From: Takakia lepidozioides
Taxonomy: Eukaryota > Plantae > Bryophyta
Reading direction: 5' to 3'
NCBI GenBank assembly: GCA_030704615.1
Contig: CM060732.1
Coordinates: forward strand, 62,372,001 to 62,436,000
Length of the DNA: 64,000 nucleotides
The position numbers and the translations under genes were made by a program. The notes beneath the pieces were generated by a model, which was not told the origin of the DNA, made no database searches, and saw nothing but the letters and a program-made list of their open reading frames with translations. How positions within the stretch are numbered: the first letter of the stretch is position 1; each line of letters starts with the position of its first letter. Shown here in pieces: positions 1 to 64,000 of the stretch.

Positions 1-1714
1 GGGTGGTGAATCTAAACCGGGCGCATGAATGGCTAGGATAGCACTTGCGGTGTGAGGCTTTGATTCTCTTGCAGGATGGTCGGTATTCTTTCCAGATTTT
101 TTCTCCACAGTGAGGGTCAAATCAAGTCTCACTCACTAGAAGAAATGCATGTAGCCGATGCACTCAAAAGGCTCAGTGCTGTGACCCATTAGATTCTTAA
201 AGGATACATCATATGAGTACCTTGGCCGGTTGCCTCCAAACGGCATACATCCATCTTATATAAATTATGAAAATCCTTAGACCTGGCTGTAGAAAGTGGG
301 TCGCAGTGAGTGGCACTATCTGTCGGGGCCATCCAGCTACTCGACAGGCAATGATTGCAGACAATGGGAGTGCATTTTCAGTGACAAACGGCTCTTTTGG
401 TGTTGGATGGAATGTGATATGACAGAATGGTACAACTTCAAGTGATCAGCAGATCTTTGAATGCTTCGTGAGGGTCCAAGGTTTCATGCCATACATCAAG
501 ATGTTGTGTTCCTTAAGAGGTGTCTGCCTTTTCTTCTCTTTCAGTGCGTTGCCCATGCCATCAGCACAAACGGGCTTTACGAGTTCCAGATACGACTTCC
601 GGTTTCCATTTACTGTTCCCATTTTGATTCTCTTGACTGTGTTTGGCCCTCCGGTGTATTTGCTCTGCCGCATATTTTCAGCGGCAGCTTAGGAGGGCTC
701 CCGTATCATGTGGGAATTCTTAGAATATCCCTGTGAACAAACAGAGAACAACTCGAATTAGAAGCTGCTGCATTGTCAAGTTCGTAGCGTTGGCTGGTCC
801 TTCCTGCAGACATCTGCACATGCTGACGTAAAACCAAAGAAAACCAAGTGACTCTTTGTGACTTGATACAAAGGATTGACACACGCGGGGTCCAAGGGTC
901 GTCAGAAAAGATCAATTATTTTAGCAGAACGTTGACCAGACGCAACAGCAATAGATCAACAAATCAACCTGAACAGTTTAAACTTGTAGCTGGGGATCAC
1001 TGAGCAATATAAACAGAAGGCATCCCTAGCCTGGGTAGCCACATCAATTCATTGAAACAGCTACAGTCCAGTCAGAAGAATTACTGGAGGTATGTGACCT
1101 GATCTTTCCTGTCTGTGGCAAACACTCTAGTCGTGGGTATTCGAACCCGGAAAAATATAATACCTACATTCCCCTGCCATGTTAATTGACTTAAGGAAGA
1201 TTCAATGGAATCATAATGGCGCGTCAGCTTTGAATTGTGACGAGGCCTTTGATACTTGAGAGCCTACTGAGAGTGGTATTTAGTCTCTACCTTGCAAGAG
1301 CTTACCGCAAGGGTCAGAACACAGGCCACAACTGTGTGTTACCCATTGTGTGGAGAGGACGTGAGATTTATTTGAAGATCCGCCAGGGCTGGAGTCGTAT
1401 CAGTAAGTTGGCTTTGGAGATTGGACATGAGAAGCTTAAGTAAGTAGTGCTCTTGTCAATTTTATGCCACTGGCTCTGTGCCTTACAAGGAATCTTAAGG
1501 CCCCCCAGTATCTGAAGTGACATTTGTCATGGTCAAGGTGTCCTATTGCACAAGTATAAACCAGACATCACCCAATTGAAACCCACCCTTGTTCTTTCGT
1601 TCTTTCCTATCTGTGGTAGAAAATTTTCTAGCGAAGGACTTCATAGGCAACCCATGTAATCCCTGCACACTGCAAGACCCATCACATGGTGTGATCTCCA
1701 TTCACTAACTTAAG

Positions 1715-1900
1715 TGTGGCATCAGTACGAGCTCTTCTACCCTCCCTTCCGCACTCATAGGGAGACTGCAGGTTTTTTAAGCTTTCGCCGGCTTACGACC
1801 TCAACCTCTGCAATGAAGCTTGCAGCCACTGGGCGGTGATCAAACATCACTGAGTGTCCGCATGTGTATGACAGCTCTCTTAAGCCTTTTGCCATACCAC
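1715..1900 (-). pseudogene. Decayed last coding exon of an inositol polyphosphate 5-phosphatase (CVP2/5PTase type)
   Basis: Manual translation gives WYG(+1 nt)KGLRELSYTCGHSVMFDHRPVAASFIAEVEVVSRRKLKK, matching the plant 5PTase C-terminal pattern (WYGKGL.QLSY.RGE...SDHRPV.A.F.AEVEV...KL). There is a frameshift after WYG and probably another after KK. No upstream exons were found. Confidence 0.7.
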
Positions 1901-2063
1901 ATGCAAATGCTCTTTCATGGCAGGGCAGCTAAGTAGCACAGATGTGGTCCTGTAAATTAAGGACAAGGCAGGCCAAGGAGTTATTGGGTGAAAATTGCAC
2001 ATGATGCATTTGGCTCCATGTTTTAGTTGAAACAGCCATACTGCAAGGACGAAGGCTACACAT

Positions 2064-2300
2064 CAGTGGTGGACTGGTATCGTGTTTTGAACATACTAGG
2101 GAAGCACTGGTAGTGGGAAAAACCTGATATTTTGAATACCATGTAGTGGTATCAACAACACATTATTGGTGTGGTGTATTAAATACTGGTATCAATAGCA
2201 AGAGTTTTGAAAACCAATAGGAGGGCCTTATCAATACTGGTGTGGTATAAAACAAACTCACTACATATTGATATTACTTGCGCGCTTGATAACAAACTCA
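2064..2300 (+). mobile_element. Left-end fragment of the hAT-type MITE family seen intact at 62479-63111
   Basis: CAGTGGTGGACTGGTAT at 2064 differs at 1 nt from the TIR CAGTGTTGGACTGGTAT and is followed by TGGTAT/ATACT-rich subterminal sequence. No right TIR found; the end coordinate is approximate. Confidence 0.45.
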
Positions 2301-2604
2301 TTCATAACAACCTAATTTCCACTTCACTTAACTGTGTGGAAAAATTAGCTTTGGACGAAAGCCGCCAAGAATACCACAAAGGGTCGTAACGTAGAGGCTA
2401 AGAATCCTGCTATCAAGTGCATTTCTGGAGTTTTGTTGATTTCTCACTGTAGTGGAGTATGCCTTGGTCTAGCCAGGTTGGTTGGGCAGAAAAGCTAAAT
2501 AGTACTGTGCCTTGCATACATGAGGGCATAGGAGTGCTCGTTGTTTTTTGGAGCAATTAAAGACAGGCTTTGCATTAGCAAAGCTGCCACAGAAGACGAA
2601 AGGC

Positions 2605-2770
2605 TGCAGTCAGGCAAAATTTGAAATATATTGGGATTACACCGGAGGGGGGGGTGACATGATCAAAGTGACATGGAACCGGGTGACATTGGGGTGACAG
2701 GTGACACGGAAGGGAATGAATTACTCCACTCGGTGTAACTCCCACTTGGTCTCGAAATTTGACTAAGTCC
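2605..2770. repeat. Small degenerate inverted-repeat element (MITE-like) with internal GTGACA repeats
   Basis: Imperfect inverted ends (caaaatttgaaatatattgggattacaccgg vs cggtgtaactcccacttggtctcgaaatttg) around five GTGACA motifs. Confidence 0.4.
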
Positions 2771-4067
2771 AAATTTGGCCAAGTATAAAACGTACTAAGA
2801 AGAGTTAGACATGAACCACTGGAGGAGCTGCAGTCCCTGAGAACTAGTTCAACAGGGAGATTGCAACGACGAGAGTAATGTGAAGTAAATGCCTCCTCCC
2901 ATTAGATTTTGGTAGCTTATCTGCATTGCCAGTCTTCTTTTTGAAGATCCATGGACAAGGAGGTGTGGAGTAGGCTACCGTGCGACTTACTGGACAAAGT
3001 GTTGGCATGCGTACGTTGTAGAGATCTCTTCCGCTTACTGACGGTGACTCACGGAAAGTGTTAGTATTTGACACTACAAAAATCATGGGAGAGACTTGCC
3101 TGTGATTGTCAGTACATTAGGGCGCTCAAGCCTGGAAAGTTTTGTATAGGGATAAACGTGTAATGTTCAATGATCATTTCATGGATCACAGTTGCAAGTT
3201 TTATACTCTCGGTTAAGTTTAGTGTGCAAGACATGTGGGGGGAATCAAGGCAATGTTCAACTCTGAGTTGTGGGCCTGCACGGAGGAGGCTTTGGCAAGG
3301 TGGGTTGTCGTTCCTGCATCTCCTTCCAAGGCCACATCTCCATTCTTTCCATATCTTTCCATCAAAAGTGCGAACTGCAGATCAGGGAAGGTTAACTAGT
3401 CTCTGTAATGTCACCCTGAAGCTTCTCTTGTGCGACATTGGGCACTGAGATGTTGCGCTAACTTACACTATGTTTTTATTGGCTCTGTCCCGCAAGGGAT
3501 AGAGGCATTGTGGAGACATCTTGCTAGGCGGAGAACTAGGCTTATCCATTAAGCCTAGTCTATAGAGGGTTGGTGGGCATGATTCATGAAGCCATGGAAA
3601 TCTGGGAAGGAAAGAGCAAGGACAGAGCCTCTTGTGGCAGAGCCGCTTGTTTATTTCTAAAATATATGGAACAATCTCTTATGCTCACGAGCTACCCAGC
3701 CTCTCTTTCTTGTTTCTCTCCAACATGTAGATCTTACTGAAGTTGAAGGCCAAGCCATTTGACTCGAACCATTCTTTATTGCGACCAAACCTGCAATTGA
3801 TTTCCATCTATTGTCATCCTCAACATTTGTGTCACAGTAAAAAAGAAACAACCTGGTAATTTCATAGATGGGTTAGAGTACACAAGTACTGTTGTATTCT
3901 ATCTTTGTCCTCAAGAGAATGCAAAATTAATCTCGATCCCAAATCATTTGGTACTAGACTCAGGAGATTAGCCTTGACACATTAGGACATTGATGCAACC
4001 AATGTAATAGACCAAAATAGCGGGTATTCCATTTGTTGCTCACATCCTATAGGCAGTTTCTAACTAA

Positions 4068-7000
4068 CTAACTGCTCATATATGTGTAGGAGCTCAGGCA
4101 CCGCTTGTAGTTAGCCAGCAATGTGTGCGCCTCCTCTTGGGACAAGTTCCCAGTTGCCACATCAGCATCAGCCTGGGCCTGCAGCTGGTACAGTAGGTCT
4201 GAAGCCACATGGTGAGTCCCACATAGCACTTGCGCTGCACTCTGCCCATGCAGCACCTGATCAAAGGCAAATGCACCACCCCCCCTCGCTCGCACATGCA
4301 CTACATGTATGCTGCCAAACAGGTTGTGAGCACTACCCAACACCTCCTGCACCCCACACACCAGAGCAACACCTGTGATGATCCACAAGACCAGATCGAC
4401 TGTATGTTGTGCAGCCAGTGTACCATTGCTTAAGTTCCCACAGACATCATACAGATTGTAGGAAAGTATGGGCTGCATATGCAACTCTTCATAATCAAGA
4501 TGTCAGTACAGATCCTCATGTTTGCTCACATCTGCAGAACCGTCAACAGTTTTTCGACGATACTTCTTATGATGGTACCTGGAGCAACTCATGGCCACTC
4601 TTAGAGATAAGTCCTTTGGTTCATTATTTCCAGTGAAATAGGAGATTCAGTAAAGTCTTAGAAAGATCCCTTAAGGCTTCCCTTGAAATTAGGATCTCAT
4701 CTTCCACGCCCTGATCTCTGTCATAATAGAGAACAACTACCACTACATGGCACCAATACTTCCCCATTATTGTGCCCATACCCAGCATAAATGCTCTGTC
4801 AGCGACCCCACAGCCATTCAAGATAGGCCCCACAGCACAAGAAGCATACACAAAGCCAGGACTTACCTGGTAGACACCCCCAAGAAACAATCCCAGGTAG
4901 TACGCCTCTCCTTTACGAAGATCATGCACAGGCAGCACACTGCTGATGTCACCGGAGGCATCAAGAAAGCGATCAATCTTGCCATCACTGTCACATGTCA
5001 AGTCAGCTAGTGTGGCCTGTGTAGTGGGCCTTTCTGTCAAGCGATGCAACGGCATGATGGGGAAGATTTGACTGATGGCCCATGAATCAGGGGCAGAGCG
5101 GAACACAGACAAATTGACATGGTATACAGTAGCCAGAGACCGGCGAAGCTCATCAGGGAGCTGTGGTGCAAATGCCAGCACTTGCCGGCAGACACAGTCA
5201 TACAAGGTTTCTGCTTCCGCACGCTGCTCCAAGCTGAGGCACCCCAATTTGAATAAGTTGCCTGCCTCCTCCTTCAACTGCTTTGCATCATTATAAACTT
5301 CCTGCGAATTATCCTTCTCCATACTGCTGTATACCTGCCACCATCCCATCCCAGCAACTCCCTGAGCCACCCTCATCTGGGCCACACTGGGGAAGGTGGT
5401 GCAGCGATAGCACACAATGGGTAGGCAATGCAAGATTTGCCAACTAAAACTAACAGCTGCATAAGCAATTTGACGACTCCTACTATTCCTGACTCTGGTG
5501 TATGGGAATGAGCTAAACTCATTACAAAATTTGATTATCCCATATACTCGCATATTTAAAGGTATCCAAGAAAGAAGTATGTGTGCACTTCTCTGTGACA
5601 TTGACACAACCAAAACACCTCAGTACCTGATAAAATGTGGACAACAAGTAATCTCCAGCATCCTGTGTCTGCACATGAGATGTGCCTTGGCCCTCCCTTG
5701 CTGAACCCGGGCATCCACTTGCACTTTGGGCCAATTTGTTGTTGAGTGGCACAGGGTGGTGAGGGTGGTGGCTGGCACTCAATACATCGAACACAAGCAC
5801 CGCGGAATGTGACGCCAAAGCTCGCCCACTCTCTGAGAGAATGACCGGCTCTGGCACGCCTTTGAGAAGGCAGGCATCCATCAGCGCAGCAACCACATCA
5901 TTTGCATAGTTCTGCACCCCCCGCGAAAACGCTCCTGCTTCATACCATTCCACCAGCCATAAACCAGATCACGGGGACAAATCACACTTCCAGGACCTGG
6001 TTGAGCTAAAGAAAAGATTGTGAGCCGATACTTCTGGAAAGGAATAGTGATGCCGCATAGTATCACTTTAATGTATCTTCTCTCTGCATGTAGCCAAGAG
6101 GGCCCAGTGAAGGCAGACACTATTCACTCTATGAATCAAGATCTTGGCCTAACTCCTACAGTGGAGCAGTTTGATGGCATGGTCTTCTTGGCCATGCAGG
6201 GCAATTGGTTGAGCCTGCACCATGTACAAGACTTGCAACCCCTATCACAGAAGGTCAATTGAAAGATGAAGGCAGGTGAGGACACCATGCAAGGCAGGAC
6301 AGCAGTGAGAGTTGTTGCAGATTTAGAACCAAGGAGGCATTTCAGCACACTCCATTGTGCGTCTCTTGCATAAGTGCATCAATATGAAAGTTCTAGCAGA
6401 GGGAAAGCAGGTGCCTACCCACATTATCCAAGTGGATTCGTGCTATACATCTTTTGCCACAACACATACATCAACATGCATGCCAGTGCAGGAGCAGTAT
6501 GGATGCACACCCAACAAAATGCCTGAGGGTAGGATATGCCAAGCAGGGCTACTGTTGGGAGGCATTTGAAATCTATAAGCAAACGATGCCAGCAGGGGCA
6601 GCACATATTCATTTGCATTCTCAAGGCATGTGGTGGTCTGGCAGTCCTGGAAACGGTCAATGACTCTTCCATGATGACACCATGAAAGCTGGAACTGTAC
6701 CAAATCCAATCTTGGAACTACCCTCTGCGACATGTATGCCAAATAAAGGAGTGAATGGAGGCTTTGGAGATCCATTGAGCAAATGATGCGGCAAGGGGGT
6801 GAAGCAAGACTCAGTCACTTTCATTTATGTTTGCAATACATGTCCCGTCCTGGCAGACCTGGAAGAGGGACAACATGTCCATTCTGAAATGATGAAAGCT
6901 GGAATAGACCAAATATCATCTTGAACACTATCCTTGTCGAGATGCATGCCGAATGCAGTAGTCTTAATGATGGCTAAGGGAGTGTTTGGCGATATAAAGA

Positions 7001-9968
7001 ACAAGACGTGTTGTCATGGGATGTGATGATCACAGAATATGCCCAGCATGGGTGTGGGACTGAGGCTTTAGAGACCTTCGAGCAAATGATGCAGGGAAAG
7101 GGTGAAGACCAATCAGGTCAGCATTTGTTGGTAGTCACATATTTGAAGTAATGCACAATGTGTTATGAGGCCCAGCTTCGAAATCATTACCTGAAAGATG
7201 GGGTGGAGGACTATATATGTCCACACAGTGAGAGAAAGGTGTTAGTAAGAAAACCATACTTGCTGCAGCCATGCAATCCCATACCCAGCACCCAGTTTTG
7301 ATGAGCAAGCTTACCACAAGGAGGGGCTGAACAGGTGGGCATGCAAGAACCGTAACACACATATGAGAGAAAAGGAAACCACACCTGCATACTGTAATTG
7401 GCAGAAGAACTTGACTGGCTTTTAGTACCATCATAGTCGATTCCCAGTCCTCCTCCGACATCAATGTAACCCTGTATGGTACAGGTGGAAACATAAAAAT
7501 ATATACATGCAAAATGGGACATACATGCATGTAATCAGGGTAGTTTTGCCTATGCACAGTAAGAGAGATTTCATACAGACATACAGGAAACATAAGGGGT
7601 GGGGGACATAGAGGGCTACCATAGGTGCACCCATGCGAGCCAGCTCACAGTAGGTGTGGCTCCCCTCCCGCATGGCTTCCTTGATAATGGAAATCGAGGA
7701 AATCTGTGATCCGATATGGAAATGCAGCAGCTGCAGGCAGTCCAACATGCCTTCCTGCAGTTTGTCCACATCAGAACTGTGACCAGACTAGGTTGTGATG
7801 CATGCACTGATCAATCTTGATACCTTGTTTTTTGTTATGGTAGGCTGACCAAGACAATTAGCAGGTTCCATCAATTTAGTGTTCAGTTTTTTCAAAAACA
7901 CATACAAGCAAGCACCAGGAAGTAATACCAGGTTGAACAACTGCATAGAACGCACCTGCCTCAGCCGGTGCACAACAGCAACAATCTCATTGACAGTGAG
8001 GCCAAACTTGGCATTGTCACCAGATGTGTCACCCCAGTGTCCACTGTGTTTTGTGCTGAGCTTGGCACGCACACCCAGGTGAGGCTGGACCCCTAGCCGG
8101 GCGCAGCAGGAAATTATCTCTTCCAGCTCCTCCATCTGCCATACCACTTCTACCCTTTGCTTATTATCATCCATTCACGTGGCCACCAGCCTAGCCAAGT
8201 TGCCCAACGCCATAATGGAAACTGTGTGAAAGGCATAGTGCACCTGCTCTAGGACCAGCACGGCATGAACGCCCAGTCGTCTGGCTAACAGCACAGTCTC
8301 AACATACACTGCATCCTGCACACGCTACTAAAGCTTATCTCCAGCAGAGAGTTGAGGGAATATCACAGGACAGATATGCTTCACCAACAAGTAGGCCACA
8401 TCAGCATCTCTAATGGTTGAGCAAAATCACATAAGTGCACTACTTCAAAATTTAAACACAGAAACCAAAAATCAAGTTGCGCTACACATTCACACTCTTT
8501 GAGAATAGAGAAGCTCAGATTGAGATGGGTGACCAAAGATTTGCAGATCTAGGAGCAGAATAAGAGTAGTCACTCACTCATGATAGGAGTGAAGCAAAGA
8601 CGACAGACAGAGTCGGCAAGGGTTGATGGTATGCCTTGTATCCGTTGCAGATGAGCAGTGCGCCATGTCTACTGCTCAACTTGGCTATGGCTATCAGTAG
8701 CTCTGGCTTCGAACCCACCTCCAATCCAAACCCAAACTCAACAATACGCTCCAACAAATATCGCTCATGGTTGCACTTGATGGGGAACACCCCCTGAAAC
8801 TCCCGCTGTCCATCCATTCCCAAGCCTCTCAAAACCCTATACCCTAGACCATGGTTTCATCCTCTCATTCCGGAAGAGCACACAACCAACCTCACTGAAA
8901 AAAGACAACTCCCAATATTTAATGTTGAGGCAATCCTACTTCAAGCCATGTTATCAGGATATGAGGGGGTAGCATACACACCCCACGACAGTAGTACCCT
9001 GATTGCTAAGGGCCCAACAACCCCAACAACCCAGTTCAGGGTTTAACAACCTTCCCCTTCCTTCCAATGAGTCAAAGTTCCTTCAGCAATCTCTGAGAGT
9101 AGGATATTGCAAAGTAATTTAACTATGTGAGTGCAAAGATGTCTAAAGCCTGTGAGGCCAGCCCTCCCCCATAGCACAAACGGGTTCAGGTTTAGTGTTG
9201 AAGTTGTGGAGCAGACAGAAAGTTTTAAGGCAAAACCTGGTAACCAAATTTGGAAATGGCCGAGGAGAAGCACCCTTGCAGCTCCAGCATGCGCTGATGC
9301 AGTATCTCAGGAAACCGCAGCAATAGCGGAGGGTGTAGCTGCTGTGCTGCCAGCGCCTCTATCACTGCCACCGTATCCACTTCATCCTTCCCTGCAACCT
9401 CCACGTCAAAATCTTCCCACTTCTCCTACACTCCTCTGAATTGCCCAGGCATTGTTCTGTCCGTCCACAAGTAACGCTATGTTCTCAAAGCGATATAATT
9501 ACTAAAGGAAGGCTAAGAAAAATCTTTCAGCATTACAAGACGAAATGGAACATGACTACCTTCAGCACGGCCTGAAGGGCGGACGCAGAGATGGCCAAGA
9601 GGGTTTATGGCAAAATAGGGAGCGCCCCATCCATGAACTCGATACAGCAAAGCACTGTCCTGCTCCGTCCAGCCCTGGTCGCTACCTCCAACTATCTCCA
9701 CAGCCTCTTGGTTGGTTCCAGATAGCTTGCTTGTCACAGAACCAAGTACTTGCCCCCCCCTGTTCCCTGATGATGATTCACAGATGCTTACAGTCCTCAC
9801 GCTGGGTGGCTTTCGGGCTGATACAGAAATGCAGCACCTGGCTGCAGAGATCAGTCGTGATGCACCCAGACATATCTTGCGCCGGTCAACAAGAATCGGA
9901 ATTCTTTCTGATGACAGTAATAGCCTGGGACAAAGATAACTCCTGGGCGTTGCTAAAACCAACGCCAT
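4068..9968 (-). CDS. ADC: Arginine decarboxylase (SpeA-type, PLP-dependent), 10 exons, ~744 aa, putative plastid transit peptide
   Basis: Exons 9968-9560, 9391-9274, 8836-8635, 8315-8244, 8135-7956, 7754-7620, 7471-7385, 5911-5627, 5334-4867 and 4346-4068 splice into one open frame. Motifs: [29 protein letters not shown] (PLP Lys), [89 protein letters not shown]. The N-terminus is S/R-rich. The exon 3 acceptor is the least certain boundary. Confidence 0.93.
6351..7135 (+). pseudogene. PLS-class pentatricopeptide repeat (PPR) pseudogene, antisense inside ADC intron 7
   Basis: Fragments [51 protein letters not shown] and [30 protein letters not shown] match P/L/S PPR motif consensus. Multiple stops and frameshifts. 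Confidence 0.85.
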
Positions 9969-10757
9969 TTCAAAATTTGTGTTGCCTAACGGATTCCACA
10001 GAAAGCAGTACGTCTGTCAAATGCTCCACTCACCCGGTCACTCACAGGCAATATGAAGCAGAACCCATATGGTGCAGCCATGAGAAAGACGGAAGGCAGC
10101 AATGCAGGGGTGCGCATTGACAGTGTTGTGCATGGACCACATTCTTGGCAGCCCCAGTCTTGCCTGCAGAGCCCCTCATACAAGCTCCAGCCTCCAAAGT
10201 CCTTCCTACAGGCAGCGCTCTAGCAGCATCCACATCGCTTATAGAGTATAACTACTTGTGGTGATTTTCTGAATGAGCCTGCTTCAAGATTAAGAACAAA
10301 ATGTGGCTTACTGGATTTGAACCCAGACGTTGGTTGCGCTGGAGGCCTTCTGCAGGAACAGGTGGAACCTCCTCTCTCTCTCTCTCGGATGCAACGCGAC
10401 AAGAAACAGAGATGACGAATCGCAGATGCGTTTGCGCTGCAAAACATGAATCCCAATCACAGTCACAACGATGGGATTACGGACAGTTACTTATCAAGAA
10501 TTGCTTGTTTGATGCCACGGCTGCAGATGCAACGTTGCCAATAATCTTCTGCAACATGCACGGACTGGACAGATGGCCTTACCACTCATACTTACACCTC
10601 CGGGAACAGTGTGTGAGGCGTGTGAGAAAGAGAACGGGACAGGTGACGAATTGAGAGAGATATCTGCCCGAACGAATTCGAGTTGGAGAGAAGGAGAGGC
10701 TGAGGATTTGGGTGTATTGGCTTTGTTTTGTCTTCGTTAAGTGGATTGATTTCAAGC

Positions 10758-11705
10758 ATGGGCGCCCAGATTTCTAAGCAGAAGAATGTGATTGCAGAGG
10801 AGAAGCAGCTCAAGAGTAGAGAGCAGTCAGAGGGCACCAACTTTCCAGGGTGCAATTACCAGCACCCAAATCACAAAGAATGGATGTCTACATTGCAGCT
10901 TGACAAGATGACAGCAGGAGACATATTGTGGCCAGGCACGCACGATTCTGCGACCAACAAGATAGGGATCCCCTGGATTTCCAGACCATTTGCACGGTGC
11001 CAGAAGCTGTCAATTTACCAACAGCTTGTGAACGGGGCAAGGGTGCTGGACATCCGCGTGCAGCAGGATAGAAAAGTATGTCACGGCCCTCTAAAAAGTT
11101 ACCTTGTGGATGTGGTGGTCAACGATCTCAAGAAATTCTTGGGAGAAACCAAGTCTGAGTTCATTATCCTCGAGATCCGAACCGAGTTCCAGTACTCGGA
11201 CCCCCCAGATTTTGATAAGTGGCTTATTGAGCAGCTTGGAGAGCATCTCATTCCACAAGACGAGAAGCTATTCCATAAAACCTTGCTGGAGTTGCTACCC
11301 AAGAGAGTTTTCTGTGTGTGGAAACCGCAGCAGGCGCCCGCACCTTCTCCTGGCAGCCCACTTTGGAGTTCTGCATATCTGAAAGACAACTGGATCGACA
11401 CCGACCTCCCTCTCACCAAGTTCAATTCCAACTTGGATTACCTTGGGAAGCAAGAACCCAATGACAAAAGAATGTACTTTTACAGAATTGAGCACACAGC
11501 AACTCCCCAACTAAGTGGCCCCGTCCTCTGTGTTTATCCAGTCACCAACCGTATCCGAGGGTATGCACGTTTGTTTGTTTCCGAGGTTTTCAAGCAAGGA
11601 ATGGGAGACAGGCTGCAGATCTTGGTGGAGGATTTTGTGGAAAAGGATTTCATTGACGCCTGCATTGGGGTCACAATTGCACGGTTCTCGAATGATCCCC
11701 TTTGA
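10758..11705 (+). CDS. PI-PLC X-domain (PLC-like phosphodiesterase) protein, 315 aa, intronless
   Basis: ORF from ATG 10758. Motifs WPGTHDSAT (catalytic His), ARCQKLSIYQQLVNGARVLDIRV, VCHG (second His) and SEFIILEIRTEF are typical of the plant bacterial-like PI-PLC-X family. Confidence 0.9.
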   Translation: MGAQISKQKNVIAEEKQLKSREQSEGTNFPGCNYQHPNHKEWMSTLQLDKMTAGDILWPGTHDSATNKIGIPWISRPFARCQKLSIYQQLVNGARVLDIRVQQDRKVCHGPLKSYLVDVVVNDLKKFLGETKSEFIILEIRTEFQYSDPPDFDKWLIEQLGEHLIPQDEKLFHKTLLELLPKRVFCVWKPQQAPAPSPGSPLWSSAYLKDNWIDTDLPLTKFNSNLDYLGKQEPNDKRMYFYRIEHTATPQLSGPVLCVYPVTNRIRGYARLFVSEVFKQGMGDRLQILVEDFVEKDFIDACIGVTIARFSNDPL

Positions 11706-14344
11706 TCCCAGAACAACAAAAGGGAGAGAGATCACATCCAAGTAAGGTGTCTATTGATGTTAGCATTTAGACAAGATTACACACAAACAAAGTGAGGAAG
11801 GGGTGTGTAATGAACGACGCAGGTTTGGTAGGTCAGGTAGCTTTGCACACTCCCAGAGCTCCCCTTGCATACCTAGGCACTGGTTTTTGGGATGCCAGAT
11901 TTTGTTTGAGAGCTTGGACTCAGTTTTGAGGAAGAAGGATGGAACAGAGTGAGAGGGGGGACAGCCAAAAGATGGAAATCTCAAATATTTTGTGACTTGC
12001 CTTGGATAGTGCTCATGAAGACAACTTCATTGAGCACAGAGGAACTTATCCACAGCTCTGCAGCTACGGATACTCATGGAGCTATTTTGTGCCTAGATAG
12101 TGGAACAGACAAGTTGCTCAAATTCAAGTTGCTCAATTTCTAGCAAGATCAAGGGGCGTCCAATTGGGTCCACCACATTCCTTCCAAAATTATAAGGGCA
12201 TTACATGGGTGTGTGCCCAGCTTATTAAGACCTGCAATCTCCTTTTTTGTTGAAAAGCTAAAGACTAATGTTATGCAATATGGCAGGAATGCAGGCTGGT
12301 GGGGTCTATGATGTTGTGACCTTGAAAGGGAAGCCCTGCATTCACCAGGTATAAAATCATTGACGAAATTGTCCACTGTCCAAGCACTGTAATAAACAGC
12401 TACGATGACACATGATGGCATCTCTAAGATTTGGTCCCTTGATAGAAAGTTTGGGGATAATAAATGTATGATTGTACCAAAGATTTACCCAGTCCATGAA
12501 ATTTATGGGAGGTGTCAGTGGCTTGAAGAGCTACAGCATTATCGACACTCTGGTTACTTGATTGTCTTTGGACTTTTCTACTTCCCCTCTGTAACTTTGC
12601 ACCTTGGTCGTTTTATTAACCCCCTGTAATTTCATGCATATGGCTCCTTATCAAAGATGGTCACCTGGGACAATGGATAGCATTAAAGCACTGCTAAACA
12701 CGTTTGAGTTGTGCAAAGTGCAAAGTCCGACCACTAATGCAATACCTTTCCCCCGTGACAGTCACTAGCCGTGCAAACCTTGTACACACTGTTTTCTGAG
12801 TCATGTACTAATACAAACTTGACCCTGATATTGCAAACAAGTTTCAAGCCAGAAATGTACAAAAAAATTCTCTCAGTAAGAGATCGATTACCAAATCACA
12901 AGGTACCTCCCTCCCACATAATTACCCTCTATGGAACCATGGCTCTGCAATTTCCTCGAGACTTAATGGAAAAAACTTGTATGTTGCCAAACAAGCAAAC
13001 TTAGTCTGTACCCTTGAACTACATTATATATAACAAGTTTCCGTTCCAAGCTCTACTTGGCTGCGAATCACACTGCCAAGAGGGCAGATGCCTGAGGTTC
13101 AGCTTTGAGGTTATCATGCCTTCCAGCTGAAATCCAAGCATCTCACTATGAATCTGCAGCAATTTCCCTTTTTTTTTGGTTTTACCATGCCTGGGCAAAC
13201 CTCTATATACACTGGGCACTAAAACCAGGAGTCAGTCTAGCAATGTCATTCAGTTACTAGGTACTGATCCAGCTCTTACTGTGTATTCACCCTCACAAGC
13301 AGGAGCCAGCACAACTAACTATTGTCAACAGACAAGCCAATGGGGCCTTCTATATGGACAATTGTATACCCTGGATGTCTCCAACTCAAATAATTCCCCA
13401 AGAAAGCCCAACTGAGCATCCCTGATCATCCTTCTCTCCCTTTTGTGGATGATCTGGGCAAGGCAATGATATATACATGGAAACAAACTGTTGGCTAACC
13501 CTCTCCATTCTCCACCTTGGTCGAACAATTCTTGCATCCATCTCTAAGTTCTGCCTCAAAGGCGTGCCAGCCACCTCTCCACATGCTGCTTGTCCTCTGA
13601 GAAAAAGGCACAGGACATTGTCCACAAAATTAGGAATTCCTTACCAAATCAAATTATAGGGTAACTTCGCAAGGGTTATGATGCATACATTGGTTACACA
13701 AACAAATGCTCGTACAAGCAATCTGCAATACCTTCTCTTAAAGCAACACACACTTAGAGGGGAAGAAGCTGTCAGCCCCAAGTACTTTAGAATGATGACT
13801 AATTCAGGTCTTTCTCTCTAGTGAGGAGGGACGAGGAAGGCAGTGGAGCTATGTTTAGCCCCCAAATTAAGAGATTGTTCAGGTTTCAGCCCGATCAAGT
13901 ACAATCAAAAGGTCTCCCAGCTCTGTGTGAGCAGAACAATACCTCTTTGCACCTTTAAGGTCCACTGGGCATAGACACAAATGACACAAATGACGCAAAA
14001 ATTTGCAGAGTATGTCCATCATAGGATAAGAAGGGAAACATGAACAGACAAAGGCAGACGAGAAAGACAGAGAGAAAGACAGTACGGTCCCCAAAAGAGT
14101 TCAAGGAACTGCAAGAGCGCGTCAGAAACAAAGTTACCGGACACACGAGTATGACAATATATATCCTTTTGAATCCGTTCAGGAGCCCAATGAAGAAGAT
14201 AGTCACAGGTGATTCCCACATGCCATGAGAGTGAGACACGAAATCATAGTCCACGCTCCCTTTGAAACCGATGTTCACTGGATGTCACTACCCACAGAAA
14301 ATCGACCAGAGACACAAAAGCACAAACCGATCAGAATTACGCAC

Positions 14345-14849
14345 CTGCACTAGGGTGCCTTGCCATGTTGGCCAAAACCGATGTCCACACCGGTGGATGC
14401 GCCCCCTCAATGCCATTCCGGGATGGACCTGTAAACTGGGGAGAGGGAGAGCCGTAGCAAGGAACGAGGACCGCAAAGCTGTCCTCCAGCTCATTATCTG
14501 TGAAATCCGTGTGATGAGGCTCAAACCATCCTACCGACCAGTCTGAATCTTCAGAATCGGATCCTGACATGGAGATGCCGTCCGAGGGCACTATCACCAA
14601 GTCGAATTCCAAGTCCACCCGCTTCTCCCGCCATTTCCATGACCCTTTCGGACGCCTGCCTCGCCCCTTTCTCCCGGATTGTGGTGCATTTTTTCTATTC
14701 TGCAAGATTGGGCTAACCTCACGCTCCGTAGGTGTATTACTTTTCGGTTCGCTTTCAAGACCGACAAGAGACTGCAGTGGATAGGCGAATTTGTGGTGCA
14801 CACCCGGTCTCCGCAATCTCTCTGAAAGAGAAACAGCAGCTATGGCCAT
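14345..14849 (-). CDS. Main coding exon of a conserved plant protein of unknown function
   Basis: 170-aa ORF containing FDLVIVPSDG...SDSEDSDWSVGWFEPH...DSFAVLVPCYG, a pattern I recognise from an uncharacterised land-plant family. GT donor (GCAG|GTGCGT) near 14345; the last exon was not resolved. Confidence 0.75.
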
Positions 14850-15470
14850 CCTCCGATCCCTTCTCTATCGAATCTAATCCTCTGTACAGTTGCCTGGAAC
14901 AGCGAAATTTTCCACAAAGGCAAGCAAACTTTATACGATCACACGAATGTAGGTGTTTATGAATAGAGATCAAGGATGGAAGACCCCTAACAATGTAGAA
15001 AGCACCAAGATAACACACAAACCAATCCGGACGCACTCGCTGTCAATGATCACGGTGATGAACGATATGAACATATGCTCTTCCAACTCGTTTGTAGGTT
15101 TCTAATGAAGCGAAGCGTACAAGCAGAAACTGTAGGTGGAAGAAGGAAGAAGAAGGAGTGTTGAAAGAGGGATTGGAGAGGAGAGACGACAGCGTCACTC
15201 CGCCATCGCCCCGCAGCTCCTTCGCAGCGACGAGCAAAGAGTGCGCTCAAAGCTTCAGCGGGTTTTAGCACCCTCCGCGTGGCACGCGGTCGTGCCGCCG
15301 TGTGTCCTCTAAACCCCGGGTTGCTTTTTGGAATGTAGCTTGACCGCAGTGAGAATTCTACCGTACCCTACCACCCCGGTTAAGTTTCCCGGTTAAGTTT
15401 CCCGCCGTTATCTCATGGCTGCTCGATGCTACATAAATACTCGTACTTCCTACGATTCCCTAGGTTCTTG

Positions 15471-15590
15471 TCGGTAGCTCAGTCGGATAGTGCGCTATGT
15501 GCCACACGAGTGACTCGGTGTTCGATTCTTCCAACCGCAATCTCCTATAGCTCATAAGTGAAAAGGGATTATTTGTCCCTCCTCTTGCAG
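15471..15590 (+). mobile_element. tRNA-derived SINE, family A (internally shortened copy)
   Basis: A box TAGCTCAGTCGG and B box GTTCGATTC. The 3' segment gtgaaaagggattatttgtccctcctc is shared with the copies at 35005 and 36549. Confidence 0.6.
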
Positions 15591-16504
15591 TGAAAACGGC
15601 ATGAATCGTGCTTCAAGTCTATTAGTATATTTCTGAAGTGTTTGAACTTTGAATAAGTATTGTTTAGTCCATAGGATCAACGAATGGCACGGTGGGAATT
15701 GGGGTAAGACTTAGGGTTGTTTATTGGACCATGTGCGCACTTATGGAAGCCAGGCAACATGTTATATGTGTAAGTAGCAACATGTGCGGTTTGACTTGCA
15801 ACAACATGGGTCAAGTAACTTAGTTGTACAAAGGAATTATGGGGGTTAATAAGAGTCAAACAATTCGCCAGGAGCCTGATTTTGCATACGTGGATCTGTT
15901 ACAACGTGCCACTTGTTATATAGCCATTTTTCTGACCCTGGCGACGATCTCTCATTTTAAGATAATAGGGTCTTCAATGGGCATGTGCGATGTGGCCGGT
16001 GGGCCCCGTGCACGTACTCCGGCTCCCAGCACCCAGCCCGCCGCTGCGCGCAGTCGCCCAGCCGCGGGCGCGGCTGCAGCAACCGCGCCCACGCCCCCGT
16101 CCGCCGCGCGGCCAGTCCCCCGCCCATGAGTCCGCTGCCCTCCAGTCTGTCAGTCCGCCCAGTCCGCTGCCCAGCAGTCTGTCAGTCCGCCAGTCTGCCC
16201 GTCAGTCCGGTGCTGGCCAGTCCGTTGCCCAGCAGTCTGCCAGTCCGCCAATCTGCCCGCCAGTCCGCTGGCCAATCCCCTGCCATCCAGTCCGCTGACG
16301 ACGCAGGATCGCCACCGTCCATTCCCATAACCCATCCGAGCCCTCCATTTTTAGGGCTGCAATTCAAACCTTTATCCCTGCCGCCTGCCACTTGCCAGCA
16401 GCCGCGAACGTGCGCACTATTCTCCTGGCACGTTGTCGATCATGTCATGTACTGCGGCACGTTTCTTGCATGTTCAGAAGCGTGTCATTTGTACTGTATA
16501 GGGC

Positions 16505-19500
16505 ATGGACGTGGAAGCAAAATCCGATGATATACTGATCACGGAAAGCCCGTTTATACGGCCTCTTCGACAATGTTTGCAAACAGCAAAACCAGGACCC
16601 TTCAACATGAAGGATCTCCATTGGAAGAGTGAGACGCAATATGGGTTTATGGGTGTGCGAGTGAATGTTAAAAAGGCCTGCATACCTTGGGATAGAGTTG
16701 GTGACTTTGTCCTGGGAGAGGAGAGTTTGGAGGACTACCCCACTCAGGATTGGGTGAATGTCCATTCTAAAGTGGAACCCGGCTCGCGAAAAGCACCCAG
16801 AGCCAACACATTTCTGTCCAGTATTATGTGTGCACCATTCTCAGTTTTTTTGACGTTTCATTGCATGTCTGTTGTCATTTTTTGTTTCACGAGTTCTCTG
16901 ATTTTATGCTTCCTCAAGTCGTTGGATATCGATTTTAGAATTTTCTGTCCAGATATCAATGTTGTTACGGTCCTGATGACAAGCGCACCAACAAGGCAAT
17001 AGTGGAGGATCCAAAACAGAAGCGTGGAGGACCTCTTGTGGGTGCTGGAACATCTTGCCCTCATAAAGGCCCAAGGAGAAAGAAGTCGGAGTACGGAGAG
17101 TCTTACAAGCGTGGTTGCCAATGTTGTTTCAAGGTCCAGCAATGTTATCTCGCCCCTGACATCTGTGTCCTCACGTACTACAACAACATGGAGCATACAG
17201 ATGTGCAAGGGAAACCCTCGCATGGGAAGTCCGCAGAGTTCAGGAACACCCGCCACGCCTATGCACCACACATTAGCGAGGAATTGAAAGCCTGGGTCGT
17301 CGAGTGTTTGTGCCGAGGCCTGTCGGTCGCCCAAATCATGATGGAGCATAAAGAGCACGTGATGAACAACACCGGCTTGGGCGATGCATGGACCCGCGAT
17401 GATTTCTTGTTTGAGCAAGATGTTCGCAACCTTGCCGAGAAACGTGCGTGTGCAAACCTTCAAAAAGCACGCCGATGATGCGGAGAGTGTGCGCATGTGG
17501 AGAGACCAGAATCCTGCGTCCGTTTTTTTCTATCAAGAGGAGAAATTAGAGCCAACATTCGAGCATTTTGATGGAGATTTGACATTCACTATTGGCATAC
17601 AGACTCCGTGGCAGAAACGACGAATGCTGGAACTAGGACATGACCGTATCGTTGCATGTGATGCAACCTTTGGGACAAATCATGACAATGTACTATTCGA
17701 ACGATTCCATGGACTTGTACGAGCATGATAGCATAGTACCATGCAACATTCACATAAAATTTGGTGTGCTGACCCTTTCTGTATGTTTTCATGTATACGA
17801 TGCGGAAGACCGAGGGGCAGACCCATTGTGAACCGCTGCAGACCTCATCACTCTTATGAAGTCTTCTCGTGCAAAACTGAGCGGAATTTGCATGCTCTGA
17901 CCATCTTACATTGTGCATTCCAACAGTTCTCATTGTACACGTTGATGGTCTTCGACGAGTGGTTGAATGGTATATCAGTTGCCTATATCCTATCCGCGAG
18001 GAATCGGACAACAGACCTGGTTCCGTGGATGAGAGCCTTGCGCGATTCACTCCTCGCAGATTTGCCGAGCTGACGACCCAATGCCTTCATTGTGGACGAT
18101 GCCGAAGCAGAAATCAACGCTATTCGGTAAGTCTGTTGGTCCACAACACCGGTCCATTGTCGAGGTCCACTGCAACAGTCCATTGCTACAGTCCACTGGC
18201 AGACTCTTGTGGCGAAACCCGATGGCAATTCGCTAGGCAAATCCACTGGTAGTCCGCTGTCAAGTCCGCTCATTAGTCCCCTGGCAAGTCCGCTGGCAGT
18301 CCCCGGCAAGTCCGCTCGGCAGTCCGCTGCCAAGTCCGCTGGCAAGTCCACTTAGCAGTCCCTGGGGTCGGTCGTCCACTGCCAAGTCCATTCGGCAATC
18401 CCTGGCAAGTCCGCTCGGCAGTCCGCTGTGGCAGTCCAATGGGGTAGTCCGCTTCCCCAGTCCTAGCTAGGGGAAGTCCAATGGGGTTATTCCAGCACAT
18501 CAACGTCATGGCATTGTACTGTCCACTGGGTGAGTCCAGTGGCTCTGCCCGCTGATTCAGGTCGATGTTACAGTCCACTCCGGCAGTCCACCATTGCAGT
18601 CCGATCCCAAGACTCTAATGTGTACCATGTGTGTTGTGCAGAATTGTTTTTGAAGGAGTACTCATTTTCCTCTGCCTTTGGCATGTCCGCAAGGCATGGG
18701 TGAAGCAATCATGCAAGAAAACGAAGGATCCGGTGACCGCTGTAAACTTGTTGAAGGATATGGGAGACCTCATGTACTGTAGAGGGGGACCACGCAACAA
18801 GAAAAGAGCGCTTCGGTGGGTTGCAAAGAGAATCCGTCGTATGAGGTCAAAATACCCGAAAGGACATGAATTTCTTGACTATATCGAACAGTACTGGAAG
18901 CCCAAAATAGCAATGTGGTGTACAGCAGCCCATCATGTCCCTCATGCGAGCCAAGACACAAACGCAAGCATTGAGGCATACCATGGAAATCTGAAGGCAA
19001 GACTTGCCATGGGGAAATGCAAGATGAGTGGTCGTAGAGTGGACTGGCTTATATGGGAACTCATTGGCCGTGTGCTAACACACTACTGGTACGCAATCCA
19101 TTTGAAGACCCACGGGTTCATAAGAAATGACAAACACGAAAAGTACACATCCAGTTCTATACTTGCGGCACGAGACATTCCTGCTGAGAGTGTTACTCTT
19201 CCCTTGGGTCCTGGTGAACCAGCCTACGTTCTCAGCAGCAACCACCCCGGCACAACATACATTGTTTACAATACTGATTGCAATTGGGGTTGTTGCACGT
19301 GCCCATGGGCAATGAAGGGAAACTTATGCAAGCATCAGGTCCGTGTCCTGAAGATGCTTCACCCTGACCTGCAGGTGGCATGGCGCTGGGAACCATTCAT
19401 GGAGGATTACCTAACTTGCTCTTGCGCAATGGTGCCGGTGGCAACGACGAATCCAGTCAGTTCATGGAAAGACATCCTCCGGACGACTTCCCCTACGACG

Positions 19501-19883
19501 AGGCACCTCTGGAGGTCTCAGCCTCAATGGAACAAGAATTCGCGGACATACTTCGCATTGTAGGTGATGACAAATACCTGGAGGCACATGCCCGATCTGC
19601 TCTTCGTATGTGCAGAGGGCAACTTGTTGATATCCTAGCGAAAAGTGCGGCTAGAATGTTGCACCCTACGGCAGCAAAGGCTTTCCATTCTCTGAACAAC
19701 AACAACAACAACAACAATATGTCTCTGAAAAGGAGACGAGATTTCGTGGAGGCATGGAAAACCCGGCCTAGGGTTTTGCGGAGAACCAGCAAGAGGATGT
19801 CTGCACCTGCACCTGCAGCACATATATACTCAAAAATTCGCAAGGTTTCAAATCGTGTAGGTGTCACAAAGAAGACAATATAA
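16505..19883 (+). pseudogene. MULE transposase with SWIM zinc finger (spliced, disrupted)
   Basis: Motifs KRGCQCCF, H..VQGKPSHG, FTIGIQTPWQ, CDATFGTN (D1), FIVDDAEAEINAI (D2), LCLWHVRKAW, TNASIEAYH (E), RRVDWLI and CCTCPWAMKGNLCKH (SWIM). Frameshifts near 17455 and 19370; in-frame TGA at ~18071. Confidence 0.88.
18128..18612 (+). repeat. AGTCY short-motif array filling a transposase intron
   Basis: Dozens of (c/a)AGTCC(G/A/C)C motifs spaced ~12 bp between the GT donor at ~18127 and the acceptor at ~18641. Confidence 0.8.
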
Positions 19884-19963
19884 GTTTGCAATGCCTCGAA
19901 AAGAGACAAGGTTTCAGGTCGTGTAGATGTCACGAAGAAGACAATATAAGTCTGCAATTCCTC
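19841..19963 (+). repeat. Two-copy ~66-bp tandem repeat over the transposase stop
   Basis: caaggtttca..tcgtgtag.tgtcac.aagaagacaatataagt.tgcaat.cctc occurs at 19841 and ~19907. Confidence 0.8.
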
Positions 19964-20599
19964 TGGTAGCATTGTCCCTTTCTGAAATACAAGTCCGCAA
20001 TGGACTAATGCACAGTCTCCCAACGGACTCCTCCAGTCTCCCAACTGACTCCCACACAGTCTCCCAAGCATAGTTTCCCAACGGACTCACGCACAATCTC
20101 CCAATAGAGTCACAGTCAACAGACTGCGAACGCCAGTAAGCCAGTCTGCTGGTCAGTCTGCTGCCCACTCCAAAAGTCTGCTCACCACACTTCCACCTCA
20201 TCCCTGCAACTCTTCCAGCAGACTGCTAGACAGACTAAGTCTCAAGCAGACTCATCCACAAACAACAGACTCAAAATGGATAGGCTCCAGTAGACTACCT
20301 CCCTAACGACTCATGCCAATCCAGCGTCCCAGCGGACTCATGGACATGGTGCCTACCAGACTAGGTACCAGACCCACCAGTCCTAGCCTCGGCAGCGTAC
20401 TGCTCGCACATTCAAGCTCAACAGACTCAGGTGCACAGTGCATGGAAAAATTGACACCATTGTGTCCATTGAGTTTAGTGACAACATTACAAAATATGCC
20501 AGCACCCACAATACACAGAAGTGCTCATCACCACTGGAATAGTAAGCGAAAAGACTTGCATTTTTTATTTCGGTTCATAGACTTCACAAGACAAGTACA

Positions 20600-23500
20600 T
20601 CATCTCATGAGAGCAGTTTCTCTACATTGTCCAACCCCCACACGATATACTGGGCACACTGCATTCGCTGCCCAAGTGCAAACTTGAAAGTAAACCAGTC
20701 CTTCGTGAAAGGTGTTCATCTCTCTGGCTTTGCAGTCTTCGAGACATTTCTTCTGACTTTTACCCACTCATAAAACACTTGAATGAATGACATGATGTAA
20801 AAGCCACACTCCCAGCTGAATGGTTGCTGGGGCACATCAGGCGCGTGGAACTGAAATGCTTGGACAATCTCATGCCACTCCGGTGAGTCCATCGAGTACC
20901 CTAAGCACTCAGCATGAAGCTTCCGAATCCACCCTAGAACAAAGGGACAACTATGCGAGTCCCTGATAGAGTTCAGGTGAGTGTAACAGCCCTTGCGGAG
21001 GTCGATGATACAAACACTCCAGTGCCCCCTGCAATGGTATCAAACAACATGGCGTCATTGCACAATCATGATGGGCAGACTCAGCAAACCGACACTCAGC
21101 AGACTCAATCTTCAAACCCAGTCCACTGCACAAATACAGAGGTCAACTTAATCGCTCAGAGTCAAGACGACACTGCGAAACCAGACTATGACTCAGGAGA
21201 CAGTCTCAGCAGACTCGGAAGAGTTCTTACTCGTCCCCAATTGGCACCAAAATGAAATCGCACTCTTTCAAGTCCTTGCCCAGTCATTCAGTGCTGAGGC
21301 AACCTTTCAAGACCTCCAGAAGGCTTTCACGTTGCCCCACCCCCAATGACTTCAACACCGTCCACGTCGACGTTGGAAGAACAGCAATAGTGTTGGTGAA
21401 CGCAGCCTCAACCGACTTCTCATAGAATTACCATAGTTCCAGGAGTCTATCTGTGCACTCCGACTCAACCTTCTGGAGCGCCTTTATGTCATCCGGCGAC
21501 AGTCCGCATTCAAACCGTGGGTCCCCTTCAAAAAACATCAGCATGGAATTATCCGCCTTGACGTGCAGAGCATGTGCTTTGCCAAACCGAGCACTCCATC
21601 CTGCACAGAGCAGACCATCCTTCGGGAAGCCTCATGTACTGAACAGACTGACATTAACATGGTACCAAACACTCTATAGGCTGAACAGTTCATTAGACTG
21701 ACAAGACTAACCACAACAGACAATGATGAAACCAGCAGCAGACTGACCACAACAGAGCGCAAAGCACTTAACGACAAAGAAAGACGAGGAGACTGAGCAC
21801 AGTACTCACGTGTGCTACTCCAGGAAACGACCCACATCTTTGTCCATGTCCAAGGCCAGCTTGCGGTTCTTGTTCATAAAGACGCCAGACTTTTTCTTCG
21901 CCGGTCTCTTGGTACTCGGACCCTCCTCGACCTCCTCAGCATGGTCCACGACAGTCCGCTTCTTGGCTTTGCCTCTCATCTGGGAAGCAGGGACAGCTGT
22001 AGGCGGGCTGGATAGAGCAGACAATCGCAGCGCTGCCGCCCTACTTCGCAACAGAGGCTGGTCAGCAGGTTTGTTTACACTTGCTGGACTTGTCTTTGCA
22101 GCTTCGTGGGTCGTATGCGTAGAACTGACCCACGCATCGGGGGGCGTGCTCACCCCCACACCTTTCTTGGTTGTCGATCCCACGTTTGCAGCATGGGCGG
22201 AAGATGTCATGTCCTCAGAAATAGACAGTCTGCCAATGAAGGGATGAACATCCTGTGAGGATACCGAGCAAAATGGCGAATTAGCCCAATTTCACAATGT
22301 GCTAAAACATAAACAACAGTGCTGAAAGAGGAAATGGCACAACCTGCTCAAGAGGTAAGGGAGCAGACTCCATGTAATCCAGCGCTATACCAGACGGTGT
22401 CTGTGCCGCATGTGGATCCTTGTCAATGTGCCTACCAGCATGTTCAGTCTGTTGCTCAATGTGGGCAGTCTGCTCAGCCGCCGGTTCTTCGTCAGTCCTT
22501 TCATCTGTGAACTATGCAGTCTGCTGGCAACTCTGCGGTTCAGTCTCTTCCTCAATGTGGGCAGTGTGCTCGGTGGCAGGTTGGTCGTCAGTCCTTCCCT
22601 CTGTGAAGTGTGCAGTGTGCTGGTCAGGCCGTGCAGTCTGAACTGTGCAGTCAGTGCTGAGCTGTGCAGTCTGCCGCTCCGAGCCATTCTGATCAGTCCT
22701 TCCATCTGTGACTTGTGCAGTCTGCTGGTTAGTCTGCGGTTCAGTCTGCTCATCAATGAAGACAGTATGCTGCCCCGCCACAGGTTGCTCGACAATCCTT
22801 CCATGTGTCGACTGTTCAGTGTGCTGGTCAGTCTGGTGGACAGCCGGCTGGGTGTTCAGATCTCCATGGACTTGGGAAACATCAAGAACATGTATGGAAG
22901 ACCCACCGACAATTGCTTCCTTAGACTCTTCTGTAAGATCTATGATACGGTTTTGCGTTCCCAGATTGAGTTCGGTCATCATGTAAGACTCATCTATGGC
23001 TTTCGCCACTGAGCGCACGAAAACGGGACTAAGCTGGAAGATCATAGAAGGCAAGCCACGGGGAGCTGGATAAGAATGCTTTACCGGTGACCTGATGACG
23101 TCGTCAGTGAATGTGCATGGGGGAAAAGTGGACTCGGTCAAAACACTCATACTGGCAGATCCAAAAACATGTTGTTGGGAACTCAGCAGAAATTCGTCCT
23201 CAGGGTCCCGGTGAGGCCAGTGCATCCGAGTCTGTTGCACAATCCAAGGAACAGACTGGCTGTTAGTCTCCTGGATAGTCTGCTTGGCCAGCTGCTGAGT
23301 GTGTTCGCCACCGTGCGCGCACTTCGTCTAATTCCAAAGTGCGGGGGTCAAGCACTGATCCGCGCAAGCACATTGTGGCCTCTTTGACAATCGACATTTC
23401 TTTCAGTATCAGCCAAGGCTTGAAATCCCGTGGAATCATTGCAACAGTCTCATTGCAACCCGTGTCAACACAATGTCGATTTAGTTGGATTTTGTCCTTG

Positions 23501-23706
23501 ATAACCTCTTCACAGAAGGGACAGAAGAGCTTGTCATTTTACCAATTCGAGTTTTTGGGCTTCCGGGCGTGGAGGTCTACAAATGCTTCCACTATTTTAT
23601 GATCAAACTCGTCTGCTGAGTACCAGTACCTTCGCTCCTTCTTCAGTCTGGTTTGGTGCACAAAATCCACCCAGTCCGCTCCACCCTTTTCACAAGCATT
23701 CTCCAT
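20600..23706 (-). pseudogene. MULE accessory gene: N-terminal C2HC-like zinc finger, low-complexity linker, C-terminal Ulp1/C48 SUMO-protease-like domain (disrupted)
   Basis: MENACEKGG...W*NDKLFCPFCEEVIKDKIQLNRHC, then a Q/T-rich repeat linker and a basic KRPAKKK patch. The C-terminus reads FILVPIGDE|GHWSVCIIDLRKGCYTHLNS...DVPQQPFSWECGFYIMSFI, the Ulp1 H-(D>N)-Q-C pattern. Several in-frame stops and a frameshift. Confidence 0.8.
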
Positions 23707-25968
23707 CGCTGCAGAATGAAACGAGGGTGCAAGGACAATGAGTGACAAATAGAAGTCCTATGAAAAGACTCATCCTAAGCAAGAAGAGGACACAGAATGG
23801 AATGGAAACACCGTAGCAAGTGAGAACCTCACCGAGCCGATGAACTTCGAGTTGTTACGAAGGTGAGCGTGTTTGCGACGCTTCGCGGCTCACCGCGACT
23901 CTCCACACCTGGGGAAGAACGGCCGTCTTTCGTTACGGTGATGGAAACGCAAAGAGGAAAACAAAACAGTGCGAAGAAACAGGCGCGAAGAGAATGGAGT
24001 CGATCGCACAGGGAACTTGAGAAGAAAGTAGAAGTAGAAGGGGGAAAACGGGCATGGCACTGCCAACGTGGCGCGATTTCATAGGTGCCAACTATCCGCC
24101 GTCATCGCATTGAATACGTCCACCGAATGAACGCATCGTACTAAATTCATCCACGGTCCTCGCACGTGCAGCAGACTCATTTCCCATCGGGCCGAGAGTC
24201 CAGCGGACCGCCAGTCCAGCGGACTATTCGCTTTGCTGAGGCGAAGCGGCTTCATATTGGATGCACTTCCCTGCCAGCAGAATGAAGACAAAAGATAGTA
24301 AGGGGAGAATAGGAAAGTCAAACACACCCATTGCGAACAGACTCGCGGCACAATAGACTGATGCATGCACAGTCCAATAGACTGATATCCATAGATGAGA
24401 ACTGTCTAGCAGACGGACGTTTCGCCAGACTGGCGGGAGAACAAGCCAAAAGACTGACCGGAGGGAAAATAAGAAGTCAAACAGACTTAGTGCAACAGAC
24501 TTCCGACACAACAGACTGACAAATTTACAAGTGCGACAGATTGATATCCCAACAGACGGACTTCCAGCAGACCGCCTCCAAACTGACTGTTATGCACACG
24601 ATAAGGGGAATATCCGGAGCACTAACGGGCCAGCGGACCCACTGTGAATAGACTCGCGACACAACAGACCTCAAACATCCACGCGCATTTGCAGATGCAA
24701 TTGTCTCAGCCTGATCCGTCTCCTGGCAAATGCGACAATGTACCGATTATGCACCTACTCCCGTCGTGGCTCAAACATCTGCATTTAGTAGGTGCGTGTG
24801 GATGTTTGAGGACCTTAGGACTGGATGGTGTCCCGCGACGACTCGAATTGCTTTTTTGTGCTGCCATCGCTTATATAATACCATGTGGATCCATCACAAA
24901 ACTGGGTTGCTTCAGATTCTCCACCCTTTTCCACAACTTATGCACGACGGATGCAAGCTGTTATACTTGGTCACATAAACAGTCCCATCGTCCGATACGA
25001 AATCTACAATACACGCCCCCATGTGCATCCGCTTCCGCCATTTTCGCACCCATGTTACCCATGGGTTCCTTTAACAAACTAAACTTGTGAAGGCTCTCAT
25101 GAGGGATCCAGTACGAAGGGGCAAAACGTATCATGACGATCACAAGCAGAGGACGTTATCGACGACAGATGTCCGCATTTTTCATATTTATGACATAGAA
25201 CCAAACCATAAAACGAAGGTTCCCGAAAGCACAACAAGAAGGCAAAAATAGTAGAAGCATATGCACGATGGTGGCTGTAGTGTCGAGACAGTCCTCTCAT
25301 GTTCAAGCACACGCTTCATCATCATCATGAACATCGCGCGCAAAAGAGGAACAGTCGTGTGCATGGAAACGCCTACCGCAACATCAAACAACAAACAGCC
25401 ATCAAAAGAGAGCGGCCGGGATTTGGTGGCAAGATCATTGCCATTTTCGCAGCCCTAAAAATGGAGGGCTCGGGTTATGGGAATGGATGGTGGCGATCTT
25501 GCGCCGTTAGCGGACTGGCAGACTGGAGGGCAGCGGACTCATGGGCAGGGGACTGGCCGCGCGGCGGACGGGGGCGCGGGCGCGGTTGCTGCAGTCGCGC
25601 CCGGGGCTGGGCAACAGCGCGCATCGGCGGGCAGGGCGGGCGGGGTGCGGGGGAGCCGGGCGTCCGTACGTGGGGCCCACCGGCCACATCACACGTGCCC
25701 ATTGAAGACCTTATTATCTTAAAATGAGAGGCGGCACCGTCTTGTTATGTAGAATTGCCATGTGGCCCCTCTGGAAAACAAAACTAAAAACACTGGAGCC
25801 AATTCACCTAAACGGCTATTTGAGGAATAAGTGTGAAACATGTGAAAAAATTTTAATTCGAAATGAAGAGAGAGTGGTAGAACGAGGGTTGTGGAATCTG
25901 CCAGGATCTATAGAGCAAGCCAACATGTGTCATTTCATGCCTCAAAATGATTGTGAAGGAGAAAGCAC

Positions 25969-26200
25969 CAGTGTTGGACCGGTATATGTGGTTAGACCTG
26001 AGTATTGAGTAAGGGTATGAGTAATGGTACGAAGAACCATAGAACCATAAAAAGCCTCCATCATAACAACTGTGATGAACAGTTTCTCCGTGTTGCATGT
26101 ATTGCGTCTAGCTCGTGCTTCAGAAGCTTCAGAGACGTACCATACCAATGTTCATATACCCCTAGTATGAAAAATTCAGTACCAATACCAGCGGTGCATG
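25969..26200 (+). mobile_element. Degenerate copy of the hAT MITE family
   Basis: CAGTGTTGGACCGGTAT at 25969, with GGTATG motifs on the left and ATACCA motifs on the right. The right TIR and TSD are not recognisable. Confidence 0.45.
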
Positions 26201-26360
26201 ATCAGGATCCTGATCATCTCTGGAGCATCCCTCGTCTCAAGCCCACTTGGAGGGGCCAGTGAGAGTCCTGGAGCATAGCAGACCCCCTAGACATTTTTTT
26301 TTAAATGTTGAATAAGAAAGGGCGAGGATTGAAGCGGCCCTGCCAGCTCTATACTAGTAA

Positions 26361-26694
26361 GAGCATCTCCATGGGGGGTACACTAAACACCACTGCACGG
26401 TAACCTCCCACGACCTTGAACACTCCCCTCCCCCAAAGGCAACTCCATCAAATTACCCAGCACATGTAATTTTTGATGATGTGCCTTGCTGCTGAGGGAC
26501 CACCTGGCAGACACCGCCTTGCCATCACGCCATAAAATGCACGCCGGCGTGCTTTTTAGTCGCTCCAGCAGGTACCGGCCGGGTTGACGAGGGCCCCTAT
26601 CCTGCACCAATGTGCGGCCCCGAGTGTACGGATACCAGGGCCGGGGGCTCAAGTACCCTTGCCGTGGCATTTAGGGACACCGGTGGGGATGCTC
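26361..26694. mobile_element. PIF/Harbinger (Tourist-like) MITE, 334 bp
   Basis: TAA|GAGCATCTCCA ... TGGGGATGCTC|TAA: a canonical Tourist-type TIR with a 3-bp TAA TSD. Confidence 0.88.
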
Positions 26695-29600
26695 TAACTA
26701 CGTCAATTTCAACTCAATTTTTCCGCCGTACTAACTTCAACTTCAAGGTTAGGGGGCGGTATCAACTCCCCTTTCTCAGCCTCCATGGCCTGTCACGCGA
26801 GGTTATTTTTTCCTCATTATTAACATATCTGGCCTATCTCAAGCCTTTTAAAAATATATATATATATAAAACTTCAGTAAAATGCCTTGTCACATCTTTA
26901 TCCCATATCGTTTGCCCAGCTCCTAGCAGCCTACATATACGGATGCCCTCTATAGGCTTCAACAGCCAGTTCCCTCCCTTTAAAAGATAAATAATAATAT
27001 AATATAATAAAACCCAGCCGGTAAATATCACCCCTGCCCTCACCCGGGGATTTACCGGCCTTCAAGCTGTTCGTTGCTTGATTATCGGTGCCTGCCAGCT
27101 CTCTTTCTAGATAACTTAATTTTCAGAGCTAGACGTTTTTATGACTTTTCAGTTATAAAAGTTTTTGCCTCATGGTGGACATGGGGGTTTTAATGTTTTT
27201 CCCCCTAATAATTCCAATTAAATGTCCCAAGGCCATAAGATCTAGCAATTTGTATTTGTGAATGTGAGAAAGCTTTAGAACTTGTTTAAATGAAATCCAC
27301 TAGGTTTGGACGATCAGATCATTTACAAGTGCTCTTTGTTCTTTAACGAGCATTACTTGTTTAATCTCCATTCCCAGATGCGACGTTGAAAGACATGAGA
27401 TCCATCTTTTCACTACGATTGCATGCATTGTATTGCCAATTTTCTTAAAGTATTGGTGATTGGCTAGTTAATTGACGGAAGAATGGTATAGGCACATCCT
27501 AATATCAACATTGTCATCTTGCCAATGTCAGCCAAGTTTCACTATAGTTTAACAACAGTAGGCATCGTGCAGTCATTTTTTCTATGCTTTGCAGCTCTCT
27601 TAAAGGGAAGACATGTCATGAATGTTCTTCTTACAGAGGAAATGATAATTAAAAAAAAAACACTTAAGATTATCATTGTGCTATAGATCTAACCGATATG
27701 AAGTTCGTAAGTTTCTTATGCCGAGTTTTACTAGTCTAGTCGTACAATAGTGGGCTTAGTGCACTCCTCCTTTGTCTTGGTTTAAATTTTGAGATTGGCT
27801 ATGTAACTCTCTTAAACTTATGTAAGGGAAGAGAGATAAATGTTCTTATTTGGAGAAAGAATAAACACGATCTTTTTTCATAGTGCAATACTTCGATCAA
27901 TCATCGTCTCTTTGGCATAAATTTATTAATTTTGATCAACCGTTTGGATTTGTCATAGGAGGGGTTTAAGCAAGATTAGAGGTAAACCATACTGGAAAAC
28001 CACCCAAACCAAAGTAAGGCCAACATTTGTAAGTTGTTAGTGAAGTTAAGGAAGAGCACTAGCCACAGACCAAAAAAAAATTATGAACAGAAAGACCTCA
28101 TACGCACATGATCATGAGTGTGTCTGCCTAAGTACGGTCCACAAAACTATGATAAATGGTTGTAACTAATGCGAATCAACTACAACCTCTTCCTCATGTG
28201 TGTGACAATGGAGATGTACGGTTGAAACATGGTTGATGAGCATTCTTATGTACTTGACAATCGGCCACCAAGACCAAGTCGACAAATAATGCAATGACCT
28301 AAACAACCATTAAGACAAAAAAATAACACATTATGTATATGGGAAATGTAGCTGATGAGGTGGTAGTCCGAGTTTACGCGTTCAAAAGTAGTGGAAGGAC
28401 TGAATCAGCTCTTATTCACCAACGGAAAAAAACCAAATTGCCGGTTGTCTTGCATTTAAGCATCATGCCACAATGTATTGCATAGCTTGTCCAACCACAT
28501 TTCCTAGCCCACAATCCTACAAAACTATGTCACTTATAAATGAAGTAGGAATGACAGAAACGGAATGTACCTTCAAGCATGAAAGCACAATATGCCAAGG
28601 AACAAACTCAATTCTTCCAAGAATAAACCCACCCTATCACTTATATAAGTCAAGCCAATGGCAGCTTTGTTAAAAGAATTCACTATAGAGACCTCACGCA
28701 CACTACCACCCAAGAACTAGAGCTATGGCGGTGAGAAAGGCCTCGGGAGGTTTGACTAGAAGAAGAAGAGTCTTCCTGAGGTTCACTTCGAGATAACCAT
28801 TTCCACGTCTCTCAAGTGATATTTGTCATCTCACTTGATACTTGGACCCAAATGAAATTCCAATATCAATAAAATATAAATGTATGATGTCATAATTAGC
28901 TAGAAATAATTATGTTTAGCTAACCACGACTACAACCATGAGAAATCACTCACACCTCATCCAAGCGTAATCCAAATTCCACGCCAAAGCTCAATTTTTT
29001 CACGTCAGTTTTATTGGATATTAGGTTTTGGATATTAGGTTGACCGTTCCACATGAAATGACCATCCAAATAGTCAATGCCTACCAGAATAACACATCTC
29101 CCTTATAATAACAATTACGTGTATTGATTTATAATTAACATATTGATTTACAATTATGTTCAATGGTTCAATTTGTTCTTTTTAATCCCTGCAAGTATTT
29201 CTTGTTGTTTTTCATGGTCATTGATCGCGCTTGTGTGTGTGTATGATGTGTCATCCAAGTTAAGTTTTTTTGTTATATTTTTTAATTTTAATGTATAGTA
29301 ATAAATTATTTTCAAATATTTTTATGTTAATTTATGGCATGATATAGATTTTGTCACGCTTATAGAACAACGGAACACTCTCTCGCCACTAAACCCTATA
29401 ACCCTTCCTATATTTTTCTGAACAACACATTTAAAACAACTTTTTCTTACAAGGTGTTTATGCAATGGTGTTTAAGCTATTCATTTAAGAGTGGATAATA
29501 AAACATTCTATACATTAATGAAGCTCATTAACACCAATAACAATAATAAACTAGTGAAGGTATATATGCGTACTTTTAGTGAAAGTATATATTATGATCT

Positions 29601-32600
29601 TCTCCCATTTTGGCACTCATGCGTGGTCTTCTCGTGCTGGAAAAGCCAATAAACTGAACAACAAATCAAATTAGCCAACAAGCAAGTCCATTTTTGCCAA
29701 CACAGTTTAGTTAAGTGTTATTTTTCTACTCACACTAGCAAACAATTATTTAACCGGTAACAGACACCTTCTTGAATTGATTTCTTGGGGGTGCACTGTA
29801 GAGATATCGCACGAAAGACTCCATAGGCTGTGGATATCGGTGACCATCCTTTAAACTCTCCTACAAAAATTCAGCAAAGCTAAGATGCATCATCCGGATC
29901 TTGAAATTGATGAAATTGATGCACTGTGTTGAAATTGATCTAGTTAAAACTATTTACTTTGGAACTAGACTGAGGGCTGACCAAAATCGATTGTTGAAGG
30001 CATTCAGATCGTTGGCAATCAAGATGAAATCCCCTGAGATGGCTGCAGGAACGACATCGTAAACCTGATGAGCAGGAATAACTAGGGTTTTACATTCACT
30101 GACATCGTGCTAGACGGTGTTGACTAAGGATAGTGAAAAGTGTAGTTGTCTAACGTTCAAACTTTTTTACACACATTTTAAGTTTTAATAACTTTTAAAA
30201 AAATAAAATAAAATAAAATAGGTATTTTGTTTGCCTCCTCCTCCTCGTCTCTTTCTCATTAACAAAACAACGTCACAAAACGACTTTGCAAGACCTTGTT
30301 CTCTAACTTCAGCAACGTTCACGTGCATTGAATTGAGGGATTGGAATCTGAAGTTGAAGGCAACATCTCTCTTTGCAATGCACAAAGGCGCTTAACCGAC
30401 ATTTATAAACGTCATTCAAATTATAATGGCATGCAGATTGAATGCGATGTAGTGTGGACCATAAGATGATCAACATTGACTTCCCCGTCCCAATTTTGCA
30501 GTGACTGTGGTCATAGTACTCAGATCCATGCACTATTGCATTCAAATGCACATGGTTTAGAATTTCCAACTCTTAATTTACATATGCCAATTGTTGGATT
30601 GAAAGATGGAGAAAACAAGTTCAAGCTATGGAATTTCATACCAAATTCTGTGGACTATCTTTTCAACCGTATCAAAACTTATGGACTTTAGAAAAACATG
30701 TGCATTTGGGCAAATTGCTCTAAAATTTCGAGTGGTGGAGGCTAATTTTGTGGACATTGTAATGATTCATATGGACAAACTGATTTGTCATTTGGAACCT
30801 ATGAACTAATTTATGAGCAAAAAATGCGTGTTTAAAATGTGAGCAATTTTTTTGAGAACTAATGAGAAAGAAACACTGGGTGCCACGGAATATCTCTCGT
30901 GGATGTAAGTAGACGAAACAACGCTCTGAATGAAAAACCTTGAGATTTTCTCATCTGGAAAGAGCAAAGTACAATCCCTTCAAAACTAGATACTACAGAG
31001 CAAATTATCATAAATACTTTTTTACCCCACCGTTTTATTTTGTGTTATCTTTTGCGAAAATGATGTAGGCTCTCATTATCTTAAATGACCCCAACATATA
31101 TACTGGACAAATATTGATAAGTGACAACCACAAATCGCTTGTTGCTTATGCAAGATTTGCTTCGGAACCGGTATAGAATTTGTTATCTGGCATCATGACA
31201 GATTAGCTGAGAGACAAAATCCAAACTTTTCCAACTTTTTTCACACTAGACTTGCAAGGAGGTGTAAAGTAAAGAGGATGAAAATTCTTGCGGACAGAGA
31301 AAGAGAGGAGACACAAAAGTGACAAAGACATACATATACGAGTGATTTGCGGATTGTCAAGCGACACAAGAGGCAACTCCTACGTTGCTTCTCCTGATCT
31401 GTTGCGGTTGCTTTCGGATGTCACGCGGGCAAGTAGTGCTCTTTCATAATCTCTCATCCACTAGAGGGCTCTATTAGAGTTTGCCCGAGCGATTGATGAT
31501 TTATAGGGCGTGGATGATGACGACAACAAATGAGGCAAAGATGCATATGAAACTTTATTGGAGAAAATTTTCATGACAACAGTGGCAGAGATTCTCGAGG
31601 AGTCTCAAGGATGCAAGTGAATGTGTGGGAGGTAGTATAGATGCCTACTACAACGTTGAGTTGAAACAGTGAGGTAATCACCAAGTCCTTGAAGTGTCAA
31701 CGAAACACTTGGACTACCGTGTTGTGTCTTGTAGCAAATTATCCATACGGCGTTATAATGAAACAATATAATTTGTTGCAGGTAAAGTGGACCTTACCAT
31801 TTGAGGGATTGGATACACTTTCATGGACATAACCATCTGTTTTTTTATCCACTTTATCTTGTATTCACACTAAGACAATTTCTCTTCTTTGAATTCGTTG
31901 TATTGTATTGTGTCATAGGATTCATGTTTGGAAATAAACAAATGCACTAAGAGAAATGTGAATGTACTATGAGAAACTTCAAAGAAAGTACAAAAGATGA
32001 TTAGACAAGGTCGATAATTGATATGTTTTGCAATAGGTCAATCATAGTTGAGCATTTTATACAGCACTTGCGCCTAGAGTTCTATAAAATATTTTCACAA
32101 AGAACTACAACTTTGATAATGTTAACTTTATTCATATGTAGGATATAAACAAGTCTTTTAATTCGAAACCTCTAGTACGATCACATTATGTGAATTCAGT
32201 GAGTTGTAACCCTAATTGTTTAGTGAAGTTAGATCCTTATTTGGCTTGTTTTTAGAATCTGCACCTTATATTGTCTACAATATCATAGCATGTTTTTCAT
32301 TAGTGTAGAACTTGCAAAGCTTGCAAAGAACTTGAGACTAGTAGGATGAGATTGTGGCTCAAGTATTACAACTTGGTCGGTTCCACATACTACTTCAAAA
32401 TCTCCAAACTATATATGCCATAAAATTCAATCCTCATTGGGTGAAAGAAAAACTAATTGTCATGCAAAAATATCAAGAATAATCTGGATATGATGGTGAA
32501 AATTAAGATGAGTGCGGTTCTATTTTAGTATACATAGTGGATTTCATTTGAAGCTTGTAGATGAAAATAAGTATGACTCGAAAACTGGATTAAAATGACA

Positions 32601-33054
32601 GCAATATTGTTTTGCACAAGTTTGTGCTTACATCGATTTCTCCCTCATTATAAAAGATTGAATAGATTACTAGGTATGAAGTTTGGTTATGCATTTCAGT
32701 ATTCATGAGTACTTCCAAATTTCAATATTCAGCAAGTATTCCTCAGCTGGTTTTCCATCAAGTTTTTCAATATTTTAGTACATCGATATATATCCACATT
32801 TAAATATTTCAGCCAGTTCAAGCAAATATTTCAATGTTATACTAGTATTTTCAGCGATGACCGTTAGGTCGGAGTTTGTTTAGCATAGATGACTATTGGG
32901 TCCATTAGTAGTGATTAATACTTTTGCTGCCAACATGACAATTCCAGAAAAACAGACGACAATTAATTCGGAAAGAAAAATAAAAAACCAAAGAGAAAAC
33001 TGCTGAAACTTCTTTGTTTTAATTACTTCCCAATATAAACATATGGAGTAATTG

Positions 33055-33399
33055 AAACCACAACTCTGAGAAATGAGAGAGGCTCCAAAGAAAGAGGAGC
33101 TATGTATAAGTGTTGGGTTATTTCTCATACTTCCCATTCATGAATAAGAGCATGATGGGTTTGACCCACATGCATTGCTCGCTCTGAAAGAAGTGGGTAT
33201 CACTCTCAAACTCAATAACCTAAAACCATAGCTCTGAGACATGAGAGGGGCTCAAGAGAGAGCTGTATGCATAAGTATCGGGCCATTTCTCATATTTACC
33301 ATTCATGAATAGGGACAAGATGGGTGTGACCCTCATGCATTGTTGGATTCCTTTAAAAACAAAAGATAAATGACACTCTCAAACAAATTAATAACCTCG
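33055..33399 (+). repeat. Two-copy ~170-bp diverged tandem repeat
   Basis: aaacca.a.ctctgaga.atgagag.ggctc...catttctcata...ccattcatgaata...gatgggt.tgaccc.catgcattg...cactctcaaac...aataacct occurs twice. Confidence 0.75.
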
Positions 33400-35004
33400 C
33401 ACCTATTATGTTATGTTTGTGCAAAATAAAATATTTTTAGCAAATCATTTATTAGTAAATGATTTTAATTATGCACATTTAGCAAATTTGACCAAAATTA
33501 CAATAAGATAATGTTTGTTGGACTTAAAGGAAAACTTAGTGAGGTGGGTCAAGTCCCTAGATTGAGCTCTAAGGCAGCCTCCACCAGCCGATTCTTTAGC
33601 ATTGAAAAAGAAAGAGACAACTTTAAGTCAAACATTCTTTGTACATTCCATGCTTGTGCGGGTAGTGCCTTTTTAAGGAACCCGCGGGTCTGGGTTTCGG
33701 TTTTCTTTTGGAACCAAGTCCGGGTCTGGATCCGGGTTTTGGAAATTTGGAAAATCAGGGTTCGGAGTCGGGTCCAGGTTCTTGAACACGGACTCAGGTA
33801 GTTGCTGGAAAATATTGGCGGGTTCATCCACGGGTTCGGATCGGGGTCCCCATTAATTGATTAAATAGATTAAGGAAAAAATTAATTGGAGACAAAATTA
33901 TTTTTGGCTGAAAAAAAAACTAAATCCTAATGGTGAATTTTATCTTAACCCGTAATGGACGACACAACCCGTTTCGAGTCGTATCAGAAATCAGAAATCG
34001 ATTTGCCACGATGGCAAATCGTTGGATGACCTCGGATGAAAAAATTTCTAAATGAAAGTTGTGCGCCGTGACATCATGCACATGCCTATCTTTATGGCAC
34101 CCTAAAATAATAAAAGCACTGCCGTCAGTAATTTTTTTAGTGTGCAGGGGTACCCAATTCAGGGCCCTCCAGCAGCTTGGACCTACCAACATGGCAGGAT
34201 ATGGGTGGCTCTACCAATGAAAATTTATTTTGCATGTAGATAGGTTAGAAAATTCTTCTATGCATGTAGATAGGTTAGAATGCTTCCAAATTTTTTGTGG
34301 TAGTGAGTTTCCACGCAATGAACAACATGACCAGATGAATTCTCCTCACATATATATAATACACCTTAGACGCAAGTGGACAAAGGCATAACTTGTGTAT
34401 TGCGAGTTGAAATTTGAGGCAGATTTGGGGTCAATTATAATGGATGGTCTTTTTGACCCACCAATTTTTCCAACAAAGCAACCCTCTTGTGGTTTTCGAA
34501 TTTGGTTTTGGAATTTTGGCCCAAGGTGCTGTACATGCCAGGCAATTAAATGTGCTTATGCTGTATCAATGAAAATTCATTTTGCCAAGCCAATTGCTTG
34601 GTCAAACCATTTTTTCATTCCAAAACTAGAGCAAAGTAAAAATTTACAACTTACATTTTTGCTATGATCTTTGTAATAATGACACGGTGAAATCAACTGA
34701 AATTTTTACAGTAGGTTCCTGAAGTAGGTAGGATTAGTTTCATATGGTTCATCCCCATGGATGTTTGTCAAATGTCAGATATGCCCTCAAACATGAGGGC
34801 ATGTTCCATTTTGGAATGGGCCCACAAAAAACGGGCTTGTCCTTTAGGGGTTAATACTTAATACATATTCCTTCAAAATGTACCATGAATATGTATGGCT
34901 CATTTATAAACTACACGCATGATGACACAATAATTAAAACAGAATTTGAGTTCTATTCTTTGATATCAATCCTAAAACATGTTCAGGAAAATAATATGCT
35001 CCAA

Positions 35005-35243
35005 CAGCTGGTAGCTCAGTTGGAAAATGCACTTAGTGCCACCCGGATGGTTCTGGGGTCAAATCTTGCTACCTTGATGGTTATGGTATGTTCTTCTCTC
35101 CCTTCCGATGGGCGGTGTCCCATGCGTAACCCTTCACGACGAGGTTACTGTGAAAGAGGTTATTTTTTCCTCTCACTATAATTAAGGGGCCTGTTTTGTT
35201 GAGCTGTCGCTCCTAGATGTTTCTCTTTTTAAAAAAAAAAAAA
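35005..35243 (+). mobile_element. tRNA-derived SINE, family A
   Basis: cagctggTAGCTCAGTTGG A box, degenerate B box ggggtcaaatc, 3' hairpin gagg-ttatttttt-cctc and a poly(A) tail. Confidence 0.7.
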
Positions 35244-35299
35244 GGGCCTCAAAGCTCATATATCACTATAGCATGGATGTGTCGGAGCTTGCCTAATGC

Positions 35300-35468
35300 T
35301 AAATATATGAAGCCTCATGAAGGAAGCATAAATTATGGTGTCACTTGACCCCGAAGGGCTACGGCCTTCCAATAGAAAGGTTGACAACTTTGAGACACCA
35401 ATCCGTGGATTGAACCCACAACTACCTTTTGAGGTGGTATGTGCCCATTACCACTCGGGCTACAACTT
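35300..35468 (-). mobile_element. tRNA-derived SINE, family B
   Basis: Minus strand reads gttgTAGCCCGAGTGGTAatgggcacataccacc...GGTTCAATCC...tcatatattt. It is an inverted homolog of 36057-36240. Confidence 0.7.
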
Positions 35469-36056
35469 GGTTGGGATACATAGAAGATCTTACACTTGGG
35501 CTAAGATGACTCTCCACCTTGAGTGGTGGGTGCTGGCTGCTGCATTGGCCTCCCTTTAGGTGGACCCTTCTCTTGACACATGTAAGGTCCGTTGATCACA
35601 TTTTCTCCATTGACTTCAACATGATGCAAAGTCTTTGACTTGAAGGAACATAGCCAACAATAATAATAATAATAATAATAAATAAATAAATAAATATATG
35701 ACGCCAGCCGAAGCTAGCGTAAATAAGAGCCTCTTCCCCTATGAAAATGGGGCGGAGATGTAGTACCTTTCATGAGCTCATCCAATGAGGGAGGAGAGGC
35801 TGCTCTCAAGGTCTCGGCGCAAGTACATAGTAAGTATTATATTTCAATTTTTCTAAGAATTATATATATATATATACATACATATATAGGGCCCACCCCC
35901 GAAAGGGGGCAGTAGCCGCAAGGTGAAGTGGCTCTTAGTTACGGAGGCCTCGAGTCTTCTCTTTCTCTATACATACATATAAATATCAAAAAAAGAACCC
36001 AGGCCTGATCCTCTGTATTCGTTCGCGGATAGCGGGTATACAAGTTCTAGTATACA

Positions 36057-36240
36057 TGTTGTAGCCCAGTGGTATTGGGCACATACCACCTTAGAAGTGG
36101 TTGGGGGTTCAATCCACCGATTGGTGTAACAAAGGTGTCCACCTTCCCGCTAGAATGTAGTAGCCCTTCCGGGTCAAGAGACACCATAATTTACGCTTCC
36201 TTGGGGAGGCGTCATATATTATTAGTATTATTATTATTAT
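36057..36240 (+). mobile_element. tRNA-derived SINE, family B
   Basis: A box TAGCCCAGTGGTA, B box GGTTCAATCC, 3' hairpin acgcttcc-ttgg-ggaggcgt and a (TAT)n tail. Confidence 0.72.
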
Positions 36241-36549
36241 TTTAAAGAAGAAACCTGGAGCTACTGCTCACAATTCAGGCCCTTGAGGAGGGGGAAAAAT
36301 TAACCCCCTTTCAGATAAGCTATTAGGCACATAGGTGGAAACGCCAGAAGAAACGTGGACTCACAATTCAGGCCCTTGAGGAGGGGGAAAAATTAACCCC
36401 CTTTCAGATAAGCTATTAGGCACATAGGTGGAAACGCCACCACCAGACCAACCAGTCACGAACGATCCACACACCAGGCAGGGCAGCGGTTTTGAACCCC
36501 CAACCACCAGGGCGACACACTGTGCACTTACTAGCTCAGCTACCAGCTG
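36240..36549 (-). mobile_element. tRNA-derived SINE, family A, with an internal ~90-bp duplication
   Basis: Minus strand reads cagctggTAGCTGAGCTAG...GGTTCAAAACC...ggggg-ttaattttt-ccccc...gggcctg...gctccaggtttcttctttaaaa. It lies tail-to-tail with the family B copy. Confidence 0.68.
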
Positions 36550-36784
36550 ACTGACGTGCTATTATTATTATTATTATTATTATTCGGGTTCTGTAACGTC
36601 TAGCTCAGCTACCAGCTGACTGACGTGCTATTATTATTATTATTATTCGGGTTCTGTAACGTCGCCATAGACATACGCTACAGAATGGGCTCAGAATTTT
36701 GTGTGGCTTCGTTGTTATGAGGCTGGTCTGACAAACGTCAGGCCGTCTCATTAGGAGCGTAGCCATAGACATACGCTACAGAAT

Positions 36785-37210
36785 GGGCTCAGAAATTTTG
36801 TGTGGCCTCGTCGTTATGAGGCTGGTCGGACGACCGTTAGGCCGTCTCCCTTCATGCGTCAAGGACTTAGAATTTTTTTATTTTACAACTACCTCCATGC
36901 ATGTAGTTTTAGGATTTTCTGCATGAAGGTAGTTGCAAAACCAAGCTGAACTACCTGCATGAGACTAGTTGCATACCACCTCCGTGGAGGTAGTTAGAGT
37001 ATGCGCCAACTATCGGAACTACAGTGGAAAGGAACCCAAGACCTGCATCACCACATCACCATCGACCTACCACCAGACCCCAACCTCCGCCGTGCCAACA
37101 GTTTGACATTTTTTCGATATATAAGAGAAACAGGGGAATAGGGATCCTTTTAATGTAGCGGGCCGCTGTCCCTGCGGCCTCATTACGACGAGGCCACACA
37201 AAATTCTGAG
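36785..37210. mobile_element. MITE-like inverted-repeat element
   Basis: ctcagaaattttgtgtggcctcgtcgttatgaggc pairs with gcctcattacgacgaggccacacaaaattctgag. GCTACAGAAT flanks both sides (36775, 37211) and could be a Mutator-type TSD or a subterminal motif. Confidence 0.6.
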
Positions 37211-39108
37211 GCTACAGAATGCATATAGGCTCCCCCCACTAAAAAACCATGTACAATAAAAAAAAAGGATTTATGGCCAGCATGCCTAGTCTAGTTAGAA
37301 ATGAACCTGGGTCAGTGTCCGGGGGTTTCGGTGATGACTGGGTAATCCGGACCTTAACCCGCCAGTCACCCCGGGTTCAAAACCCGGACCCGCACACCTC
37401 TGGTAGTTTCCAAGAAATGTGACATAGTGAAGGGGGTGTGGAGTGTCCACATGCATATTTAAGAGATGTAATCACTAATCACCCTTTCAGACACCTTAAC
37501 CCTTTTGAACTAGGGGTCGCCCCATAGCAGGCAGGAAACCCCCCAAAAAGGAAAGAAAAAAAACGAATGGAGCAGTGCTTTACGTTGACCGAAAAAATAA
37601 TGGCAGGAAGGCGAAACATCCCGAGGCAAGGCGGGGGTCGAAACTCGCCTCCAGGGCGTCAAATCCCCAGGTATCACCTCGGGAGCTTGATGAGGGCCTA
37701 GGGGGAAACGCAAGTTAGGGTTAGAAAGGGATAATATCCCGGTGGTGCTCGCCGGGATTTTTGGTATCCCGGCCCTTGGCATCCGTCTCTCTCTTGAGCC
37801 AAAAAGTGTGAGAGAGAGGGAGAGACAGACAGACAGGGAAAGAGGTATTTTGCTGCGATTCTGATCGTTGCGGGCTGGTAATTGCATGGCAGGGATCACT
37901 GCTCTGGTATTTGAGGAATCGATTCCTGCCTTCGCTCCCTGCGCTGTGCATTGTGATCTGTGCTTCGAGATCGGTGTGTGTCGTGAGTAATGCAGGCAAT
38001 CGAGGACGGACGTGTGAAAAGATCTATTGGTATTTTAAGAGTAGAATGTGGTGGAGGGGAGTTGCTTGTTTTTCGCTGGGAAGAGGCTATGGCGTTGCCT
38101 TGGACCGGGTTCGCAGATCTGGACGCGGCTTCTGTCACTCCAGGAGATGAGCAAATTGTTTGCCTACTCGGGGATTTCAGTATCGCTTAACTTCGCTGTC
38201 TCTGAAGCCTCACTCCTTTCAAATGTTAACAACTACATGCTCTCTCGTTCATCCAAGGGGGAATTATTGTCGGATGCGCATTTTCTCAATCGTTCAGTTC
38301 ATGTGTTAGATTGTTAGTTTGCTGGAATATTCTGTTCGAGGAGCATTTGTTACTCGCGCGTCTTGAGGCCAGTACCGCATTCTTTGTTTTTTGGTCTGTG
38401 TTCGTAGAATTTCAACTTGTGCTGCCAACTTTTTGCTGCGCATTGATGTGAGCCTACCTGTCCAGACGCTTCTCGGAGGATGGAGCTCGTCAAGTAAGAC
38501 GAGACAAAGGATGGTTTTGGGCGTCAATATAGAAGGTCAGGAAATGCTCCTGGAAATGGAATAGTTCAACAATCCATTCTAAATACAGTGGAAGTCGGTG
38601 TTAGTGACCTTGAATGATGGAATTCTGGCTACTTCTGGAGAGGGCGGATAAGCTCATAAGACGATGCTTGCAGTAGCCTTGACCTCTGTGCCAAGTTTGG
38701 AGCAGTAAGGACAGGGACGGAGAGAGACAGAGTGTGTGTGTGCTGGTTGTACTTGTCGATATATTATCAGCCGTCTAATGACAGCGAGGATTTTCTGAAG
38801 GATGGGTGAATTATGGCCGGATGTTTGTGTCTAGCATATGCAATCAAATTTGAAAAATCTCTTCTGTTGAATCTGTGAATGTTGTCAATGGTTGGCAATA
38901 GATTGATGCCTGTAGTCTCAAATGAGGGGCATTCTTGACAGGTTTCCGTTACAGAGGAGCCAGATTTATACTAGCTTTCAATTTGTTTCTGTTCAGATTT
39001 CTCCTGGACAGTTTTCTCCTGATGGTGCTGGTGAGTAACAACTCAGCTGGACTAAGAAGGGACGGGTATGCATTGGTGGGAAGATAAGAGTGAGAAGCAA
39101 AGCAGACC

Positions 39109-42100
39109 ATGTTTGTGAAGAAGAAGAAGAAGCAGAAGCAGCTGGAGACTGCTAATGGAAGGGAGTCAGGGATATCCTCCGTAGTGACTACTTCGACGTC
39201 TGGGCGGGAACTGCTATCACGAGTGTTGGTGGGGATATCTCCACAGGAAAGAAAGTCCTCTGTCAGGAACAGGCAGAAGATTGCACAGCTCATAGAGCTG
39301 GCTGTTCCTGTTACTGGCGAGCTGTCAGAGCAGAGTGACGAGGGTAGTCTGCAGGTGTCAGAAGATGAGGAATATGTTGGTAGAATGGGGCGGGATACCT
39401 GGGCTGGTGGATCTGTGATTGAAGAAGACTCCGCGAGGAGCTTGATAGTGAAGAGGGTGGAGACTGCCCTGGCACCCTCAAGTGAAGCACCTGCAAAAAC
39501 AGATGACATACACACAGATCGCCAGCAAGATCTGCTCAGAAGGAAAGGTGACAACACCGGGGTTATATCGAATGGCTCAATTGTTAAGGAGGGATGGGGA
39601 AGAATCAGAGGCATTGTTCGACAGGAGAATACAATAACCAATGCCCTAATAGTACCTCAGAGGAGTAATATAGAATCCGCCATGAAAGTGGAGAATTTTA
39701 AAAAGGCTACAAGGGATTGTGACTCTGGGAAAATGGGGAGACCAGGGAAGAGTAAGAAGATAGTTAGTACTTGTGCAGAAGAGAGAGATGGATTGGCCAA
39801 CCCAGGTCAAGAACATGAGAATGCTGTTGGAACCAAGCCTGTCATGTTTGGGCGAGTTACAAGAGGTATGACGGAGAGAGGAGTAGATATTGATCTAGTG
39901 AGACCCGGTCGGACGGACCTTGGGAGAGAAGAGACGGGGGCAGGCAAAGCAACTGATATCACCCAGCGTGAGATTGTCAGGAGGGCTTTAAAGTCACAGC
40001 ATGGTATTGCACAGAGGGGAAAAGAAAAGAGGTCTCCACAACGATCCCAGATTGGAAAGGTTTTGAAGACAAAGTGCAACCGAGAAGCTTCAACAGAGAA
40101 GGGGAAAAGAAAAAAGGCCGCTAAGGCTCTCGATCTGAGCCCCTTAGAGAGTCAAAGAGAAGAGAGAGATGGCAAAGCACTGAAGGTTGTGGGAAGAATC
40201 ACTCGGGGTATGAAACAAAGAGGCCAAGATTGCGAGGAAAATCTCCCTGTGAAAATGTCACAGGAAAAGGCTAGAAAAGTTGTGCAGGTTGAGAAGAACA
40301 ACACCAGAATGGTGTTTGGACAAAGAGCTTCATCAAATCTCATCTCCACAAGCCCTGATGGAAGGACAGAACCTGTCCCCACTGGTTCCCTTTCAATAAA
40401 TTGGATTGCAAAGGTCAGGCAACAACAATCTGGGGAACGGAGAGTCGGGCAACACTGCATCACTCTGTCAGAGGAGAGCAAATTAAGGTTGGATGATGGA
40501 CTCGAGGAGAATCTTGAAAGATCAGAGGATAAGGTCACCAGTGCGAGGACAGTGGGCATAGATGGTGGGAGAAATAAATCAGAACTTAGACAGAAGAAGG
40601 TTGTCAAAGGTAGTTTTGGGAGGAGGGATGGTGCCACTGTTGGGAAAAATCCAAACCAGGGGGTCAAGGACAGCAGTGTTATCTTGAGTGTTGCCATGTT
40701 GCAGGAGCAGAGTGACCAAGACACTGGAAAGGATATATCAAAAGTGCCTATCAAAGGGAGTAAGAGTTGGGAGACTTTGAATAGAAAGAAGGCTGCAGGG
40801 AGGGATGATGGCTTGGATCTGCTATTAGATGACATAAGAGCTGAGTTCGGTGTACAAAAGGAGAAGAGTCCATCCAGGAAGCCTGTGAAGAAGGCCGGAG
40901 TTGAAAGGAGGGAGCCAGATGTGGGTGATAGCAACAAGGTTCGAGAACATGACTTGGATCCTACTGACATGGAGAAGGAAAGATTATGTGAGTTAGGGAC
41001 CAAGGATGTGAAGAGCAGATTGGAAGAAGGGCAGATTGTTGAAGTCAGTTTATCAATGAAGGCGTGGAAGAAAGAAGAAACACAGAGAATTAGGGAGCAG
41101 GGGATTCAGCCGTTACGACGCGCTTGGTTGAAAGGTGACAGGAAACATCTCAAAGAGGCTGGTGTGGAAGTCATAGCTTCTCCCTTGTCATATGCTTTAA
41201 GAGGTAGACAGGGACTGACTCACAAAGGTTTGGAGGATTTCAGAAGTAAAGAGACCGAAGAACTTGATGAGACAGGGGATAAGAAAGAGTCTGTGGAGGT
41301 AAATTTATCAGGCAAGTCTTGTACTCATCGCGGCAAGCTCAAGAGAAGGGAGCCAATTGACAACGAAATAAAAGAGGGAAGAGACGGCAAGGCATCAAAG
41401 ATGGCGAGAAAACAGCGACCTGTTGAGGGGAGTGCTCTGGTCTTGGAAGCTTGTGATGTGGAGGGAACTGTTGTGGAAGAGGGTGCGATTTCAAGAGATA
41501 TGGAGGGTGCAGAAATTGTTAATCTGGATATTGAAGCTGTGAAGGAGGTCAAGCAAGGCAAGGCAAGAGTAAGCAGGCGTGAAAGCAAGAAAGAGGAGCT
41601 CGAGTATCAAAGTTTCCAGGCCCTGTTGAGAAACTTTTTGGTGGCAGGGATGACATCAAGATCTGACACACTGCGGTCTGCTAGAAAGAAGGCAAGTCAG
41701 GAGGCAGGGAATATGCCGGGGAGGTTCCTGGGAGTTATAGAGGCTGTACAGAGTGTGCCTGTGGGAGGGGTCTCGAGTTCCAAGGAGGTCAGCTCTAGCA
41801 ATGCCATTGAAATGCAGATGCTGTCCACATCTGGGGCTGTGAAGAAGCTGAAGAAGGCTATCAGGGGAAATGATGTTGCAAGTGGGGCAAGTGTCTTGGA
41901 TGTGCCAAAGTCTGAAGTCCTGCCGAAGATTACAGATGAATCTTCAACCATCGTGGTGACAGTCCTTGGCAGATTGTTGGACGGAGAGGACATCACGAAG
42001 GATGTCGGTAGGAAAGAAGAGTTTGAAGAGGGACCAGGTCTTCCAGATGAAACTGAACGTTTGAAGGGAGAGGGAGAGCCCCTTAATTCAGAGTGTCAAG

Positions 42101-45100
42101 TGGCTATGGGACTGGAAACTGTATGTGAGAAAATGAAATCTGCTTCCGAGGGTTTGGAAGGAATTGCCATTGAGAAGGGGATGAATGCAGGTGCCACTCT
42201 TGAGGAGCCGGGTGAGGAATTGGCAGTAGAACAGCAGTTGATGTTGGGAGAAGGGGAGCATTTGATGGAGGGCAGACCATCTTGTCATGAAGAGATTGGA
42301 GTATCCAGCAAAGAGGGTACTCACAGCAGAGTGACTGTTGTTCAGGACCATACAGCCTTGTTGGAAGATCAGAGGGTATCACTTGGGGAGCAGAAAGAGA
42401 TCATTGCTGATCAGCACAAAACTGCTATCACTCGAGTATTTCCCCTCTCTAGCGTGGAACAGGATGTGGCTAAGAACAATTTCTGCAAGTTGTTTGAGGA
42501 CACAGGAATCCATGCGGCTAGGAAGGAGCATGATCAGGTTCTTATGGAGTGGGGCCATGGTGTCAGCATTCCGCTAAAGGTTATTGAGAGAGAGGGTTTG
42601 GCTGTGAAGGAGGGGGAGCTCATAAAGGAGGACTTGGATGAGACAGTGAAAGAGGAATTTGGGCAAGAAGTGGCACCAACAGTTTGTGAACTAGAGGCTC
42701 TCTCCTTCAGAAGAACTACTGAAGACTTCTACCGGGCTGAATGCCCTATGCAACACAAGTCTGTCTTAGGAAAGCAGGATGAGGAGAAAGAAGGCCTTCT
42801 TTTGACAGTTTTGGGTGGGAGTCCTCACAGAAATGAGCCAATTCTGAATAAAGAGGAAGAGATTGAGGAAGAGATTGCTGAAGGGGTGGGTGTTGGTAAG
42901 GAGCTAGAACTAGAAGATGACGAGATTCTCGAAGAACTATCGGCTGTTTCACAGGTACAAGAATTCATTTCTGAGGACATTTCTGAGCACTACAAGGCAA
43001 CGCCTATGGGAGAAGATCATCCACATGCAAACAAGGGGAGGCCTAAAGAACCTGAGATGCTGTACATGAAAGCAGAGATTCTTAGGAGAGAGATGAAGAC
43101 GATGATGGATGTGGGAGCACCGGTGACACATAAGGTCAACAGTCTTTTAGAGGGGGTCTTTAAGGAACAAGAGACAGTCTTTGAAGGAAAAGTGAATGTG
43201 ATTGAGGAAGTGGATGTCTCTCAAGAAGATGAACATCAGTTTACAGTTGCTGTTACAGCAGAAGGAAGTTCAGTGAACTTGAGCGATGTTGCTGAGGACA
43301 AGGGAAGAGGTGTGGGCAGACAGGGGGATCATATCAGGGGAGGTGATACCGGCAACAATGAGCAGAGAGAGAAGGGTACTGAACAGAGAGAGGAACTGGT
43401 GATGGAACCCAGTGAAGAGATCCTTAAGCCAGGGCATGGAGACTTGAAGAATCCATTTTATTTCTTACAGGCAGATGACACAGCTTCAAAGGATTGGATG
43501 GAGAGTGAGAAGATGGAGCCTCTGTCTGTCAATGAGCAACTAGTCAGTTGTAGGGAAGATGATGGGATACCTACCGAGTTAGCCCTCTGTGATGAAGGAG
43601 GGACTGACTCTGACCTGAAGAGTTTGATTGCAGACCCGGGAGATGCCACAGGCTACATTTGTTTGGCTGAAAATAGAGTTGAAGTGGTGTGGAGCGGAAG
43701 TTGTAAGGAAGCAAAAGCATATGCCAGGGGCAACATAAAGAAACCAATTGACGTGTTGGAGGCAGAGCGCACCGCTGTAAAGGAGAAGGAGGATGTAGCC
43801 ATGGATGCACCACAAGACAGCTGCATGGAAGATGATGCAACACCTACTCAGCTAAATATCTGCAGGAAACCAGGTTCTGATTCTGAGATGAAGGTTTGCC
43901 TTGCTGAAGACAACTCTGTAGGTTTCACAGATTTCTCCAAGGAAAAACCAGACTTTGCTGAGGGACAAGAGCACATTATCAAAGATCAGGCAGTTGTTTT
44001 CGACAGGAATGACATATGTATGGTTGCAAAGGGAGGTAGTGTAGAGACAAAAATTTGCTATGAGGAAGAGGGAGTTGTGAAGGGAGATTCCATAGAGACA
44101 GTTGACAGTTTGGAGGCGGAGGTGACAGTGGCAAATCACGAGCTGAAGAAGGAGGATGTTGCCATGGTCAAGCGACAAGATGGCTGTAGGGAAGATGATG
44201 TGACACCTCCTGAGCTACATTTCAGGATCGAAGGAGGGGCTAGTGCTGAGTCTAAGGGGTGCAATGATGCAGGAGGTAACATGTATATGTCCAAGGAAGA
44301 GGCATTCACTAGTGATGTAGAGAATGTTAATATCAGAGAACAGGAAGTTGGCTCAGACATGGAGTCTGTATGCTTGGTAGGTATTCCAGAGAGGAGTGAG
44401 ATTTGTAAGGAAGGAGAGGGAGCTGTTAAAAAAGATGGTAAGGATGCAGTTGATATCTTGAAGTCGGAGGGCACAGTGGCGAGGGATCAGATGGACAGTG
44501 GGAAGGTAGACAATGTGCCCGTGGACAAGGAACTCCATGGTTCAAGGGTAGATGACGCAACACCTTGTGAGCTAAATGTCTGTAGGGGTGGAGGGGCTCG
44601 TTCTTTGTCAGAGGGTTGCGTCACTGAATATGGAGGTTTCACAAATTTGTCCAGGCAAGAGGACATTGTCAAAGAACAGGAAGTGGGTTCAGCCAATAAT
44701 GGCATATTTCTGGTTGAAGAGGGAGGTATTAGTTGTAAAGAAGGAGCTGTCAAGAAGCATACAAAAGAGACAGTTACCATGGAGGCAGAGGACGTGGTCG
44801 TGAAGGATGAGATAGAATGTACTCTGAAGAGGGTGAAGGATGAGATAGAGAAGGAGAAGATGGAGGATGTGGACATGGGCGAGGGATTACACAGTTGCAC
44901 CGATGCGCCGATTTCTGAGCCAAAGCATTGGGTTGCTGAAAATGAGTCAGGACTTGTCACTGCTTTCTGTACTGAAAAGCCAGTTGTCGCTAAGATTCAA
45001 GCGGATGTCATCGACAAACATGTAGTTGGTTCATACAAGAGTGGCATATGTATGGTTGAAGAGGGAGGTTCTGCAGAGTGGGGCGAGACTGGTATGGAAG

Positions 45101-48100
45101 TAGAGGAAGCTGCTGAGAGTGATGCTGTGTCCAAGGAGGAATCGGGAGCTATAATAGACCTTCAAGATAGGTTGCAAGACGAAGAAGAAAGCCTGATGGA
45201 AAAACCAAAGATGATTGTGGAAGGGGAGGTGGTAGCTAGGGAGCAGGAAGATGGGTTTGGAAAGCTTGCTGAATTTTTTTTGCAAGAGGAGGAATGTGCT
45301 CTTAAGGAGCTTGAGTGTATTGCTAAAGAAGAGGAGGCAGGTGCCACTGAACAGGGGTTGACTGAGGAAGAGGGAAATCCAGTCTTGGTGCATAGCGACA
45401 TTGAGAAAGCAGAGGGGGCCGTTACCAAGGAACAGCAGATTAGTTCTGCAGGGTATAATCTTCTGATTAGAGGAGGAATCTTTCAGCAAGAGAAGCTCAA
45501 GGTCAGGGGGGAGCCAGAGTTGGTTGAGAAAATCTTGGAAGGGATGATAAACAGTCTGCCTTCAACTGCCTCTGAGTCGTTGGAGGGAATCTGCATATTG
45601 GAAAGAGTGAGAGAGAGGTTAATTGGTTTGGAAGGAGATGACAGTGAACAGCAAGTTGATGATGATGGCATAATAGTTGAGCCATCAACTATGGAGGCAG
45701 CAGAGAACTGCCCAAGTGAACATGGCTTTGGTGAGACAGAGAAGGCTGAAGCTCAATGTTCTGTAATCAAGGAAGTGACTGTACCGCAGGAAGATGCCGA
45801 TGTTATTGTGGCAAAAGAGGCATTTCCTTCACTACAAGAACCAGTGGCTGAGCTTTTGAAAAGTGAAGATGTTGAGAGTGCTTTTCTGGTAGCAGAAGTT
45901 GTGCTGTTGCCTATCCAAACATCAGTGATCACAGAATTGCTCCAATCTGAGAAAGAGACACTGCAACCTTCTCTTACATGTGGCAGTCCTGTAGCATCTG
46001 TAGATCAAATCTCCCTCTTGCGGGAGAAATGTTGGCTCAGCAGTCCAGAGAACCAAAGAGACCTACATATTGACTCTTCAATAAGCCCGAGTAAAACGAA
46101 TAAGCTTAAGCAAGCCATGGCTGACCAGCAGCCCGATACTGTAGGCAACTTGGATTTGCTATCACAATGCCAGAAGGGAGAAGTTTTGGACACACAGTGT
46201 GCAAGCGAGGAGACGGTGATGGTCATGAAAGATACAGCTTCAGGGATAGAGGAAGTTATAGGTTTAAGTGACACAGCAGATGCAGTGAGGCTTCCCACAA
46301 ACAAAGAGGAAACACAACCAGAACCACTCATTGGAGTGGTAATCAATGAAAAGAGAGACTCTGATCATTCACTAGTTCTAGACAAGGAGACTAAACCTCT
46401 GGTGCAGGCATTAAGCACTGATCTTGCTCCAGTCTTCAAAGAGGGAATGCAGCTTGTCCTTCAGGACTCTCAGACAGCAGTGTCAGAGTCTTTTGAATCC
46501 ATGAAAGTCACATCTACGGTAAACAGGGAGAGGCCTGTCCCAAAGGGATTGCAGGGAGAGGTGCAATCGCCCCTTGAAAAGACAGAGATCCTTGCTGAGG
46601 GTTTGAGCTTTGAAGAAGGTATCTTCTTAGAGGGGAATGCCTTTGTTGGTCAGCAACCATTTGAGTCATCAAGTGTGCAACCCTTCTCACTTCCGGTGGA
46701 GTCAAGAGTCGATCAGCAACAATCTAACAGTGTGGTATGCATTCTTTCTTACTCTTTCTGAAGCAACTTTTTCCTCCATATTTTTCTATGACTGTGAGCT
46801 ATTTTTTTTTCTTCTGAGACTCCACGCCTCAGGTACATTGTGCTTCTCCGGTTGCAGCTCCAGCCTGAAGAGAGGGATGCCTCAAATGCCAAAACTCAGG
46901 ATGATGCACGTCCAAGTAGTACATATAAGAAGAAGGGCAGGCCTTCTTTGAAGGAATTGGGGATGCCTCAGGTAGTTGGGAGGGAAGAAGAGACGGGTCA
47001 TCGCTTGGATGGAAAGAAAAGAAGGCGCATGCTGCTACCTATGCCTGTGGATTCTGGTACTCGCCGCATCCGACCTCGCCCACTTGACCCAGAACAGCCT
47101 ATTCCTGTCTTTGTTGAAGGTCGTGACAAGGTGAGCTTGGGTACCTTGCTTTGAACAGATAGTCAGGTCCTGTATTGGTTTTAGTTCCTCCCTGATTAGC
47201 ATTCTCTGTGAGGGCACTGAACTTTCAACTCTGCTCTGTGGCAATGTCTGTCCCTCAGTAGTGTGACACCATTCCAGATCTCATACTACGCCATCTAAAG
47301 AATCTTCAACTGGAACCTCAATTTTGCTGGAGCAAGGTGGCTGGCCCTAGTTTTTGTGGTTGTGTCTGAAACTCACAAATATGGAATGGTTGGTAGTGTT
47401 AGTGTCAAGTTCAGAGCTGAGGAATGAGGAATAGATGAACACGTGGCTTCAATATTAAGGATTCTACGATCTATCATGGAAGTCATGTTACTTTTGTCTT
47501 TCAGGAGTATGATGGGGGTGCATTTTACCACTGGTTACGGCAACAAGGGGAAGGGGGTGGTCTTACGGGTGCTGGACTGGATTCTGTGGCTGGGAATGAT
47601 GATACTGTTGTTGGAGGTGGAACTGCCTGCACTCAAAAGTTTGTCAATAAGAAGAGCATCATTGCAATCCCTTCGTTTAGAATTGTGGCGGACTACGAAG
47701 AAAGACAGCAACAGCTGGTCAAGGGAAAGCAGCTGGCATCTTGTGCTCATGGGGTAATTTTAATGTATCTTTTGTCCATGTACTGCTTCTCTTGAGACGA
47801 AAACTCGTCTTTACCTTGGATGTGGCTATATTTTTATTTTGGTTACCTCTCAAATTGGTGTTCAGATTTTTACTAGGCTCTCACTTGATATATTTGTCAC
47901 TCCCTTGAAGTGGATGACCATGCACTAGGTGATTCCAGTTTTCAGCACCTTAAGTGTTGATGGTGAGACCCTTGCCATGTCACGGCTAATTCTCAACACA
48001 CTGAGGGCTGAACACCCAAACGAACCCTTTATTTGGATGTGACTAATCCAGATGATTAGTCTGTAGGTGGGAGCATGGTGCACTTGTGGAACTTGCTGAT

Positions 48101-51100
48101 AGTGGGGTCTGATTGCCTGCTCCATGGGGTTGCAGACTGTCAAAAATCAAAGTTCAATGGCACTGCCTTCAGCATATGACATGGATGATGAAGATGAAGA
48201 GTGGCTGCGCGCATGGAACCAGCATGTGAACCAAGCCAGTTCACAACAGTTGCTCCCAGACAACAAATTTGAAGAGATAATGGAGTATCTGGAAAGAGCA
48301 TCAGCTCGACTCATGGAGGAAAAGCAAAGTTCTACCTCCCAGCTGTCGAGCTCTATCCAAAGATCTTCTCTCCCATTGGTTTCCAATCTGTCAGGGTCTG
48401 CTCAACTGACCAACGAGCCGTCGGTCACCACAAGCCTACTACCCCTAGCTTCTACCCCTTATGTCCCTGTTCCGTTGAATATGAAACCATTTGGATCTGC
48501 TCCACTGAGATCTGGGCATCCTCGTCACAAGAAGAAGGCAGGAGCTTTCCAAAGCTCTGAGAAAAGGGTGGTAGTGGAGAGCATTGCAAATCTGCATGGG
48601 AATCTTGCCTGGGAGTTCTTACCAGGGGCCAATGCTGCAATGCCCAGTGAGCTGCCGACTAAAAATAGGAATGTTGGTTTGGAGCGAATCGCACAGAAGC
48701 TGTTAGTAAGTACAGAGTTAGAGAGACAAATAGAAGGACAGTTAGAAAGGTCATTGGAGCATCCAGTGGTATTGGATGCTGGTCCACAGAGGCTTTCTGA
48801 GGAGTGCTCTATATGTAATGGAGGGGAGGACTCACACAACAATCCGGTAAACTTTTTAAAACAATTATTTTGTGGGGAGAGATCTCTTCTTCATGCTGGT
48901 TTAATTCTGAGCTTAATTTTTCTAACCAATGTTTAGCTTTTTCCAGAATTTGTAAAGAAGTGTTACAAATAAATTGCTTTGTTGGGTTTGCAGGTTTATA
49001 AATGCAAGCTATGCTTAATTCACGTCCATCAGTCATGCTATGGTATTCGCGAGAAGTTCCGTGATGACCATGGTCGGGTTATTGCCCCTCCTAACTGGTG
49101 TTGCAGAAAGTGTGAGGCTGTGGCTGCAGGCAAGACAGAAGCAGATATCAGGTATCCTCTGTTTTGCCTCTGCTTGTGGCACTTCATGAATGGCCACAAT
49201 GATGGTTAGTCGTTACTATGGTTTGTGTTTATGAACTTTGTTCTTGACGTCTGATGGAATAGATTTCTTTGGTGGGAGTACTAGAAATGTGTATCTGGAG
49301 TTTTAGTGGACTGGATTATGAGTAACACACCACAACTGGATTGTGTTGGTGTCTGTGGCAGCTGTGTGCTGTGTCGAAAAAGAAGGGGTGCGCTAAAACC
49401 GACTGTCAATCCTGAAAAATGGGCTCATGTCGCGTGTGCTCTTTACACAAATGAAACCTTTTTTGTTGATGCTGATGCTATGGAGCCAATTGATGGCATT
49501 GCGGCTGTTGAGGCACGTGTCCAGAAGCAACAAGATCGGTGTGGATTGTGTGGTGTGAAAACGGGTTCATGTGCACGCTGTGCTGTCAAAGGCTGTAGAG
49601 CGCCATTCCACATCTCTTGTGGGGTGAGCCAGGGGGCAACCTTTCAGGCAGGCTATTTCCCACTCGCCTGTCTCTTGTGTGAATTTGTAGAAGCAGTTCC
49701 CCCAGTCTTATTCTTCCTTCCACAAACCTTTTGTGCTCCAGAACAACCTGGGCAGGTCCTGATGCGGTGGGGACAATGTGCTTGTGAACAAGGATGTCTG
49801 TGTCCATCTGACTGTCTTTTTCTTCCTTGGTCTCTCTCATGTGTTACACATCATCCACCTAAAACTATGTTTCCTGCATGCTCCAGTTGCGGCAATCTAA
49901 GCAGCAAGTTGTAGGCGTCCGCTCTCTCTGCCCGCGACATGCTGGGACACCTCCTGTGTCAAACTTTCCCTTGGAATCTGTGGTGGGGAGGAGAGAAAGC
50001 TTCACGGTGACTAGTGGTACCACAAGTAGTGCTGCTGCCTCAGCAACAGCCATGGGCAACATCTCAACAGCATCATGTATGGACTCTAAGGAAGTAGGGA
50101 TTCAGGATGGAATTGTTGAAGTGCCTGTTTGGCAGGAAAGTGAAAAGATGACAAGAAAGCTTGCCAGACCACTGGGTGAAGGGAGAGGGCGACCCGTGGG
50201 TAGAGGAAGGGCGAAAGGGAGCTCTCTCTTTGAGGATGTTAGTGAGGGAGGTAAAGGGGGGCCCTCTTGGAATGTGGGAGGTGAAAGGACGAAGGGAAAT
50301 CTTGGTATTTTGAAGAGGAAATGGGGAGAAGCTTTTGCGCGAGAGGCCCGGGAGAGGCTTATAGGGAATGGTGAGGTAAGGTCGGTTGGCACGTATGGCA
50401 TGGCCATTGGTACTGGTGGGGTTTCTGTCCTTGAGGCTCAAGGGAAAAACAAGGCCAAGGATAGGGGTGGACAGGAAGTGGGTGAGCCAGGCTATCTCTC
50501 AACTGTTAAGAGATTGAGAATCAAGCATGGTGGGCAGGCTCTTCATTCAGCAGGCACCAATCCATGTGTTCCGGTCCCTCAGGCTAAGGGTGGCAGTCTC
50601 AGCAGCCTGGTGAAGATTCCGAAAGAGTACACCTCCAGAGCAGGCCAGTTTGGGGCTGAGGATTCCCCTGTGGACCAAGAGGAAGGGATTCCTTCTGAGA
50701 GGCATGCAGAGAGAGGGCTTGACCAAGCATCAAATGCGGCTGAACATCTTCTGATCCTTCAGGAAGCTATGCAGTCAGAGCTTGCAGCCCCACATGTTAT
50801 GAGGGAAGCATTTGTGTATTGGTGTGCCAAGCGTGCCAAACTCAATGGGGCACTCCTTCATGACCTACAGCATGTACGTCTATAATATTCGACAGGATTC
50901 TACTATTTTAGTGCAGTCTATGAACTTCCATAATAGTCCCCCCTGCAACACTGGAGTACTCAGGATGTAGAGTTTATTTGTAGGGTGCATTTTCATCATC
51001 TTTAGTACATAATCTCTGCTTCTTCCTCAACTGACAGTTCAAAATAGAAAACAGCTGTTGGGTTTGGAGTGACAAGAACTTATTTGTGCAGGAACAATTG

Positions 51101-53386
51101 TCAAAAGCACGGGGCATTTTCAACAAGGATGCTAACGAGGAGAAGTTTCCGGTGGTGCCGGAGTCTCCCCACCACCACCCTCCATATCAACGACTCCCTT
51201 CTGTGGGTTCTGAGACTGTGTGTACTCTCCCCATCCTTCCCTTCTCTTCAAATTCCTTGGAAACAGAAAATCTGCAGTCTTGTGAGGGGGCTCAGTGACA
51301 GAAAGAAAGAAATTTAGTATACCCACTGGAAGCCTATGGGACACATTAGAACAACCAACTACAACCACAGAAACCAAAGAACAAATAACCACCAAATGTT
51401 GTACGAAGAGGGAGTGTCTACTTCACGTCATCATAGCTGGAGGCTTCCAGTAGAGACACAGAATCTCTAGAAATATATCAGTCTCTACCCTGCATCTCGT
51501 AGTGGATAGGGCACAAGAAGATGCCTTGTTTCCATGGTGCAAATTGGGCAAACCCTATCCTCCTGAGGTGTCTCACTCCATCTCCTGTCTCAATGCAGAA
51601 CTTCGTGAAATGACTCTGAAGTCGCGCCCGAGGAACTTAGATAACTTAACAATAAGTTGGGAAGGCATGATGATGTGGTTGTCTCTCAGAACAAGGAAGG
51701 TTCTTTCTAGGATTGGTCTCTGGTGTGAGCTGGCTTGTCGGCCCCACATATGGAACTTCCTGAGATTCTCTCATCAACCTGTTCCCTGACCTGCCACCAC
51801 ACACTGGAGAGGGACAAGGATAACATCCAGAGGGGGGCCCCAAGGGTCAATGGGGCATGGTAGAACAACAAGAAAAGTGACTGCAGAAAACACCATAAGG
51901 CCCATGGGTACACTAGAGAAGCCACTACAAAAAACATCAGAGAATGCCAGAAGGGGCACTAATGCAGGTAAGCTGTCAACGAGAGGGAGAGAGGAGAGAG
52001 ACCTTGTGTCTGCCAATGGCCATGTGCGTTACTTTCAAACACGTTTGCTTGTGGCAGATGTGGGGGAAGACAATAGAGTTGCGGAGGCAGCTGGAACTCA
52101 TGCGGTCACTCACCCAGGCAGTGGTGCAGCGTGAAAAACTCAAGTATGAAGGCCAGCTTGTGCTCCATGACATAGCTATGCTTGAATTGAACATAGCTCA
52201 AGGGAAAGCCACGGAGAAGCATTGTTTCTGGTGTTTGAGCAGCAAGAATCTCCTCAATTGTAGAACATGCCTGCGAAGCTTTTGCTTTCAATGTTTTAAG
52301 CATCGGAAAGGTTTTGGAGTGAAGGGTTGGGTTGCTGCGGTCAAACAACCATTGTACAGCTGCAGTGTTTGTCAAGAGGGTGGGATAGGCACCATTAATC
52401 AGCAGAAGTTGGAGCTGCCGGTATCAGTTGGGGGTGTTGAGGGAGTCAGCAACATTGCCGAGAGCTCCTCTGGGGCACATAATGTTGCTCAGAACCCCCC
52501 TGAAACAGGAAATACATTATCCACTGGACGGCTCGAACCCACAGAGTTTGGCTTAAGTGTGGATTACATATCTGTCAACAAGCCGACAGCTTGGAGTGGA
52601 GGGACAGGGAAATGTAAAGGGAAGGGTAAAGGCTGGAGAGGGCATGAAAGCATCCTGATGGGACTCTCGTGTCCTTTCAAAGAGTCTGTAGGAGAGAAAA
52701 AGAAACTTCTCACTAAACAACTGGAAGCTTCAAACATAGGACAAAACAAGTTTGTGATTCGAGGCGGTTTGCTGGAGCGCGAGTCCGGCTGTGCAGGTAC
52801 TTCCCGGCTTGAGGCAGCAGTGGCTAGTGTCAGAAAGGCAGGAGAATGTGCGACCACAGCTACAGAACTTGAGCCTGTTCAAGAACCTGGGGGGGTGAAA
52901 GAGTTAGTGAAGGGAGGTGCAGGTCATTGGTTAGGAGTGGGAACTCAATCAGCATCAACGCCCGAGTTTCTAGTGTACAGCAAGAAGAAAAAAGGAGTGG
53001 AAGGGGGTGGAAATGGAAATATGTCCAATCCTGAGGGTGGCAAAGTAGAAAAAAATCATTTCCCGGTTTCTCCCTCCAGGCTTATGAATTCCAGGTCTTA
53101 TAAGGAGGGGTCCCCTCAGCAAACCAGGAGTGAGAGGATAGTCAAACTCTCCGAGCTTCGGGATACAGCTGCCATTGGCCAGTCAACCACTTTCAGTGGC
53201 TCTTTGGAAGCTCCTTGTGCTGCAAGGGCAGCCCCTTTGACAATAGTTGACAAGGTACGATTGCCACAACTTACTGCAAAAGGCAAGGGGGTACCCAACA
53301 GTTTGAGTGCAAAGAAGGGGCGCCCTCCTGGGAAAGCCAAGGCCTCATCGAGTGCTCTTGTGCCGTTTAATGACGGCCGACTTTAG
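39109..53386 (+). CDS. BRPF/JADE/Nto1-like MYST histone-acetyltransferase scaffold: giant acidic N-terminus, EPC-I (EPL1), PZP, EPC-II, ADD-like PHD, AT-hook-like motifs; ~3,900 aa
   Basis: Approximate exons: 39109-46734, 46858-47130, 47505-47753, 48136-48846, 48994-49151, 49362-49647, 49887-50873, possible small exon(s) near 51040-51150, and 52058-53386. Motifs: RRIRPRPLDPEQPIPVF, IAIPSFRIV, YDMDDEDEEWL (EPL1); CSICNGGEDSHNNPVYKCKLCLIHVHQSCYGI...WCCRKC (PHD1); CVLC...GALKPT...WAHVACAL...CGLC...C..C...C...FHISC...CPRH (Zn-knuckle-PHD2); YWCAKRAKLNGALL and LRRQLELMRSLTQAVVQREKLK (EPC-II). Confidence 0.88.
43530..45100 (+). repeat. About five diverged ~90-120-aa coding repeats in the giant exon
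   Basis: SCREDDGIPTEL, SCMEDDATPTQL, GCREDDVTPPEL, SRVDDATPCEL and HSCTDAP recur, each followed by ...QEVGS...ICLV..GG...C.EG.V.K-like blocks. Confidence 0.75.
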
Positions 53387-54559
53387 GTTGACACATTTGA
53401 TGGCATCAACTGAGATGGGCTTGGAGCCCCATGTAGCATTGGAGTCTTGATTCAAGCTTCAAATGTACAGGCGAGTCGGTGTTGGCTGGAGTGTTTTTCT
53501 CTGCCTTTTTATTACCTTCTTTCCTTAGATAGAGCTTCTCTTCGCAAGAGCAGGGTTCGGTTAATAGTCCGATAGACACTTTGGCAGCATGATTTGTTTC
53601 TGTATTCTAGTCTTTCTTGTCTTGAGGGTGAAGGGTTGCTTTAGGCCTTCCAGTCAAGGAGTAAGCTTTGCCATATACCTGTGTCATCCCTTTCAAGGCA
53701 GATTAATAGTTCCAGATTTCTGTCTGTTCTTCTTTCTTGCCCTGGTGCACAGGGGAAGACTGTATCTTCTGAGGATATTACTGGATACCCTCCTGTAGAC
53801 AGGGTTGAAGCCTTCTCATGCGATACATGGTAACTTCAAATCAAAGCTGTCGGTAAGAAATTAAACTGGTGCCTAATTTTTGGCCTTGACACAATAAAGA
53901 CCATATGAAAGACTTGACAGGGGAAACTTATTGACCCCTGATCAAATTAACTGGACGTTATGCAGAGTGTTCTATTTCATTTTCCATCATTTTTTGTGTT
54001 CTGTACAATAATGTATAGTTGATAGTAGCGGCCAGTACATGGCAGCGCTGCAATTTCATACAATTCAATAAATGATGTTTCAGTTTGGAGCTTGCTGGCA
54101 TATTCTGCATCAGGGTCTTGAAGGTAGGATGCTACAGTTAGTCCAAGAGAAGCTCCAATAACTGCCGAGTCAGACAGATGGCCCCACCATACTCTCTTCT
54201 TTCAGATTAGCCTTAGAAGAGAACACTAAAGGGAAAGATTGTGTTCAGTATGCAGTATAACCTTCAGGCGAGCTGGTACAAGCACAAAACAAACAGATGA
54301 GCATCTGTGGCATATTGTGCCTCAGTTGTGGTTATATGACACTATTAGGTGCTGTCCACAAGTATGAAGGTGTCAGGCTTTATAGAATTAGTGCCCTTTT
54401 AAAAAACCCTGACCTTACCTGCAGGAAACAACAAATCGCCGAACCCTATGGAAATTTTTGTTCAGCCTTTTTCTACCTCTTTTAACAAAGGTCTTTAAAT
54501 GTCCACAGGGTGTTGAGGTCATCAGCTTATCTTCTCAACTTCAAACCCCTGATCAACCT

Positions 54560-57160
54560 TTGGCACAGGTTGGTCAAGCTCTCGTAGATCTTCAATCAGC
54601 TTTCCACCTCCCTTCCCAACTTCTGTTTGCATTTCCTCATAACCAATAACCCCAGTCATGTATTTACATCAAACATACCTCTCCTCTACCTTAAACTTTG
54701 AACCACCGGGTACTTGTACAGATATCTCCTTGCTGGTAGGCACTTCAGATTCTCTATGAGAATAACCTTGAGAGTGACAATATGACCTGTGCAGTGCTAG
54801 ACTCTGCTTGATCTAATCATGGTTAATAAGGTTAACCAGCCTAGCCCCCTGGTCAGCTGTTGGAAGCTCATGAGCAAATATGAGAATCTCTTTCCCTTCA
54901 CCCACAGATGTCTCCAAAATCTGAGTTTGGAAGTTGAACTTCTTCTTCACCTGAGCTAATTTCACCCTCGCGAGCCGCATCTGAGGGAACCGTCTCACCT
55001 CCTTTACTGCCATCTTCGTCATCTTCTTCCTCCTCTGACAGAGAGAGAGATTCAGCCCAAGACCCCACATGTCCCTCTTCCAGCAGCCTTTGCTCTCTCT
55101 CTAGCTTCCGTAGTGCGTTCTCAATTCTGTCAAGCTCTAACACCTCCTCCTCCCTTTCTTGATTCCAGTTTTGCAATTCTGCTCCTTCCCCCTTCTTTGG
55201 ATTTCTCCAGTTCTGCATGCTGCAGTTTCAATTCTGCAAGCCTCTCTCCTCTCTCCAGGACTGGAACATTGTGGATAAAGCCATCCCCTACTGCCACAAT
55301 TAGAGCAAACTTTCAAAATAACCATCGCCACACAGAGATGAGAGAGCAAGACTACAGAAATTTATTATGTCAGCAGGCGGCTAAATGGTTCACACACAAG
55401 GAGAACAACAGAATTATGGAAATATAATAACAGAAGTAAAATCTAATGCGCAGTCATGTCTCTCTCTCTCTCACTTTCTTGGCCCAACAAAAAGAGGGAG
55501 GGAGAGAGAAATGGAATGTAAAAACACTCTAGATGACACAATATAACTACTTTGGCATGATGACAGATTGAATGTGGGCCAAAACTCCTCCAATGTGCCC
55601 TGAAAGTGGCGTGCCTCATGCTGGTAGAGAGAGGGAGGGTGGGGACTTGTCAGAAACAGAGACAAAACGCCCATGACTGGCTGTTGAAGTTGGGATTATA
55701 TCCACCTTGAAGGGAGGAGGGAGCAGGGAGAAAAGGGGAATTCACTCAATGGATGTCGCATTTGTCATCAATCTTATGGCCATAGACTTCGTGCATACTA
55801 TGGGGATAGAGATTGATGATGTACTCATTAAACTTGCTAATACCTTTGGGCCCTAGACCCTCCATCCAATCTGGAAAGTACAATGAGGAGAGTCAACATG
55901 TAAGGGGACTGCCATGATGGCAGAAGGAGAATTTCCGGGTCTTCCAGGTTTTCACAAGAATCAGACCTCAGCATCCATTTGATGCATGCAATCACCCCAT
56001 TTTCAGACCCAAAAGGTGCTTCTGCCTGAAGAGAACACATGACAAGGCATAAGAAAAAACTTGCCCATGGGTTCTGCCAAGTCTTGGGCTGAGACAGCCA
56101 ACTGCAGTAGCTTCGCACATTGAGGTAGAAAAGAGAGAATGTACCACTACAAAGTGATACTTCCCCATATGCAGATACTGTAGCCTTACAGAGAGTGACT
56201 GTATGGGGTATTATCACCCCCAGATGGAAGACAATCTTGGTCAAGAACAACATAGGGTCGGTCCCCATGGATGCGCGCATGCTCGTAGAGAGATTCTGCT
56301 TCATCGTACTGTTTTTTGGCATCCGGCCATATTGCAGGCAAAGATTTGCCCTGTAAAACAACAGTTGGAGCAAGGTTAGAGATTTTGTCATTGACCGGTC
56401 CCTGTAAATGTTGGCTGTCATAGTCCTTAAACCTAATCCCTGCTACAAACCTCACAGAGCCAGTCATGGCTATTAGACTTTGCAGGCTGTGACATTTGTG
56501 AGCATAGACCTTGCACATGGTGGGAACATGGGGAGGAGAGCAGACTGGGTGTGCCAATAACCTTGCACAAGGCTTGCTCACAGGGTGGGACCTACCAATG
56601 TACATATTTGGCCTCCAGATGCAGTGAGAGAGAGAATGTACTCAACGTTGTTTGCCGTAGCCTTGTGGCCATTGACCCTGCGCCCAGTTTGAGCAGAACA
56701 CAAAGGGAAAGAAACCTACCTTTGTCAGGGCCTGACGCCAGTAGTAAGACTTACCTTGGAATAAACAATTGATCCGGATTTTCCAGATTTCCGCAAGAAA
56801 TCCCTTCACACAAGCATCAATCTGCTGTGTGTGGTTTGCCCAAAACTAGGCCCCAAAAGGGCCTGGCCTTTTGGCTCAGCCTCAAGACCTACAAAGTTGG
56901 TAAACAGAGGTACAGGCACATTTCCCTTGATAGTTTCGAGGAGAGTTCTCTCTGGTGAGAGAACCCCGGACAATGAATCCGAAAATGAATATTGTCTTCA
57001 GGTTGCCCACACAACAGGCAATTGCAGTCTCCCTATCCTCTCCCTGCCTCTGTTTGCTGTTCAAAGGTAGGCTTCCCGCCCTGAGTTTAATTTCAGTCTA
57101 GTGCCGAGAGTGGGTAGACCCTTGAGGTCATCCATGATGTCCTCCCCCATGTCACAGACG
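54560..57160 (-). pseudogene. Degenerate ORF remnants with a CCHC-knuckle-like motif (possible retroelement ORF1/gag relic)
   Basis: Broken frames include CSNCGSRGWLYPQC followed by an acidic coiled segment, and GSVRFVAGIRFKDYD...EAESLYEHARIHG. Lies next to a gypsy RT fragment. Family not identifiable by eye. Confidence 0.3.
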
Positions 57161-57225
57161 GGAAACAAGTTCAGGGAAGTTTTCTGCCTAACTTCATTTC
57201 ATCAGACAATTTCCTGGCAATAGAC

Positions 57226-57830
57226 ATGGCTTTGGACATGGCTACGGTGTTCTCTTCCCTTGACCTTGCTTCTAGTTTTTGGCAAGTGGCCCTTACCGAA
57301 GAGGCTAAGGAAAAGACCCCTCTTGTGTGCAGGATGGGTAAATATCAGTACGAGACTATGCCCTTTGGGCTTTGCAATGCCACCTCAACCTTCCAGCGGT
57401 TGATGGACATTGTTCTTGGTAATCTCAGGTGGGAATGTGCTTCAATTTACATAGATGATATCAATGTATATTCTGCTAGCTTTGAAACTCATCTGCCGGA
57501 TCTTCAGAGAGTGTTCAGCAAGCTGAGATTAAAGGTTAATCCCAAGAAATGTGAGCTTTGCATGCCTGAGGTGCATTTTCTTGGTCATTTGCTGTTCAAG
57601 GATGGTTTACTACCTAATCCTGCTAAGCTTGAGGCTGTTTGGGGATTTCCAGTCCTTAAGGATAAACACTGTGTTAACACATTCCTGGGACTTGCCTCCT
57701 ATTTCCGTCGATTTGTCAAAGACTTCGTCAAGCTTGCTCATCCTCTCACAAAGCTGCTGCTCAAGGAGGCCAGATTGAGTGGGCCAAGCTGCAAAAAGCA
57801 GCCTTTGACAGGCTAAAAATGGCACTCACA
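57226..57830 (+). mobile_element. Ty3/gypsy reverse transcriptase fragment
   Basis: FSSLDLASSFWQV, EKT, YETMPFGLCNATSTFQRLMD, YIDDI, KVNPKKC, VHFLGH and FLGLASYFRRFVKDF. Frameshifted near 57775; no integrase. Confidence 0.92.
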
Positions 57831-59948
57831 GTGAAGCTTACTCCACGCAGGGCTAGTGATGTAGAGGTTGCTGCTGCTTACGACTTCATTTTGGACTTGA
57901 GGACTTGATGTGGATTTCTGGTCATCTCTAGGTGCATGGGAACTTAGCTAGAATTTTGTTTTGATCTTCCTTTTGACTCTTGTAGTGTAGTTTTAGCTTA
58001 GCATGGGGTTCCACCATGTTCATTCGCTTAAGGTTTTCCTCTACATGGGTTTTATCCCAATGGGTTTTCCCATGAGAAGTTTTTCACCCTGCGACGATGA
58101 GGGACCCCATGGCGGGGTAATTTCCTTATATTTTACCTCGCTGGGCTCGGTCTTTGAGGGGGGGGAAGGCCTCACACAATCACAGTTTTATATGGTTGAT
58201 CCGGACTCAAAATGAAACGTGTACACGAATGCGATACCGATTTCTGTTTGAATGCGATACCATGTAAAGAAAGGATAGCCAGATGGACCGTCGTGCAGTT
58301 AAACTGACGTACCCTCCGCTATCGCTAGATCGTGAGCTGGGGAAATTACGGATTAAGAAGAAGACGTTATGCTATCCACAGTCAGATTGCAGACTGAAGA
58401 AGGCTCGAGGAGTCGTCGGTGGGGAATGAAGTTGGGCCTCTTCTCGTGGCAAATGATTTGTTTTTGTGTACACTTGCACTCCTCACATGAGGCACTTGTG
58501 GAAATGTGGTAAATTGTTTATCGAATATTGTAATCTTGCTAGGAGGACAGTAAGTGTTCTACTGCGGTTTCAACGGTCAATTCAAGCCGATCGTTAGTTG
58601 TCAGATATGGCAGTTACCAGTCAGACTGTGTGAGAGTCTGTGTGAGAGTCAGTGCAGGTGGGCCCAGATTTCTGAAAAACAGTTCAGTAGTTTCGAGTGA
58701 TTGCGTGGTCCAGAGTGTGGTCCAGTCGTAGTGGAGGTTAGACTAACAGAAATGACCTGAAATTTAGAACAATATATAGATATCACCTAGGTCTCTGTCG
58801 ACATTCTTTGTTATGCGGAGCGCGGGACCTACAATCACTCGCGAGCCGGATTGATATGGTAATACATGTAGGTCATCAGGAGACCAATGGATATATATGT
58901 GTTGGTACCAATTCTAAAGATAATGTCAACTTCTGGGCCCGGTGGTCCTCCGTCCTGAAGGACTTATAGGAAGAACTTCTAGGAAACCTCGAACAACGGA
59001 GCATCAAGAAAAAACATTTGTTGAGCTTCGATGAGTGTTCCCCATTTTAACATCAAGAAGATGCAAAAATTTGGAACAAGATTGTGTAGGCTATATTTAC
59101 AATCCATCACTGTTGATTGGGATTAGGATATTGTGCTCAGTTGTATATCATGCTCTTATTCAACTTCCGATGCTTGCAATCAGTAAGTAGTTATGTGACA
59201 TACATGCGCAACCGGAAAACCGTTACACAGTAGGTTCTGCTATGCACAAGACTGCTGTAGTCGTTGCCAGTCCATGGCCTGGTCTGGAATCCCCTTTATT
59301 TGATCAGCATGCAGCGGCTGGAGGAGCACCCATCGATCATCACAGCCAGATGTTGTAATAGTGCATTGCCACTCCAGCTTTAGTAGATTTCAGTTACATC
59401 CTTTGTACATGTAAATAAAACATCTGCAACAGTTTCTGTGACACTTGAACATCTAGATGTCCTGTATATAGTCATACTTGTAGTGGGTGCCACTGGATGG
59501 CCCGTCATTTATTTCAGAAAAGTCATAACTGCACGATGCACCAAACCTGAAGTACTTACTGTGCATGAACTTCAGAACATGACATTAATATATACAATCT
59601 AGAGGTCGTGGAACTTCAAACATGACAGATCCGTAAATAGTTAACAGCCAAGTATAGTGAGCAGTTATGTGCGGACCCTACAATAACCAGATTGAAATTA
59701 GCCAAGAGCAGGCCTGTGGATGGAACAAACTCACGCTTGTCACCTCTTACATGATCGACCCAGTAGGCGTAGTACATTGTTTCGGCCATGATGTGCATCA
59801 TGGCTTGATGAAGTAGAGGGCGGAATCGGATACGATCTAGCTGGCTCCAACTACACAGCATTTCACTGAGGCTTGCGTCTTGATGGTCAGTGGCACTTGT
59901 CAATTACTATTGATCAGTTCAAGGGTGGGTGCTGAGGCCTTGGGATGA

Positions 59949-60290
59949 TTATGCATCGCGCACCTCGAAGGCAGATCGGGTCTTTACAACAACGTCGTAC
60001 ATGTGCATTGTTTTTAAGCTCGAGAAGCTGACAGGCAGAGAGATGAGGTGCGGTGTGGAGGAGCTCTTGTGGTACTGGCGCAGCTGCCTATCACCACCGT
60101 TGTATGGCCCCCACCCGAGCTGCAGCAGCTTGTCCTCCAGGTCCTCATACGACGTAATGGTCTCATTGGTGGCACAATACACCAACACCTTGCGCCTCAC
60201 ATATGAAGGTTCCCCTCCATCCAGCCGCTGTGCCTGCGGATTGGCCACCAGCTTCGCTACTCCATCCTTGAAAACCCACACTCCGGACAT
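59949..60290 (-). CDS. FPF1: Flowering-promoting factor 1-like protein, 113 aa, intronless
   Basis: MSGVWVFKDGV.KLV.NP...RRKVLVY..TNE.ITSYE.LE.KL..LGW..Y....L.QYHK....LISLP..FS.LKTMHMYDVVVK.R..FEVRD is the FPF1 family signature along its full length. Confidence 0.93.
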   Translation of the reverse strand: MSGVWVFKDGVAKLVANPQAQRLDGGEPSYVRRKVLVYCATNETITSYEDLEDKLLQLGWGPYNGGDRQLRQYHKSSSTPHLISLPVSFSSLKTMHMYDVVVKTRSAFEVRDA

Positions 60291-62478
60291 GGTGGATCGA
60301 CGATGGAGTAACTTGCCTAACTCTCTTCTTGCACACAGCTCGCCTTGCTGTGTAAGAGCCCAACCCACTGAGAGTTCTAACTACTTGGAGTAACAAGTCC
60401 CTTTAACCGCAAGGGTGACAGCAATAGAGACTTCAGAAAGAAAGTAATGTCATAAAGTCCCCAGAAAGCCCAACTATTGCATGGGACAAGAACGCAGCTT
60501 GTTACAGTGCAATGAAAGCCATAGAGGATGGACAACTACAAGCAAGTAAACAACATATATATCACTGCTGCCCTCTCCCTCCCCTCGTGACGAACTCACT
60601 ATCCAGAGATCCATGACATCCTTCCTGTGAATTGCAAGCCCTGCAAGGAGGGGCCGATGTTCTACAGCGATCTTGTGCGGCGGCAGTCGGTGGGCCATAG
60701 CGATGCATGTTTCAGGCATGCATTTACATGTGTCAGACCGCCCCGCAGTTCCACACCACCAGCTTTGGGCCCACCTCCTTCGCACTTCTCAGCCACCAAT
60801 TTCTCTACAGGCAGGTGTCATATCTACAGCCTGAAGGGTTACCTGCACGGAGGTTGTTGGACAGCTGACAAGCCTCGCTGCTGTGGGAATAGTGTCACGA
60901 CAGCATGCAAGGGATTCTACCGCGCAGTGTGTGAGCCACCAAACATGGCCTGTACATTGATGCTCCATATCTTGGAGTCCCCTCTCAGCTGAGCACACCT
61001 GTTGGGCACCTTTGATATGCTCCTTGTGGCTGTCAAGTTCTGGGTTTCTGTTTTGGTTTTTCCCTGTTTTTTCATGACCAGGATCTGAGGTTTGAAGTTT
61101 GAAGGAGAAACAATGTATATATATACATAATGTTGACCTTCTTGAGCAGCCTATTTTTGCTTGATTTTTGTTTTTTTTTTCAAGAAAGGGATGGGGAGCC
61201 CTGATAAACATGATGAACTTGAGCTCCAAAGCTTCCCGGAGCGCTGATGAATCTGAGATCAACTGAGGTTTGCAGTGGCAAGCTGAAGGCACAGCTGAAT
61301 TTCAGAACTCTCCAAAGTTGAAGTGCGCTATTGCTATTGTCTCTTATTATCCTGTTTCCTTGGTCTCTCCTTCTCTCCCAGGTTTATTGGTTTTTACAGT
61401 ATTTTGTTTCTCTGTCAGCTTCCTGTCTCCCTGCTATGTGTTGCCCCTTTAGGCTTCTGCCTTTGGTCTTTTTGTCTGGGAACTGTTGGCTGGCTGTGCC
61501 CAATTGTAATCCTTCACCGTCTTGTTGAGTTTGTTTTTTACTTTAATATGATTTTTGTCCCGGGCTGCCTTCATTTTATTAAAAATATATAAAATAAGAA
61601 AAATGAAATGGGAAGGAAAATATAACCATAAGGCGAGTGCTTGTTAACCCTTTCTTAATTGTTGGTCCATGTAATTTATTTGTAGGCCACTAATGGGTAA
61701 GGGGAAATGAGAAATGATGATTTTATTTATCCTCCGAGTGATGGGTAAAACCAATATTTTAAGATAAAGATAAAGATAAAGACTCTTTAAGGTCCAGTGA
61801 ATTTACAGAGTTCGGGTAAATGGAAAGGGTACACTACACACTGATAAGTGATTTACCCACCCAAAACTCAAAATATTCCCCTTGGGGGTTGTCCCTTTCC
61901 CCAGAAGCTCCCTAAAGGCCATTAGGAGGGGTCACACCTGGTTTTTAGTTTCTACAAGTGTTGGGTGGGTATATATGAATTTCATGGGACAAGTCAGTTG
62001 TGGTTATAGCCAGATTTTTCCTGTTTGATATAGTGGATTTTCTTAGAAATTGAAATATTCTGCAGTTATACACATCATCTTTTTATCCATTTTTACTGGG
62101 TATGTGAGGAAAACTTGGAAGGCACAACAGGGGCTTAGCCAATATTGACACTGATGCATGATCTCCGAGGAGCCAATCCTGGCAAAGTCTTTTAGCACAC
62201 ATCAAAAAAAGGTGAACAGTCAGAATTTCAGAAACCCTGGAGCATGTGTCAGTGGTTTTGTGGATGGAGATATGGATTTTTGAGGGGGAGGTGTTGATGG
62301 GGGGCTCATATTACAACACACACGTCAGGCACCAAATGCCGAGATATCTAGGTGAGCACATGAATTCAGGGTTGCTACAGTAAAAACTCCCACCTCATGT
62401 TCCTACCACATAGGGCATTACACCTCAACATCCACTGGAATGCTCCAGCTTCACTGACTTGTTTGTCTTGGTCTGAAT

Positions 62479-63111
62479 CAGTGTTGGACTGGTATACCTG
62501 GTTTAACCTAGGTATGGAATACAGGTATGAATATATATATTGAAGAACATACCAGTGGGGTATGAAAGAACCAGTGTACCCATGTGATACACGTACTGGG
62601 GGAGAATGGCTTTAGGATTCCCAGCACACATACCATACCAGTCTGGGTATATGGAGGAATAGCATGGTCCCCATACCAGTGTTGCGAATGGAGGTAAGTA
62701 TGAGTATATGTTAGTGCAGCTAGTTATACCCTGTACTACAATTTGGTTAATTCAAGGCTCCATGTTGCAATTTAGACTTCAATTGCTGTTTCGTGCTACT
62801 TTGGGTTACCTTTGCCTAGTGTTTCACGGCTTGGATTAAAATTAGCTATGTGCTAAATGACATTTATTTCTATGTATGGTGAGCTGTACAAATACCATAC
62901 CAGTGCTCATACCCCCCCAGTATCACTACAGAGAAAGGGCAATACCAGTACCATACTCATATACAGCCCAAAGTACAACTACTCATACCAGATTCCCAAG
63001 TTGCTCATACCTTTATAGATATCTATACCAGCCTGGTATAAAAAAGGGGTGGGACCCTTCATACCAAGGACCAGTCTGGTATTAATAAATGGACATACCA
63101 GTCCAACACTG
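62479..63111. mobile_element. hAT-type MITE, 633 bp, intact
   Basis: Perfect 17-bp TIR CAGTGTTGGACTGGTAT / ATACCAGTCCAACACTG, perfect 8-bp TSD GTCTGAAT, and GGTATG/CATACC subterminal motifs. Confidence 0.93.
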
Positions 63112-64000
63112 GTCTGAATAGTGAGATATTTTGGTCTGTCCCTCAAGCTGACATCCAGTTGTACACCTGACTAAGTGCATGAGCTCAACACCCCATGTTG
63201 CTCCACAATCCTATGCAAAGGCAAGATAATTCCAAGATAACTCATGAAGCTTCACCTGTTACTTTTGTTTTGTTGTGCAAAATCTACAAATCTTCTTGAG
63301 TGGAGACCAGCTCTGATTGCTGTGTCCTCACCATCCCAGATGAAGAAAGTCCACTGGGAGGAGGAAGAGAAGTTACGACAGGAGATATTCTGGGGAGCTC
63401 AAGTAGAAATTAGGGTGAATCTTTTTTGGACCTTGCCAGTGATACCTGACCACGTGTTTCCTTTCTAAAATGGCCCTTTGTAGCTTTCTAGGTGGTGACT
63501 ACTCCCTAGGGCCAGCCAGCTTATGCTGCCTCCTCTTGCTATGCTTCCAAGAGACAGAAGAGTTTGAGTTTCCTGTTGTCAAAGTGGGTTGGTTATGGGG
63601 CCTTCGCACAGTGGGTCTGTTGATCATTCCAGTAAGTTAACAGTATACAGTAGGACCAGTCTGTTTATTAACATTGAAAATGGACATGAATTGGAGATTT
63701 GAATCTTTATTTGACACAACATAGTGATGGAGTCTCCCAATAAAATATGTTACTTGGTCAGCCGCTTCTATTCTTTCAAATGATTGGCTGAGGGACAGAA
63801 GCCACCTTCACTAGACCAGCAAATATGAAATTAACCTTGTATGTGGGACAAAATCTGCCGGTATGCATCTATGCGGGTCCGAGCAGATATAGCGTCCAGT
63901 ATTTGTGACAATTTTCTGCTCAAAGAGTAACCTTGGCTTCGGCAGAAAGTTCATCAATTGGTGTTGATGAAGAAATTGCAGGAGAGAAAGGGAGGCAATA

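Follow-up and report, generated by a model that had tools for sequence, protein, structure and literature searches.

A probable green-plant counterpart of BRPF/JADE/Nto1 scaffolds in Takakia lepidozioides carries an ADD-type zinc finger after EPC-II

We analyzed a 64,000-nucleotide stretch of the Takakia lepidozioides genome (the window) and located a nine-exon gene on its + strand, using spliced RNA contigs and frame arithmetic (Table 1). Transcription and splicing of this gene are seen in RNA contigs from two studies; the joints are of the GT..AG or GC..AG type, and all exons are in frame. An earlier note on this DNA had let the gene start at 46858, but an RNA contig joins 46734 to this position (GT..AG intron, in frame, phase 0), which makes 46858 an internal exon start, and extends for at least 1.1 kb into a 2542-codon open frame. 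The gene thus begins at least 7.6 kb further upstream, and we placed its start at the first ATG downstream of an in-frame stop codon (39091-39093). Because the 2542-codon exon joins exon 2 in frame, the product is about 3,900 residues long; RNA covers the last ∼1.1 kb of the 7.6-kb exon 1, whose full translation is inferred from the open frame. The region encoded by exon 1 is acidic, with a Glu content of 13% and a net charge near -158, has no Pfam match and shows no similarity to the N-termini of orthologues by BLAST. Further downstream, the 49647-49887 joint is RNA-supported (GC..AG intron) and the 51217-52058 joint is present in two RNA runs. One RNA contig stops at ∼49138, and no RNA contig spans the predicted intron at 49152-49361; the acceptor of exon 6 was set by frame and by colinearity with a fern protein (P0069). 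A TRF scan of the gene yielded no tandem repeats of note.

Table 1. Exons and encoded features of the Takakia scaffold gene (window coordinates)
Feature	Position	Strand	Basis
Exon 1, 2542-codon acidic N-terminal region, non-conserved	39109..46734	+	Uninterrupted ORF; RNA covers at least the last ∼1.1 kb
Exon 2, KKKGRP AT-hook-like motif and start of EPC-I (RRIRPRPLD..PIPVF)	46858..47130	+	RNA joints
Exon 3, middle of EPC-I (IPSFRIV..YE)	47505..47753	+	RNA joints; colinear with Calypogeia P0004 residues 2444-2518
Exon 4, end of EPC-I (YDMDDEDEEWL), linker, first PHD1 Cys pair (CSIC)	48136..48846	+	Pfam EPL1, RNA joints
Exon 5, rest of PHD1	48994..49151	+	Pfam PHD_2/PHD; donor inferred, GT at 49152
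Exon 6, Zn knuckle plus the larger part of the extended PHD (ePHD)	49362..49647	+	Pfam zf-HC5HC2H_2
Exon 7, end of ePHD (CPRH), GRGRPVGRGR AT-hook-like motif, start of EPC-II (FVYWCAKRAKLNGALL)	49887..50873	+	RNA joint; colinear with orthologue alignment
Exon 8, EPC-II linker (GIFNKDA motif)	51092..51217	+	RNA joints, GT..AG ends
Exon 9, first part, EPC-II helix (..QREKLK..), presumed ING/EAF6-binding helix	52058..52222	+	AF2, profile, RNA
Eight-Cys (C4C4) PHD-fold finger, ADD type	52223..52372	+	Cys codons from 52223 (start of the first) to 52372 (end of the last); frame from RNA-defined exon start 52058
C-terminal tail, KG/RG-rich stretch, KKGRPPGK AT-hook-like motif, stop codon	52373..53386	+	ORF

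Domain searches were run exon by exon. The order EPC-I, PHD-Zn knuckle-PHD (PZP), EPC-II, which the earlier note had read from the letters and proposed to check with HMMER, is borne out: the Pfam models EPL1, PHD/PHD_2 and zf-HC5HC2H_2 match on separate exons, and EPC-II is recovered by a profile. EPL1 matches exon 4 (E = 1.4e-7) and places EPC-I upstream of the zinc fingers; phmmer with the first 95 residues of exon 4 returned no match in the PDB. Exons 2 and 3 align in order to the EPL1 region in the Calypogeia orthologue P0004, exon 2 to its residues 2391-2440 at 52% identity. PHD and PHD_2 were found on exon 5 and zf-HC5HC2H_2 on exon 6 (E = 5.6e-21), the best PDB matches of exon 6 being JADE3/JADE1 (E = 2e-19; JADE1, 8e-19), NTO1 (1e-12) and BRPF1 (2e-11). 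Exons 7 to 9 follow the EPC-II alignment of 12 land-plant orthologues, in which the IFN motif of exon 8 is invariant; a profile of these sequences matches residues 165-273 of human EPC1 (E = 1.9e-4) and, weakly, yeast Epl1. Residues 2-51 of exon 9 are modeled by AF2 as a helix (pLDDT 95-98), which in the model is continuous and leads directly into the eight-Cys finger. Bromodomain (PF00439) and PWWP (PF00855) are absent from the exons of the gene and from all plant orthologues scanned. The GRGRP and KKGRPP motifs noticed before were found again by a regular expression for (R/K)GRP, with the canonical GRGRP at 50184 and KGRP variants at three other places (43033, within exon 1, 46933, and 53315); these AT-hook-like motifs are too short for statistics and have no Pfam match. 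The C-terminal tail shares the motifs LVY.KKKK and KLSELRD with two bryophyte relatives (P0001 and P0003).

Frame arithmetic confirms the position of an all-Cys finger directly after EPC-II, as the earlier note had described it. An alignment of 28 finger sequences, from chlorophytes to gymnosperms, reveals eight invariant Cys and one invariant Gly, and only 36 relatives were found among 1.84 billion representative sequences. Judged by this conservation, the finger is a real domain, far beyond chance. Pfam returned no match on exon 9 and has no model that reaches threshold for the finger family, which is unmodeled by Pfam, and undescribed. The best PDB match of the finger profile is the PHD of the ATRX ADD domain, over its full length (E = 3.2e-4). 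The Pfam model of the DNMT3 ADD PHD (PF21255) is matched by 15 of the 28 members, all under the 27-bit gathering cut-off, and the scores of the Takakia finger itself are weak (E = 0.46 against PF21255 and 0.056 against DNMT3L). The AF2 model of the finger has a pLDDT of 88.5, and its top 13 Foldseek matches are all DNMT3 ADD domains. In an unbiased fold scan of 48,161 chains the sole zinc-finger matches among the top 50 were the ADD domains of ATRX (Z = 7.0, r.m.s.d. 1.6 Å over 53 residues) and DNMT3A/B (Z = 6.3-6.5), with Z ∼7 lying in the "middling" range of the tool's own scale. In a separate fold comparison, ordinary PHDs trail by 1-2 Z units (Z = 5.0-5.8). A feature search of the ESM Atlas returned generic PHD/RING clusters at 0.80-0.83, which we treat as a lead only. 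RING or B-box identity was rejected: the C-x2-C-x4-C-x2-C core has PHD spacing, the corresponding Pfam models touch at most 6 of the 28 members with weak E-values, and neither type is among the top fold matches.

Profile, Pfam and predicted fold all point, at sub-threshold scores throughout, to the PHD sub-domain of the ATRX/DNMT3 ADD as the nearest known relative of the finger. We found no GATA-like finger upstream: in land plants the preceding 50 residues are one helix without Cys, and in algae this stretch is rich in Pro. Likewise, in the 28-sequence alignment the columns before the first Cys, where acidic K4-binding residues would lie, are not conserved and mostly basic or neutral. With neither a GATA-like finger nor an acidic patch for K4, the finger is ADD-type and not an ADD domain; the ADD-like PHD of the earlier note therefore stands as to its nearest relatives, but not as a complete ADD domain.

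Orthologues, none of which carries a name, are found in mosses, a liverwort, ferns, gymnosperms (including conifers), and a zygnematophyte. They have the same order of EPL1, PZP and finger, with EPL1 scores of 1e-10 to 1e-15. Chlorophytes (Micractinium, Picochlorum, Tetraselmis) have EPL1 and the finger without PZP, and no angiosperm protein is among the matches of the finger or PZP-scaffold searches. The architecture survey that the earlier note had called for thus gives the family a span from green algae to gymnosperms, wider than the single plant lineage it had supposed; the family is old in Viridiplantae, with an apparent loss in flowering plants. Behind the plant orthologues, BRPF1/3, BRD1, Nto1, and JADE2 rank next (E = 1e-21 to 1e-28 for the full-length BRPF/Nto1 matches). 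In a tree of PZP sequences the plant clade (support 85/83) falls outside a clade of BRPF, Nto1, JADE, AF17, and PHF14 (99/97). In this sequence comparison, the plant proteins are a separate lineage with the same architecture, nested in none of BRPF, JADE or Nto1. Because the tree sets the plants apart, it does not show orthology to any single one of the three. Literature searches turned up no publication that describes a BRPF/JADE/Nto1-like protein from plants.

On its domain content, the gene probably encodes a green-plant counterpart of BRPF/JADE/Nto1, the animal and fungal scaffolds around which MYST histone acetyltransferase complexes assemble. That the locus is instead a decaying or chimeric gene model, with the giant ORF and the scaffold as separate units or the whole a pseudogene, is very improbable. 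The 2542 N-terminal codons without domain or similarity to orthologues and low-depth RNA contigs within intron 8 would fit such a reading. However, a 7.6-kb open frame is unexpected by chance, RNA supports the intron that links it to exon 2 in phase 0, every zinc ligand of PHD1, knuckle, ePHD and finger is intact, and the Calypogeia orthologue, at 3525 aa, is also long and has the start of its EPL1 at about residue 2455.

The earlier note had proposed a reader combination that could couple H3 acetylation to H3K4me0/H3K9me sensing. In full, this would make the finger a functional ADD-like reader of H3K4me0, alone or together with H3K9me3, that couples NuA3/HBO1-type H3 acetylation to methylation of the tail. 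We consider this unlikely. The best sequence and fold matches are PHD sub-domains of ADD domains, which bind the unmodified H3 N-terminus, and the finger sits just after EPC-II, at the place of the BRPF bromodomain. But where DNMT3A/ATRX use acidic residues to hold K4me0, the plant fingers have non-conserved and mostly basic ones, and the H3K9me3 pocket of ATRX forms between its GATA-like finger and its PHD and requires the former, where the land-plant proteins have one Cys-free helix. Since both features are missing, the proposed sensing of H3K4me0 and H3K9me is speculation. A NuA3/HBO1-type partner is also at odds with a 2008 phylogeny, in which the MYSTs of land plants are only of the HAM type (PMC2606689). 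A real possibility, short of the probable, is that the finger is no histone reader and serves as a zinc module for structure or partner binding, capping and orienting the helical EPC-II/ING/EAF6 bundle, or as a nucleic-acid binder through its conserved basic, Gly-rich loop (F-K-x-R-x-G-x-G-V-K-G-W). All land-plant orthologues keep the same distance of ∼115 residues between a YW..KR motif and the finger, the helix runs on into the finger, the conserved surface residues are basic rather than acidic, and chlorophytes, whose proteins lack PZP, still have the finger together with EPL1. Seven of the 28 members also match the DNA-binding finger of the CDCA7 type (zf-4CXXC_R1; best E = 9e-4), but no CDCA7 structure came up in PDB sequence or fold searches with the finger and ADD PHDs are consistently on top; we retain a CDCA7-type 4CXXC identity only as a minor part of this explanation, under which any ligand of the finger is putative.

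For a BRPF/JADE/Nto1-type scaffold, the reading that we prefer, analogy with Epl1/EPC1, BRPF, and JADE suggests how the parts might work. EPC-I would clamp the catalytic MYST domain, which in land plants may be HAM and most likely is, because the 2008 phylogeny has HAM-type MYSTs only. The EPC-II helix would bundle with ING and EAF6, and PZP would hold DNA and the unmodified H3 tail. The finger, rigidly fixed at the end of the ING/EAF6 helix, could give an extra chromatin or partner contact, and the AT-hooks may raise DNA affinity. Around this core lie the giant N-terminus, acidic and disordered, the AT-hook-like (R/K)GRP motifs, three to four in number, and the KG/RG-rich tail. The finger is joined to EPL1-type proteins in two different architectures, which suggests that the two are functionally tied. 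It is possible, though less likely than not, that green plants other than the flowering ones have retained a third MYST complex, undescribed and probably with HAM, in which a PZP scaffold has its ING/EAF6 helix end in a green-lineage-specific ADD-type finger that reads a histone or DNA feature, a module lost at the origin of angiosperms.

Plant MYST acetylation is understood almost entirely from Arabidopsis, where HAM1/2 act with EPL1 (NuA4) and EPCR (PEAT). We know of no BRPF/JADE/Nto1-type scaffold in Arabidopsis. The Takakia locus and its orthologues imply that such a scaffold was present in the green-plant ancestor and persists in algae, bryophytes, ferns, and gymnosperms. They raise the question whether Physcomitrium or Marchantia has an H3-directed, PZP-guided complex of HAM or another MYST, and what flowering plants gave up on losing the scaffold.

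Comparison with JADE1/2/3, the animal HBO1 scaffolds, reveals the same order of EPC-I, PZP and EPC-II, neither bromodomain nor PWWP, and the closest solved relative of the plant PZP. JADE proteins lack the finger after EPC-II, the giant acidic N-terminus and the AT-hooks, and the plants do not nest with them in the PZP tree. BRPF1/2/3 and fungal Nto1 (scaffolds of MOZ/MORF/HBO1 and NuA3) also have their EPC split around PZP, but in BRPF a bromodomain and PWWP follow EPC-II, a place taken in the plant protein by an all-Cys finger of PHD type. EPC1 and yeast Epl1, the NuA4/TIP60 scaffolds, share EPcA sequence motifs with the plant protein, whereas their EPcA is continuous, without a PZP insert or C-terminal finger; the known HAM partners in plants are Arabidopsis EPL1A/B and EPCR1/2 (PMC7047200). 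The finger resembles the ADD domains of ATRX and DNMT3A/B/L in its predicted C4C4 PHD-type cross-brace, equal Cys spacing, F-C-x2-C core and the Gly after the core, but corresponds to the PHD half only, with all scores under the family thresholds. The chlorophyte proteins, which have EPL1, carry the same finger family as the Takakia protein; they differ from that protein in lacking PZP and in having a Pro-rich motif (VRGP..PPGV.RD) before the finger in place of the EPC-II helix.

The scaffold gene, which has nine exons on the plus strand and a BRPF/JADE/Nto1-like layout, contains a conserved module of split EPC domain, PZP (PHD-Zn knuckle-ePHD) and helix-finger. We mapped contigs from two public runs (from two studies, labelled as guessed RNA only) onto positions 46600-52500. 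The contigs are spliced, and thus the runs contain RNA and the gene is expressed; joints are listed in the table after the cut shifts stated by the mapping tool. No RNA contig of the two runs covers 49139-49456, where the sequence predicts a phase 2 GT..AG intron at 49152-49361. The fern relative P0069 is colinear across this junction (..AEGEVPADVSCSLC.. in P0069 compared with ..AAGKTEADISCVLC.. predicted for the window), which supports the intron. The remaining exons are in phase 0 with open frames, all zinc ligands are intact, and the added exon lengths yield a protein of ∼3,900 residues. Two low-depth RNA contigs at 51249-51985, one with a 1-base deletion at 51909, lie within the 840-nt intron 8 and could represent intron retention or an alternative transcript. 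Single-base differences between RNA contigs and window at 48626, 50383, 51918, 52177, and 52469, of which 52177 and 52469 are common to both runs, are probably allelic or strain differences and not editing.

One RNA contig extends 993 nt upstream of 46600, and the exon ending at 46734 lies at the 3' end of an open frame of 2542 codons. An in-frame stop is located at 39091-39093, and the first ATG following it starts this frame. The resulting exon 1 encodes 497 Asp/Glu compared with 339 Lys/Arg residues, lacks any domain or similarity to orthologue N termini, and is unconserved. It contains at least three diverged C-x-E-D-D-x-x-P-x-(E/Q)-L units spaced ∼90-120 residues apart (43555, 43828, and 44191), and probably a fourth. 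The orthologue from Calypogeia fissa (3525 amino acids) also has a giant N terminus. In the sequence neighboring the gene, positions 26000-36000 are AT-rich (35-42% GC).

Features of the scaffold gene and neighboring open reading frames (window positions)
Feature	Position	Strand	Basis
ORF, arginine decarboxylase helical-bundle domain	4624-5613	-	domain match
ORF, PI-PLC X domain	10728-11705	+	domain match
Exon 1, single 7.6-kb exon, ∼2542 residues, acidic	39109-46734	+	open frame
RNA splice joint	46734-46858	+	contig, canonical ends
RNA splice joint	47130-47505	+	contig, canonical ends
RNA splice joint	47753-48136	+	contig, canonical ends
RNA splice joint	48846-48994	+	contig, canonical ends
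RNA splice joint, intron 49648-49886	49647-49887	+	contig; GC..AG after resolving 3-base (CAG) ambiguity
RNA splice joint	50873-51092	+	contig, canonical ends
RNA splice joint	51217-52058	+	contigs of both runs
ORF, reverse-transcriptase fragment	57226-57816	+	match

Similarity and domain searches were run separately for each exon. Pfam places EPL1, the model for EPC-I, in exon 4, PHD/PHD_2 in exon 5, and zf-HC5HC2H_2 in exon 6 (5.6e-21). Among solved structures, the PZPs of JADE3 (2e-19) and JADE1 (8e-19) are closest to exon 6, followed by NTO1 (1e-12), BRPF1 (2e-11), AF10, and PHF14. Exons 2 and 3 align colinearly with the Calypogeia orthologue directly upstream of its EPL1 match and into that match. 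We aligned the stretch between PZP and finger from 12 land-plant orthologues and found W, KR, G, L, IFN, and RE..K to be invariant. Used as a profile, this alignment identifies human EPC1 in TIP60 structures at residues 165-273 (1.9e-4); its match to the equivalent helix in yeast Epl1 is weak. The same motifs are present in unchanged order in exons 7 to 9. Domain matches, exon colinearity, profile and motif order thus confirm the arrangement EPC-I, PZP, EPC-II that the earlier note had read from the sequence.

Exon 9 was searched by phmmer against 1.84 billion representative proteins and matched only 36 (E ≤ 0.001), the conserved span always being residues 3-107, the EPC-II helix plus the finger. 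In an alignment of 28 finger sequences, eight cysteines and one glycine are invariant; the pattern is C-x-W-C-x8-C-x2-C-x4-C-x2-C-x22-C-x2-C and the conserved core F-C-F-x-C-F-K-x-R-x-G-x-G-V-K-G-W. Downstream of the finger, the tail (52373-53386) has in common with the anonymous bryophyte-like proteins P0001 and P0003 a KG/RG-rich run ending in W, LVY.KKKK, and (I/V)(V/I)KLSELRD.

Distribution was assessed by cluster look-ups, word searches for names, and Pfam scans. EPL1, PZP, and finger occur together in mosses (Physcomitrium patens, Ceratodon purpureus), a liverwort (C. fissa), ferns (Adiantum and two paralogues in Ceratopteris), and gymnosperms (Ginkgo, Taxus, Cryptomeria), with EPL1 and PZP alone confirmed for the fern (Ceratopteris) paralogues and the Physcomitrium isoform P0108. 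A partial protein from the zygnematophyte Closterium has PZP and finger. Chlorophytes (Micractinium, Picochlorum, Tetraselmis, several metagenomic proteins, a Cymbomonas fragment) carry the eight-Cys finger on EPL1 proteins lacking a PZP (P0027, P0097, P0094, P0012, P0033, P0034, and P0011), preceded by a conserved VRGP..PPGV.RD motif in place of the EPC-II helix; these proteins may be the algal NuA4 Epl1 orthologues. Searches for the finger and the PZP scaffold returned no angiosperm protein, although they did retrieve animal BRPF/JADE and fungal Nto1. This argues for loss of the family in flowering plants, with the limits that many matches come from anonymous transcript assemblies and that length and sensitivity restrict the word search. 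We found no record of such a loss in the literature or databases searched.

In a tree of PZP sequences, all plant proteins form one clade (85/83) outside the clade of BRPF, Nto1, JADE, AF17, and PHF14 (99/97). The family has the BRPF/JADE/Nto1 architecture but is nested in no named subfamily. Exon 6 branches with the two mosses (99/94), followed by the liverwort as the next lineage outward (95 columns, one gene). The orthologues are already in public databases, unnamed, all relatives being annotated as hypothetical, uncharacterized or mis-named, and the component domains are known. The literature searched contains no description of a plant BRPF/JADE/Nto1-type scaffold.

Published biochemistry of Epl1/EPC1, BRPF, and JADE (PMC3792477, PMC5449618, PMC7047200) describes EPC-I binding the MYST catalytic domain, EPC-II binding ING and EAF6, and the PZP binding the H3 tail and DNA; by analogy, each plant domain would engage the same partners. 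The earlier note had proposed a NuA3/HBO1-like complex. Land-plant MYSTs form a single HAM cluster, with a second MYST in Ostreococcus only (Latrasse et al. 2008, PMC2606689), and we therefore favor HAM over an HBO1/Sas3-type enzyme as the partner, on old and thin data. The finger connects rigidly with the EPC-II helix (YW..KR motif to finger constant at ∼115 residues), its conserved loop is basic, and it co-occurs with EPL1 even when the PZP is absent. These properties are compatible with an additional contact to chromatin or DNA, or with a structural role in the ING/EAF6 bundle. The (R/K)GRP motifs and the KG/RG tail would contribute non-specific affinity for DNA or RNA.

The x2/x4/x2 core spacing of the finger is that of PHD fingers, with Cys replacing the usual His. 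No Pfam entry describes the finger family, and all existing Pfam models score below threshold. Against the PDB, the alignment profile finds the ATRX ADD PHD best (3.2e-4, all eight cysteines aligned); other matches mostly span the first half of the finger only. More of the 28 members match PF21255, the DNMT3 ADD PHD finger, than any other family: 15 do so, all below cut-off, with a best value of 1.4e-4 and 0.46 for the window copy. An AlphaFold2 model calculated from the alignment (pLDDT 88.5) has a 50-residue helix leading into a small cross-brace finger. Its first 13 Foldseek matches are DNMT3B/3A ADD domains (E 0.014-0.04, r.m.s.d. 1.6-2.2 Å, 53-56 columns), and VIA-align yields Z 6.0-6.9 for DNMT3 compared with 5.0-5.8 for the PHDs of SP100, MORF, and BAZ2A. 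A Foldseek-independent fold scan covered 48,161 representative chains; its top 50 contain no zinc fingers other than the ADDs of ATRX (rank 1, Z 7.0, r.m.s.d. 1.6 Å over 53) and DNMT3A/B (Z 6.3-6.5), the rest being single-helix matches to model residues 1-52. Individually the scores are all weak, and the tests are not fully independent of one another; taken together, profile, PF21255 and fold comparisons favor "ADD-type PHD" as the best label available.

The finger does not, however, amount to an ADD domain. Acidic residues hold H3K4me0 in DNMT3A and ATRX, and the H3K9me3 pocket of ATRX sits between its two fingers. Across the 28 sequences, the columns matching the acidic residues are basic or variable, with no conserved counterpart, and no GATA-like finger precedes the eight-Cys finger. 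The suggested H3K4me0/H3K9me sensing therefore has no basis beyond fold resemblance.
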